From: an uncultured Alphaproteobacteria bacterium
Lineage (GTDB): Bacteria; Pseudomonadota; Alphaproteobacteria; Rs-D84
Assembly: GCA_944389645.1 (NCBI GenBank)
Contig: CALXMZ010000013.1
Coordinates: 1 to 51,318 of the forward strand
DNA: 51,318 nucleotides
Direction of reading: 5' to 3'
Made by a program: the position numbers and the translations under genes. The notes under the pieces are model-generated. The model worked only from the letters and a program-made list of their open reading frames with translations, was not told the DNA's origin and ran no database searches. Positions 1-51,318 of this stretch are shown here, piece after piece. Each line of letters starts with the position of its first letter. Positions within the stretch are counted from its first letter, which is position 1.

Positions 1-1161
1 ACTCAATGTAGAGCTTATCTTTGTAAGCAAAGCAACATCTGCCTCATTTAAACTAACTGTTGGAACTGTACTTGACTTGTATTTTTCCAACAGCTTGCAC
101 GAACGCATATGCAAATTACCAATAGTATTAGCCATAAGCTGATAAAATTCGATTATATTCTTTTCTGATACGGGAATATCTTTATCACTTACATTTGTGG
201 CCATAAACATGCGCAAAGTATCCGTACCAACGGTATTTATCACCTTTATTGGATCAACAACATTTCCAATTGATTTTGACATCTTTAGTCCAGATTCTCC
301 AGTTAAAAAACCATGTACAAAAACATGATTGACCGGATTTAAGTCCATGGCTTTTAACATTATCGGCCAATAAATACAATGGGGCTTTATAATGTCTTTA
401 CCCATCAAATGAACAGAATTTGCCCACAATTGTGACCTATTTGATTTGTCTTTAATGCTAGAAATATAATTAACAAGAGCATCAAACCAAATATACGCAA
501 CATAATTATTGTCAAAAGGTAGCGAAACACCTAATTTTACACGAGATGCCGGACGCGAAATACACAAGTCTTCCAGCGGTTCTTTAAGCATATTCAAAAT
601 TTCTGTAGCAAAATAATTAGGTTGTATCCAATTCGGATGATTTTTTATATACTCAACAAGCCAATTACGGAACGGCTCTAACCGAAAGAAATAATTTTCT
701 TCTTCAACAAGGACGGGCTTTTTTTGATGTTGTGGACAATTACCATTTTCATCCAAGTCAGACTCGCGCTTGAACATTTCGCATCCTTCGCAATACAAAC
801 CTGAATACTTTTTCTTAATTATATAACCACGCTCATAAATTTTTTGTAAAAAATCCTGAACTACCTTCATATGATTTTCTGAAGTGGTACGAACAAAAAA
901 ATCGTACTGTATGTTTAAATCATCAAATAGGGATTTAAAAACATTTGCCTTATTATCCAAGAATTGCTGCTCAGAAACGCCACTTTTTTCAATGGCAGAC
1001 TGTATTTTTTGTCCATGTTCATCAACACCGGTCGTATAAAACGTCTCTTCACCGTTCATAGCTGCAACGCGTTTTAAAACATCACCAAGAATTGTGGTAT
1101 ATGCATGACCAATATGCGGATCGCCATTAGGATAATAAATAGGCGTAGTTATATATTTCAT
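1..1161 (-). CDS. metG: methionine--tRNA ligase, N-terminal ~387 codons (C-terminal part lies beyond the window start)
   Basis: The minus-strand frame is open from the window edge to an ATG at 1159-1161. It is absent from the ORF track because it is truncated. My translation MKYITTPIYYPNGDPHIGHAYTTILGDVLKRVAAMNGEETFYTTGVDEHGQKI... matches the class I MetRS N-terminus, including the HIGH-type motif. Confidence 0.9.
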   Translation of the reverse strand, partial: MKYITTPIYYPNGDPHIGHAYTTILGDVLKRVAAMNGEETFYTTGVDEHGQKIQSAIEKSGVSEQQFLDNKANVFKSLFDDLNIQYDFFVRTTSENHMKVVQDFLQKIYERGYIIKKKYSGLYCEGCEMFKRESDLDENGNCPQHQKKPVLVEEENYFFRLEPFRNWLVEYIKNHPNWIQPNYFATEILNMLKEPLEDLCISRPASRVKLGVSLPFDNNYVAYIWFDALVNYISSIKDKSNRSQLWANSVHLMGKDIIKPHCIYWPIMLKAMDLNPVNHVFVHGFLTGESGLKMSKSIGNVVDPIKVINTVGTDTLRMFMATNVSDKDIPVSEKNIIEFYQLMANTIGNLHMRSCKLLEKYKSSTVPTVSLNEADVALLTKISSTLS

Positions 1162-1456
1162 ATACAAAGCCCCTTAAATATTCAACAAAAACAATAGCAA
1201 ACAACAACTAAATGTCAAGTTTTTTATAATTAAGCAAAGCCAATATCTACAAACATAAAATAATGTTTTACTTTAAATAATAATTATATGACCTTTTAAA
1301 AGCTTACACTAACAAGCACGTTTCTAAAAGCTTCCTACCAGCCCCTGTTCAGAGAATACTTTATTATTGTAAAAAACGGACATTTCGACTAAAATTTACA
1401 CAACCTGCACTAGAATCCACCCACAGTTTTCTAAGCACTTGCGCCCTACTCACCCC

Positions 1457-1530
1457 AAAATTCCCTGCAAAAATAACAGGGAATTTTTCAGAACATAACA
1501 GGGAGTTCCCATCGAATATCAGGGAATTTA
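1457..1530. repeat. cluster of four CAGGGAAT-type motifs; the first (inverted) and second form a 10-11 bp hairpin
   Basis: The motifs are aaaattccctg 1457-1467 and cagggaatttt 1477-1487 (inverted pair), cagggagttccc 1499-1510, and cagggaattta 1520-1530. They lie 80-150 nt upstream of the ORF starting at 1607. Confidence 0.45.
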
Positions 1531-1606
1531 ATAAGCTAACAACAAAACCCATTTTTATCTTGTTTTTCAAGGCGCATGTGATATTTTTCAAAAAAGGAGC
1601 TTCAAC

Positions 1607-1954
1607 ATGCCGCAACAAACAAAACCTTCTGACTATCTGAATAAAATTGTATCTGTTGTCATGGACAGACCATTGGGTACAAAGCACCCAAAACATGGAT
1701 TTGTGTACGAAGTAAATTACGGCTATATTCCAAGCACAGTTTCTGGTGACGGCGAAGAGCTTGACGCATATGTTTTAGGCATAGACAAACCACTAAAAGA
1801 ATTCACAGGACGTTGTGTAGCAATTATTCACCGTACAAACGATAACGATGATAAACTGGTGGTTGTTCCGGACAGCTTACAGATAACGAACCAATTCATA
1901 GAACAAAAAACTAAATTCCAAGAACAATGGTTCAAACACGAGATTATTAGGTAA
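1607..1954 (+). CDS. short inorganic pyrophosphatase-family protein (115 aa)
   Basis: An AAGGAG Shine-Dalgarno lies 7 nt upstream of the ATG. DRPLGTKHP..VNYGYIPSTVSGDGEELDAYVLG..IIHRTNDNDDKLVV resembles the metal-binding core of family I PPases in a truncated form. Confidence 0.7.
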   Translation: MPQQTKPSDYLNKIVSVVMDRPLGTKHPKHGFVYEVNYGYIPSTVSGDGEELDAYVLGIDKPLKEFTGRCVAIIHRTNDNDDKLVVVPDSLQITNQFIEQKTKFQEQWFKHEIIR

Positions 1955-2285
1955 AGATGAAGTAATTATAACCATTCCAGTTATTCTGCGTAAATACGCA
2001 ACAACGCGTATTGATAAAAACGCCAAGACTGGCGTTCTGAGCATAACCGATAATAACCACCTGATAGTAAAAGCCTTTGCAACAGCCTGGCGATACAAGG
2101 AACTATACGAGCGCGGAATTGGAATAAAACAAATATGTAATCAAGAACACATATCGCCCAGACAACTAAATAGGTATCTAGATTTAGCCTATATGAACCC
2201 GATAAAAATAAACGAAATACTATCGGGGTTCTCAAATCATAAAGTAAACGACCTGTTTAAAATCGCTACAGAAAACCAGTTATAA
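1953..2285 (+). pseudogene. C-terminal remnant of a recombinase (serine-recombinase-associated C-terminal region), no start codon
   Basis: The frame is open from 1902 to a TAA at 2283-2285 with no ATG/GTG/TTG until near the end. My translation ..NHLIVKAFATAWRYKELYERGIGIKQICNQEHISPRQLNRYLDLAYMNPIKINEILSGF.. resembles the conserved C-terminus (..RW..L..G......A......SYVSR.LRL..LAPDIVEAIL.G) of alphaproteobacterial recombinase-family proteins. Confidence 0.45.
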
Positions 2286-2289
2286 GACG

Positions 2290-3123
2290 CTATATGTTAT
2301 TCATTTCACAAAATACTTTACTGTCAAAAGGCCACGACCCAAAGCCCCCTTTTGTATTTTGTTGTTTATCACAGTAATCTGCCGCCCTTTGTCGCAAATA
2401 TCCCAAACTATTATTAATACGCTTATTAGAATAACGCAACTCTGGATCCTTCTTTATAAAAAAGGCTATCGTATCCCCATAGCAATTACACCAATTACCA
2501 GGTTTAACAGCCCGTCCATTATCTGCAAAAGAACATGTTAAGCTCTCATCATCAGATATTTCATCACAACTTTTTGAAGCATAATCAGGATAGGAATCCA
2601 TATTTACTTTTATCATAGCAACCTTTTCTTTAATTTGCCTTTTAGTTGCAAGCTTATTCATAAAAAATCCTTCCATCATCACTTTCTGTGCAAAACATTT
2701 TTTTTGTATATCTTTTTCTTGTAGCGGGGACTCAGTATGTTCTTTAATGCATTGCTCTTCTATAAAATTTCCTAGATTTTTTAACTGATGCCTATCGGTA
2801 AAATCAAACACGACAGGACGAACTAACACATAAATCAACAAACCAGAGAACAAACAAATTGCTAAAAAATAATTCGTATTCCTTTGCAAGAAAACAGAAT
2901 GTTTAAATAATTCTTTACGCCAAACCCAAACTAATAAAGCTATAACGGGAAATATTATGCAAAAAACAATATACTGCAATCCACACGGAAAAAATAATTG
3001 ATCACAAGTATAATTAGTACACAACACAAGAACAGACACTATTTCATAAAGACTGTAAATTGTAAATAACGCTTTACTATGATTTTGCCGTTTCTCCATA
3101 CCCATCTCCACACTATAATCCAA
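2290..3123 (-). CDS. hypothetical membrane protein with Cys-containing C-terminal domain
   Basis: This is a 277-aa ORF with about 4 hydrophobic helices in the N-terminal half and a soluble Cys-containing C-terminal half. I recognise no family. The start is uncertain because there are several in-frame Met near the N-terminus. Confidence 0.6.
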   Translation of the reverse strand: MDYSVEMGMEKRQNHSKALFTIYSLYEIVSVLVLCTNYTCDQLFFPCGLQYIVFCIIFPVIALLVWVWRKELFKHSVFLQRNTNYFLAICLFSGLLIYVLVRPVVFDFTDRHQLKNLGNFIEEQCIKEHTESPLQEKDIQKKCFAQKVMMEGFFMNKLATKRQIKEKVAMIKVNMDSYPDYASKSCDEISDDESLTCSFADNGRAVKPGNWCNCYGDTIAFFIKKDPELRYSNKRINNSLGYLRQRAADYCDKQQNTKGGFGSWPFDSKVFCEMNNI

Positions 3124-3289
3124 AGTTCATTCAAAAACATTTCTCTATTTTATGAACCTAGCTATTTTTCTACTCTCGCACAAAAAAAATATATATCTAT
3201 TAAAAACAAAAAAAAGCACTTTGCAACATATTATTTTTCATTTTTGCAAAAAAATTCATAAATCGGCATTGCAAAATTTGCCAGTGTAT

Positions 3290-3586
3290 GTCATATCTGA
3301 AAATTGGGCGGATTTGGCGTTATGAAAATCACATACTGTGCATTTTTGCATATAAAATCCCGCGTTTTCGGCGCAAGCAGCAAATTTTAATCGGGGCGAA
3401 TCCGAGTATATAAGAACAAGCCCAGCGCAGTTCGCATAAATACCGAGGATACACGCAGATTTATCACATATTTGTGATAAATCGAGTGAAAGATTCGCCC
3501 CCCCGACAAACGACCGTTTGTCGTTTGAATCTGAACGGGCCACCCAGAAAATTAAAACCGCCGCAAATGCGACGGTTTGAATTTTC
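3290..3586. other. GC-enriched, highly structured non-coding island (candidate ncRNA or att scar)
   Basis: A long-range inverted repeat pairs ggggcgaatc (3393-3402) with gattcgcccc (3492-3501). There is a perfect 11-bp hairpin at 3458-3483 and a 9-bp hairpin at 3504-3523. The 10-mer tcggggcgaa at 3391-3400 is identical to the tRNA-Pro 3' end at 3590-3599. There is no credible ORF. Confidence 0.35.
3551..3575 (-). terminator. putative intrinsic terminator downstream of tRNA-Pro
   Basis: On the minus strand the stem ccgtcgc, loop attt and stem gcggcgg (with one G-U pair) are followed by ttttaatttt. Confidence 0.5.
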
Positions 3587-3663
3587 TGGTCGGGGCGAAA
3601 GGATTCGAACCTTCGACACCTTGGTCCCAAACCAAGTACTCTACCAGACTGAGCTACACCCCG
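3587..3663 (-). tRNA. tRNA-Pro, anticodon UGG, CCA encoded
   Basis: The reverse complement is CGGGGTGTAGCTCAGTCTGGTAGAGTACTTGGTTTGGGACCAAGGTGTCGAAGGTTCGAATCCTTTCGCCCCGACCA. It folds as a cloverleaf with anticodon loop TTTGGGA. Confidence 0.95.
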
Positions 3664-3758
3664 AAACAAACCATATTATAACAAGCTTTTTTTAAAATGC
3701 AAACTTTTATATTAATTTTCTGCTTGTTTAATTTTATCAAAATTTTTACAATTATATC

Positions 3759-4757
3759 ATGTTACTAAATCTAAAAATTTTTGCCGCATCTTTCATTATG
3801 CTATTCATTACAAATATTGCTTCCGCAACAACTTCTGCTAGCAATTATATGAATACAAATACTTACAATAATTTATACCCTTATATGAATAATACTATGC
3901 GAACTAAACTTAATCCTGGTACGACACCGTCAAATTCTAATGCTCAAATAAACGTCCTGACTAGAACAAAAAGCACTAATAATAATTCTTCCACAAGCGC
4001 AAGAAGCGTGGTACCAAGAACAACCTACTCGGCCCGAATAATTACCAACTCGACAAACAATAATAATTCCGCAACAAGCTCTAGATCCGCTACAGCTTCT
4101 TCCGCAAGAACTGCTATGCCAACAACATCAACAAACAGAAAAGTTGTGGCAAGATCAGGTACTAGCACAAATACTCAAAATGCATCTGCACGATCTAATA
4201 GAGGCGACGCGTCAACACTCGCGAACAGAAATGCTACAGGCGTTATAAAGTATGAAAGTACAGAATCAATACCTTCATCACGCTGTATGGCTGATTATAT
4301 AGAATGTATGAACGGTTACTGTGAAAGAGAAAATACAAAATACAACCGCTGCTATTGCAGTACAAAACTTGCACAGATTGACGCAAAATATCAAACAGAA
4401 ATTGATCAACTTATAAAAGAAATACTAATATTAAAAAGTACAAACAACTGGACCCAAGAAGAAATGGACGAATATTGGATGGAAATGATCGGCAAGTATA
4501 CTGGTGAGAATTCTTGGGAAAATTTAGAAAGTGCTCTTAATATTGATTGGTCTAGCACAGAAAGTAGAGTACGTGGGCAGCAGGCTTTTGTTACAGGTCA
4601 TACTTATTGCGTACAACATTTAAAGGGTTGTGCATATATGGCAAATAACTTAAGAGATGCATATCGTTCTGAGATTGCTCGTGACTGCACATCTTATGAA
4701 ACTTCACTACAGAAAGTAAAAAGTGTTGCAGAAAGTCTAGTGGAGTCTTACAAATGA
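3759..4757 (+). CDS. secreted Cys-signature protein (signal peptide, S/T/N/R-rich linker, Cys-motif domain); small paralogue of the 38809-41937 protein
   Basis: The N-terminal signal peptide ends ..ITNIASA. About 150 aa of low complexity follows, with recurring SAR/SxR units, and then SRCMADYIECMNGYCERENTKYNRCYCS. Confidence 0.8.
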   Translation: MLLNLKIFAASFIMLFITNIASATTSASNYMNTNTYNNLYPYMNNTMRTKLNPGTTPSNSNAQINVLTRTKSTNNNSSTSARSVVPRTTYSARIITNSTNNNNSATSSRSATASSARTAMPTTSTNRKVVARSGTSTNTQNASARSNRGDASTLANRNATGVIKYESTESIPSSRCMADYIECMNGYCERENTKYNRCYCSTKLAQIDAKYQTEIDQLIKEILILKSTNNWTQEEMDEYWMEMIGKYTGENSWENLESALNIDWSSTESRVRGQQAFVTGHTYCVQHLKGCAYMANNLRDAYRSEIARDCTSYETSLQKVKSVAESLVESYK

Positions 4758-5587
4758 AAACATTTATAGGTATCGAATACGGTCGCGGTGCGACAGCTAT
4801 TGCAACGGATAAAGGTCCAGCACTTGCACCAAAAGTAATAAAAAATATTTTCCCAGATAATAAATGGTTAATTGTCACGTCAGAACCATTTAATGCAGAA
4901 GAATGCAAAAAAGATAGATTTGGAGAAAACTATAAAATACAGAAAAAAACATATGAACAAACCCCCAAAAATCCGCATATAATGATAGGAGGTGACCATT
5001 CTTTAAATTTCGGTCATTTTACAGCTGTAGCAGACAGTATCCCTGATCAAGAATTGTGTTTAATATATATAGATGCCCACCTTGATATTCACACACCAGA
5101 AAGTTCACAAAAAGAAGCTTCTGGTTCCCCACACGGCACAAACGTAAGGGCTCTTATTGGTGAGGGAGATAAACGTTGGTTATCTTTACAAAAAAAGTCC
5201 CCTTCTCTGAAACCGGAAAATGTATTTTATTTAGGAAGTCGTTCTTATGAAAACGCAGAAATACAATTTGTAAAAAATAACAATATATTCATGCGTACAA
5301 CTTCTGAAATATCAACAAAAAAACTATTACAAGAATCTATACAAATAATTCGTAATAAAATAAAGAATAAACCTTTTATCGTGTCTTTCGATTTTGACGT
5401 ACTGGATCCTAACATATTTGATGAAGTATTAGTTCCAGAACCAAATGGTATATCTTTAAATACAGCAAAATATTTATTAAACGAATTCAAAGATGCATTA
5501 AGTTTTGAATTCGTAGAATATGCACCAAAAGATAAAAAATCTTGCCAAGAAATTGCAAAAACGCTAATTGAAATTTCTTTAAAATAA
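4754..5587 (+). CDS. arginase/agmatinase/formimidoylglutamase (ureohydrolase) family protein
   Basis: The Mn-binding motifs GGDHS, IDAHLDIH and SFDFDVLDP are present, together with SPHG. The start overlaps the upstream stop (ATGA). Confidence 0.85.
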   Translation: MKTFIGIEYGRGATAIATDKGPALAPKVIKNIFPDNKWLIVTSEPFNAEECKKDRFGENYKIQKKTYEQTPKNPHIMIGGDHSLNFGHFTAVADSIPDQELCLIYIDAHLDIHTPESSQKEASGSPHGTNVRALIGEGDKRWLSLQKKSPSLKPENVFYLGSRSYENAEIQFVKNNNIFMRTTSEISTKKLLQESIQIIRNKIKNKPFIVSFDFDVLDPNIFDEVLVPEPNGISLNTAKYLLNEFKDALSFEFVEYAPKDKKSCQEIAKTLIEISLK

Positions 5588-5591
5588 AAAC

Positions 5592-6047
5592 TTATCTATT
5601 GTTAAACATTTTCTCAAAGTAAGCAAATATTATAGGAGTGCATGGGTTGTATGAAAAATGTAGATAAGCCAACCAAAACGCTTCTTTAAAAATTTTTTCA
5701 TCTAAATATTTATAATTCTCGGAAGACAATTTGATTAATTCATAAATATTTTCTTTTTCAGAAGCCGCGACAATTTTTCTAAACATCTTCCTTACCTTAT
5801 AAGAAGCAGCACCATATGCGGTTCTATAAGTATCACCAAAATCTATTCTTTTACCATTTCGAAAATTTCTAGGCACTATTTCTCTGGGGTTCATATCAAA
5901 TATTTTATATTTATTCTCATTTATATAAGTTGCGGAAGCATCATCCATCCAGTCAGACAACATATACAGATGTTTAGAAAAAGAAGCTAAATGAACTTTA
6001 TTATTACTTTTAGGTTCTGCTTTATAAGCATTAAAAGCCATTACCAC
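5592..6047 (-). CDS. hypothetical protein, probably the C-terminal half of a frameshift-split gene
   Basis: This is a 151-aa ORF starting at GTG. The same frame stays open a further 30 codons upstream (to 6137) without a start codon and overlaps the end of the 6116-6565 ORF. Confidence 0.5.
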   Translation of the reverse strand: MVMAFNAYKAEPKSNNKVHLASFSKHLYMLSDWMDDASATYINENKYKIFDMNPREIVPRNFRNGKRIDFGDTYRTAYGAASYKVRKMFRKIVAASEKENIYELIKLSSENYKYLDEKIFKEAFWLAYLHFSYNPCTPIIFAYFEKMFNNR

Positions 6048-6115
6048 CTCATAAAACGCACCATGATGTGAAACTTCAATATCTTCATAAAAAACTTTGA
6101 TAGCATAAAAGACTT

Positions 6116-6565
6116 TTAATTTAGGAAAAGATAATTTTTACCTACAAAACCGAAACCACCACGCCAATAATTCTTTGAATTGCAACCTTTTATTTCTAAG
6201 AAACAATCTGCGCAAAAAAGTTCTTTTATGTCATCAAGTTTATAAAAACAGTCATATTTTGAATATAATAAAGTAAAAAAATTTTCTGCCAAGGAATCAT
6301 CTAATGTTTTCACAAAAATTCTTGTACAATTAGATAACTGTTCTTTATTTTTTCTGGTGCGCAGTTCTTTCGGTAATTCACCGACAAACGGTGCAACAAA
6401 ACACATTTTTAATATACTTCTTATTAGATTTGGTCTAGATACAAAGCATTGTTTAAGAAAATGTGTTAAAGATACATGAACTATTTTTTTAACGGATTCA
6501 TCTCGTTTTCTTTCATAATAAAAAGTTAATTTATATAATAGAAATATCCTGTCAGATACCTTCAC
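6116..6565 (-). CDS. hypothetical protein, probably the N-terminal half of a frameshift-split gene
   Basis: This is a 149-aa ORF with only a GTG start. It ends 8 codons after an A5 run (6135-6139) where a 1-nt indel would fuse it to the 5592-6047 frame. Confidence 0.45.
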   Translation of the reverse strand: MKVSDRIFLLYKLTFYYERKRDESVKKIVHVSLTHFLKQCFVSRPNLIRSILKMCFVAPFVGELPKELRTRKNKEQLSNCTRIFVKTLDDSLAENFFTLLYSKYDCFYKLDDIKELFCADCFLEIKGCNSKNYWRGGFGFVGKNYLFLN

Positions 6566-6746
6566 AATATAAATTATGCCTGTAAATATTCCTTACTAGA
6601 TCATCGCTTATCACGTTCCAATCGTTTTCATGCCCATATATAGGATTACAATCTGGTTTCAACTGATTACAATTATTCTGAAATTGTGTATTTCTTGCGC
6701 AAGATGTCACGAATATCGTCAACACCAGTATGAAAAACTTTTGCAT
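6552..6746 (-). CDS. small lipoprotein (64 aa), o-spanin-like position
   Basis: The signal peptide carries a lipobox-like ..FVTSC. The mature part is about 48 aa with 4 Cys. The start is embedded out of frame in the 3' end of the 6673-6915 ORF, and a GGGA-type SD lies upstream. Confidence 0.55.
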   Translation of the reverse strand: MQKFFILVLTIFVTSCARNTQFQNNCNQLKPDCNPIYGHENDWNVISDDLVRNIYRHNLYCEGI

Positions 6747-6915
6747 TTACGTTATCCCTTTTTTTTGCGTTATTTGTATATTCTTGTAAAATTTTATGAT
6801 TTGTTTCTGTTGCAAAATCTTCCTTGCATCTTAAATTACCTTGCCTTACACCGATAAAATAAATACCTAAAACCATTAAAATGAAAAAAACAAATAAAAA
6901 TATTTTATCAAACAT
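6673..6915 (-). CDS. small N-terminally membrane-anchored protein (80 aa), i-spanin-like
   Basis: A strong AGGGAGGA SD lies 5 nt upstream. There is a single N-terminal TM helix (IFLFVFFILMVLGIYFIG) followed by a charged, probably helical, 58-aa tail. Confidence 0.6.
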   Translation of the reverse strand: MFDKIFLFVFFILMVLGIYFIGVRQGNLRCKEDFATETNHKILQEYTNNAKKRDNVNAKVFHTGVDDIRDILRKKYTISE

Positions 6916-6928
6916 TCTTTTCCTCCCT

Positions 6929-6952
6929 AAAAAAGACCTCTACCGAGGTCTT
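6929..6952 (-). terminator. intrinsic terminator immediately after rho
   Basis: On the minus strand the stem aagacctc, loop ggta and stem gaggtctt are followed by tttttt. The hairpin starts at the rho stop codon. Confidence 0.7.
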
Positions 6953-8220
6953 TATTGATTCATTGAACTAAAGAAATCATCGTTTGTTTTCGTTAATCTT
7001 AATTTATCCAATAAGAATTCCATTGCCTCCAACGTTCCCATAGGATTAATTATGCGACGTAAAACATACATTTTTGCCAAAGTATCTTTACTAACCAATA
7101 AATCTTCTTTACGTGTACCCGATTTTGTAATATCTATTGCTGGGTATACGCGTTTATCAGATAATTTTCTGTCTAATATGATTTCGCTATTACCTGTTCC
7201 CTTAAATTCTTCGAAGATAACCTCGTCCATTTTTGATCCGGTATCAACTAAAGCTGTCGCAATAATGGTTAAAGAGCCACCACCTTCTATATTACGTGCA
7301 GCACCAAAAAAACGCTTTGGTCTTTGCAATGCATACGCATCAACCCCACCTGTTAAAACCTTACCGCTACTTGGTACAACAGTATTATAAGCACGCCCCA
7401 ACCTTGTAATAGAATCCAAAAGAATAACGACATCTTGACCTGCTTCAACTAAACGTTTTGCTTTTTCTATAACCATCTCTGCTACTTGTATATGACGCGC
7501 AGCAGGTTCATCAAAAGTTGAAGAAATAACTTCACCTTTAACACTTCGCTGCATGTCTGTTACCTCTTCTGGTCTTTCGTCAATCAACAAAACAATCAAC
7601 TTTACATCAGGGTAATTAGTAGCTATGGAATGAGCTATATTCTGTAACATGACTGTCTTACCAGTACGAGGCGGTGCAACGATTAAACTTCTTTGCCCCT
7701 TACCCGTAGGTGCGATTAAATCTATAACCCTTGCAGATAAACTACGCCCTTTGTCTTTGTCATCTTCTACTTCCATTTTAAGTCTTTCGTCCGGATACAA
7801 AGGAGTCATATCATCAAAAGATACACGATGACGTAGTTTTTCCGGTTCGGCCCCATTTACGCGTTCTATCGTTTCCAAAGCAAAATAACGTTCAGATTCA
7901 TTCTGTGGTGCTTGAATCTGCCCCTCTACATAATCACCTGTTTTTAAACCATACTTCTTTATTAGTGTAGGAGATACGTACAAATCGTCTGGCCCAGCCA
8001 AATAATTACTTTCTGGAGCTCTTAAAAAACCGAAACCGTCTTGCATACGTTCTAACACTCCGTCACCGATTAACGTAATCTTTTTATCGGCAGCAAAAAC
8101 CCTCATAACCGCGAATCTTAATTGCTGAACGTTTAACTGAGAAGGGTTTTCAATCCCCATATCTTCCGCCATTTTCAACAATTGCTGTGGCGTTTTAGCC
8201 TTTAATTCATTTATGTGCAT
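6952..8220 (-). CDS. rho: transcription termination factor Rho
   Basis: The protein begins [26 protein letters not shown].., followed by DGFGFLR and the Walker A PPRTGKT. The true start is probably the ATG at 8218-8220, because the 28-codon extension in the track runs into the promoter. Confidence 0.95.
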
Positions 8221-8269
8221 ATAAAAAATCCTTTTCTGGAAAATAGGTACGAGAATTCGACCTCTATTG

Positions 8270-8304
8270 ATTGTTTTTATATAATTATATACTTTTTTTG
8301 TCAA
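8270..8304 (-). promoter_or_regulatory. putative sigma70-type promoter of rho
   Basis: The minus strand reads TTGACA (8299-8304), a 17-nt spacer, then TATAAA. Confidence 0.35.
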
Positions 8305-8397
8305 AAAGTCAATGAAATGTATTCAGCTTATTAAAATTCTTGATTTTTGTAATATTTATTGCTCAAATTAATAAATAAAAAGAACAAAGGAAGAAAA

Positions 8398-8853
8398 ATG
8401 GCAGGTAGCATAAATAAAGTTATATTGGTCGGGAACGTGGGGCAAGACCCACAAATTAGAACTATGCAAAATGGTCAGAAAGTTGCAAGTTTTTCTTTAG
8501 CAACTTCGGACAGATGGCGCGATAGACAATCAGGCGAACAAAAAGAACAGACAGAATGGCATAGAGTCGTAATTTTTAACTCTAATCTCGTAGAAGTTGC
8601 AGAAAGGATGTTACAGAAAGGAACCAAGCTTTACTTGGAAGGTTCTTTACGTACGCGCAAATGGCAGAACCAACAAGGTATTGATGTTTACACAACAGAA
8701 GTAGTACTAAACCAATTTGCAGGTCAAATGGTAATATTAAGCGGTGCAAAAAACTTGGATAATAATTCAATGACATCAGATAATACTTTACAGCAACCTC
8801 AAACACACGAAGAAATATCAATATCAGATATAGGTGATGATATACCATTCTAA
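8398..8853 (+). CDS. ssb: single-stranded DNA-binding protein
   Basis: The protein reads [30 protein letters not shown].. with the C-terminal acidic tip DDIPF. A GGAAG SD precedes the ATG at 8398. Confidence 0.95.
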
Positions 8854-8854
8854 T

Positions 8855-8880
8855 AAAAAACCTCGGATATGAGGTTTTTT
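8855..8880. terminator. bidirectional intrinsic terminator between ssb and the autotransporter gene
   Basis: The sequence aaaaaacctc-ggatat-gaggtttttt has A/T runs on both sides of the hairpin. Confidence 0.65.
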
Positions 8881-8894
8881 ATTAGGGTATTAAA

Positions 8895-11800
8895 TTAAAA
8901 TCTATAAGACCCCGATACTTTTATATTATGTAATTGTATAGCAGAATTATACTGATAGCGATAGTCCATACCTATTTGAATACCATTTGCAGATAAAACC
9001 TCGATTCCTCCACCTATATTTGCCCATAATGGATTGACGTCAATATCGTAATCGGTATAAGAATGAGCTAGTGCAAATTTATATTTAACTGAATCTGGTG
9101 CCCCCAATACATCATATTCTAAACCGATAGAAGCATATGGTCGAATCTGCAGCCATGCAGATGGGTAGATTCTTTTCTGAGCCATCAATGAATAACCAGG
9201 CGTAAGAATCATATAACCATCAGACTTTAAATTCATATAGTCTTGGTTGTCAGCTTTTTCTTTTACAGAAAAACCGAAATTATACCCAATACGAGCATAC
9301 AAATTACCAACTACATACTGATTCAACCAATCATGTAATAAGCCCCATTCACTTATCAAACTAAACGACGTACCAGAACCATCAATATCTCCAACTAATA
9401 ATTGATTCCTAGAAACATCTAATAAATGAGCATCTAAAAAGGCGTTACCATAAATTCTTGTTTTTTCACCTAATATTTTCATTAAATATCCACCAAAACC
9501 TATGTTTGTATCAGAGACGTCCGTTTTTACGCTTCCGATCATAACCTCATTTGGTTTATAACTTAAATCTATCGTATCAGAAAATTCACTAGAAGTATTA
9601 GAAATATGCCCAGTTAAACCTAATATCATGGTATCAGAATATTGCCAGTCAAAACCTCCGGCTATATTAAAACGGTTACCATCAACGCTATTATTATCAG
9701 ACTCTTTCTGATTAAACATTCCAAAGTCTACATCTAACCAAGATTTTTTCAAATTTCTATTACGATTCCATACAAACTCATCAAACATATGATCTTCAAA
9801 AGAACGATAATTGGTATGTTCATTTAATATGATACTACCGGCAATCTGTTCAAGTTCACGCACCTGGAACAAACGACTAAACTTAACCAAAGAAGTCCCA
9901 TCTCTAGACATGTAATAATATTCCATACGATTATACAACTCCTGTGCCATTTCATATAAATTAGTACCTTGGAATATAACAGGTATAGCCTCTATCGGAG
10001 TATCATAGAAGAAGCCTTTATTTAACAGTTGCCCAAAAATCAAATTATCCAAAGCACCTGCAGATACAAAATCACCTTCTGTATGCCCATCTGATTGAGC
10101 AACTATGGGTTGAATATCAAATACCTCAACCGGTCCACCAAATCTTGGGTCAAAAACCACATATATACTATCCTCTAATCCGTCACCATCAGTATCACGC
10201 ATTGACAAATAAGCAGGTAAATCAGTACTTGTACCATTGTTTGTATTTAAAGAATCTAAATAATTAAAGCAAATACTTCCGTCTGCATTACAAAAGTTTA
10301 CATTCAAGTTACGAATTTTATCGCTTAGTTCCACAATTCCTTCATCTGCATGCACCAACCATATAGCTGTACCTTGATTTACAATATCAAACAAATTAAT
10401 ACCTATTTGCCCATCTTGCAAAGAGCTATTATTAGAATGTTCACCGAAACCTGAAACATCTGAAATAAATTCACCTCCAACAGAAATCATAGCTTCAGCA
10501 TCATCGGGATTCGTTATTATCCCCAAAGTATTATCCGCATTTAAACTAACCGTTGACCAATAATTGCGTGTTGTAGAGTTTATAGAAGGTCCTGCCGCAT
10601 AAGGTAAAACAGCAACATTTAAAGAACTATCGTTATTAAATATATAATTACCACCAATAGTCATCTGTTCTATGCCAATAAAACCGACACCTCCAGACAC
10701 AGAATTTTTAACATTTACATTCATCCAATTATTTGAAGGATTTGCATAAAACTTCAAATTAACGGCTTGAATGCTACCACCAACATCGATATCACTTGAA
10801 TTAACGATCATAGTTTCGGATATTTGATTTATATCAGAAGTAACGTTAAAATTATTGGCCGTTATTGTATAATCATTAGACAATATATTTACATCACCAG
10901 CCCCCAAAGAATCATTATAATTTTGATACAAACTTCCATTAACAGAAAATGCACCATTTGCCACCAAACCTAGACCACTAAGCACAATTATTCCTGCGTT
11001 ACCTGTAGAAAGGTTCGATACTTCTAAGAACGCTTCTCCGGAATCTAATGTCAAATTACCTGTATTTGATATAACACCTAAACTTATTCCATCATTTGCG
11101 ACCAAAGCCAACGTTCCAGAATTGTTTAAATCTTGAGCACTTATCGATGTAGCCGTAAAATTTACATTTGCCGTATTCGCAACATTTATTTCACCTTCAA
11201 CCGTTGCAATTCCATCAAAATGATACGTGGCATTTCCTGCATTTGCGCTAAACATTCCATTAATATTTAAATCACCATCAGAATTTAAAATAAAATTATC
11301 ATTTGTTAAATTAAACGAACCTGTTTCTGCACCTTGAACCAAATTTCCAGTAATAGTAATATCATTTTCAGTTGCTATACTGTTTACATTTACATTTAAA
11401 GTCCCGGAAGTTACGGTTACAAAATTAGCAGACAGAGAGTTACCAAGTATATCCATAACACCACCAGAAATGTCTATTGTACCGGTTGTTATTGCCGCAC
11501 CATTTAATACTAAATCATCACTATTTGTAACATCTCCTAATATCATATTACCAGAAGAAATCAATGTTGCAGAAGAATTGTTTATAACATCAGAACCATT
11601 AATAAGATTAGTATTTACAGACAAAATTCCAGAATTAGTAATCTTATTATCAAATTCAACGAATGTATTTGAATCAATATCCAATGTCCCCCCATTAACT
11701 ATTAAACCAGACAAAGATACAGATGTGCCGGAATTAACGATGAAAGTATTACCAGAGGCGATTGAAACGCCTCCTGATAAATCTATTTCTGAATTATTTG

Positions 11801-13922
11801 TTTGTAACGTTAATGTATTTGTACCGTTTACGATAAGCCCTGTTGTTGGAGAATCACCATTAAACCATACCCCCCCAACCAAATCAATTAAACCATCTGT
11901 TGCAATTATCTGATTTCCTTTAGCAATTATTTGTCCATTTGTAGTACCAAAATTAGTTAAAGAACCTACCGTTGTACTTCCTGTAACAAATTCAACTGTT
12001 CCACCATTATTAGCAACGACATCTCCAGCAACTCTTAAATTTTGTAAATTGCTGGTACCAAAAACGACCTCGCTTAACCCAGAAACATCAACATTTTGGT
12101 TAACAGATATATTATCAGCTGATAAAACTATATTCCTAGAATTTATATTATCTGTTGCTATAATTCCCCCCAAATTTATAGCACCATTTGTAGAGGTTAA
12201 TGAAAAATTAGGTGAACCATACGCAGCAATATTAACGTTTCCTGATTCATTTGAATTATAACCACTAAGTACAATATTACCATCAATATCAATTGACTGA
12301 TCTACGATCAGAGATTTCGTTGCTTGACCGATATTAAGTACACCACCGGAAACGTTTAAACTTCCACTTAAAGATATCGAACCAATTAACGCATTTAAAT
12401 TTACGTTGCCACCATTCACATCTAAAGAACCCATTTGTAATTTACTTCCAGAAGTATCAGAAGCATATATAGAAGTTGTTCCTCCATTGTTTATCAACAA
12501 ACCAGAAATAGAAACATCATTTGAGTTAATTGTAATTGTTCCATTATTATTAGAAACATCGCCATTAATAGCTATTAAACCACTTTCGCTAGTTGAAGAA
12601 ATTATTTCTAAATTTCCATTTCCATTTGAAACACCCTGTAACTGTACGGTAGCGCCACTCAAAGACATATTACCATTATTTGATACGTTACCAACAACTA
12701 TTAAATTACCATCAGCATCTATTGACGTATTAGAACCATCAATGCTACTTATAATTCCAGAAACATTTATTGCACCACCAGAACCTGTGATAGTGGAAAT
12801 AGATAATTCAGCCCCTGTTCCCGTAGCATTATTTGTAACAGAATTAGCTATAATTGAATTCGCAATCAATGTCATATTAGCAGAGGAATTATTCTGCCCG
12901 TTAAGAATATTATTTAGAGTTAAAGAACCGTTTCTTATAGCCAAATAAAATTCATTTAAATTATTTTCAGATATCTGTTGCCATAAATCGTCAGAATTAC
13001 CGTCTCCCAGGACTAAAGTACCTGTATCCAAATGAAATGTATTATCTGTTTCCATACCATTAAGGTTAAAACCGTAAGCTAAATTCGTTTCATTTGTAAT
13101 TACTGCATACAAATTTCCAGAATTTATAAAAGATGCATCAGCAGAACTACCACCAGCCACACTTAACGAGTCCGCATAAATATTCATCGTCCCAAAATTT
13201 GAATCATTTTTAATTGTAGCTGTACCAGTAAGAGAAATATTTACAACATCATCGTCTGCTATTCTCCCTATTTCCATCAACGCTCCTGAATTTTCTATAC
13301 TTCCGGACGAACTTATATTTCCACCAGACAACATGTAAAAATTACTTGCTCCTTCTATATTCTGTATTGTGCCCGAAGAAACTATACTATCAGCTTGAAT
13401 ATTAACATTCCCTGTACCCTTATTAGTCAATAAAGCAACAGTTAAAACGTCGTTAACATTAATTGTTGTATTACCGCCAGTTATATTTATTGCTCCAGAA
13501 TTTACCGTATTAGCATAAATAGAAAGCCCATTTTCTACAGTAAGAGACCCCGATATCTCGAGCAAATCAGCATCTTGTATCGTTAAATTACCTACCGCCA
13601 CAACGTCATTAAGGCTTATATTAACCGGCGTTCCTAAAGTGTTTTCTAACCCAAGTACATATCCTTCAGCAATTGAAAGTAAATCGCTAACAACTATTGG
13701 TCCTGCAGAATTTATTGTGAAATTCGTCTGATTAATACCAGTACCTGCATAATAATTCCCGTCAATAGGACTTTCTGGAATTTCGTATCCTATCAGCATA
13801 TTTGAAACGCTAACCCCAGCCGTATCAAACACAGAGCCATTACCTGTTTCAACCACATAAGGAGCAGCATCAGCAACCAATGGCATACCGAAAATCATAA
13901 AAAAAATTATCTTTTTCTTCAT
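8895..13922 (-). CDS. giant autotransporter (type Va) adhesin-like protein, 1675 aa
   Basis: A signal peptide is followed by about 1350 aa of N/G/S/T/I/V-rich beta-helix-like repeats (..GGAINVSG.., ..SGAINITGG..). A C-terminal region of about 280 aa has alternating hydrophobic residues and ends ..VSGSYRF, the typical outer-membrane barrel terminus. Confidence 0.9.
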   Translation of the reverse strand: MKKKIIFFMIFGMPLVADAAPYVVETGNGSVFDTAGVSVSNMLIGYEIPESPIDGNYYAGTGINQTNFTINSAGPIVVSDLLSIAEGYVLGLENTLGTPVNISLNDVVAVGNLTIQDADLLEISGSLTVENGLSIYANTVNSGAINITGGNTTINVNDVLTVALLTNKGTGNVNIQADSIVSSGTIQNIEGASNFYMLSGGNISSSGSIENSGALMEIGRIADDDVVNISLTGTATIKNDSNFGTMNIYADSLSVAGGSSADASFINSGNLYAVITNETNLAYGFNLNGMETDNTFHLDTGTLVLGDGNSDDLWQQISENNLNEFYLAIRNGSLTLNNILNGQNNSSANMTLIANSIIANSVTNNATGTGAELSISTITGSGGAINVSGIISSIDGSNTSIDADGNLIVVGNVSNNGNMSLSGATVQLQGVSNGNGNLEIISSTSESGLIAINGDVSNNNGTITINSNDVSISGLLINNGGTTSIYASDTSGSKLQMGSLDVNGGNVNLNALIGSISLSGSLNVSGGVLNIGQATKSLIVDQSIDIDGNIVLSGYNSNESGNVNIAAYGSPNFSLTSTNGAINLGGIIATDNINSRNIVLSADNISVNQNVDVSGLSEVVFGTSNLQNLRVAGDVVANNGGTVEFVTGSTTVGSLTNFGTTNGQIIAKGNQIIATDGLIDLVGGVWFNGDSPTTGLIVNGTNTLTLQTNNSEIDLSGGVSIASGNTFIVNSGTSVSLSGLIVNGGTLDIDSNTFVEFDNKITNSGILSVNTNLINGSDVINNSSATLISSGNMILGDVTNSDDLVLNGAAITTGTIDISGGVMDILGNSLSANFVTVTSGTLNVNVNSIATENDITITGNLVQGAETGSFNLTNDNFILNSDGDLNINGMFSANAGNATYHFDGIATVEGEINVANTANVNFTATSISAQDLNNSGTLALVANDGISLGVISNTGNLTLDSGEAFLEVSNLSTGNAGIIVLSGLGLVANGAFSVNGSLYQNYNDSLGAGDVNILSNDYTITANNFNVTSDINQISETMIVNSSDIDVGGSIQAVNLKFYANPSNNWMNVNVKNSVSGGVGFIGIEQMTIGGNYIFNNDSSLNVAVLPYAAGPSINSTTRNYWSTVSLNADNTLGIITNPDDAEAMISVGGEFISDVSGFGEHSNNSSLQDGQIGINLFDIVNQGTAIWLVHADEGIVELSDKIRNLNVNFCNADGSICFNYLDSLNTNNGTSTDLPAYLSMRDTDGDGLEDSIYVVFDPRFGGPVEVFDIQPIVAQSDGHTEGDFVSAGALDNLIFGQLLNKGFFYDTPIEAIPVIFQGTNLYEMAQELYNRMEYYYMSRDGTSLVKFSRLFQVRELEQIAGSIILNEHTNYRSFEDHMFDEFVWNRNRNLKKSWLDVDFGMFNQKESDNNSVDGNRFNIAGGFDWQYSDTMILGLTGHISNTSSEFSDTIDLSYKPNEVMIGSVKTDVSDTNIGFGGYLMKILGEKTRIYGNAFLDAHLLDVSRNQLLVGDIDGSGTSFSLISEWGLLHDWLNQYVVGNLYARIGYNFGFSVKEKADNQDYMNLKSDGYMILTPGYSLMAQKRIYPSAWLQIRPYASIGLEYDVLGAPDSVKYKFALAHSYTDYDIDVNPLWANIGGGIEVLSANGIQIGMDYRYQYNSAIQLHNIKVSGSYRF

Positions 13923-14025
13923 ATTTTTATTTTCTTCCTATCGTTTTTATGATTACATTATGACACAATTCGTCAGATAAGACAAGACGTAAACATCTAA
14001 TAAATTTAATAAAAGGAGAAAATAG

Positions 14026-15288
<1,263 letters not shown>

Positions 15289-15300
15289 TAAGTATAAACT

Positions 15301-15320
15301 GGGGCGAATTAAATCGCCCC
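15301..15320. other. GC-rich hairpin between eno and the next gene (no U-tract)
   Basis: The hairpin is ggggcga-attaaa-tcgcccc. Its arm GGGGCGAAT is the same 9-mer as at 3393-3401. Confidence 0.4.
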
Positions 15321-15339
15321 AAAAAGGAAAAAGATAAAT

Positions 15340-15549
15340 ATGTTCAATGATTATACAATAATTTTATTATATACAAAATATCTTATTTCTTTTATTCTTA
15401 TTTTCATAATAATAATGTTACCAGCATGGTTAGCTCGTCAGACGAAAAAAACTAATTATGAAATGCTTAAAATACGATTAGCAAGCTGGATTTTCGGTTG
15501 GACCATAATCGGCTGGTTATGGGCTTTGTTTTACAGTATAAAAAAATAA
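15340..15549 (+). CDS. superinfection-immunity (Imm) family small membrane protein
   Basis: This 69-aa protein has two TM helices. ..LPAWLARQTKKTNYEMLKIRLASWIFGWTIIGWLWALFYSI resembles the Imm_superinfect signature (..A..R.h....i...N...GWT.iGW..AliWA). Confidence 0.65.
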   Translation: MFNDYTIILLYTKYLISFILIFIIIMLPAWLARQTKKTNYEMLKIRLASWIFGWTIIGWLWALFYSIKK

Positions 15550-15572
15550 AAAAGAAGAGAAAAACTCTTCTT
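15541..15572 (-). terminator. intrinsic terminator for the small minus-strand gene 15607-15759
   Basis: On the minus strand the hairpin aagaagag-ttttt-ctcttctt is followed by ttttttatttttt. Confidence 0.55.
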
Positions 15573-15606
15573 ATAAAACATATAATTTATAAATTAAAAT
15601 CATAAT

Positions 15607-15759
15607 TTATAAATCTTTCCCGAAATTAACACCACGATGCTCAAACGCTTCAACCAAATTAACAGCAACTTTTGTAGTAGCATTTTTATATGCGACTTTT
15701 TCACTTTCTTTCTGCAATTTATTAGTTGCTTTATTAAAACCGCTCATTTTTTCAGTCAT
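15607..15759 (-). CDS. small hypothetical protein (50 aa), not in ORF track
   Basis: My translation is MTEKMSGFNKATNKLQKESEKVAYKNATTKVAVNLVEAFEHRGVNFGKDL. An AAGAGG SD lies 8 nt upstream, with its own TTGACA/TATATT promoter and a downstream terminator. The overlapping plus-strand ORF 15637-15855 looks like antisense noise. Confidence 0.55.
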   Translation of the reverse strand: MTEKMSGFNKATNKLQKESEKVAYKNATTKVAVNLVEAFEHRGVNFGKDL

Positions 15760-15801
15760 CTTAAATGCCTCTTAAAAAAACATCTCTCTGACACGACAAA
15801 A

Positions 15802-15828
15802 AATATACCAATATTTTATTTTTGTCAA
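15802..15828 (-). promoter_or_regulatory. putative promoter of the 50-aa gene
   Basis: The minus strand reads TTGACA (15823-15828), a 15-nt spacer, then TATATT (15802-15807). Confidence 0.35.
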
Positions 15829-15861
15829 GCATTTTCGTCAGAAATTTTTTCATAGTAATAT

Positions 15862-17436
15862 TTATTCCTGACAACCATATAACCCACAAACGCTCTGTTC
15901 TTCTATAGCATACTCTTCTACGACTATAGGTGAAGCTTTGGCAGGTTCTTCATAATGAATCTCTTTTACAACTTTAACTCTACGATTTTCTGCGTTCGGA
16001 ACATTATCTGGTGTTGGCACTGCTAAATCCTCTTCACCGGCGGATACAGCAACTATCTGACTCGCAGGTATACCATATTTTATCAGCATTTTCTGAACAG
16101 CTTCGGCTCTACGCCCACCCAAAGCATAATTATAATCTTTAGATCCCATCGTATCCGTATGACCAACAACAGAAACTTTTATATTTTTGTTAGCTTGCGT
16201 TGCTGTCGCTAATTGTTTTATAAGCTCATCATATTCTGGTTTTATAGTTGCTTTATCAAAATCGAACCTTATTTCCAAAATTTCTTCCATAACATGCTGC
16301 GTAGGTTCTAGTGGTATTTGTTGAACCTTTATTATAGTTTTTTCTTCAGAATTTGCCTGAAGCTGATCTAATCTAGAATTTATTGCTATTAGTTCTTCTC
16401 TCATAGCCATCATCATATTAATAAATTCTTCACGCGTTACCAATTCATCACCTATCATAGGTATCTGCTCTGTAACTGATTCCTGAACTGATTCTTGATT
16501 AGCAACAGATTCTACCACAGAAGTTTCGACCACACAATCTGCTTCGTCTTTACTTACGCAATCTTTTATAGCGTTTTTATTATTACTATTACTAATTGTC
16601 TTATCACCGCCATAGATATTTTGATTAAAAACTAACGGCTGAACGGGAACGGGGTTTATTAAATGTTCCGGTACATTTACGTTGTTAACAATTATGACAC
16701 CTTCACGAGCCATACCAGTACCACGCATCTGAGACAAATTTCTTGTATCTGGATAATAATTTTGTCCGCAATCTTTTCCCGCACAATCATCTATTTTCAT
16801 AGCAACATTCATTTGTTCGCCATTTCCAGTAGTTTTTGTTTCTATAAATTCGACCTTTTCTTTACATGAAACCTTACCGTTAGTACAATCCTTTAAGGCA
16901 GTCATTGTTTTCTGAAACCGAGATTTACACTCGTTCGCTGTACCAACTTGCCCACTTGCAGAAGCCGACAGCCAGCAATCAAATTTTGCTTGTGCTTCTG
17001 CCACTAGCTCTGGATTTAAAATGCTTGCATCATTTTTTAGCTCATCTATCAAATTATTATAAGCAGTATATAACTCGAACGCTTCTTGGTCATTTTCAAC
17101 AGGCCAATTGTCTAAATTTTCAGGAAATGGGAGTTCACCAGAAAAAGCAGCAACTGCTTTTTGAGCAAATAATTCACCCATATCAGGGTAACCACTTGTT
17201 CTAGCATTATATATTGCATAAGATCTATAATTCATAGCAAGCTGATTTAAAAAAGAATCTTTATGCGGTGCCGAATAAACGTCTAAATTTTCAACATAAT
17301 CTACTGTCGGGGTATTTTGCGTCAAATATTCAACATCATTTTTATTTGAACCTGCACATCCTATTAAAGGCATGACAGACAACAAAACACAAACATGCTT
17401 AAATATTGATTGCGTTGTATAATATTTATTTTTCAT
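15862..17436 (-). CDS. OmpA-family peptidoglycan-associated lipoprotein with long N-terminal domain
   Basis: The lipobox is ..MPLIGCAG. The C-terminal OmpA domain reads FDFDKATIKPEY...VVGHTDTMGSKDYNYALGGRRAEAV...NAENRRVKV. Confidence 0.88.
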   Translation of the reverse strand: MKNKYYTTQSIFKHVCVLLSVMPLIGCAGSNKNDVEYLTQNTPTVDYVENLDVYSAPHKDSFLNQLAMNYRSYAIYNARTSGYPDMGELFAQKAVAAFSGELPFPENLDNWPVENDQEAFELYTAYNNLIDELKNDASILNPELVAEAQAKFDCWLSASASGQVGTANECKSRFQKTMTALKDCTNGKVSCKEKVEFIETKTTGNGEQMNVAMKIDDCAGKDCGQNYYPDTRNLSQMRGTGMAREGVIIVNNVNVPEHLINPVPVQPLVFNQNIYGGDKTISNSNNKNAIKDCVSKDEADCVVETSVVESVANQESVQESVTEQIPMIGDELVTREEFINMMMAMREELIAINSRLDQLQANSEEKTIIKVQQIPLEPTQHVMEEILEIRFDFDKATIKPEYDELIKQLATATQANKNIKVSVVGHTDTMGSKDYNYALGGRRAEAVQKMLIKYGIPASQIVAVSAGEEDLAVPTPDNVPNAENRRVKVVKEIHYEEPAKASPIVVEEYAIEEQSVCGLYGCQE

Positions 17437-17523
17437 AAAATACCCTTTTTATAATTGATATTATTATACGATTTTTCACACTACGAGTAAAGTATAAAAA
17501 ACAAATAAGAAAAAATATATGGA

Positions 17524-18327
17524 TCATTTATTAAAAAGTTGTGAAGCCATGCTACCGAAAGAAGACAAAGAAGAGCCCAAGCCTCCACCACCAGTAATTC
17601 CCTGAACCTGTTCCATAATACTTCCTGTATTTGTAGATTGCCCCATACTAGAAACCGTATTAGTTAAGAATTCACCCCACATAGCACGTTTCTTTGCGTT
17701 TAACTTAGAATCTGAACATTCTTCAACTTTAGCAGTTAATTTACCAACCATAGTTATTTCTTGAGCAGAAGTATAATCAGAATCGTAAAAATCTATCAAA
17801 TTGAAGATATCATATATATTGGACGCTGTTTTTTTCTCTTTATCCGAGCAAGAATTACTACCGTCAACACAATATGTTGCCACTGTAGCTTTAGGATAAA
17901 ACTCCCAAACCATACCTTCATCTGTAAAATACTCATAACATATATTATCTTCATTTGTAATTGCGGATAACATCAAAGAAGTTTTATAACCATCTGCAAC
18001 AACATCACATCTTTTTCCTAATCTAGCTTGAACTTCTTCTGCGCTCATAGAACCTGTTTTAGCCCATTCTTTTACAAGTTCATTTACAAAAGCAATTTCT
18101 TGACTGCTAGGTATACAATTACTTGTAAGTTCTTTCTGTTTTGCGCTCAGTTCTTTAACGCCTGCAATCAATCCTATAACAGTAGGCACAAGACTATTTA
18201 CCGTCGAACCAGATGAAGCTTCCTGAGTTGCAACAGGGGCGGCCTTTTTAATTGTTATTGCCCTGCAGTCTTTGCAACAAACAAAGCCGAAACATAAAAC
18301 CATAAAAAACAATAGATATTTTTTCAT
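17524..18327 (-). CDS. secreted Cys-containing hypothetical protein with G/S-rich C-terminal tail
   Basis: This 267-aa protein has a signal peptide, about 10 Cys and the tail ..GITGGGGLGSSLSSFGSMASQLFNK. I recognise no family. Confidence 0.75.
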   Translation of the reverse strand: MKKYLLFFMVLCFGFVCCKDCRAITIKKAAPVATQEASSGSTVNSLVPTVIGLIAGVKELSAKQKELTSNCIPSSQEIAFVNELVKEWAKTGSMSAEEVQARLGKRCDVVADGYKTSLMLSAITNEDNICYEYFTDEGMVWEFYPKATVATYCVDGSNSCSDKEKKTASNIYDIFNLIDFYDSDYTSAQEITMVGKLTAKVEECSDSKLNAKKRAMWGEFLTNTVSSMGQSTNTGSIMEQVQGITGGGGLGSSLSSFGSMASQLFNK

Positions 18328-18412
18328 CTCTCTTTAGAAGATTATACCATAAAAAAAATCATGAATAAATATAAAAATTGCTTTTTATAAAAAGTCGCGT
18401 TAAACTAAGCGT

Positions 18413-18892
18413 GTGCAAAAAAGCAATCGTAATTTTATAATATTTATGAGACATAAACGTTTAAAACGTTTGTGGCAATTTTTCTTTACGGGCTGGGGAC
18501 TTGTCATGATAGTTGCTTTGATTGCCGGTACTATATTTACCAAACAGCTACTATGGACGCCGATTTCAGCTATAAACATGACAGACATTGTTAGCAATCA
18601 ATTTAAAATGTCCGGTGCTTTTTTTGTCGGCACCGATACAAAAGGCGAACCATTCAAAATAAAAGCAGAGAGTGCCCGCCAAGAATATGATAACCCAAAC
18701 ATAATATTTTTAGATAAAATATCTGGAACAACCAATAGAATATCAAACGATAAAAAAATAACAGATAATATTTCTGCTAATTCAGGTAGGTATGACAGAA
18801 AAGATAAAACTATAACATTAATTGATAATGTTCGTATAGACTCCAGCAACGGAGATAAAGTAAGAACAAATGAAATGGTGATAAAATTATGA
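18413..18892 (+). CDS. lptC: LPS export system protein LptC-like
   Basis: An N-terminal TM anchor is followed by a beta-rich periplasmic domain (..FKIKAESARQEY...ANSGRYDRKDKTITLIDNVRIDSSNGDKVRTNEMVIKL). Its stop overlaps the lptB start. The true start may be an internal Met. Confidence 0.6.
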   Translation: MQKSNRNFIIFMRHKRLKRLWQFFFTGWGLVMIVALIAGTIFTKQLLWTPISAINMTDIVSNQFKMSGAFFVGTDTKGEPFKIKAESARQEYDNPNIIFLDKISGTTNRISNDKKITDNISANSGRYDRKDKTITLIDNVRIDSSNGDKVRTNEMVIKL

Positions 18893-19617
18893 AACAATCA
18901 ATATTAAAAGTTCAACATTTATCAAAATCATACGGTAAACGTATGGTTATAAAAGATATATCATTGGAAGCAAAGCAAGGCGAATCAGTCGGTTTATTAG
19001 GTCCTAATGGTGCTGGTAAAACTACCGCATTTTATTGCATTACAGGGCAATTAAATGCAACTGGTGGACAAATATTTTTAAACTCTCAAGACATTACACA
19101 TTTACCGTTTTATCAACGTGCACGTTTACATATAGGCTACTTACCACAAGAAAATAGCGTATTTCGTGGCTTAACCGTAGAACAAAATATAATGGCAATC
19201 TTAGAAGTCATAGAATCAAGTAAAAAAAAGAGACAACAAAAGTTAGATGCTTTATTGGAAGAGTTTTCTATAGCGTCTTTAAGAAGAAGTCCTGCTACAG
19301 CACTGTCTGGTGGCGAACGCCGACGCGTAGAAATTGCACGCGCACTGGCAAATGATCCAAAATTTATTTTATTAGACGAACCATTTGCTGGTATTGACCC
19401 AATTGCAGTGAATGAAATACGAAGTCTTGTATCACAATTAAAAAACCGCGGTTTAGGCGTAATCATCACAGACCATAACGTTCGTGAAACACTAGGAATT
19501 ACAGACCGTAGTTATGTATTACACGACGGCAAAATTTTAAAACACGGCACAACATCAGAAATAGTAAAAGACGAAATGGTAAAAAAGGTTTATTTGGGTG
19601 AAGATTTCGTAATGTAA
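18889..19617 (+). CDS. lptB: LPS export ABC transporter ATP-binding protein LptB
   Basis: The motifs are Walker A GPNGAGKTT, signature LSGGERRRVEIAR and Walker B ILLDEPFAGIDP. The length is typical at 242 aa. Confidence 0.92.
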   Translation: MKQSILKVQHLSKSYGKRMVIKDISLEAKQGESVGLLGPNGAGKTTAFYCITGQLNATGGQIFLNSQDITHLPFYQRARLHIGYLPQENSVFRGLTVEQNIMAILEVIESSKKKRQQKLDALLEEFSIASLRRSPATALSGGERRRVEIARALANDPKFILLDEPFAGIDPIAVNEIRSLVSQLKNRGLGVIITDHNVRETLGITDRSYVLHDGKILKHGTTSEIVKDEMVKKVYLGEDFVM

Positions 19618-19640
19618 AAAATGCCTAAAAGGCATTTTTT
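19616..19640. terminator. bidirectional terminator between lptB and carD
   Basis: The sequence is aaaaaatgcc-taaaa-ggcatttttt. Confidence 0.6.
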
Positions 19641-19656
19641 AATTATTTTCCATTAA

Positions 19657-20217
19657 TCAATCTTCTTCTGTGTCTTCGTCGTCATCTTCAGCATCAACAG
19701 CATTTAAATCTATTTCTTTAGGAACACCTAAAATATCTTCAATTCTTTCAGAAGCAGTTTCTAAATCTATCTTATGTAAAACCGCAAACTCTTGAGCCAT
19801 ACGCTCCAAAGCCCTAAAATATAGTTGTCTTGCAGAAAAAGGCATCGGATCTTCAGCAGTACGTCGCTGCAAATCACGGACAACCTCTGCTAGCTTCATT
19901 GGGTCACCAGAGTTGATATTTTCTTCGTACTGAGCAGCTCTACGTGCCCATATCATACGTTTAGCTCCGGCTTTACCTTTCGCTGACGCAATGGCCTCAT
20001 TCATTTTTTTTATCGATGTTACCGGTCGAAGTCCCGAAATTTCGGCTCTTTCAACTGGCACTCGCAACGTCATATGATTACGTTCAAAATCAATGACCAA
20101 CATTTTTACTTTCTGACCAGCAACAGTTTGCTCTTCAATCTTAACGAGTTTACCAACGCCCTGTGTCGGATAAACTACATATTGTCCCGTTTTAAAATCT
20201 AACTTTTTACTTGGCAT
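19657..20217 (-). CDS. carD: CarD/CdnL family transcriptional regulator with acidic C-terminal tail
   Basis: FKTGQYVVYPTQGVGKLVKIEEQ..MLVIDF..MTLRVPV..SGLRP matches the CarD_CdnL_TRCF N-domain. The tail reads DAEDDDEDTEED. Confidence 0.88.
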   Translation of the reverse strand: MPSKKLDFKTGQYVVYPTQGVGKLVKIEEQTVAGQKVKMLVIDFERNHMTLRVPVERAEISGLRPVTSIKKMNEAIASAKGKAGAKRMIWARRAAQYEENINSGDPMKLAEVVRDLQRRTAEDPMPFSARQLYFRALERMAQEFAVLHKIDLETASERIEDILGVPKEIDLNAVDAEDDDEDTEED

Positions 20218-20304
20218 AATTTAGATACCTTTAACGTTGCCATTCTCTCTATCTGAAGCATTATATCATAAAAAAAATGAAAAAACAATAAATGACTAAA
20301 AAAT

Positions 20305-20328
20305 AAAAAGCACCCATTTGGGTGCTTT
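20305..20328 (-). terminator. intrinsic terminator after the 20332-20895 gene
   Basis: On the minus strand the hairpin gcaccc-aaat-gggtgc is followed by tttttatttttt. Confidence 0.6.
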
Positions 20329-20331
20329 ACC

Positions 20332-20895
20332 CTATCTTATAGAACGCCTTAAAGTCGTAGTTCCTGTTCTCCGGATACTAGATTCTCTACTACCCGTTGT
20401 TGTTCCCTTTGAAACAGCACAAACCCATTCATCACCCTGTAATATGGCAGTTTCTCCTTCTGGACATTCCGGTTTTTCTAAACGCCACACAAAACAACTA
20501 CCCTTTTGATACGCTATATAAGTAGCGTTATCTGCACCAGCACGAGTATAAGCACCATACTCAGAATTCCAAACCCCAGGCGTTTCACCGCTACACCATT
20601 TTCTATCACCGAAACATTCAATACAATTATTTTTCGCGTCGCACAGCTCTACTGGTGCAGAAGTAGTTTTATAACCGCTTGCAGCATTTTTACCGTTTCC
20701 CATAGATTTACCAGTTTCTAGATCTCTACACCATAATTTCTGACACTCTGCCGCATCGACTCCATCTATATCAGAATGTGAAACCAAAATATACCCTGGA
20801 CCACACGAAGTAAACTTATCTGCAGAAAACCCCGAAAAAATGCAACCAATAGATATACAAATAGAATATAAAAACGAATAATAAATTTTTTTCAT
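20332..20895 (-). CDS. small secreted Cys-rich protein with S/T/R-rich C-terminal tail
   Basis: This 187-aa protein has a signal peptide, the motifs SCGPGY and ECPEGE, about 14 Cys and the tail GTTTGSRESSIRRTGTTTLRRSIR. Confidence 0.75.
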   Translation of the reverse strand: MKKIYYSFLYSICISIGCIFSGFSADKFTSCGPGYILVSHSDIDGVDAAECQKLWCRDLETGKSMGNGKNAASGYKTTSAPVELCDAKNNCIECFGDRKWCSGETPGVWNSEYGAYTRAGADNATYIAYQKGSCFVWRLEKPECPEGETAILQGDEWVCAVSKGTTTGSRESSIRRTGTTTLRRSIR

Positions 20896-20966
20896 AAAAA
20901 ATCCCTCTATACAACATTACATTCTACACACTTAAGCATTTTTTTGCAAACATCTTTTACGTTTTA

Positions 20967-21395
20967 TCATTGCCCCAAACCCGCCGGTGAAAAACGCCCT
21001 ATATTATTAAACAACTCTTCCAACGCATTTAATTCTATAGCTGCCGGTATATCAGTTTCTCCTTCTTGTACGGAAACTTTAGGCAAGTCTTTATCAGATA
21101 AAAACTTAAATTGATCAACATTTTTTTCATCAACCCACACCAATAAAACTTTTTTATTATCGTACTTCAAGGGCAAAGGTCCACGGTAGTTTTCATCTGC
21201 CCCATAGTAAATCCAAACTTCATCACCAAAAATTGTCCTAGCCTGAGGCGAACCTACTTTTTCTTCCAATTGAGCAACCGTTTTTACCGACTTTAGCTGA
21301 GTTTCTAAATTTTCAGGGAAAACGTAACCACGATGCTTGGTTTGAAAAGTACAACCCGAAAGTAAAACACAAAAAAACAAAAACAATTTCTTCAT
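20967..21395 (-). CDS. bamE: outer membrane protein assembly factor BamE (SmpA/OmlA lipoprotein)
   Basis: The lipobox is LLSGC. HRGYVFPEN..VGSPQARTIFGDEVWIYY.. and the C-terminal ..LFNNIGRF are typical of alphaproteobacterial BamE. Confidence 0.8.
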   Translation of the reverse strand: MKKLFLFFCVLLSGCTFQTKHRGYVFPENLETQLKSVKTVAQLEEKVGSPQARTIFGDEVWIYYGADENYRGPLPLKYDNKKVLLVWVDEKNVDQFKFLSDKDLPKVSVQEGETDIPAAIELNALEELFNNIGRFSPAGLGQ

Positions 21396-21496
21396 AAGTC
21401 AAACTTAGCACTATTTACCAACATAACGCAATAAGAAATCACATATATATTTCATAAAGTTATCTTAAATACGTATAAACCTTAAACATAAATTAT

Positions 21497-21520
21497 AAAA
21501 ACGGGCATTGCCCGTTTTTT
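21497..21520 (-). terminator. intrinsic terminator directly after nifJ
   Basis: On the minus strand the sequence reads aaaaaaaacgggc-aat-gcccgtttttat. Confidence 0.65.
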
Positions 21521-24500
21521 TTACCCTTCCCCATTTTCTTTTACTTCTGGGGAGTTCATCATTGCAAAATGAGCAATATATTTTTTTAGCTCACTTTTAT
21601 ACTTATTATTTTCTTTAGCCTCCTCAACTAAACGATCAAAATTTGGGTTAGCTGCACGCGCAGCCCCGAAACGACTTTCAGTTTTCAAGAATTCTTCCAA
21701 AGGTGTCGGATTATCAACATTAGAATCCAACATTAATGGATTTTTACCTTCTTCTATCAACCGTGGATCAAACCTATAAAGAGGCCATGCACCTGTATTT
21801 ACCATTTGCATTTGGTGTTCTGGGCCGTTTTGCAACGCAAAGCCATGTGCAATACATGGAGCATAAGCTAATATTATAGACGGACCGTTAAAAGCTTCTG
21901 CCTCACGAAAAGCGCGAATCGCTTGTGCTTGATTTGCCCCCAAAGCAATTTGCGCAACATAGGCACCAGACATCATAGCGATCATACCTAAATCTTTCTT
22001 TGCATGCTCTTTCCCACCGATTGCAAACTTCATACTTGCCCCGAAAGGCGTTGACTTAGACTGCTGTCCGCCAGTATTAGAATAGCCTTCTGTATCCAAG
22101 ACCAATATATTTACATTTTCGCCGCTATGTAATATGTGATCCAATCCACCGTAACCGATATCATATGCCCAACCATCACCACCGATAATCCATACGGACT
22201 TATTTACAATTTCACCTAACAAACTAATGGCTAACTTTGCGCGTGGCGAATCGATTTTTGCTAATAAATTTCGCAAGTTATTTTCTATTTCGCGCTGTTT
22301 ATCGGGGTTAGTTTCGGCAAACAGATCTTCTACATTCTGAACATTTAATTCGAATAATAAACCTTTCAAAGTATTCCGTTTCTGATTTAACGCCAAACGC
22401 ATACCTAAACCATATTCTGCATTATCTTCAAACAACGAATTAGACCATGCGGGACCGCGACCGTTCGCATCACAAGTCCACGGAGTTGTAGGAAGATTGG
22501 CCCCATAAATAGAAGAACACCCTGTTGCATTTGCAACCACCATTCTATCACCAAATAAATGAGCTAGCATCTTTATATACGGAGTTTCACCACAACCAGC
22601 GCATGCCCCCGGGAATTCAAAATAATGAGGTAATAGCTCTACATGTTTTGGGATATTCAAGTTTAATTTATCTTTAGGAAAATCCGGTAATTTTACGGAC
22701 GCATCGAAAGCTTTTTGATTTTCTGCAGCATCTTTCATAGGCATCATAGACAGTGCCTTTACAGGACAATTTTTGACGCAAACATTACATCCCGTACAAT
22801 CTGCAGGGGAAACATTCAATGTAAAATACATATTTTGCCCAAGTTCAGTCGTCTTCATAGGAACAACAATTATACCAGCCTCACGAGCTTCATTAGCCTG
22901 CTGTTCTGTCATAACCTTGATACGTATTGCCGCATGTGGACACAACATAGAACACTTACCGCACTGGATACATTTTGATAAATCACAAGTAGCAACTTTA
23001 TCTGATATAGCACGTTTTTCATATTTAGCGGTACCGACAGGGTATTGACCTGCTCCGAATTCCCCATCTACTTTAAAACGAGAGACCGGCAAAGTATCTC
23101 CACGCTGAGCAGCCATTTCTCCCAATGTTCCGGCAATTTCTGCAGGTGTATCCAATGTCATAGCAGGTACAAAATCCGGAGCAAAATTAGAGATAGATGA
23201 AGGTAATTTATATTCTTGCAAGAATTCTCCGGCCTTATCTACTGCTGTCCAGTTAGCCTTTACAACATCCATACCCTTTTTCTTATAAGTCTTTTCAATT
23301 GCTACCTTAGCACTTTTAGCTGCAACAACAGGATCGATTACTTTCGTCAAATTAAAGAAGTTAAGCATTATAAAAGTATTTATTCTATTCCCCAACCCCA
23401 ATTCTGCTGCGGCTCGATTCGCGTCTAAAAAGAATACACGCGCACGCATTCTGATTAAATGTTCTTGACTTTCGCGAGGCAGATTTGCAAACGCTACTTC
23501 TGGGGACATAGAAGTATTAATCATTACTATCCCCCCTGCCCGTAACCCCTTAAATATATCAAACCGTTGGGCGATCATAAAATTAGAAACACTGATAAAG
23601 TCCGCAACTTCTATTAAATATTGACTTTTTATCGGTTCGTCTGAGAAACGCACATGTGAAGCAGTAAGCCCACCCGACTTCTTAGAGTCATACACAGCAT
23701 AAGACTGGGGATACAAATCAGAATTTTCCCCGACAATCTTGACAATATTTTTTACTGCACCGACAGTACCATCAGAACCGATACCATATAAAATAGCCGT
23801 TTTAAAATTAGGCGCTTCAACTGCGAATGCAGGGTCTGTTTTCAAAGAAAGATCTGTCAAATCATCATCAATACCGACTGTAAAGTTGTGGTGCAATTTA
23901 CCTAGCATTAAGTTTTCATATACAGCTTTTACGTCACGCGGTTTAAATTCTTTACTACCTAACCCATATCTTCCACCAAAAACTTCTGCGGAATCCCCGA
24001 TAACAGTCTTTATATCTTGATACAACGGTTCACCTATTGCCCCAGGTTCTTTCGTTCTGTCTAAGACAGCAATTCTTTTAACGTTTTTTGGTAAAGAACG
24101 TAAGAAAGACTCACATGGGAAAGGTCTAAACAAATGAACTTTTAAAAGCCCCAACCCCTTTGGTAAATAAGGTAAGGTTTCTTCTATTGTTTCACAAGCA
24201 CTTCCCATAGCAACTATAACATTTTCTGCATTTGGGTCACCGACATAATCAACCAAATTATATTGTCTACCTGTTAACTTAGCAAATTTATCCATACAAT
24301 CCTGAACTATATCAGGCGTTTTCATATACAAAGGATTTGAAGCCTCACGCCCCTGGAAATAAACATCTGGATTTTGTGCAGTACCACGAATAGTAGGTTT
24401 ATCTGGGCTCATACCGCGCTCACGATTTTTCAAGACCAGATCTTCTGGTATCATTTCACGCAAAACGTCATCACTTATTCTATCAAGTCTAGATTCTTCA

Positions 24501-25027
24501 TGACTTGTACGGAAACCGTCAAAGAAATGCAAGAAAGGAACGCGAGCACGCAAAGTTGCCGCATGTGCGATTGCCGCTAAATCATGAGCCTGCTGAACGT
24601 TATGACTTGACAACAAAGCAAATCCAGTTGAACGAACCGACATAACATCGCTATGATCACCGAAAATAGATAACGCATGCGTTGCCAAAGCACGTGCAGC
24701 TACATGCATAACAAAAGGTGTCTGCTCACCCGCAATCTTATACATATTAGGGATCATCAATAACAAACCCTGAGATGCAGTAAAAGTTGTTGCAATTGCC
24801 CCCATTTGCAAAGCACCATGCATAGCACCTGCCGCCCCACCCTCAGATTGCATTTCTATAATTTCTGGGATTGCCCCCCAAACATTTTTCTTATGCTGAA
24901 AAGCCCATTCATCCGCTAATTCACCCATGGTGCTACTTGGTGTAATGGGGTAAATAGCTGCGAAATCTACACATCTATATGCGACATCTGCTGCCGCCCA
25001 ATTCCCGTCAACAATTAAATTTGCCAT
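21521..25027 (-). CDS. nifJ: pyruvate:ferredoxin (flavodoxin) oxidoreductase, single-polypeptide type
   Basis: This 1168-aa protein has two ferredoxin-type clusters (CIQCGKCSMLCPHAAI and CTGCNVCVKNCPVKAL) and the TPP-binding GGDGWAYDIGYGGLDH. Confidence 0.95.
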   Translation of the reverse strand: MANLIVDGNWAAADVAYRCVDFAAIYPITPSSTMGELADEWAFQHKKNVWGAIPEIIEMQSEGGAAGAMHGALQMGAIATTFTASQGLLLMIPNMYKIAGEQTPFVMHVAARALATHALSIFGDHSDVMSVRSTGFALLSSHNVQQAHDLAAIAHAATLRARVPFLHFFDGFRTSHEESRLDRISDDVLREMIPEDLVLKNRERGMSPDKPTIRGTAQNPDVYFQGREASNPLYMKTPDIVQDCMDKFAKLTGRQYNLVDYVGDPNAENVIVAMGSACETIEETLPYLPKGLGLLKVHLFRPFPCESFLRSLPKNVKRIAVLDRTKEPGAIGEPLYQDIKTVIGDSAEVFGGRYGLGSKEFKPRDVKAVYENLMLGKLHHNFTVGIDDDLTDLSLKTDPAFAVEAPNFKTAILYGIGSDGTVGAVKNIVKIVGENSDLYPQSYAVYDSKKSGGLTASHVRFSDEPIKSQYLIEVADFISVSNFMIAQRFDIFKGLRAGGIVMINTSMSPEVAFANLPRESQEHLIRMRARVFFLDANRAAAELGLGNRINTFIMLNFFNLTKVIDPVVAAKSAKVAIEKTYKKKGMDVVKANWTAVDKAGEFLQEYKLPSSISNFAPDFVPAMTLDTPAEIAGTLGEMAAQRGDTLPVSRFKVDGEFGAGQYPVGTAKYEKRAISDKVATCDLSKCIQCGKCSMLCPHAAIRIKVMTEQQANEAREAGIIVVPMKTTELGQNMYFTLNVSPADCTGCNVCVKNCPVKALSMMPMKDAAENQKAFDASVKLPDFPKDKLNLNIPKHVELLPHYFEFPGACAGCGETPYIKMLAHLFGDRMVVANATGCSSIYGANLPTTPWTCDANGRGPAWSNSLFEDNAEYGLGMRLALNQKRNTLKGLLFELNVQNVEDLFAETNPDKQREIENNLRNLLAKIDSPRAKLAISLLGEIVNKSVWIIGGDGWAYDIGYGGLDHILHSGENVNILVLDTEGYSNTGGQQSKSTPFGASMKFAIGGKEHAKKDLGMIAMMSGAYVAQIALGANQAQAIRAFREAEAFNGPSIILAYAPCIAHGFALQNGPEHQMQMVNTGAWPLYRFDPRLIEEGKNPLMLDSNVDNPTPLEEFLKTESRFGAARAANPNFDRLVEEAKENNKYKSELKKYIAHFAMMNSPEVKENGEG

Positions 25028-25107
25028 TTTTTATTCCTTAAAATTATACCGGCTAAATGATACCCCCAATTAAAGAGTAAGGCAAGTTTTATTAACAAAT
25101 AACGTAT

Positions 25108-25133
25108 AAAAAAGAGGCTTAAAAGCCTCTTTC
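25108..25133 (-). terminator. intrinsic terminator after LRR gene 1
   Basis: On the minus strand the hairpin agaggc-ttttaa-gcctct is followed by tttttat. Confidence 0.6.
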
Positions 25134-25141
25134 TTCTAGAT

Positions 25142-25831
25142 TTATCTTGAATGTGACGGTATTATCTCACCGTTTTTTATTCTTAAAGTATTACCATATA
25201 ATTCCAATAAGTCTTTATGTGCTGACGTACCACTGATTTCCATACGTTCACATTCTTCAATATGTTCCAACCCCAAATTCGATAAATTAGGATTATGAGA
25301 ACAATCATAATGCAATATTTTTTTAGGTCCACCAACTAAAGATTCTATGTAATTAAAACCGCATTCTATCTTTTCCAGATTATATGGCGCACCATTTAAA
25401 GTTTTTAATTTATTAGCAATACAATTAAGACTTTTTAAATGTTTTAATTTTTTTATACCATCAAGATCTATCAAATCATTATGACAACAAATAAGATAAC
25501 TAAGATTTTCTGGTACCCATTTTAAAGTTTTTATTCTGTTCCAAGAACAATCTATAAGCTTAGATTCTTTTGGACAATATTGTAAATCCGATAACATATT
25601 AAAACTACAGATAAGGTAATATGCATAATATGGCGCACCTTTTAAACTTGTTAACCCGTTTCTAGAAATATCAAGTACCCCATGTACTTTAATTGTAGAT
25701 AAATCCGGTAATTCTTTTAAGTCCATATCAGATAAATCAAGATCACCTTTTCTAAAAAAATTTTTCGGTAAATTAAAAATATCGTACACTTTGCCTTCTT
25801 GCGTAAAATATCTTTTATTTTCATTTTTCAT
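25142..25831 (-). CDS. leucine-rich-repeat protein (Cys-containing ~21-23 aa repeats), paralogue 1
   Basis: The repeats have the form ..L.G.P.....L.C..N.L..L.. (for example LKGAPYYAYYLICSFNMLSDLQ and LNGAPYNLEKIECGFNYIESLVG). The likely start is MKNENKRYF at 25829-25831, preceded by an AAAGGA SD. There is no signal peptide. Confidence 0.75.
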   Translation of the reverse strand: MKNENKRYFTQEGKVYDIFNLPKNFFRKGDLDLSDMDLKELPDLSTIKVHGVLDISRNGLTSLKGAPYYAYYLICSFNMLSDLQYCPKESKLIDCSWNRIKTLKWVPENLSYLICCHNDLIDLDGIKKLKHLKSLNCIANKLKTLNGAPYNLEKIECGFNYIESLVGGPKKILHYDCSHNPNLSNLGLEHIEECERMEISGTSAHKDLLELYGNTLRIKNGEIIPSHSR

Positions 25832-26105
25832 ATATAAATCCTTTTTTGACCGAATATTTATAACAAACTTTTTTCTTTTGTCAACAAAAAAATATTTTGT
25901 CAAAAAACAGCTAAGAAAAAATCAACTACAAACAAACAGATAGACCGCATATTAATTTCTAAAATCAGGAATTTTTTCTATAAAAACGGTTCTATAAAAC
26001 AATTATTTTTCATATTTTTATTGAAATGATAACATCTCTATAATAAATTAAAGGAAACGACGAATTAATTGAAAAAACTTCTAAAAAATCTTTAAAAAAG
26101 AAGAA

Positions 26106-26615
26106 TTATCTAGTTTTTGATGTCCAAACCTTACCATTTTTTATTCTCAAGCGATTATAAAAAGGTTCATAAAAATTATAAATAAAATTATCAAAAAAAA
26201 TAAAATTATCACAATCAGACGGCATATAATCAAAATTTATTAGGTCGTTACCAGAACAGTCGTATACCGTTGCTTTTTTAGGACCATATTTTAAAGAGGT
26301 CAACCGATTACCACAACATAAAAACTCTTTTACACATTCAGGAGCCCCCAACAAACTTCTTAAATTACAATAAGAACAATCATATTCAGTGGCATATTTA
26401 GGACCATTTAACAAATTATAAAAATTATTATATGAACAATTAAAAATCCCCTGTACAACAATAGTTGATAAATTTGGTAAACAATTTAACCCCATATTAG
26501 ATATATCTAAATTGCCCTTTACTACAAACCCATTAGGTAAATTAAATATGTCGTATTTCTGACCATCCTGCACAAAATATCTTTTAGAAAGTTTTCTAGA
26601 CATTAATACACCCAT
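26106..26615 (-). CDS. leucine-rich-repeat protein, shorter paralogue 2
   Basis: It shares the N-terminal RYF.Q.G..YDIFNLP..F..KG.LD.S.M.L..LP.LSTI and the C-terminal LRIKNG.....S..R with paralogue 1. The start may be the second Met (26603). Confidence 0.7.
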   Translation of the reverse strand: MGVLMSRKLSKRYFVQDGQKYDIFNLPNGFVVKGNLDISNMGLNCLPNLSTIVVQGIFNCSYNNFYNLLNGPKYATEYDCSYCNLRSLLGAPECVKEFLCCGNRLTSLKYGPKKATVYDCSGNDLINFDYMPSDCDNFIFFDNFIYNFYEPFYNRLRIKNGKVWTSKTR

Positions 26616-26691
26616 TTATAAATTAAATACTTGTAAAGCACAATCAAAGTGTATACACAATATATTTTTTGTCAAATATATTTATAAAAAT

Positions 26692-26716
26692 AAAAAAGCG
26701 GATTGTCCGCTTTTTT
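26692..26716 (-). terminator. intrinsic terminator overlapping the ctpA stop codon
   Basis: On the minus strand the sequence reads taaaaaagcgga-caa-tccgctttttt. Confidence 0.6.
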
Positions 26717-28136
26717 ATTTTTTCTTAGGTTTATCGTTATCTTTGGTACTTTCTTTTTCTGCTTTTTCATCAACTTTATCATCAACTTCTTCTGAGAATT
26801 CTTCTATTTTTTCAATTCTTTTTTGTAATTTAGACATAGCGATTACCATATCCATACCTCGTTGCAACTGATAATCCAGAGCATCTTTTTCCTCGTCAGT
26901 TAATTCTTCATCATCTTCTTCTGATTTATTTGCTTTTTTATTCTTAGCATTTTCATTTTTCAAAGCATTTTTAAAAGAAGCTTCTGAATACATACTTTCT
27001 TTTTTTTCTAAGACTTCTACTTTACTTTGTAGAACTTCTACATCTGGTGTAATGCCTTCATTTTGAATTGAACGTCCACTAGGCGTATAATAACGTGCAA
27101 TAGTTATATGTATAGCCGTCCCATCTCCCAAAGGTTTCTGCTGTTGTACGCTTCCCTTTCCAAAGCTTTGACTTCCCATAACCAAAGCGCGCCCGTTATC
27201 TTGTAAGGCCCCTGCAACAATTTCTGAAGCAGATGCGGAACCATGATTTATTAACACGACAACAGGTTTACCTTTTGCAAGATCACCCTCTTTGGCATAA
27301 GATCGTTCAATATCTGTTTTATTTTTTCCTCTGGTAGAAACTATCTCACCGCCATCTAAAAACGCATCTGCAACTTCTATTGCAGCAGTCAAGTATCCTC
27401 CTGGATTATTACGCACATCTAAAACGTAACCTATAACATCTTTTTTTTCTAATTTTTCTAATGCCTCTTTCAATTCTTTAGCGGTTGTTGCTCCAAAATC
27501 AGAAATTCTTATATAACCAATTTTTTCGGCGTCTTCAGCCGCATCTGCCAGAGATTTCTCTTCATACTTTACAGAATCAACTTTTATTATTGCACGCTTT
27601 AAAGTCAAAGTTCTAGGTTCTTTCCCCTCAGAAACGATTGTTAGTTTAACTTTTGTTCCCGGACGCCCCTTCATTTTTTTGACGGCTTGGTTCAAAGTCA
27701 TATCAAAAACCTGCTCATCATCTATGTGAGTAATATAATCACCGGTTTTTATTCCCGCTTTATCAGCAGGCGTATCATCAATCGGAGAAATTACTCTTAC
27801 TGCCCCCCTATCACTTGTAATTTGAATTCCAAGCCCACCAAATTCACCATGTGATTTATCGTTAAATTCTTTAAAATCGTCCGCAGATAAATAAGAAGAA
27901 TGCGGATCAAGAGCACCAAGCATACCATTCATAGCAGCTTCAAGCATCTTTTTTTCATCAACTTCTTCTACGAATTCTTCACGAGCAGTCTCAAAAACCA
28001 ACGCTAGTTTTTTTAATTGTTCATATATTTGTTCATCAGTTAGATGCTCAATAGGTTCTTCTTTTTTTGTTTTATCTGCCGCAAAAGTCGCAACAGGGAT
28101 AACTAAAAACAAAAAAACAAATATTTTCTTTAACAT
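26715..28136 (-). CDS. ctpA: carboxy-terminal processing protease (S41 family)
   Basis: A signal peptide is followed by a PDZ segment (GLGIQIT..VISPIDDTPADKAGIKTGDYI). The catalytic Ser context is GSASASEIVAGALQD and the Lys context is FGKGSVQ. The C-terminal tail is K/E-rich. Confidence 0.92.
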   Translation of the reverse strand: MLKKIFVFLFLVIPVATFAADKTKKEEPIEHLTDEQIYEQLKKLALVFETAREEFVEEVDEKKMLEAAMNGMLGALDPHSSYLSADDFKEFNDKSHGEFGGLGIQITSDRGAVRVISPIDDTPADKAGIKTGDYITHIDDEQVFDMTLNQAVKKMKGRPGTKVKLTIVSEGKEPRTLTLKRAIIKVDSVKYEEKSLADAAEDAEKIGYIRISDFGATTAKELKEALEKLEKKDVIGYVLDVRNNPGGYLTAAIEVADAFLDGGEIVSTRGKNKTDIERSYAKEGDLAKGKPVVVLINHGSASASEIVAGALQDNGRALVMGSQSFGKGSVQQQKPLGDGTAIHITIARYYTPSGRSIQNEGITPDVEVLQSKVEVLEKKESMYSEASFKNALKNENAKNKKANKSEEDDEELTDEEKDALDYQLQRGMDMVIAMSKLQKRIEKIEEFSEEVDDKVDEKAEKESTKDNDKPKKK

Positions 28137-28229
28137 GAAACGATCCTTTCCTATACAATAAAGAACTTAACCGTTACAACCATAAAACAAAAACGAAGTC
28201 ATCGCAAGCCTGTTTTTGCAAAAACTATA

Positions 28230-28258
28230 TTGACAAAAATAACATTGTGTACTATATT
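28230..28258 (+). promoter_or_regulatory. putative promoter of the Fic gene
   Basis: The sequence reads TTGACA (28230-28235), a 17-nt spacer, then TATATT. Confidence 0.35.
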
Positions 28259-28282
28259 ATTGTAATAATGATAGGAAAAAAT

Positions 28283-29068
28283 ATGAAAAAGCCTCAACAA
28301 AAATCGGAATATGCAGAAAGTATCATATATAATATAAAAAAGAACGCAGATATTCGTTATGTAATTAGTAAAAATCACGAAAAAATTTGTACCTTATTAA
28401 ACGATAAAGCAAAAAAATTCTTAGAAGTTGACTGGATCCGTTATCAACTACACAAAGAAGCAGAAATTCTGATGCGAATTCCGTACATAACGAAAAGTAA
28501 AGAAAAAAATTTATGGCTTGATTATACGAATATAAAAAATATTGAGAAAGCGTTTGATTATATTCGTAGTCCTTCAGCTTTAAAAACGAAACTTACCCAC
28601 CTTGAAATAATTGACATACACCGTAGACTTGCAAATAAAACAAAAATAGAACCAGGGAGGTACCGTATTTCAAATGGCGTTTTCTTAATGGGGACAGACA
28701 TTTCAACTCCGGACTATAATAGAATAAACTTTATAATGGATGACATCGCTTTTCGTCTAACGAATGAAGAATCTCATAAAGATTATCTTACGCGTGCACT
28801 AGATTTTCATTATGAAATGTTTGCCGCCCAACCATTTGACGATTTTAATAAACGAACAGCAAGAGTCGTAATGAATTGGTTTTTATTGCAACATCAATGT
28901 GAACCAATTTTATTCAACTATAAAACAGATTACAAAAACTATGCGCTGGCATTAATTGCACGTGCCCATGGTGACTGTCGTACATATAATAAGTACATGC
29001 TTAACTGTCTTGTAAGAACGCAAGAAAACATCATTAAAATATTAAAAAAACATGCTATTAGCCGCTAA
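28283..29068 (+). CDS. Fic/DOC-fold protein with degenerate active-site motif
   Basis: ..HYEMFAAQPFDDFNKRTARVVMNWFLLQHQCEPILF.. aligns to the Fic core ..H..F..IHPF.DGNGR..R.....L. However, the motif reads QPFDDFNKRTAR, with Q in place of the catalytic H. The probable start is the ATG at 28283, preceded by an AGGAAA SD. Confidence 0.7.
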   Translation: MKKPQQKSEYAESIIYNIKKNADIRYVISKNHEKICTLLNDKAKKFLEVDWIRYQLHKEAEILMRIPYITKSKEKNLWLDYTNIKNIEKAFDYIRSPSALKTKLTHLEIIDIHRRLANKTKIEPGRYRISNGVFLMGTDISTPDYNRINFIMDDIAFRLTNEESHKDYLTRALDFHYEMFAAQPFDDFNKRTARVVMNWFLLQHQCEPILFNYKTDYKNYALALIARAHGDCRTYNKYMLNCLVRTQENIIKILKKHAISR

Positions 29069-29177
29069 CCGAATGATACGACATTAACAATCTAAGATTT
29101 CTTATTTTAATAAAATATTCTTTATACTGTTCTGTCGTATACAATAAAAAATAAATTATGAATTTATTAATAGATGT

Positions 29178-30257
29178 TTATTTTTGTTCTTTAAATAACT
29201 TTGCAGGATCAACAGCTTTATTTCCACGACGAACTTCAAGATACATTTCTGGTTTATTTGGATCCATTCTTCCTATGGGTTCTCCGGCTAACACTTCCTG
29301 CCCAAGCATTACATTTATAACTCCAAGATTGGTCATAACAGTGTTATAACCATTTTTATGAGACATTATAACAACTTTACCGAAACCTTTAAAACTATCT
29401 GCAAATTTAACTTCACCATCAGCAGGAGCCATAACCAACGCATCATCACGCACACGAATACGCCAACCATCTGATTTTAGACCCAGTGCCGTTTTTTCAC
29501 CGAAATGAACAACGACTTTACCTCTAACGGGTTGGTTTAATTTACGAAAAGAAAAACGTGAATCACCAGACATTTCAGAACTCCCAACGCCAGCAGATAA
29601 CTCAGATATAGTTTTTGCGCGCGCTGACAATTCACGCAATTTGTTTTGTAACTCGGACTGTTTAGTCCTTAACTGCTGATTTTGTACAGAACGAGCCCGC
29701 AATAATTTATTTAATTCATCTTTTTCCGTTGTATATTTTTTTGCCGTTCTATCTAATTTTTCTTTTTCAATAGCTCGTTGTTCTTTAATTTTTTCTAGCT
29801 CTTTAATTTTTTCAGTAGCAATTCGTATTTCATCATCAAGATTATCAGCAAAACCAGTTAATACAGAAGAACTTAAAACGTATTCGTGCATAGACTCTGA
29901 ATCAAAACTTGGATGCGATGCAATAAATAAAATTCTTGCTGCAGCATCGGCAATTTGTTCTTGGTTATTCAACAACTCTGCTTCTAATTTATTCTTTTGA
30001 GAATCTAATTCTTTTATTTTCCTTTCAACTATATTACGTTGTTCCTCAAGAGAACTTACTTTATCTGCAGTTTTGACTAACTTTTTTTTAGTTTCTGCAA
30101 CATCCTTATCAGAAATTTTTACTTGTTGCTCTAATTTTTTATTTTGCTGTTCAGTTTTTTTTATCTGAGCCTGAATCTGAGACAATTCACTAGCGGCATA
30201 AACCGACTGCCCCAGACTTACAAATAATAAAGAAAAAATAATACATAACTTTTTCAT
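29178..30257 (-). CDS. EnvC-like murein hydrolase activator (coiled coil plus degenerate LytM/M23 domain)
   Basis: A signal peptide is followed by a long coiled coil and a C-terminal LytM fold lacking the HxxxD and HxH metal ligands (..GWRIRVRDDALVMAPADGEV.. and ..PEMYLEVRRGNKAVDP). Confidence 0.8.
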   Translation of the reverse strand: MKKLCIIFSLLFVSLGQSVYAASELSQIQAQIKKTEQQNKKLEQQVKISDKDVAETKKKLVKTADKVSSLEEQRNIVERKIKELDSQKNKLEAELLNNQEQIADAAARILFIASHPSFDSESMHEYVLSSSVLTGFADNLDDEIRIATEKIKELEKIKEQRAIEKEKLDRTAKKYTTEKDELNKLLRARSVQNQQLRTKQSELQNKLRELSARAKTISELSAGVGSSEMSGDSRFSFRKLNQPVRGKVVVHFGEKTALGLKSDGWRIRVRDDALVMAPADGEVKFADSFKGFGKVVIMSHKNGYNTVMTNLGVINVMLGQEVLAGEPIGRMDPNKPEMYLEVRRGNKAVDPAKLFKEQK

Positions 30258-31474
30258 TATTTCTTTTTTATGACTCGCAAAAACGTTTTTTTACCTTTCT
30301 GTATAAGAAATTCCTTTGCTAAATCAAGTTCAGATTTCCAATCTGTTATTTTCTTACCGTTAATTTGAATTCCCCCCTGCTCAACCATTCTTCGGGCTTC
30401 CGACTTAGAAGTAAATAAAGTGGATGCAATTAAGAAATCAATAATCCCTATATTATCTTTTATCTTAAGCTCTATTGTCGGAATATTCTCAGAATTTCTG
30501 CTTCCTTCGAATAACGCCAAAGCTGATTCTTCGGCCGATACCGCAGCTTCATGACCATGAGCAATTTCTGTTGCAGCAAAAGCAAGCACTTTTTTTGCTT
30601 CATTTAATTCTGCACCTTGCAATTTTGATAATCTTGCAATTTCGTCCAATGGTATTTCTGTAAATATCTTTAAGAATTTATCTACTAAATCATCAGGAAC
30701 GTTTCTAAAATATTGATAGTATTCATATGGTGAAGTTTTATCTTCATTTACAAAAACAGCGTTACCTGCAGATTTACCGATTTTTTCTCCTTTTGAGTCA
30801 GTTATAATGGACGTCGAAAGAACAAAAGCCTCTTTACCAAGTTTTTTTCTTATTAATTCGACCCCCATTATACTATTACCCCATTGATCAGCACCGCAGA
30901 ACTGCAATATACAGTTGTATTTTTTGTACAAAGTCAGAAAATCAACCGCTTGAAAAGTCATATAATTAAATTCTAAGAAAGTCATACCATTTTCCAGACG
31001 ACGCTTCACACTTTCCATAGACAACATTCTTGGAACGGTAAAATCCGTACCGAACTGAGTTAAAAAATCTAAATGATTATAATCTTTCATCCAATCATAA
31101 TTATCCACCATAATTGCATCGGTATCACCGTCACCAAAAGTTACAAATTTAGATATTGACTTACGAAGCCCTGCACAATTCTTCTCGATCTGTTCATCTG
31201 TTAACATAGGTCGACCTTTATCACGTCCAGAGGGGTCTCCGATACGTCCTGTTGCACCACCTACTAATAATATCGGTTTATGTCCATATTTCTGAAACCA
31301 GCGCATAAACATCAAAGAAGCTAAATGACCGACATGTAAAGAATCCCCCGTAGGGTCTGTACCCCAATACCCGACAACTTTACCAGCATTTAAAGCATCA
31401 TTTAAACCTTCTAAATTTGATGCCTGATTTAAAAAACCACGCGCTTCCAATTCTTTTAAAAGTTCATTTTTCAT
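30257..31474 (-). CDS. tyrS: tyrosine--tRNA ligase
   Basis: The HIGH motif is HVGH and the KMSKS-like motif is KIGKS. A C-terminal S4-like domain is present. The stop overlaps the start of the downstream gene by 1 nt (TAATG). Confidence 0.95.
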   Translation of the reverse strand: MKNELLKELEARGFLNQASNLEGLNDALNAGKVVGYWGTDPTGDSLHVGHLASLMFMRWFQKYGHKPILLVGGATGRIGDPSGRDKGRPMLTDEQIEKNCAGLRKSISKFVTFGDGDTDAIMVDNYDWMKDYNHLDFLTQFGTDFTVPRMLSMESVKRRLENGMTFLEFNYMTFQAVDFLTLYKKYNCILQFCGADQWGNSIMGVELIRKKLGKEAFVLSTSIITDSKGEKIGKSAGNAVFVNEDKTSPYEYYQYFRNVPDDLVDKFLKIFTEIPLDEIARLSKLQGAELNEAKKVLAFAATEIAHGHEAAVSAEESALALFEGSRNSENIPTIELKIKDNIGIIDFLIASTLFTSKSEARRMVEQGGIQINGKKITDWKSELDLAKEFLIQKGKKTFLRVIKKK

Positions 31475-31543
31475 CTATAAAGTCCTTTTATGCAAATGAT
31501 AGCAAAGTTTACTTACTGTTGCAACTCTTAGCGAACAAAAACA

Positions 31544-31565
31544 AATCCGACCATAATGCCGGATT
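31544..31565 (-). terminator. possible terminator after tsf
   Basis: On the minus strand a 6-bp stem aatccg/cggatt with a 10-nt loop is followed by tgtttttgtt. The stem is weak. Confidence 0.35.
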
Positions 31566-31597
31566 CGTATAATTTTAATTTTCAGCAAAGTATAAAA

Positions 31598-32467
31598 TTA
31601 ACCCAGCATTTTTGCAACTTCATCAGCTAAATTATCTTCACGCTTCTGAATACCTTCACCAAGTACATAATATGCAAAACCTGCCAATTTACCACCAGCT
31701 TCTTCAACAACCTGCTTTACGGTCTTAGAAGGATCCATAACAAATGGTTGTTCTTCTAGAACAGTTTCTGCATAATATTTCTGTATGCGACCGTTTACCA
31801 TTTTTTCTACGACCTGCTCTGGTTTACCAGCAGTTGCGCCAGATTCAATGAATACCTTTTTCTCGCGTTCAACAGCGACAGGATCTACATCAGCAATTGT
31901 CATAAATTCTGGTTTGTTTGCAGCTATATGCATAGCAATTTTATTACCGATTTCATTTATCTTCTCAGAATCACCATTTATTGCAACAGCAACGCCTATT
32001 TGCCCCATACCCGGAACCAAGGCATTATGAATATATGTATAAATATGATCCCCAGAAACCTTTGCAATACGGCGCAAATTCATATTTTCACCGATTGTGG
32101 AAATCGTTGCGGCAATATCATCTTTAACTGCGGCTAAAGTTGCATCAAAATCCCCCTTTAATTCCAAAGCTTTACCGGCAACGTCGGCAACTAATTTCTG
32201 GAATTTATCGTTTTTCGCAACAAAATCTGTTTCCGCATTCAATTCGACGACGCACCCCAAATTATCGCACTTTACAACTGTTACTAAACCAGATGCGGCA
32301 ACGCGCCCCGCTTTTGAGGCCGCTTTTACAATACCCTTCTGACGCAACCAATCAGCAGCGGCTTCAATATCACCATTATTTTCGATCAAAGCTTTTTTAC
32401 AATCCATCATACCTGCAGATGTTTTTTCACGCAATTCTTGAATTAATTTTGCTGTTATTTCTGCCAT
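31598..32467 (-). CDS. tsf: translation elongation factor Ts
   Basis: The protein begins MAEITAKLIQELREKTSAGMMDCKKAL.. It is 289 aa long and lies downstream of rpsB, as in most bacteria. Confidence 0.96.
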   Translation of the reverse strand: MAEITAKLIQELREKTSAGMMDCKKALIENNGDIEAAADWLRQKGIVKAASKAGRVAASGLVTVVKCDNLGCVVELNAETDFVAKNDKFQKLVADVAGKALELKGDFDATLAAVKDDIAATISTIGENMNLRRIAKVSGDHIYTYIHNALVPGMGQIGVAVAINGDSEKINEIGNKIAMHIAANKPEFMTIADVDPVAVEREKKVFIESGATAGKPEQVVEKMVNGRIQKYYAETVLEEQPFVMDPSKTVKQVVEEAGGKLAGFAYYVLGEGIQKREDNLADEVAKMLG

Positions 32468-32579
32468 TGTGTTTCTCCCATAATTTTTACTTTAATTTTT
32501 TATAAGCTAATGCGATACAGAAATTTACAGATCTTATAAAGCATTAGCTTTACATACAATTAACAGACGAGTGTTAAAA

Positions 32580-33440
32580 TTATTTATCAGCTTTTTCTGC
32601 TTTTTCAGCTAATTTACCGCGACGTTCTGCACGAGCTTCAGAAGTTTTAGATTTTTTACGAGCTTCTTTTTCTTTAACCTCATCTTCAAAATCTTCGGCA
32701 ACTGCAGTAGCCATATCAGACTCTACTTTTTTACCGGTAGCCCCCCCCAAACGTTTTTCGATACCAGACAATATAGCATCAACAAATAAATCGCAATATA
32801 ATTGCATTGCTCTTGAAGCATCATCATTACCTGGAACTGGGTAATCAACCATTTCTGGGTTAGCATTTGTATCACAAATTGCAATTGTCGGTATATCCAA
32901 ATTCTTCGCTTCACGCACGGCGTTCATTTCACGGGGAACGTCTATTACGATCATTGCCTGAGGAATACCATGCATTTCCAAAATTCCACCAAAAACGTCA
33001 CGTAACTTTTCAACTTCTTTGGTCATTACACCGACTTCTTTTTTAGTCAACCCTAATTTATCGGCGTTTTCTATATCAGACTCCATCTTTTTAAGACGAC
33101 GTATTGATTGAGACACAGTTGTCCAATTAGTCAACATTCCACCCAACCAACGATTATTTACATAAAACTGCCCGCAACGTTCTGCTGCATCCTTAACAAT
33201 ATCTTTTGCTTGATGTTTAGTTGCAACAAACAAAATCTTACCACCTGCAGCCGCAATTGCTTCCAAAGCAACCAACGAACGATGCAATAATGGTGCAGTC
33301 TTATTCAAATTAATTATATGTATTTTATCTTTCACACCGTAAACATATGGCGTCATCAAAGGGTTCCAACGACGTGTATGATGACCGAAATGTACTCCTG
33401 CTTCCATAAGCTGCTTCATAGAAAATGTTGGCAATGCCAT
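32580..33440 (-). CDS. rpsB: 30S ribosomal protein S2
   Basis: The protein reads ..MKQLMEAGVHFGHHTRRWNP.. and has a K/E-rich C-terminal extension. Confidence 0.96.
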   Translation of the reverse strand: MALPTFSMKQLMEAGVHFGHHTRRWNPLMTPYVYGVKDKIHIINLNKTAPLLHRSLVALEAIAAAGGKILFVATKHQAKDIVKDAAERCGQFYVNNRWLGGMLTNWTTVSQSIRRLKKMESDIENADKLGLTKKEVGVMTKEVEKLRDVFGGILEMHGIPQAMIVIDVPREMNAVREAKNLDIPTIAICDTNANPEMVDYPVPGNDDASRAMQLYCDLFVDAILSGIEKRLGGATGKKVESDMATAVAEDFEDEVKEKEARKKSKTSEARAERRGKLAEKAEKADK

Positions 33441-33669
33441 GATTTTATCCTTTTTTCTGTTGTTATCCTCACCGTCAGTAAAAAAGCCGGATTAACCACC
33501 CAGACAGAAACTAAACTAAACTAAACGGTTGTGTCATTCACTCTAAACAGAGCGTGAGTTTATATTATCCTCAAAACCACAAGAAATCAAGAAAAAATTA
33601 AACAAAATGAATAAATTAATAAACCACTAAAAAAGTTGACAAAATAAATTTGTATAATAATATAAAAAT

Positions 33670-35511
33670 ATGAAATTATCAAAAACGATCATCATAAGCG
33701 TAATAACATCAACGCTAATTACAAGAAACGTCATTGCTTTTGATTACAAAAGCTGTTCAGAAGTTTCATATTATGAAGAAAACAAAGAAAAATGTGATTT
33801 AAACGAAAGCTTTACAAATACCGCTTTAAAAACAATAAGTGGTATTGCTTTAATTGGTGGCGCAGCAGCATTAATAAACCTAGCAAGCAATAAATCTTTT
33901 TCTCATTCTAACGAAGAGAACTTTTACGTTCAACCCACAATTTCTACATATAATATGGTTGGGGGCGACGTTGAATCCGTCCATTTGGCAGAATCAATGA
34001 GTTCTCAGGATTATATAAAAAATGCAGACCAATATAATGATATAAGACTGGCGTATTCTTTGGCTCGCGGTTTTACAGGCAAAGGCTCTGAAATAGCAAT
34101 TTTAGATGCAGGTCTTGATAGCATACATGGTCAAGCAGTTGCAGCTATCGCGTCTGGTCCAATTGCACCAGATGCGAACGTAAGCTCATATAAAATTGCA
34201 AACAATTTAGATTTCATATCCTACAAAGAAATAGGAGAAATAATTAATTCAAATCAGACGGCAAATATTTTTAATTCTAGCTGGTCGGTATCAATGAGCG
34301 CTTCAGCTTTAAAATCTCGTAACCAACTGATACAACTAACAGACAGAAATTTTGTAGACAGTTTATCAAATGCAGCGATAAAACGCGATGCAATATTTGT
34401 TTGGGCAGCAGGTAACGATTCTAAATCTCAAAGTAGCGCCTTATCTGCGATACCAATTGTTATGCCGGAATTAAAAGGTCATTTTATAAATGTAGTGGCA
34501 TGGGATAGTTCAACAGGTCAATTAGCAGAATATAGCAACAAGTGCGGTATAACGAAAGAATATTGCATAACAGCCCCAGGCAGCAATATAAATACAGGCA
34601 ACGGTCAGAAAAGTGGTACAAGTTTTGCAGCTCCGATAGTATCAGCTGCGATTGCTGTACTTAAAGAGGCTTTCCCATATATGTCATCTCCAGAAATCAC
34701 TGAATTACTGTTCAGTACTGCCAGAGATCTTGGCACACCAGGTATCGATGAGATATATGGTCATGGCATGCTAGATTTAGAACGTGCGACCAGACCTGTT
34801 GGAGCAAATTTAGTTCCAATCAAAGATACAAATACCATGCTACCGTTACGTGCTGCTAATATATCTGCACCAATTGCAGAAAAAATAAAATCGGAAAATA
34901 TAACTTTCGCATTTTTTGATAGCTTTGGTAGAAATTTTGATACAAAACTATCCGATAACATATCAAGCTATTCTATGGGGAAAGCATTTAAAAAATTAAC
35001 CTCACAAGAAGAAATAATCTATTTTTCTTTAAACAACCTTGAATTCGGATTAAAAAGCACTGATTTATTTTTAAGTGATGGTTTTCTGCAAACTAAAGAT
35101 GAGAATTTACTTAGTTTTATAGGTACTTACAATGAAATAAAAATTAACGAAATCACATTATTTAACCGTTTACGAATAGGTATTTCCAGCCCTAAACCAG
35201 AAACAGATTCATTAATAACAGACTTTTCTAATATATATACAACATCGTTTAGCACAGGTATCAAATTCAAAGATTTTACTTTTAGTTTAGCAATACCAGA
35301 CACAATAATTTATGGGGGAATGAGTTTACAAGTACCATACGGACAAGATACTAACCGACATATACTATACAAAAAATACTCAATAGACTTAAGAAGTCAA
35401 CCGTCAATAGAATATTCTTTATCATACAGAAATATTACGACAGGCTTTATAGACAACCCGTTTAGTAAAAACGAATTCTATATAATAACAAAAGGTAAAA
35501 TAAATTTTTAA
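33670..35511 (+). CDS. subtilisin-like (S8) serine protease with autotransporter-type C-terminal barrel
   Basis: The catalytic triad contexts are AILDAGLD (Asp), HGQAVAAIASG (His) and GTSFAAPIVSAAIAVL (Ser). The C-terminal ~230 aa is beta-rich and ends ..KGKINF. A signal peptide is present. Confidence 0.85.
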   Translation: MKLSKTIIISVITSTLITRNVIAFDYKSCSEVSYYEENKEKCDLNESFTNTALKTISGIALIGGAAALINLASNKSFSHSNEENFYVQPTISTYNMVGGDVESVHLAESMSSQDYIKNADQYNDIRLAYSLARGFTGKGSEIAILDAGLDSIHGQAVAAIASGPIAPDANVSSYKIANNLDFISYKEIGEIINSNQTANIFNSSWSVSMSASALKSRNQLIQLTDRNFVDSLSNAAIKRDAIFVWAAGNDSKSQSSALSAIPIVMPELKGHFINVVAWDSSTGQLAEYSNKCGITKEYCITAPGSNINTGNGQKSGTSFAAPIVSAAIAVLKEAFPYMSSPEITELLFSTARDLGTPGIDEIYGHGMLDLERATRPVGANLVPIKDTNTMLPLRAANISAPIAEKIKSENITFAFFDSFGRNFDTKLSDNISSYSMGKAFKKLTSQEEIIYFSLNNLEFGLKSTDLFLSDGFLQTKDENLLSFIGTYNEIKINEITLFNRLRIGISSPKPETDSLITDFSNIYTTSFSTGIKFKDFTFSLAIPDTIIYGGMSLQVPYGQDTNRHILYKKYSIDLRSQPSIEYSLSYRNITTGFIDNPFSKNEFYIITKGKINF

Positions 35512-36407
35512 TTTAATAAAAATTTTGTTATATAGTTAAAAGATATCCCAAATATCAAATTACTACCATATACACTAGCGCCTTTTGACTTAGCTAATCT
35601 ATACTGAGCATACGGTCCCATAGTAAAACCACCCCACAAATTTGTATCCATTCTTATTATAAAATTAAAATCTCGCTCTAAATCTGTAGATATATATTCA
35701 GAATAAACGAAATATTGTCGATAATAACTATCCAAAGAAAACCTTACACCTTTTCTTAATTCATATTCTAACCTTCCCCCAACTCCCAAACCTAGCTTAC
35801 TATTTTGCTTATGCGCATAAGTAAAATCGTACTCGTATATACCTACCAAATACAAACTTTTAATAATATCATGATCAAACAAAGAAAACCCCATACTAAA
35901 TCTATTTACGTTTTGCCGAGGATTTTCATCGCTATTAGTAAATTGTGTCTCGTAAGCCTCACGAAATGTTGGCCCAAGTTTTAAACCGAAAAAACTCCAA
36001 CAATTATAAGAAAAATTACTATATAACAAAATTTTATCCAAATTCTCATCTTTTACTGGGGGCGCATTATAAGGTTTTAATGTAGTTTTACTATATTCCA
36101 TAAACAAACCGTTATCCCAATTAAATTTTTCTTTAACATATTCTAAAACAGTATCAAAAACGCCCTTTATATATTCCTGACTGGTCGCACTTAAAGAAGA
36201 AACAGGAGAATCTAAATAATATTCAGAATTATTCACCTTCGTTTTAGAAAAATCTAAACCAATTCGTCTTATCGATAGAATTAAATTTGACTTATTAGAA
36301 TTTATCTTTTGGATATCTTCTGCAAATACAACTGTATAAGGGCAAAAAACCAGCGCAAAAATTACAAATAACTTTTTCAATTTTGAACCCCTAATATATA
36401 AACACAA
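35508..36407 (-). CDS. outer-membrane beta-barrel protein, DUF3078-like (tentative)
   Basis: A signal peptide is followed by alternating aromatic/hydrophobic strands. The true start is possibly the TTG at 36380 (KKLFVIFALVF..). The family assignment is from memory only. Confidence 0.65.
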   Translation of the reverse strand: MCLYIRGSKLKKLFVIFALVFCPYTVVFAEDIQKINSNKSNLILSIRRIGLDFSKTKVNNSEYYLDSPVSSLSATSQEYIKGVFDTVLEYVKEKFNWDNGLFMEYSKTTLKPYNAPPVKDENLDKILLYSNFSYNCWSFFGLKLGPTFREAYETQFTNSDENPRQNVNRFSMGFSLFDHDIIKSLYLVGIYEYDFTYAHKQNSKLGLGVGGRLEYELRKGVRFSLDSYYRQYFVYSEYISTDLERDFNFIIRMDTNLWGGFTMGPYAQYRLAKSKGASVYGSNLIFGISFNYITKFLLN

Positions 36408-36465
36408 AAAAATACGCTTAACGTAATTTATATATTAGAAAATTAAATGCGAAAAAGCTTTAAGA

Positions 36466-37080
36466 CTATTTCCATATACGCAAAACGCCATCTTTATTAT
36501 AATACTTCCACCCCTTTTCAGCGACGGCAATAGTAAAAGCGTTACGATTAGAAACGGGTATTTCCACTGTTATTTGATTACCATTAATATATTTTGTTAA
36601 CATTTCTATATTATCTTCTCTTGCAATTTTATTAATCTCTATCCAATCAGCAAGCTTATCTTTCATAATAACTTGGACAAGGAATACATCAAATTCTGTT
36701 TCATCTGGTAACCAATTTTGAATATTATTATCAGTTAACCATTTTTTTGCATTTTTTCTATCTATTTCCATAGAAATGTTTGCTGAATATGCAGAGGAAG
36801 ACAACTTTTCACCTTCTATCATAGATGAAGCAACTAAATTTGTTAAATCATCAACGTTAGCATTTTTTAACGTTTCATTTAATTGCTCTGGATCAGCATA
36901 TTGAGACAAAACATCTTTAATTACTTGTTTCCTAGCCTCATCAAAAGCGATATTTTTCGCATTAGCTGCCGTATCACTTGTAATATTTACATAAGCACTA
37001 CTAGACAAGTTTGCGGCATAAGCGCTTTGAAACAGCCCCACGCATAAAAAAGCGAATAAAAAGTGTTTTATTGTTAACAT
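36466..37080 (-). CDS. secreted hypothetical protein, DUF2066-like (tentative)
   Basis: The signal peptide ends ..FQSAYA. ..NITSDTAANAKNIAFDEARKQVIKDVLSQY....YSANISMEIDRKNAKKWL resembles the DUF2066 pattern. The gene starts 4 nt after the stop of the upstream barrel gene. Confidence 0.6.
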   Translation of the reverse strand: MLTIKHFLFAFLCVGLFQSAYAANLSSSAYVNITSDTAANAKNIAFDEARKQVIKDVLSQYADPEQLNETLKNANVDDLTNLVASSMIEGEKLSSSAYSANISMEIDRKNAKKWLTDNNIQNWLPDETEFDVFLVQVIMKDKLADWIEINKIAREDNIEMLTKYINGNQITVEIPVSNRNAFTIAVAEKGWKYYNKDGVLRIWK

Positions 37081-37083
37081 TTC

Positions 37084-38559
37084 TTAGAATAAAGCATTAA
37101 TACCCACACGAATACCCATAGATTTATAAAAAGATTCTATTTCTCCTTTAGCCGAACAAACCCACCCAGGACACTCTTTTTCTAAATTCTTAATATTTAT
37201 TGCAACAGCGCTACCAGTTTCAGGGTCTAACATAGCATCTTCATCGGCATAAGAACCAGAATTTAATATAGCATTATATAAATCCGTATAATAAGCTTCA
37301 TTTAAGTACGTTTTTGCATCAGCGTCACTTACAGAATAATAATCGTAAGTTAAACCTATTGACAAAGCTACAGAATCCGTTATTGCTGTAGTCCAGTTTG
37401 CTCCCAAACCAAAATGGAAAGCAGAACCGATACCAGCTTCATCTTCTATACTTTTCGGATGTTGCCAATCAAAACGATACGGTTGATCACCTGTTGCAGA
37501 ATAGCTAGGTAACCCAAGTTCAATACGTCCATTTACCGCATTATTTTGATTAATTATATAATCCATATCCATAGCAAAATAAGGTCCGGCCCAAGCAACA
37601 TCATAAGAATGGCTAACGCCTGGTTGCTGATAATAATATGTACCACCAGTACTTATATACGAAGCCCCAGAAGCTATGGTCATCTCATTATTTATATCAT
37701 CACGCCATATAATTTGTTGCGTACCGTTACCATAATCCACCACGATGGCTGGATCACATTGAATTTCGCCATTTACTTCAAAACACGCAGCTGTATCAAC
37801 CGATAAACCATAATTTTTTTCTGTCTCTAGTTTATATTTCAAATAGCGGTAACCGATAGACGGAGTCATTTTTACTTTACCTACAGTAAAGAAATCTTCT
37901 AATCCAAAACCGACGTTAAAGTTCATCATACTACCACCTTGGCTAGTACCGATAGACAAAGCATGACCGATCTCATCACCTATTACGCTATTATCTTCAG
38001 CATCCACCCATTGAGTAATAAAATAACCACCATTTGAAACGTCATCATCGACCATTGTGTTTTCACCAGCTTGCATACCATATTTAAAACCAGCATCTAT
38101 TTGCATTTTTGTTTTACCAATCTCAAAAGCATATCCCCCGTTAATATCTAAAACGTTCCAAGCAACATTATCATAATGTAATACGCTTCCAGACTCTTTC
38201 ATTTCAAATTGCCACATAGCAGATTCTCTTGACAATCCAGCATTTAACCAGAAACCGCTATCACTTGTTTTACCTGACGAATTAGAGTCAGACTTTTTAG
38301 ATGAACTGCTTTGATTCTGCTGATTTGATGTATTATTTTGGTTATTATACTGATTATACCTTGTACTAGAATAAGAAGGTGTCGTATAACTTCTACTAGA
38401 AGAATAATTTGTCGTCTGACGTTGAGCATACGTCTGATTGGAATAATTCTGCTGTGGCGACTGATAATACCCGGTATAATAAGTTCCAGCAGCGTTTGCA
38501 ACTACAGGTAAAAAAGCCAACACAGAAACGTTAAATAAAAAAGATGATAAATATTTCAT
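37084..38559 (-). CDS. outer-membrane beta-barrel protein, omptin-like (tentative), with Q/N/S/Y-rich N-terminal extension
   Basis: A signal peptide is followed by ~75 aa of low complexity (..YYQSPQQNYSNQTYAQRQTTNYSSSRSY..NQQNQSSSS..). The barrel then has NTMVDDDV (OmpT has NMVDQDW), GYRYLKYKLETEKNYG, SYDVAWAGPYFAMDMDY (OmpT has RFKMPYIGLTGSYRY) and a C-terminal ..GINALF. Confidence 0.7.
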   Translation of the reverse strand: MKYLSSFLFNVSVLAFLPVVANAAGTYYTGYYQSPQQNYSNQTYAQRQTTNYSSSRSYTTPSYSSTRYNQYNNQNNTSNQQNQSSSSKKSDSNSSGKTSDSGFWLNAGLSRESAMWQFEMKESGSVLHYDNVAWNVLDINGGYAFEIGKTKMQIDAGFKYGMQAGENTMVDDDVSNGGYFITQWVDAEDNSVIGDEIGHALSIGTSQGGSMMNFNVGFGLEDFFTVGKVKMTPSIGYRYLKYKLETEKNYGLSVDTAACFEVNGEIQCDPAIVVDYGNGTQQIIWRDDINNEMTIASGASYISTGGTYYYQQPGVSHSYDVAWAGPYFAMDMDYIINQNNAVNGRIELGLPSYSATGDQPYRFDWQHPKSIEDEAGIGSAFHFGLGANWTTAITDSVALSIGLTYDYYSVSDADAKTYLNEAYYTDLYNAILNSGSYADEDAMLDPETGSAVAINIKNLEKECPGWVCSAKGEIESFYKSMGIRVGINALF

Positions 38560-38661
38560 TTTATTCCCTTCTTATTAAATTTATACTTATTAAGTTATTT
38601 TATCACAAAATTGTTGAAAAAAAAACTCTTCTTTGTAATATTAGCAAAACAAAATCAGTTT

Positions 38662-38746
38662 GCGGATATGGCGAAATTGGTAAACGCACAGCACTAAGGA
38701 TGCTGTGGAGAAATCCTTGGGGGTTCAAGTCCCCCTATCCGCACCA
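38662..38746 (+). tRNA. tRNA-Leu (class II, long variable arm); anticodon reads AAG; CCA encoded
   Basis: The sequence is GCGGATATGGCGAAATTGGTAAACGCACAGCACTAAGGATGCTGTGGAGAAATCCTTGGGGGTTCAAGTCCCCCTATCCGCACCA. The anticodon stem is CAGCA/TGCTG and the loop is C-T-A-A-G-G-A. Confidence 0.9.
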
Positions 38747-38808
38747 AAAAATTATTTTTTCTTCTTGCTCGTCATTTTATAAAAATGCTAACATTCTTTA
38801 ATATAAGG

Positions 38809-41800
38809 ATGAAAGGAATAAAATTATTTTTTTCTGTATGTCTTGTATTACTAAGTTTTTGCGTAGCAAAAGCCGAAGAAACAAGTGATACAGCGCGTGC
38901 CGCTACTAGGCGAAGCTCTACTACAACCGTTACATCATCAAACCGTCAGAAAAGTGCACAAGCCCAGAACAATTATACAAACAATACCGCAACGGTATCA
39001 CGAACGACGAATAACGTATTAAAATCGCAACCACAAGTAAGCGAACGTTCAATCAGCTCGCGCTCTGGTTCAGTTGTAACAGATAACGGTTCTAGAAACG
39101 CTAATGTAACCAGCGATCAGAGCGTATCGGCAAGAACAACATCTAACGTTCAAACAAGAACGATAACCTCAACTGCAAACGACGCATCGATTCGTAATAA
39201 TAAAAGTTCTGCTCGCAGTGCCCAATCTATATCCAGGGCAACCCAAAATTCTTTAACGCAACAACCGTCGACTTATAGGGATACAAAAACAATATCCAGA
39301 AGTTCTATTATACCGACGGGCGTAGGAAACATTAATACTAAAAGCCAATCACAAACATCCGCATCTCGTCGTAATACGGTAACGGGGTCTAATAGATTAT
39401 CACGCAGTGCGATTACGGCAGAAGAAATAATGAACCGAGACTATACAAAATGTCGCGAAGTATATTACGAATGTATGGACGAATTTTGCGCGAACAAAGA
39501 TTCTCAATTAAGGCGGTGTGCCTGTTCATCTAGGACGAAAGAATTTGATAGCATAAAGAAACAGCTAAACGAAGCGGAAGACAAGCTATTAAATTTCAAC
39601 CAACGTTTATTAACCGTTAACATGGATAAAGAAGATGCAGAAGCATTATTTGAAGCGACAGAAGGAGAACTTGCGTTTCAACAAGAAGATAAAACCGATT
39701 CAAAGAAAATGCTTGATGAAATTACAGAGAAGTTAAACACGACATTCAGTGATAATAATTTTAATACAAATTTATCTCCTATATCGTTATCTTTAAATGT
39801 GGATGCAGCATTTGATAATATAGATTCACTAATGGGTTCATCTACTACGACAAAATCTGGGACAGAATTATATAGTGCGGCTTTGCCTATCTGTCGCGAA
39901 ATCGCGTTAGAGATATGTAGTCAAGACGAACTAGATATTGTAGAAAGCGGTTACCAGATGGCGATTGAACAGGACTGCAATACAGTTGCAAAAACTTATG
40001 AATCTCAGCAAGACCAAACACTAGAAAAGATTCGTGAAGGTAGTGCTTTATTAGATATGTCTAGGCTTGATATATATCAGGAACGCAATTCTGACGACAT
40101 CTTAACTTGTAAGAAAAAGATGTTAGATATGTTAACCGATTCTACGGTATGTGGGGATAATCTTGGGAAATGTCTTGATATAACGGGTCAATACATAGAT
40201 CCGTCCACTGGTGAAGCAATTTTAACGACGAACTTAGCCAACTTAAACAATCTTATTTCACGTCCAGAAGGTGATCAGAAATGGACGAATGTTCCTGGTA
40301 ACGAAAAATTTGTTTCATATTTAAACTCCAAGAAGAAATATTTAGAACCAGCGATGGAAAACTGTCAGGATATATCTGATTACGTATGGGATACGTTTAT
40401 CGAAGATGCCTTAGCTCAAATAAAACTTGCCCAAGAAAGCAAACTTGAAGACATTAGGCAAAGTTGTACGACGTTAACTACGCAATGTTTAAACGATTCT
40501 GCAGACTCGCTAGAAGATTTTGATGCACGTTCCTTATCAATATTTGGTGTAATTGCCGACAAAACTGTAAAAGAAATGTGTTCAGAGGTACAGAATGCAT
40601 GTACGGCATTATTGGAAGAAACTACTGGTGGTACGGAATGGACAGAAGGCATCACAGAAATTGCTACCAGCAAGACCTATGAAACGATACTTCAAACGTG
40701 TCGCGAAGTTGGTAGGTCTTGCATAATACAAGCATGTAAATCTGTATCTGGTAATTTTGCATTATGCGAAGACATTCAACTTTCTGTTAACCGCAAATCA
40801 ATCATTAATCGTACATCTTGCTGGGACGAGGTTGTAAACTGCGTCAAAGAAGCCGGTACAGAATCAATAAATAACATAATTACAAATCTTACAGACAAAG
40901 GCACTTTAAACCCGAACAGTAACGATCTATATTCGACGCTTTATGGCAAAGAAATACAACTAACAAATAATTCATCGGCTTGTTTAACAACAGACGACGC
41001 AAACTGTTTATATGACATATGCGCCCAAGAATGTGGTTTAGATACAGACGCATCATACACGAAAACGAATTCTATAGATTGCAAAATATGCAGACTTGCG
41101 GAAAGAGTATGGGGTAATTGCGAAAGCCACCCAGCAACGATAATGGGTAAAACGATTACTCACAACCAGATAAAAATGCCGATATCTTCTGGTACAACAG
41201 AAACAGACACATTATTATCATGGTTTGCAAAAAACACTGGTACAGAAAATGAGGCAGATAGTTGTCGTGATACGTCATGCGGACCAGGCCAAGTTGCACA
41301 ATATGATAAAGATCAAGGTACAACAATATGTTTACCAGCAAATATGTTTACAGATGATGACGTATATTGTCCAATAGGATATGCACAAATAGAAATCTTT
41401 AAAGATCCAAAAACTACTAATTGTTGCAAGTTATATGACGGAACAGACGACATACAAGGTAAGACAGATACACTTGGTCATTGTTGTTTTTTATCAAATT
41501 TGTCTAATCACAAACTTTATTGGGGATCGGACACATCAGAAGATTATTACGTAGATCCAACTAGCACAACAGAAGTAGGAAATACCAACGTCAACTTGTG
41601 TCTACCAGAAAATGCGAAATTTGTTGTAGCGACAAATAATCAATATATATTCTGTGTCGGTGAAATAAAGACGAACGAAGCCGATCAGAACGTGTCAGCC
41701 GACTTTCCAAACGGGAAAACTATCGAATGTAACGGTCAATACATAATAGTAAACAAAAGCAATAAAATTTATGAAATTCCTAACTATAATGAAGGCGCAA

Positions 41801-41937
41801 CAAAACCAGAATTTCCAAAAAATTATTATAACATTGGTGAAAATACCATTTGTGAGTATGACGAACAAAACAAATCGTGGACAGGTCCAGGATGTAGAGA
41901 ATGGGATCTAACAAACTGGTTAATAAGATACAAATAA
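38809..41937 (+). CDS. giant secreted Cys-rich protein (about 1040 aa), large paralogue of the 3759-4757 protein
   Basis: The signal peptide is MKGIKLFFSVCLVLLSFCVAKA. About 200 aa of S/T/N/R-rich linker follows, then TKCREVYYECMDEFCANKDSQLRRCACS and ~800 aa with many Cys, including SCGPG and CPIGY. The track start at 38785 is an alternative. Confidence 0.85.
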   Translation: MKGIKLFFSVCLVLLSFCVAKAEETSDTARAATRRSSTTTVTSSNRQKSAQAQNNYTNNTATVSRTTNNVLKSQPQVSERSISSRSGSVVTDNGSRNANVTSDQSVSARTTSNVQTRTITSTANDASIRNNKSSARSAQSISRATQNSLTQQPSTYRDTKTISRSSIIPTGVGNINTKSQSQTSASRRNTVTGSNRLSRSAITAEEIMNRDYTKCREVYYECMDEFCANKDSQLRRCACSSRTKEFDSIKKQLNEAEDKLLNFNQRLLTVNMDKEDAEALFEATEGELAFQQEDKTDSKKMLDEITEKLNTTFSDNNFNTNLSPISLSLNVDAAFDNIDSLMGSSTTTKSGTELYSAALPICREIALEICSQDELDIVESGYQMAIEQDCNTVAKTYESQQDQTLEKIREGSALLDMSRLDIYQERNSDDILTCKKKMLDMLTDSTVCGDNLGKCLDITGQYIDPSTGEAILTTNLANLNNLISRPEGDQKWTNVPGNEKFVSYLNSKKKYLEPAMENCQDISDYVWDTFIEDALAQIKLAQESKLEDIRQSCTTLTTQCLNDSADSLEDFDARSLSIFGVIADKTVKEMCSEVQNACTALLEETTGGTEWTEGITEIATSKTYETILQTCREVGRSCIIQACKSVSGNFALCEDIQLSVNRKSIINRTSCWDEVVNCVKEAGTESINNIITNLTDKGTLNPNSNDLYSTLYGKEIQLTNNSSACLTTDDANCLYDICAQECGLDTDASYTKTNSIDCKICRLAERVWGNCESHPATIMGKTITHNQIKMPISSGTTETDTLLSWFAKNTGTENEADSCRDTSCGPGQVAQYDKDQGTTICLPANMFTDDDVYCPIGYAQIEIFKDPKTTNCCKLYDGTDDIQGKTDTLGHCCFLSNLSNHKLYWGSDTSEDYYVDPTSTTEVGNTNVNLCLPENAKFVVATNNQYIFCVGEIKTNEADQNVSADFPNGKTIECNGQYIIVNKSNKIYEIPNYNEGATKPEFPKNYYNIGENTICEYDEQNKSWTGPGCREWDLTNWLIRYK

Positions 41938-41955
41938 TCAAGCGACAAAAAAAGG

Positions 41956-41984
41956 TTGACAAAAAGTCTTTTTTATACTATATT
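41956..41984 (+). promoter_or_regulatory. putative promoter of the 42048 lipoprotein gene
   Basis: The sequence reads TTGACA (41956-41961), a 17-nt spacer, then TATATT. Confidence 0.35.
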
Positions 41985-42047
41985 ATTTATATAATTAATA
42001 AATAATTATAAATAAACAATGTAATACACCCTAAAAAGGAGCATATA

Positions 42048-42530
42048 ATGAAAATAAAAAAAATTTTACCATATAATATAAAAAATAAGGTAAAAAATAT
42101 AATTCCTGCATTATGTGTTGCTGGTTCTGCAATGTTACCAGCATGTGATAAAGATAATTCAATGGAAAATCCACCTGTTTTAAGTGATGTAGTAGAACTA
42201 ACTATATCATATAATAATCTTGAAAATGTAGCAATAGAAGATCCTATATATAATATATATTATATAAGTCCAATATTAAAAGAAACAGTCGCAAGAAAAG
42301 AAATAAATATCGTATACATTGTGCCAGATAAATCTTGGATTAAAGTGTTACTTCCCCAATATTTAGGTGTACTTCGTTCACAAGTTCTTGAACCAGCACT
42401 TGAATATTCACACAAAGTTCGTGCAAAAGGTGATTTTAATTTTTATCCAGGGGTGGGATATACAAATAAAAAAGATAGTTTATGGTTTGTTCAACAGGGG
42501 TGGACCATAAATAAAGCATTACAAAAATAA
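42048..42530 (+). CDS. hypothetical lipoprotein (160 aa)
   Basis: An AAAGGAG SD is present and the lipobox-like sequence is ..AMLPAC. I recognise no family. Confidence 0.7.
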   Translation: MKIKKILPYNIKNKVKNIIPALCVAGSAMLPACDKDNSMENPPVLSDVVELTISYNNLENVAIEDPIYNIYYISPILKETVARKEINIVYIVPDKSWIKVLLPQYLGVLRSQVLEPALEYSHKVRAKGDFNFYPGVGYTNKKDSLWFVQQGWTINKALQK

Positions 42531-42556
42531 AAAAAACCGGTCATGCCGGTTTTTAT
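42530..42556 (+). terminator. intrinsic terminator
   Basis: The hairpin aaaaaaccgg-tcatg-ccggttttt is followed by atttt. Confidence 0.65.
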
Positions 42557-42563
42557 TTTACTA

Positions 42564-42593
42564 TTGACAATTTAATTATCAAAATGTAAAAAT
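42564..42593 (+). promoter_or_regulatory. putative promoter of the 42619 gene
   Basis: TTGACA (42564-42569) is followed 16-17 nt later by a TG-extended A/T-rich -10 region (tgtaaaaat). Confidence 0.3.
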
Positions 42594-42618
42594 CTAACAA
42601 AAGAATGCAGGAAAAAAT

Positions 42619-44130
42619 ATGAAAACATTTAAACTATTTAATCTTTTATTATATGTTTTTTTTATTTATGAATTTACCACTACAAATCTTTATGCCAATG
42701 TGTTTGACGAAACACTTTGTTCAATGCATCTTTGTTCAAATTCAAGCCACCGAGACGGTTGTTATGAAACCCCTTATGATAAAGATCCAATAACGCATTA
42801 TTCTATATTATTACCAGCTGGATTTTATGGCAATGGCAACTATGTGAATAACTGTGGGAGTATAAATTCATTTTTACTCCCACATCAAGATAACAAACCT
42901 GAAGCAATCACAAGTACAGAGATTTCCGTAACAACAAGCTCAGAAACCTATACAACATACCGATGCTACTCCTATGAAGCCAAACATATAGAACAAATAT
43001 GTTATATACATTCAGGGGCTTTTGGCGATTGTCCATTTGAGATAAAATGTGAAGACAATTATTATTGGGTGCCAGGACCACAACATGTAGGTTCTGCATA
43101 TTCAGTAGGATCATGTCACCCATGTAAGTGGAACCAAAAAAATAACGGAAACGACAAAAAATATTATACAATGACAAACTATGGGAAATATAGACTTGCG
43201 GATGGCCAAGACAGCTCAAACTGCCAACTTGACTACAATCATGTAGCAAAAGAAGAAAGCTTCGATCGCGCCAAAATAGACAACGAAATTGGAACCCAAA
43301 TTACATGCTCCTATAAAGAAAACATAAAATTCAACGCGTATCTGAATTTATCATCCTCCCCGTGTGAATTTTACCCCATTGGTGAACTATCTATAGATCT
43401 AGATGATCAAGGAAAATTCAAAAGTAATAAGATTGAGATTCCCAAACAAATTGGAAATATATGGTACAAAAAATTTAAAGGTTTTTCTACTTTATGCAAT
43501 TCTGACTCTATAATACTTTTTGATTCAGACGGTGTACCTGCCCCTAATGAACAACTTGACTCTATTTTTGAAAAATCAGATAATCTAACTGATACAATCA
43601 ATATCTATGCAGTTTGGACAAATCATACATATTCTACATATACTTTAAAAGTTGATGGTGGTGAAAACAAAACAATACAAAAAGCAGGTTGTGAAATTGA
43701 TCCAAATAAACCATGCAAAATAGAAATAACTAACGTAATACAAGCAGGGAAAGAAATAAGTGAAGAAAACATAACAATTTCTATAAATGGTTCAAATTCA
43801 TCATCAGAAGTACCAGGATTAAAGATTCAAACAAATGATAATAAAACGACTCTATCTATCACACCAAATGAAGACTTATTTAAGAAATGTTTAGATTCCA
43901 AATGTACAGCAACTGTTACATTAGGCTACTCAGAATGTCCAAAAGGTTATTATTGCACGCAAGGTATAAAGCACCCCTGCCCAATCGGAACAACAACTAA
44001 CGAAACAGGCAAGTCAAGCATAACAGATTGTAAAATGATGACAGGAGAAAACGGAACAATTTTAAAAGATAATTATGGTAAATTTTATCTACCAGGAAAC
44101 GGTAGTTATATCGGTATCAAGCAAAATTAA
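42619..44130 (+). CDS. secreted Cys-rich protein with a Listeria-Bacteroides-type repeat and a C-terminal eukaryote-like Cys module
   Basis: The 503-aa protein has a signal peptide. ..KGFSTLCNSDSIILFDSDG...DTINIYAVWT resembles the Flg_new/InlB B-repeat. The C-terminal ECPKGYYCTQGIKHPCPIGTTTNETGKSSITDCK resembles the ephrin-receptor-like (GCC2_GCC3) pattern C.CP.G.Y....CP.GT...G.S....C. Confidence 0.8.
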   Translation: MKTFKLFNLLLYVFFIYEFTTTNLYANVFDETLCSMHLCSNSSHRDGCYETPYDKDPITHYSILLPAGFYGNGNYVNNCGSINSFLLPHQDNKPEAITSTEISVTTSSETYTTYRCYSYEAKHIEQICYIHSGAFGDCPFEIKCEDNYYWVPGPQHVGSAYSVGSCHPCKWNQKNNGNDKKYYTMTNYGKYRLADGQDSSNCQLDYNHVAKEESFDRAKIDNEIGTQITCSYKENIKFNAYLNLSSSPCEFYPIGELSIDLDDQGKFKSNKIEIPKQIGNIWYKKFKGFSTLCNSDSIILFDSDGVPAPNEQLDSIFEKSDNLTDTINIYAVWTNHTYSTYTLKVDGGENKTIQKAGCEIDPNKPCKIEITNVIQAGKEISEENITISINGSNSSSEVPGLKIQTNDNKTTLSITPNEDLFKKCLDSKCTATVTLGYSECPKGYYCTQGIKHPCPIGTTTNETGKSSITDCKMMTGENGTILKDNYGKFYLPGNGSYIGIKQN

Positions 44131-44647
44131 AAATTTTTGTATTTACCATTAATTTCTTTAGTTCAGATAACTCGTTATCAGAAAATTTACCCAAGACCCA
44201 ATCTGACGGATCCATCTTTAAATCAAAATCACGTGGATGACCAATACCTATTCTTATCCGATTATATTCACGTCCAATCGCGTTATCTATTGACTTTATA
44301 CCATTATGCCCTGCACTACTACCACCCGTCTTTGCACGAATGATCCCCAGTTTTAAATCCATATCGTCTTGTATTACAAAAATATTTTCTAATGGTATCT
44401 TATAAAAAGAAACCAAGGCACCAACCGCTTCCCCGCTATTATTCATAAATGTCTGCGGTTTTACAAAAATTACTTTATGACCGTTAATCTGACCGACATA
44501 CGTCAACGCCTGCTTTTCTTTCTTCCATACCGCATCAGAACCCGCTAAGTAATCAACAAATATAAAACCAACGTTATGACGCGTAAACGCGTACTCTTTC
44601 CCCGGATTACCAAGACCTACTAGTAAAAATGGTTTATTTTCTTGCAT
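44117..44647 (-). CDS. pth: peptidyl-tRNA hydrolase
   Basis: The protein reads ..FLLVGLGNPGKEYAFTRHNVGF..GHNG.KS.. Its 3' end overlaps the convergent 42619-44130 gene by 14 nt. Confidence 0.93.
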   Translation of the reverse strand: MQENKPFLLVGLGNPGKEYAFTRHNVGFIFVDYLAGSDAVWKKEKQALTYVGQINGHKVIFVKPQTFMNNSGEAVGALVSFYKIPLENIFVIQDDMDLKLGIIRAKTGGSSAGHNGIKSIDNAIGREYNRIRIGIGHPRDFDLKMDPSDWVLGKFSDNELSELKKLMVNTKIFNFA

Positions 44648-44694
44648 ATGTGCCTCTGCTTTTTTTATTATATTATCACATAAAGGAGAAAAAT

Positions 44695-45228
44695 ATGAAA
44701 TTAAAATATATCGCTGCTTTTATAGTTGCTTTTATGGCTTTTGATACCAAAGCTAACGCAAACTTTATATTTGACCCGTATGTCGGTGCAACAGTCGGTT
44801 TCGGGGGACAAACAATTTTCGCAAATGATAATGATACTTCTAATACGGCTCAATCTTATGGGGCGGTAATCGGTTTAGATATACCCATTCTAAGAATAGA
44901 AGCTGAATACGATTATATAAATACTGAAATTACTTCATTAAACCTAGGAATTATAAACTTATACGCAAAAATTCCTTCATTAATCATTCAACCTTATATC
45001 GGTGTCGGAATCGGTGGAACTTTTGATAGCAAATACGATGAAGCAAAAGTAGATAATGGAGAAGCTTTCCAAGGTATGCTGGGCTTAACTTTTGACATAC
45101 CTGTTTTACCAATAAAAATTGACGCAGAAGCCAGAGCTTTATACATACCCAATTTTTATGACATAAATGATGTAAAAACTGATTTACTAAATTACGACCT
45201 AAGATTAAAATTACGTTACATATTTTAA
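44695..45228 (+). CDS. small 8-stranded-type outer membrane beta-barrel protein (OMP_b-brl / Omp25-opacity-like)
   Basis: An AAAGGAG SD precedes the ATG at 44695. The signal peptide ends ..DTKANA and the C-terminus is ..LKLRYIF. The 22-codon upstream extension in the track overlaps pth and is unlikely. Confidence 0.8.
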   Translation: MKLKYIAAFIVAFMAFDTKANANFIFDPYVGATVGFGGQTIFANDNDTSNTAQSYGAVIGLDIPILRIEAEYDYINTEITSLNLGIINLYAKIPSLIIQPYIGVGIGGTFDSKYDEAKVDNGEAFQGMLGLTFDIPVLPIKIDAEARALYIPNFYDINDVKTDLLNYDLRLKLRYIF

Positions 45229-45243
45229 ATTATAGGAACAACA

Positions 45244-48024
45244 ATGCTGACGTTAATAGACGGTAATTCTTTATTATTCAGAGCTTATTATGGCGTTCAT
45301 AGTCATTTGACGCGTTCTGACGGAACGCCTACTGGGGCGGTATATGGTTTTTTAAATATGATTTTACCGATATTAGCGTCTGCAAAACCAGATGACTCAT
45401 TCGTATGCGTTTTCGATGCTTCCAGAGTTTCTTTCAGACAAAATATATATTCAGATTATAAAGCTAATAGAAGTGAAACTCCGAAAGACTTAATAAAGCA
45501 ATCTTATATGGTTCGAACGGCTATAAGTTCAATGGGTATCCCTGTTTTATGTATTCCGGGGGTCGAAGCGGACGATGTAATTGCCACGCTTGCACGAGAA
45601 AACTGCACGAAAACCGACGCAACGCGTATAATTACAAGCGATAAAGACTTAATGCAACTTGTATCAGACTGCGTGTTTCTTTACGACGGTATGAAACAAA
45701 AAGAAATTAGATATGAACAGGTTGTTGAAAAATTCGGTGTCGATCCAGAACATGTAATAGACGTTCAAAGCTTAATGGGGGATTCTTCTGATAACGTACC
45801 AGGGGTACCTGGAATCGGTCCTAAAAAAGCCGCAGAACTTATAAATCAATTCGGCAGTCTAGACGATTTATACGATAACATTGATAATGTTAAGAACGAA
45901 AGAATAAGAAATTTACTTAAAGACAATAAAGAAAAAGCTTATATTTCACAGAAACTTGTAACACTAAAAAACGATGTAGATTTATCTGGTTTACAAATTT
46001 TACCATTTCGTTTTAACACGCCTGCGGCACTAGAATATGTAAAAACTGAACTGGAAAGTAATTCTCTTGTAGAAAAAATACAGAAACTATTTCCATTTGA
46101 TAAATTCAACCCTGAAGACATGCCACAGGCTTTTAATTACGGCAAATCCAAGTGCGAATTGCCGAAAGAAAATGATAACATTAATACTTCTAAAATTACC
46201 GTTAAAAAGCTGACATATGATACGATAAATACTTTATCTGAATTAGATGAATTTATCGCGAAAATAAAAAAAATCGTTGCAATTGATACGGAAACGACGG
46301 GTTTAAATTCTTTAAGTGACAAATTGGTTGGCATATCAATGGCGATTGACGATACACATGGTATATATATTCCAATTCGTCATATAAAATCTGAATCAGA
46401 CCTGTTTGAAGTAAAAACGATTGCACCTAACCAATTAGATATAAAAGATGTTTACGCTAAATTATGGCCGATATTTACAAACTCAGGAATCATAAAAATT
46501 GGTCATAATTTAAAATATGATTTGCACATTTTTGCAAATGAGGGTTGGGATATACAACAAATACAACCAATAGATGATACGATGTTATTATCTTATATTC
46601 TGCATGGTACGTTACATGGGCATGGGCTTGATGAGCTTGCAATAAAATATTTAGGGCATGAAAACATATCATATTCATCTTTATTTTCTCAGAAAACGCG
46701 CAATATGGACATGCGTTTTGACACATTAGATATAAATAAAGCGGCACCATATGCTGCAGAAGATGCAACAATTTGTTTCGCCTTATATAAACTGATGAGA
46801 CCAGAACTTGATAAAAACGAAAAATTAAGAAATCTTTATGAAAACTGTGATTTACCACTATTAAAAATCTTATTGAAAATGGAACGTGCGGGGGTACTTG
46901 TTAATAAAAACGGTTTACAGCAGCTATCAACCGTATTTCATGCTAAGCTAACAAATTTAGAAAAAGAAATCTGGGGTCTTGCAGGTCATGAATTTAATAT
47001 AGCTAGTCCTAAACAATTAAGCGTCATATTATTTGATGAATTAAACTTACCGTCCAATAAAAAACGTTCTACGGATGCGGATAGCCTAACAGAAATTACA
47101 GACATACATCCAATCATTGAAAAAATACTAGAATGGCGATCAATCGCAAAGCTAGCGGGAACTTACACAGACGCGTTGCCGCGTCAAATTGCTTCTGACG
47201 GAAGGATACACACAACTTATTTACAGACAAGTACAAATACTGGTCGACTATCAAGTCGTGATCCCAATTTACAAAACATACCGATAAAAACTGAATTAGG
47301 TGAAGAAATACGAAAATGTTTTATTGCCCCAAACGGTTATATGTTAATTTCTGCGGATTATTCTCAGATTCAGCTTAGATTACTTGCGGATGTAGCGGAC
47401 GTTCATACGTTCAAAGAAACGTTCAATTCCGGTAAAGACATTCATGAGCAAACAGCAAGAAAGATATTTAATATTCCTGTAGCGCAACCTGTACCGAAAG
47501 AACTACGTCGTGCGGCAAAAACGGTTAATTTTTCTATTATATATGGTATATCATCATTCGGACTATCTGGTCAGCTTGGTATATCACGAACAGAAGCACA
47601 GGAAATTATTAATACGTATATGTCCGGCATACCCGAGATAAAAGAATATATAGAAAAAGTAAAAAATTTCGCTTTAAAGAATGCATGCGTTTATACTCCA
47701 TGGGGTAGAAAAATAGAGATACCAGAAGCAAAAAATCCACGAACTAAGGGTTATGCAATGCGCGCCGCAATTAATGCACCTATTCAAGGATTCGAAGCAG
47801 ACCTTATGCGCAAAGCTATGATAAATATTGATAAAAAAATAATTCAACCAAATAAAGGTAAAATTCGCATGATCATGCAGGTACACGATGAAATTATCTT
47901 TGAATGCCAAGAAGATTTAGCAGAAAAATTTGCAAAAGACATTAAATTTGAAATGGAAAATATTGCTGAACTTTCTATTCCTCTTGCCGCAGATTATGTA
48001 ATAGGAAAATATTGGGGTAAATAA
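45244..48024 (+). CDS. polA: DNA polymerase I
   Basis: The 5' nuclease N-terminus reads LIDGNSLLFRAYY. A 3'-5' exonuclease region (..AIDTETTGL..) is present, with pol motifs A (DYSQIQLRLLA), B (RRAAKTVNFSIIYG) and C (QVHDEIIFE). Confidence 0.96.
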   Translation: MLTLIDGNSLLFRAYYGVHSHLTRSDGTPTGAVYGFLNMILPILASAKPDDSFVCVFDASRVSFRQNIYSDYKANRSETPKDLIKQSYMVRTAISSMGIPVLCIPGVEADDVIATLARENCTKTDATRIITSDKDLMQLVSDCVFLYDGMKQKEIRYEQVVEKFGVDPEHVIDVQSLMGDSSDNVPGVPGIGPKKAAELINQFGSLDDLYDNIDNVKNERIRNLLKDNKEKAYISQKLVTLKNDVDLSGLQILPFRFNTPAALEYVKTELESNSLVEKIQKLFPFDKFNPEDMPQAFNYGKSKCELPKENDNINTSKITVKKLTYDTINTLSELDEFIAKIKKIVAIDTETTGLNSLSDKLVGISMAIDDTHGIYIPIRHIKSESDLFEVKTIAPNQLDIKDVYAKLWPIFTNSGIIKIGHNLKYDLHIFANEGWDIQQIQPIDDTMLLSYILHGTLHGHGLDELAIKYLGHENISYSSLFSQKTRNMDMRFDTLDINKAAPYAAEDATICFALYKLMRPELDKNEKLRNLYENCDLPLLKILLKMERAGVLVNKNGLQQLSTVFHAKLTNLEKEIWGLAGHEFNIASPKQLSVILFDELNLPSNKKRSTDADSLTEITDIHPIIEKILEWRSIAKLAGTYTDALPRQIASDGRIHTTYLQTSTNTGRLSSRDPNLQNIPIKTELGEEIRKCFIAPNGYMLISADYSQIQLRLLADVADVHTFKETFNSGKDIHEQTARKIFNIPVAQPVPKELRRAAKTVNFSIIYGISSFGLSGQLGISRTEAQEIINTYMSGIPEIKEYIEKVKNFALKNACVYTPWGRKIEIPEAKNPRTKGYAMRAAINAPIQGFEADLMRKAMINIDKKIIQPNKGKIRMIMQVHDEIIFECQEDLAEKFAKDIKFEMENIAELSIPLAADYVIGKYWGK

Positions 48025-48048
48025 AAAAACCGCATTTTGCGGTTTTTA
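48023..48048. terminator. bidirectional terminator between polA and the DUF805 gene
   Basis: The sequence is aaaaaaaccgca-ttt-tgcggttttt. Confidence 0.65.
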
Positions 48049-48049
48049 T

Positions 48050-48598
48050 TTATTTTTTATATTTATTATATTTATGATATGGGTTACCAGATATTTTTGT
48101 AGGCAACGCACATAAAACCAAAAGCATTATCCCCAATAGATTGCTAACAATACGTAAATCTGCAAAAGATGATACCCCTAAAGAAAAAGAAAGAAGAACG
48201 TACAACCATGCGGGTTGTCCAAAATCATGAAATCTTCTTATCCCCATAGACAAAGTTGGTATAAACACAGCCAAACCATATAAAGCAAGCAAGCAAAGTA
48301 CAACCATAAAAAACGTAAGCACACTCTGGTCCTTAACTCCTATTGCCTGACAAAATAAAATTACAAATAAAGGCACAACTAATAATATGAGATTAAACAA
48401 AGTGGCCAACCAAAATTCTGACCTTGAAGAAGTTCCTTTCCAGTCTGAAAAACCCCGTTTCCAAAAAGCTTTATATGCTTGAAAAATATTTGTATATGTT
48501 TCACTTCGCTTTTCTTTAACCTGCTTTTTAATAGAACTTTTTGTCTTAAGAATATTTTCTTTCTGTAATTTGGTTTTATTATTTGTATTTTTATACAT
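48050..48598 (-). CDS. DUF805 (YhaH-like) inner membrane protein with Lys-rich N-terminal extension
   Basis: The protein reads ..FQAYKAFWKRGFSDWKGTSSRSEFWLATLFNLIL.. and has several TM helices. A perfect AAGGAG SD lies 6 nt before the second Met (48596-48598), so the track start at 48613 is probably too long. Confidence 0.75.
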   Translation of the reverse strand: MYKNTNNKTKLQKENILKTKSSIKKQVKEKRSETYTNIFQAYKAFWKRGFSDWKGTSSRSEFWLATLFNLILLVVPLFVILFCQAIGVKDQSVLTFFMVVLCLLALYGLAVFIPTLSMGIRRFHDFGQPAWLYVLLSFSLGVSSFADLRIVSNLLGIMLLVLCALPTKISGNPYHKYNKYKK

Positions 48599-48624
48599 TT
48601 TCAACTCCTTCATAAGAAGTATAT

Positions 48625-48655
48625 CAAAAAAATCCCTAAAAAGGGATTTTTTTTA
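48625..48655 (-). terminator. intrinsic terminator after rpsU
   Basis: On the minus strand the sequence reads aaaaaaaatccct-tttt-agggattttttt. Confidence 0.6.
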
Positions 48656-48661
48656 ATTTTT

Positions 48662-48868
48662 TTAGAAACCGAAAACCATTCTTTGTTTAGATTGACGTTT
48701 TTTCTCGTTACGAACGGCTTCTTCTTTCAAACGCTTGCGTTTTGTTGTTGGTTTTTCATAACGCTGACGTTCTTTCATTTCGCGGTACAACCCCTCTTTC
48801 TGAGATTTACGTTTTGCAACACGTAATGCTTGTTCTACGTTATTATCGCGAACCAGAACTTTTACCAT
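48662..48868 (-). CDS. rpsU: 30S ribosomal protein S21
   Basis: The protein begins [40 protein letters not shown].., which is close to alphaproteobacterial S21. Confidence 0.93.
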
Positions 48869-48913
48869 AGGTTATTCACCCCCTTTTAACGCATTTATTT
48901 TCTTAATAAATTT

Positions 48914-48989
48914 TGGTGGAGCTGATCAGACTCGAACTGACGACCCCCTGCTTGCAAAGCAGGTGCTCTACCAACTGAGCTACAACCCC
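48914..48989 (-). tRNA. tRNA-Ala, anticodon UGC, CCA encoded
   Basis: The reverse complement is GGGGTTGTAGCTCAGTTGGTAGAGCACCTGCTTTGCAAGCAGGGGGTCGTCAGTTCGAGTCTGATCAGCTCCACCA. The G3:U70 identity pair is present. Confidence 0.95.
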
Positions 48990-49137
48990 AAAACTTTGCT
49001 TTCATTTGTTTTTTATACATAAAGCGTACGAATTTTATACATTTTTATTAAAGTTGTCAAATTAAAAATTAAATGGCAATATATTTTCAATCTTTTGCTG
49101 GACAGATCTTATCATAAAAAGTATAATACCAAGCATT

Positions 49138-50937
49138 ATGTTAAGAAAAATTTCAAAAAAAATAAAAAAACTCATAAAGGGCGATGAAACGAACGTCCGA
49201 ATAAAATGGTCTCTTTATAATCGCGTATGGCGCGAAATCGGTAAACCACAATGGAAATGGTTACTAGCGGGAATAATCGCAACGATCGGTGCCGCTGCCG
49301 CAGAAGCTTATACGATAACCCTTGTTCAGCAGGTTGTTGATAAAGCATTTATTCAGAAAAGTATGCATTACATATACTTTTTTGGTTTACAAATAATTGC
49401 TGCATTTGGGTTTAAAGGTATTTTCGGTTACGCAAAATCTCTAATAATGGCGAAAGCGGGACTTATAGCCAGTGCAAATTTACAGAAACGTATTTATAAC
49501 CATATGGTAAAAATGAATATCTCGAAATTCTATGGTGATGGTATCGGGAAAAATTTAAATTATTTTGGTGTACAAGCAGGGGCTGTTCTTAATTTAGTAA
49601 CAGGTACAATTATCAGTACGATTCAACAAATTGCTACATTAACTATGACTCTTGCATTAATGATATATTATGCTCCTCAAATGTGTGCGGTTTTGCTATT
49701 CTTAGTACCTGCAATACTAATTCCTATGGTTTTAATAATGAGGAAACGCCGCAAACTTTCTCGTGAATCATTCGGTATTGCGAATGACGTATCACAGCAC
49801 CTTAATCAGACATTACATGGTATAAAGACGATTCAGGCTTTTGCTACGGAGGACAAAGAAACAGAAAAATTTGCTCGTGTATTAGAATCTTCTATGATCA
49901 ACTCTTATAAAGGTACCCAAGCATTTGCTTTACAATCACCGTTATTAGAGCTTATGATATCCATAGGTTTATGCTTAGCCTTAATAATTGGTGGTCATTT
50001 TATAGTTACGGGCACGATTACGACCGGTGACTTTACAGCATTTTTGTTAGCATTAACAGCGGCATACAAACCTGCAAGAAGTATAACCAGTACTAATAAT
50101 ACCATACAGCACGGTTTACTTGCAGCGGAAATATTGTTTGATTTTCTTGATAGTGAACCAGATATTAAAGATTCCCCTAACGCAAAGGAATTACAAAGTG
50201 ATAAAATGTCGGTATCATTTAATCACGTATATTTTGAATACAATACAGATGAACCGATATTAAAAGATATAAATTTAACTGTACCATCTGGTAAAGTATG
50301 TGCACTTGTTGGTCCATCTGGTGGCGGTAAAACAACTATGTTTAATCTTATAGAACGTTTTTATGATCCACAGAAAGGTAAAATAGAAATAAACAAAACA
50401 GACATAAAAGAATTTACGTTATCTTCTTTAAGGAAAAATATTGCGGAAGTATCTCAGGACGTATTTTTATTTAATGGGACCATTGAAGAAAATATAAAAT
50501 ATGGTGCTCCGGATGCGACGCCTGAACAAGTTCAAGCAGCTGCGCGTGCTGCAAACGCACATGAGTTTATAATGAGCTTTCCAAAAAAATATAAATCAAA
50601 AGTTGGTGAAGGTGGTGCTTTATTATCCGGTGGACAGAAACAAAGAATTGCGATTGCTCGTGCAATATTAAAAAACGCACCTGTATTGCTATTAGACGAA
50701 GCAACTTCAGCATTAGATACACAAAGTGAAAAGTTAATTCAAATGGCGTTAAAAGACTTAATGAAAGGTCGAACGACTTTTGTTATAGCCCACAGATTAT
50801 CTACGATATTAGACGCAGATATAATATGCGTAATAAAAGACGGTCATATCGTTGAAAAAGGTACAGATTCAGAGCTTGTTGCTATGGATGGTGAATATAA
50901 AAAATTACGAGATATCCAATTTAAAAGTAAAAAATAA
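49138..50937 (+). CDS. ABC exporter, fused permease/ATPase (MsbA-like lipid or multidrug exporter)
   Basis: The N-terminal half has 6 TM helices. The motifs are Walker A GPSGGGKTT, signature LSGGQKQRIAIAR and Walker B LLLDEATSALD. Confidence 0.9.
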   Translation: MLRKISKKIKKLIKGDETNVRIKWSLYNRVWREIGKPQWKWLLAGIIATIGAAAAEAYTITLVQQVVDKAFIQKSMHYIYFFGLQIIAAFGFKGIFGYAKSLIMAKAGLIASANLQKRIYNHMVKMNISKFYGDGIGKNLNYFGVQAGAVLNLVTGTIISTIQQIATLTMTLALMIYYAPQMCAVLLFLVPAILIPMVLIMRKRRKLSRESFGIANDVSQHLNQTLHGIKTIQAFATEDKETEKFARVLESSMINSYKGTQAFALQSPLLELMISIGLCLALIIGGHFIVTGTITTGDFTAFLLALTAAYKPARSITSTNNTIQHGLLAAEILFDFLDSEPDIKDSPNAKELQSDKMSVSFNHVYFEYNTDEPILKDINLTVPSGKVCALVGPSGGGKTTMFNLIERFYDPQKGKIEINKTDIKEFTLSSLRKNIAEVSQDVFLFNGTIEENIKYGAPDATPEQVQAAARAANAHEFIMSFPKKYKSKVGEGGALLSGGQKQRIAIARAILKNAPVLLLDEATSALDTQSEKLIQMALKDLMKGRTTFVIAHRLSTILDADIICVIKDGHIVEKGTDSELVAMDGEYKKLRDIQFKSKK

Positions 50938-51112
50938 AAAATTATCTCAAATAATTATTGCCACATATTTTTATATTGATATAATATAAATTATATGTGA
51001 AGAAAAATTTTATACTAAAAAGAACGGGAAGGAATCCTAACCATCTTTGTATGTTGTTTTTCTACATATAACAAAAACAAAATATTTTTTGTTTTAAATG
51101 TTATATAACAAT

Positions 51113-51318
51113 ATGAAACGACTTATAAAGTTTTTTATTCTAATCATATCTATTTTTATAGGCATATACTGCCCTGAAAAAAATGTAGTTGCTGCACAGA
51201 TTGCTAATGTAGAATACGTTCATGCCGTAATTAAACAAAAGTGGAATATTAATATTCCTTATAATCCAGAACTTAAAAACCCAAGACTTGCAGCTAATAT
51301 GAAGTATCTTCTTACTAC
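51113..51318 (+). CDS. secreted hypothetical protein, N-terminal 68 codons (continues beyond window end)
   Basis: From the ATG at 51113, my translation MKRLIKFFILIISIFIGIYCPEKNVVAAQIANVEYVHAVIKQKWNINIPYNPELKNPRLAANMKYLLT stays open to the edge. The N-terminus is signal-peptide-like. Confidence 0.45.
   Translation, partial: MKRLIKFFILIISIFIGIYCPEKNVVAAQIANVEYVHAVIKQKWNINIPYNPELKNPRLAANMKYLLT

Follow-up and report, generated by a model that had tools for sequence, protein, structure and literature searches.

Paralogous exported cysteine-rich proteins define a large family in genome-reduced gut Alphaproteobacteria

The order Rs-D84 / Candidatus Enterousia comprises never-cultured bacteria that occur widely in the guts of humans, livestock, rodents, and birds. 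Their genomes are smaller than 1 Mb, lack respiration, encode few biosyntheses, retain normal peptidoglycan genes, and contain unexplained 'hypothetical membrane-bound proteins'; a dependence on partner cells was proposed (PMC12306168). The window analyzed here, a DNA stretch of 51,318 nt, originates from such a gut alphaproteobacterium of the Rs-D84 / Ca. Enterousia type, whose genome is likewise smaller than 1 Mb. It encodes a large and a small Cys-rich exported protein for which an earlier note had described a common architecture. This raised the questions of whether both proteins are related, how widely they occur, and what role they may have in the cell.

The positions of all relevant features are listed in Table 1. 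The earlier note had placed a protein of 1050 aa at 38809-41937. These coordinates correspond to 1042 aa, the length that a start at 38809 gives; an ORF of 1050 aa (38785..41937, forward strand) results from the upstream in-frame first ATG at 38785. The MKGIK start at 38809 is also the start in database entry P0001 and in the orthologues (MKG). Cleavage of the large protein (...CVAKA/EE) would leave an acidic cap directly after the signal peptide, and the family consensus past this site reads A.ADD..D.ARAATRR. The signal peptide is the only segment of the large protein with KD19>1.6, and no further hydrophobic segment is present after aa 40 in the large or the small protein (KD19 maximum 0.84). 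As had been described, low complexity and then the Cys signature follow the signal peptide in both ORFs; the low-complexity stretch comprises 140-180 aa, is strongly basic, and has repeated S-A-R / S-x-R units in the large protein.

Table 1. Positions of features within the 51,318 nt window.
Feature	Position	Strand	Remarks
Small family member	3759..4757	+	332 aa
Small protein, signal peptide	3759-3827	+	aa 1-23 (...NIASA/TT)
Small protein, basic low-complexity region	3828-4247	+	140 aa, net +14, pI 11.9
Small protein, 8-Cys module	4248-4754	+	Signature at 4284-4358
187-aa Cys-rich exported protein	20332..20895	-	Homology to the large/small family not supported
187-aa protein, basic S/T/R C-terminal tail	20335..20415	-	TTTGSRESSIRRTGTTTLRRSIR
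S41 CtpA, exported protease	26715-28136		
S8 subtilase, exported protease	33670-35511		
DUF3078-like gene	35508-36407		Conserved cluster headed by the Pom-like gene
204-aa gene	36466-37080		Conserved cluster headed by the Pom-like gene
Pom-like outer-membrane protein	37084..38559	-	491 aa; divergent from the large gene; Pfam PF17251 at 1.8e-12
Promoter-like site	38614-38641		
tRNA-Leu(aag)	38662..38746	+	62 nt upstream of the large gene, same strand
Large family member	38809..41937	+	MKGIK start gives 1042 aa; folded part contains 42 Cys
Large protein, Sec-type signal peptide	38809..38874	+	aa 1-22; MKGIKLFFSVCLVLLSFCVAKA, then EETSD; read from sequence
Large protein, basic T/S/A/R/N-rich disordered region	38875..39414	+	180 aa, net +16, pI 11.9
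8-Cys helical module common to large and small proteins	39421..40035	+	Core residues 1-205; hhalign, small-only HMM, combined alignments
Family signature in the large protein	39451..39525	+	CREVYYECMDEFCANKDSQLRRCAC; C-x6-C-x4-C-x9-C-x-C
Conserved all-alpha region	39421..40770	+	Core 1-450; AF2; present in all large-type superfamily members
Second C-x6-C-x4-C-x9-C spacing	40699..40767	+	CREVGRSCIIQACKSVSGNFALC; again begins CREV; Cys 427/434/439/449
Variable Cys-rich C-terminal half ("head")	40771..41934	+	AF2, residue conservation

When all six frames of the window were scanned with a regular expression, the signature was found at the two positions given in Table 1 and nowhere else. BLASTP of the large against the small protein gave an E value of 6e-7. 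The comparison of the small with the large orthologue families by hhalign resulted in a probability of 81% and an E value of 1.2e-5 over 154 columns, and this alignment spans the entire C-terminal domain of the small protein. When an HMM of the small family only was run against 3687 ORFs of 83 loci, 80 large-family ORFs but no unrelated ORF were recovered at E<1e-3. Pairwise identity outside the motif is only ~18-25%, as would also be expected if the signature match were a chance or compositional coincidence of two unrelated Cys-rich ORFs. We rejected this explanation, whose probability is negligible in view of the profile-profile match across the whole domain, the specificity of the HMM, the 606 clusters that bridge the sequence space between the large and the small protein, and the eight Cys columns that recur throughout the family members. 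We concluded from these sequence comparisons that the two proteins are paralogues of common descent with one homologous 8-Cys module.

The family was defined by C-x3-[YF]-x2-C-M-[DNE]-x-[FY]-C-x8-R-C-x-C-S with three later Cys (the last in D-C) and, N-terminal to this module, a signal peptide and a basic S/T/A/R region; both window proteins show all of these features. The signature was found in 297 of 351 retrieved family sequences, so the motif is kept well beyond the two ORFs of the window. Most or all of the remaining 54 are apparent N-terminal truncations or fragments, 32 of them beginning at a Met within the motif. Conservation among 217 distinct signatures reaches 97-100% for the five Cys, the M, the R, and the S after it, and the eight module Cys are practically never lost across the family. 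An exhaustive profile search yielded 606 family clusters (50% identity). The large protein has >900 homologues, the best 120 of which show 51-70% identity and nearly all cover ≥92% of the query, and it is encoded in at least 291 species genomes. Every member bearing a name stems from MAGs of uncultured gut Alphaproteobacteria or 'Rickettsiales', and the family was absent from the viral contigs in which it was looked for. This is a large, previously undescribed family of exported Cys-rich proteins, which is so far confined to genome-reduced gut Alphaproteobacteria, namely the order Rs-D84 / Candidatus Enterousia and allied 'Rickettsiales' MAGs. The designation "lineage-specific" in the earlier note was therefore appropriate.

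As a whole, the family is not fast-evolving, and the N-terminal 480 residues are very strongly conserved. In the large family, core 1-480 has a major-residue frequency of ~0.83, with 0.86 at core 441-480; beyond about core 481, values of only 0.36-0.61 are reached up to the end. In distant large-type members, the phmmer match is limited to core 1 to ~445 and the C-termini differ: those of some relatives match Pfam Ephrin_rec_like (1.9e-8, 2.9e-6, and 1e-5), that of one relative the Listeria-Bacteroides repeat (3.8e-6). Other lineages have tandem arrays of 3-5 paralogues, with four family genes in L061, three in L083, and at least five in L084. A second Cys-rich exported protein of ~250 aa recurs next to the paralogue arrays. 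Two paralogues terminate in a glycine-zipper-like hydrophobic segment, a hint at a membrane anchor.

The signature had been described as fitting no known family, and the library searches bore this out. We searched Pfam-A 2025, NCBIfam 20.0, PHROGs v4, and PADLOC 2.0, considering matches at or near the curated threshold. Pfam returned no family at E<=1 for the large, the small, or the 187-aa protein, NCBIfam returned noise alone (e.g., RadD with 22.7 bits versus a cut-off of 720), and PHROGs and PADLOC gave no match to the family proteins of the window. With the profiles A1 and A2, hmmsearch found nothing at E<=0.05 among PDB sequences. The conserved helical region was modelled with AF2 from 128 diverse sequences (pLDDT 87.2, pTM 0.69), with predicted long helices at core 168-222, 319-367, and 404-440 and a disordered loop at 109-135. 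In the C-terminal half, pLDDT is 70-90, and the model is helical to about core 510 and beta-rich from ~620 to 838. The AlphaFold and Foldseek check that had been suggested gave no PDB neighbour: the best hit to the pLDDT-87 model of the helical region had an E value of 4 and a TM of ~0.1. For the full-length model, the best hit was a Kelch structure (E 0.015, TM ~0.1, rmsd 18 Å), which is not significant, and the search of the viral BFVD library likewise gave no significant match (best E 0.047). As judged from the confident model, the helical region is a fold without known neighbour, and the signature region matched no characterised domain family in the library or PDB searches.

In the large protein, 38 of the 42 Cys are at least 98% conserved; in the head, this applies to 18 of 22 despite low residue conservation. 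The number of Cys is even in 154 of 182 large members (mode 42) and in 83 of 92 small members (mode 8). Because even counts dominate and nearly all Cys are conserved through ~800 residues of alpha and beta structure, they point to structural disulfides. The four Cys of the second signature-like spacing are all invariant, and an internal repeat in the large protein was not significant by hhalign (E 0.21).

The basic tail of the family has a length of 50-230 aa (median 173 aa), consists of 22% T, 16% A, 15% S, and 12% R, and carries a net charge of +18; its composition is conserved, its sequence is not. This results in a block distribution of charge, with a tail pI of 11.9 versus a pI of 4.4 for the folded body (net -62). 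Long S/T/N/Q/R-rich stretches occur in only three window proteins, the large, the small, and the Pom-like protein, whereas basic S/T/A/R segments are restricted to the large and small proteins and the C-terminal tail of the 187-aa protein, whose arginines are conserved in the consensus of its own family. A common linker in four envelope proteins, as had been proposed, thus applies to the basic S/T/R segments of the latter three; the N-terminal stretch of the Pom-like protein is of a different, uncharged Q/N/S/Y-rich type. The 187-aa protein had also been credited with modules of the large protein, SCGPG (41275-41289) and CPIGY (41368-41382), which lie in the variable C-terminal half. The strings SCGPGY and ECPEGE are indeed present in the 187-aa protein, but homology to the large family is not supported (hhalign probability 15.6%, E 0.0017; BLASTP E 0.22), the hhalign confidence being restricted to the six-residue SCGPGY stretch. 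The similar tail on this unrelated Cys-rich protein suggests a lineage-wide retention device.

Independently of location, the Cys clusters might bind a metal such as Zn, and/or the basic region might be a pro-peptide that is removed after export. Both the C-x-C and the close spacing of Cys would allow Zn sites, and the basic tail opposite an acidic body resembles charge-neutralising pro-regions. The window encodes two exported proteases, an S8 subtilase and the S41 protease CtpA. The anaerobic habitat, the missing respiratory chain of the lineage, and a window in which no Dsb gene was seen count against disulfide formation; the usual DsbB oxidation route requires quinones. We nevertheless consider this explanation improbable, as even Cys counts and near-universal Cys conservation are the pattern of structural disulfides and the signature has no conserved His/Asp partners. 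Furthermore, the signal peptides are of the Sec and not the Tat type (the n-regions MKGIK and MLLNLK contain no RR), and a cytoplasmically assembled cofactor would therefore not be carried; a Tat substrate with cofactor was rejected. The conserved length and composition of the tail and the similar C-terminal tail in another family argue for a role in the mature protein.

We infer that both proteins probably build or decorate the cell envelope. Our best reading, to which we assign a probability of roughly 0.45, is a disulfide-stabilised, Sec-exported envelope or surface protein with the basic tail as tether, a helical stalk, and a variable head. After Sec export, the Cys would form intramolecular disulfides, four in the small and 21 in the large protein, which would render the helical rod and the head rigid and resistant to proteases. 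With its charge of +14 to +18, the basic tail would hold the very acidic body by non-covalent contacts on an anionic polymer of the envelope; candidate partners are LPS, peptidoglycan, or adjacent copies of the same protein. This idea of a tether draws on the charge and distribution of the tail. The conserved rod would be a stalk or assembly module, and the variable head, which in some relatives appears to be built of recognised extracellular adhesin-type repeats, would contact the outside world, i.e., partner cells, host mucus, or particles. The small protein would be a head-less form of the base module, which may assemble together with the large one or cap it. An exposed adhesin would not usually be as highly conserved as the N-terminal 480 residues are, which counts against this reading, and the C-terminal half of the large protein of the window had no match to an adhesin repeat family in Pfam.

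Other export classes were rejected. In the large protein, LSFC has Phe at -1 and is no lipobox ([LVI][ASTVI][GAS]C); the orthologues lack this Cys (e.g., P0002, ...LFSFHGAIA), and the small signal peptide has no Cys. A type V autotransporter or two-partner passenger found no support either, with no Pfam match and no barrel in the AF2 secondary structure, and Pfam detected no POTRA in the Pom-like barrel next door. As no outer-membrane translocation domain, beta-barrel, lipid anchor, or sorting signal was detected, the protein may never leave the periplasm. It could then be a periplasmic scaffold, forming a disulfide-rich layer or a strut from the outer membrane to peptidoglycan. In this case, peptidoglycan or the inner membrane would be the target of the tail and the Pom-like porin the contact of the body, by functional analogy to the chlamydial OmcB/OmcA layer or to Lpp/Pal-type tethers. 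The extreme conservation of the helical half would be expected of a partner inside the envelope.

The gene neighborhood fits our preferred reading of an envelope protein and also bears on this alternative. The arrangement of tRNA-Leu and large gene was kept in 9/9 Enterousia-type loci checked. In ~64-69 of 80 loci, the large gene adjoins the cluster of the Pom-like, 204-aa, and DUF3078-like genes; this adjacency survives rearrangement in L064 and is missing in the distant lineage L083. The large protein is thus encoded by a core syntenic gene beside a porin-like cluster. The window also encodes several further exported envelope proteins that are rich in Cys, one of them a Pal/OmpA-like lipoprotein with 12 Cys. 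Both the retention of the gene beside a porin of the Protochlamydia OMP family and other OMP-like genes and the presence of these further Cys-rich proteins would suit a periplasmic scaffold. A variable head that is replaced by extracellular adhesin-type repeats in some relatives would not, nor would tandem arrays of very unequal lengths, which are typical of surface families. We regard a purely periplasmic location as rather unlikely.

The chlamydial proteins OmcB/OmcA are Sec-exported, very Cys-rich proteins of the outer membrane complex with a basic mature N-terminal segment, and OmcB-type repeat domains are represented by DUF11 in Pfam. The family shares with them the Cys richness, Sec export, basic N-terminal segment, and host association, here with a gene adjoining a Pom-family porin, and presumably envelope stabilisation and/or charge-based adhesion. 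There is, however, no sequence or fold relation: searches of Pfam and NCBIfam at E<=1 gave noise only, the conserved part is predicted by AF2 as an all-alpha rod in contrast to beta-rich repeats, and the basic segment comprises 140-180 aa compared to a short motif. An OmcB-type Cys-rich OMP was rejected for the missing Pfam match and the all-alpha prediction. Moreover, a substitute layer would not be needed because Rs-D84 keeps normal peptidoglycan genes (PMC12306168).

Ephrin_rec_like (PF07699)/furin-like proteins of the Giardia VSP/HCMP type are Cys-rich exposed proteins of anaerobic gut organisms with disulfide hairpins and C-x-P-x-G-[YF]-type strings, of which SCGPG and CPIGY are reminiscent. 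The distant members P0280, P0311, and P0315 match PF07699 above threshold in their C-terminal parts only, but the large and the 187-aa protein have no match at E<=1, the N-terminal signature and helical region are unrelated, and CXXC periodicity and a TM anchor are lacking. The Cys cluster directly before long helices resembles the disulfide knot and coiled coil of fibrinogen, whose chains were the sole PDB sequence matches of the module profile, in the same region. Their E values of 0.076-1.6 are not significant and are typical of coiled-coil composition, and Foldseek gave no fibrinogen match. No oligomer is required, because the monomer model is already confident (pTM 0.69). Twin Cx9C / CHCH proteins are disulfide-stapled helical hairpins. 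The family is similar in that helices appear to be pinned by spaced Cys and the signature has one C-x9-C, but it differs in size, Cys pattern, and compartment, and no CHCH match was obtained in Pfam.

A soluble exported protein without anchor could also be released as a toxin, a bacteriocin-like agent, or a nutrient scavenger, with the basic tail targeting anionic surfaces of other cells. A disulfide-rich, protease-resistant design would suit the gut lumen, and a partner-dependent lifestyle was proposed for the lineage (PMC12306168). One paralogue has a glycine-rich, Bacteriocin_IIc-like segment, but this match is below threshold and falls within the glycine zipper. No toxin, enzyme, or immunity-like domain was found in any library searched, and the absence from viral contigs likewise speaks against a released factor. 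A single-copy core gene with stable synteny under strong purifying selection in at least 291 species is unlike polymorphic toxins, which makes release quite improbable.

At the other end, attachment to the surface may go further than the tethered stalk-and-head protein that we prefer. It would be a long shot to see in the family the building block of an unseen bacterial surface structure, with a disulfide-stapled helical stalk of new fold, retention by a long disordered Arg-rich tail in place of a lipid, a barrel, or a sorting signal, and a swappable Cys-rich head, by which these bacteria would attach to the partner cells or host surfaces on which they depend. The basic tail may then be a lineage-specific envelope-retention signal on unrelated exported proteins.

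The analysis provides a precise signature of the family and its domain boundaries, which can go directly into a Pfam/InterPro entry, together with a confident structural model for a fold without known neighbour. It also raises the ideas of an arginine-rich tether and of disulfides that form in an anaerobe lacking a respiratory chain. Were the role generic envelope stabilisation only, the family would still be a useful lineage marker, of modest general interest. The large protein of 1042 aa is present with >50% identity in at least 291 species and accounts for ~0.3% of a small genome. We infer that it is very likely a major envelope component of these bacteria and an obvious candidate for a function in cell contact.

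The large and the small cysteine-rich protein have one architecture, as an earlier note on this DNA had proposed: both consist of a signal peptide, a basic low-complexity tail and a folded part with the cysteine signature, the first five cysteines of an eight-Cys helical module. We took 38809 as the start of the large gene, since the orthologues and the database entry for the protein, P0001, begin at the MKGIK encoded there (1042 aa), and since some database entries with a start further upstream run through a tRNA gene. Both proteins carry Sec-type export signals, which are hydrophobic and end in a small-x-small cleavage site (CVAKA/EE in the large and NIASA/TT in the small protein). Inspection of both sequences revealed no lipobox, no twin-arginine motif and no second hydrophobic segment. 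The tail comprises 180 aa in the large and 140 aa in the small protein, is rich in T, S, A, R and N and almost devoid of aromatic and acidic residues, and has a net charge of +16 and +14, respectively, with a pI of 11.9 in both. The folded remainder is acidic (-62 and pI 4.4 in the large protein, -7 in the small), resulting in a block design of basic tail and acidic body.

Features of the window and of related loci (L061, L083 and L084 are loci of related genomes, with their own coordinates)
Feature	Position	Strand	Remark
Large-protein ORF	38785..41937	+	1050 aa counted from first ATG
Small-protein ORF	3759..4757	+	332 aa
187-aa protein, third ORF of the earlier note	20332..20895	-	exported, 12 Cys
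Signature spacing, large protein	39451-39525
Signature spacing, small protein	4284-4358
Recurring CREV-initial spacing, large protein	40699-40767	+	CREVGRSCIIQACKSVSGNFALC
Arginase-family gene	4754-5587	+	4-nt overlap with stop of small gene
Pom-like outer-membrane protein	37084-38559	-	491 aa
Promoter-like site upstream of tRNA-Leu	38614-38641
tRNA-Leu	38662-38746	+	anticodon aag
Promoter-like site, strong	41956-41984		TTGACA-17-TATATT; between large gene and next lipoprotein gene
Bidirectional terminator-like hairpin	42532-42554		AAAAACCGG...CCGGTTTTT; behind that lipoprotein gene
Exported protein without family	17524-18327	-	267 aa, 10 Cys
Exported protein without family	42619-44130	+	503 aa, 22 Cys
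Pal/OmpA-like lipoprotein	15862-17436	-	12 Cys
Exported protein, G/N/S/I/T-rich	8895-13922	-	1675 aa, 2 Cys
Leucine-rich-repeat-like protein, first	25142-25903	-	Pfam LRR_4
Leucine-rich-repeat-like protein, second	26106-26615	-	no Pfam match, judged by eye
Fic-domain protein	28247-29068	+
Paralogue with glycine-zipper-like end, L083	7380-9401	-
Paralogue with glycine-zipper-like end, L061	3969-6086	+
Array-flanking Cys-rich protein, L083	12875-13612	+
Array-flanking Cys-rich protein, L084	6373-7152	+
Array-flanking Cys-rich protein, L061	241-954	-

The cysteine strings quoted for the two proteins in the earlier note were both found in the window sequence, and when all six frames of the 51-kb window were scanned with a regular expression, the spacing C-x6-C-x4-C-x9-C-x-C occurred at these two sites only. 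BLASTP aligned the motif regions of both proteins with an E-value of 6e-7. Profile-profile comparison of the two families (hhalign) gave Prob 81% and E 1.2e-5 over 154 columns, and the whole C-terminal domain of the small protein corresponds to the first ~205 post-linker residues of the large protein, three later cysteines included. As a non-circular test, an HMM from the small family alone was run against 3687 ORFs (≥100 aa) of 83 related loci. It retrieved 80 large-family ORFs at E<1e-3 (median 4e-5 over all reported large-ORF match rows) and not a single unrelated ORF among the 3687, the remaining matches being two true small orthologues. BLASTP, hhalign and the small-only HMM thus put the common spacing beyond chance, and the two proteins belong to one homologous family, in line with the earlier note. 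Family HMMs run against all six-frame ORFs of the window detected no paralogue besides these two genes. An internal duplication of the signature module was not supported, as comparison of the N-terminal module with the rest of the large protein gave an hhalign E-value of 0.21.

For the large protein more than 900 orthologue matches were obtained, the best 120 listed being 51-70% identical, nearly all over ≥92% of the query; the small protein had 76 matches with 50-84% identity. In an exhaustive search, a 170-position profile of the common module was compared with 1.84 billion cluster representatives and matched 606 clusters at E≤1e-3, 273 at ≤1e-10 and 100 at ≤1e-30. Wherever the N-terminus of a retrieved member is intact, signal peptide, basic S/T/A/R-rich stretch and signature are all present. 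The signature was present in 297 of 351 retrieved sequences. The 54 without it seem, mostly or entirely, to be fragments or gene calls cut short, with 32 beginning at a Met within the motif. The consensus of 217 distinct signatures is C-x3-[YF]-x2-C-M-[DNE]-x-[FY]-C-x8-R-C-x-C-S-x-[RK], with the five Cys, the Met and the Ser conserved to 100% and the Arg to 97%. Members fall into small (about 290-430 aa, 8 Cys), large (about 700-1200 aa, 23-56 Cys) and giant (1143-1759 aa, 70-107 Cys) size classes, and the eight module cysteines are retained almost without exception.

In Enterousia-type orthologues, 38 of the 42 cysteines of the large protein are ≥98% conserved. The number of cysteines downstream of the signal peptide is even in 154 of 182 large and in 83 of 92 small members, with modes of 42 and 8. 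Co-loss of cysteines as a clue to pairing yielded a single natural variant. Because they are even-numbered, invariant and part of a Sec rather than a Tat substrate, the cysteines would form structural disulfides. Metal binding in their place, or a pro-region that is cleaved off, would be independent of where the protein resides, and we regard both as improbable.

A first AlphaFold2 run, with close orthologues as the only alignment, gave a model of the core (residues numbered from 39421, after signal peptide and tail) that was helical to about residue 510 and beta-rich from about 620 to 838; pLDDT was 70-90 in the C-terminal half and about 45 in the helical half. The helical half was mended by replacing the close orthologues with 128 diverse family members from the exhaustive search. 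With this alignment core 1-450 was modelled confidently as all-alpha (pLDDT 87.2, pTM 0.69), with helices of up to 55 residues and a single disordered loop at 109-135. Foldseek found no neighbour of this model in the PDB (best E 4, TM about 0.1), searches of PDB sequences with the family profiles gave nothing significant, and Pfam, NCBIfam, PHROGs and PADLOC hold no entry for the family. The signature hence stands outside any described family, in agreement with the earlier note.

The mean frequency of the major residue in Enterousia-type orthologues is about 0.83 for core 1-480 and 0.36-0.6 for core 481-838, so that a variable C-terminal half is built on an invariant cysteine scaffold. Distant large-type members align over core 1 to about 445 only (E 1e-52 to 1e-79) and then differ in their C-termini. 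In some of them this part matches Pfam Ephrin_rec_like above threshold, and one of these also matches the Listeria-Bacteroides surface repeat. The SCGPG and CPxGY strings of the large protein resemble such ephrin-receptor-like or furin-like hairpin repeats, which these relatives truly contain; neither the large, the small nor the 187-aa protein matched the Pfam model of ephrin-receptor-like repeats. When the full-length model was compared with the PDB and BFVD, a Kelch/beta-propeller fold of the beta-rich part ranked top, but below threshold (E 0.015-0.05, TM about 0.1, rmsd about 18 Å), and the predicted resemblance is no more than a weak lead. A fibrinogen-like disulfide knot was also rejected (PDB sequence matches with non-significant E 0.076-1.6, no confirmation by Foldseek). 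Within the large protein, the C-x6-C-x4-C-x9-C spacing recurs, beginning with CREV as in the signature, and the four cysteines of this copy are invariant.

The earlier note had also tied the 187-aa protein to the C-terminal part of the large protein. This was unsupported: hhalign gave a Prob of 15.6%, and the hexapeptide SCGPGY is the only common stretch. In a six-frame scan of the window, basic S/T/A/N/R segments were confined to the two family proteins, the C-terminal tail of the 187-aa protein and one antisense ORF. The tail arginines of the 187-aa protein are conserved across its orthologue family. This distribution and conservation lend some support to a putative retention role of the basic tail. 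The Pom-like protein (PF17251 match) has a stretch of another kind behind its signal peptide, ~80 aa, Q/N/S/Y-rich and nearly uncharged.

Housekeeping genes of a low-GC (about 34%) anaerobe are also encoded in the window, among them PFOR, enolase, Rho, SSB, EF-Ts, S2, TyrRS, PolA, LptB/C, CarD and Pth. When each GTDB species was represented by one genome, at least 291 genomes encoded the large protein. The top 80 are without exception MAGs of uncultured gut bacteria, labelled mostly Candidatus Enterousia, Alphaproteobacteria or Rickettsiales and sampled from humans, chickens, ruminants, rodents and termites. In GTDB they belong to the order Rs-D84, whose members have genomes of <1 Mb and lack respiration and most biosynthetic pathways; a dependence on partner cells and unexplained membrane-associated hypothetical proteins were proposed for them (PMC12306168). 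The family is a core component of this uncultured, genome-reduced gut lineage, and the lineage-specific system suspected earlier is borne out as an undescribed, lineage-restricted family of exported Cys-rich proteins. A phage, defence or mobile-element origin was rejected, as there were no PHROGs or PADLOC matches, no relatives on IMG/VR viral contigs and a flat GC content across the gene. A released toxin-like factor would fit poorly to the behaviour of a single-copy core gene and is highly unlikely.

The large gene lies among envelope genes in an order that is very stable (about 64-71 of 80 loci): a DUF3078-like gene (-), a gene for a 204-aa exported protein (-) and the Pom-like gene (-) on the left, followed by tRNA-Leu (+), the large gene (+) and a variable stretch in which a lipoprotein gene and the gene for the 503-aa Cys-rich protein may lie, and on the right Pth (-), a small outer-membrane barrel (+) and PolA (+). 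Even in the rearranged locus L064 the large gene still adjoins the Pom-like and 204-aa genes. The tRNA-Leu gene directly upstream on the same strand was found in all nine Enterousia-type loci checked (L001, L006, L008, L028, L034, L049, L059, L067 and L069, the last with anticodon gag). Since a promoter-like site precedes this tRNA gene and no terminator-like site was found between it and the large gene, co-transcription of the two is plausible from the sequence.

The arginase-family gene following the small gene has intact metal-site motifs (GGDHS, DAHxD, SxDxDxxDP) and scored 124 bits with TIGR01229, below the cut-off. The pair is kept in L081/L082, with a relative about 63% identical. In the more distant L085 a small-type member adjoins an opposite-strand asparaginase instead, and functional coupling as a family-wide rule was rejected.

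Other loci carry tandem arrays of family genes: four in about 11 kb in L061, three in L083 (a 'Rickettsiales' MAG, 49% GC) and at least five in L084. At the C-terminus of two paralogues stands a hydrophobic, glycine-zipper-like segment (AAGGLAAGASAGTM.TPGWGTAIG..VG.VGG) with the same ending KEFCQELESCEDVNM, which may serve membrane insertion or sorting; the neighbours of these two in the arrays have a related RNCHxC...C.DI.M at their ends. The arrays are flanked by an unrelated exported Cys-rich protein of ~240-260 aa with the motif ...KCY...NCWGxKIIC... (about 31% identity, E 1e-27 to 1e-70, three lineages), of which the window holds no homologue.

With the further Cys-rich proteins of the window, the envelope proteome of the organism appears unusually rich in cysteine. 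The 1675-aa protein, without any Pfam or NCBIfam match, may be a giant beta-helical adhesin; it was matched in 1 of the 80 related loci, which are centred on another region. The two leucine-rich-repeat-like proteins are Cys-rich without an evident signal peptide, and together with the Fic-domain protein they form a putative effector-like set for a host- or partner-associated bacterium.

We assign a probability of about 0.9 to a real, exported, disulfide-type family with signal peptide, basic tail and helical Cys architecture. For its function we tentatively propose, at somewhat less than even odds, a tether, a stalk and a head at the envelope or surface. Given the general constraints on export, the acidic cap behind the cleavage site would hold positive charge off the Sec machinery. 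The arginine-rich tail would serve as a tether, binding either an anionic polymer of the envelope or the acidic bodies of adjacent copies; the helical rod would be a stalk or assembly module, and the variable head would contact a ligand. A Brucella-type N-terminal Ala-Asp motif for covalent attachment to peptidoglycan was rejected, since cleavage behind A-x-A is predicted to leave D-D or E-E at the mature N-terminus, which does not fit the motif. The main rival is a scaffold or strut that stays wholly in the periplasm and is associated with the porin. It would explain why there is no export device and why the rod is so strongly conserved; we consider it rather unlikely. The nearest functional analogue is OmcB, the chlamydial Cys-rich envelope protein, which is likewise exported with a basic N-terminal segment; here a Pom-family porin gene adjoins the large gene. 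The two proteins share no sequence or fold relationship, and the large protein does not class with OmcB. While Cys-rich envelope and surface proteins are familiar as a general kind, this family, marked by a precise signature and by a helical fold that has no known neighbour, is new. Its wider interest would rise if anchoring by the arginine tail or a role in attachment to partner cells were true.
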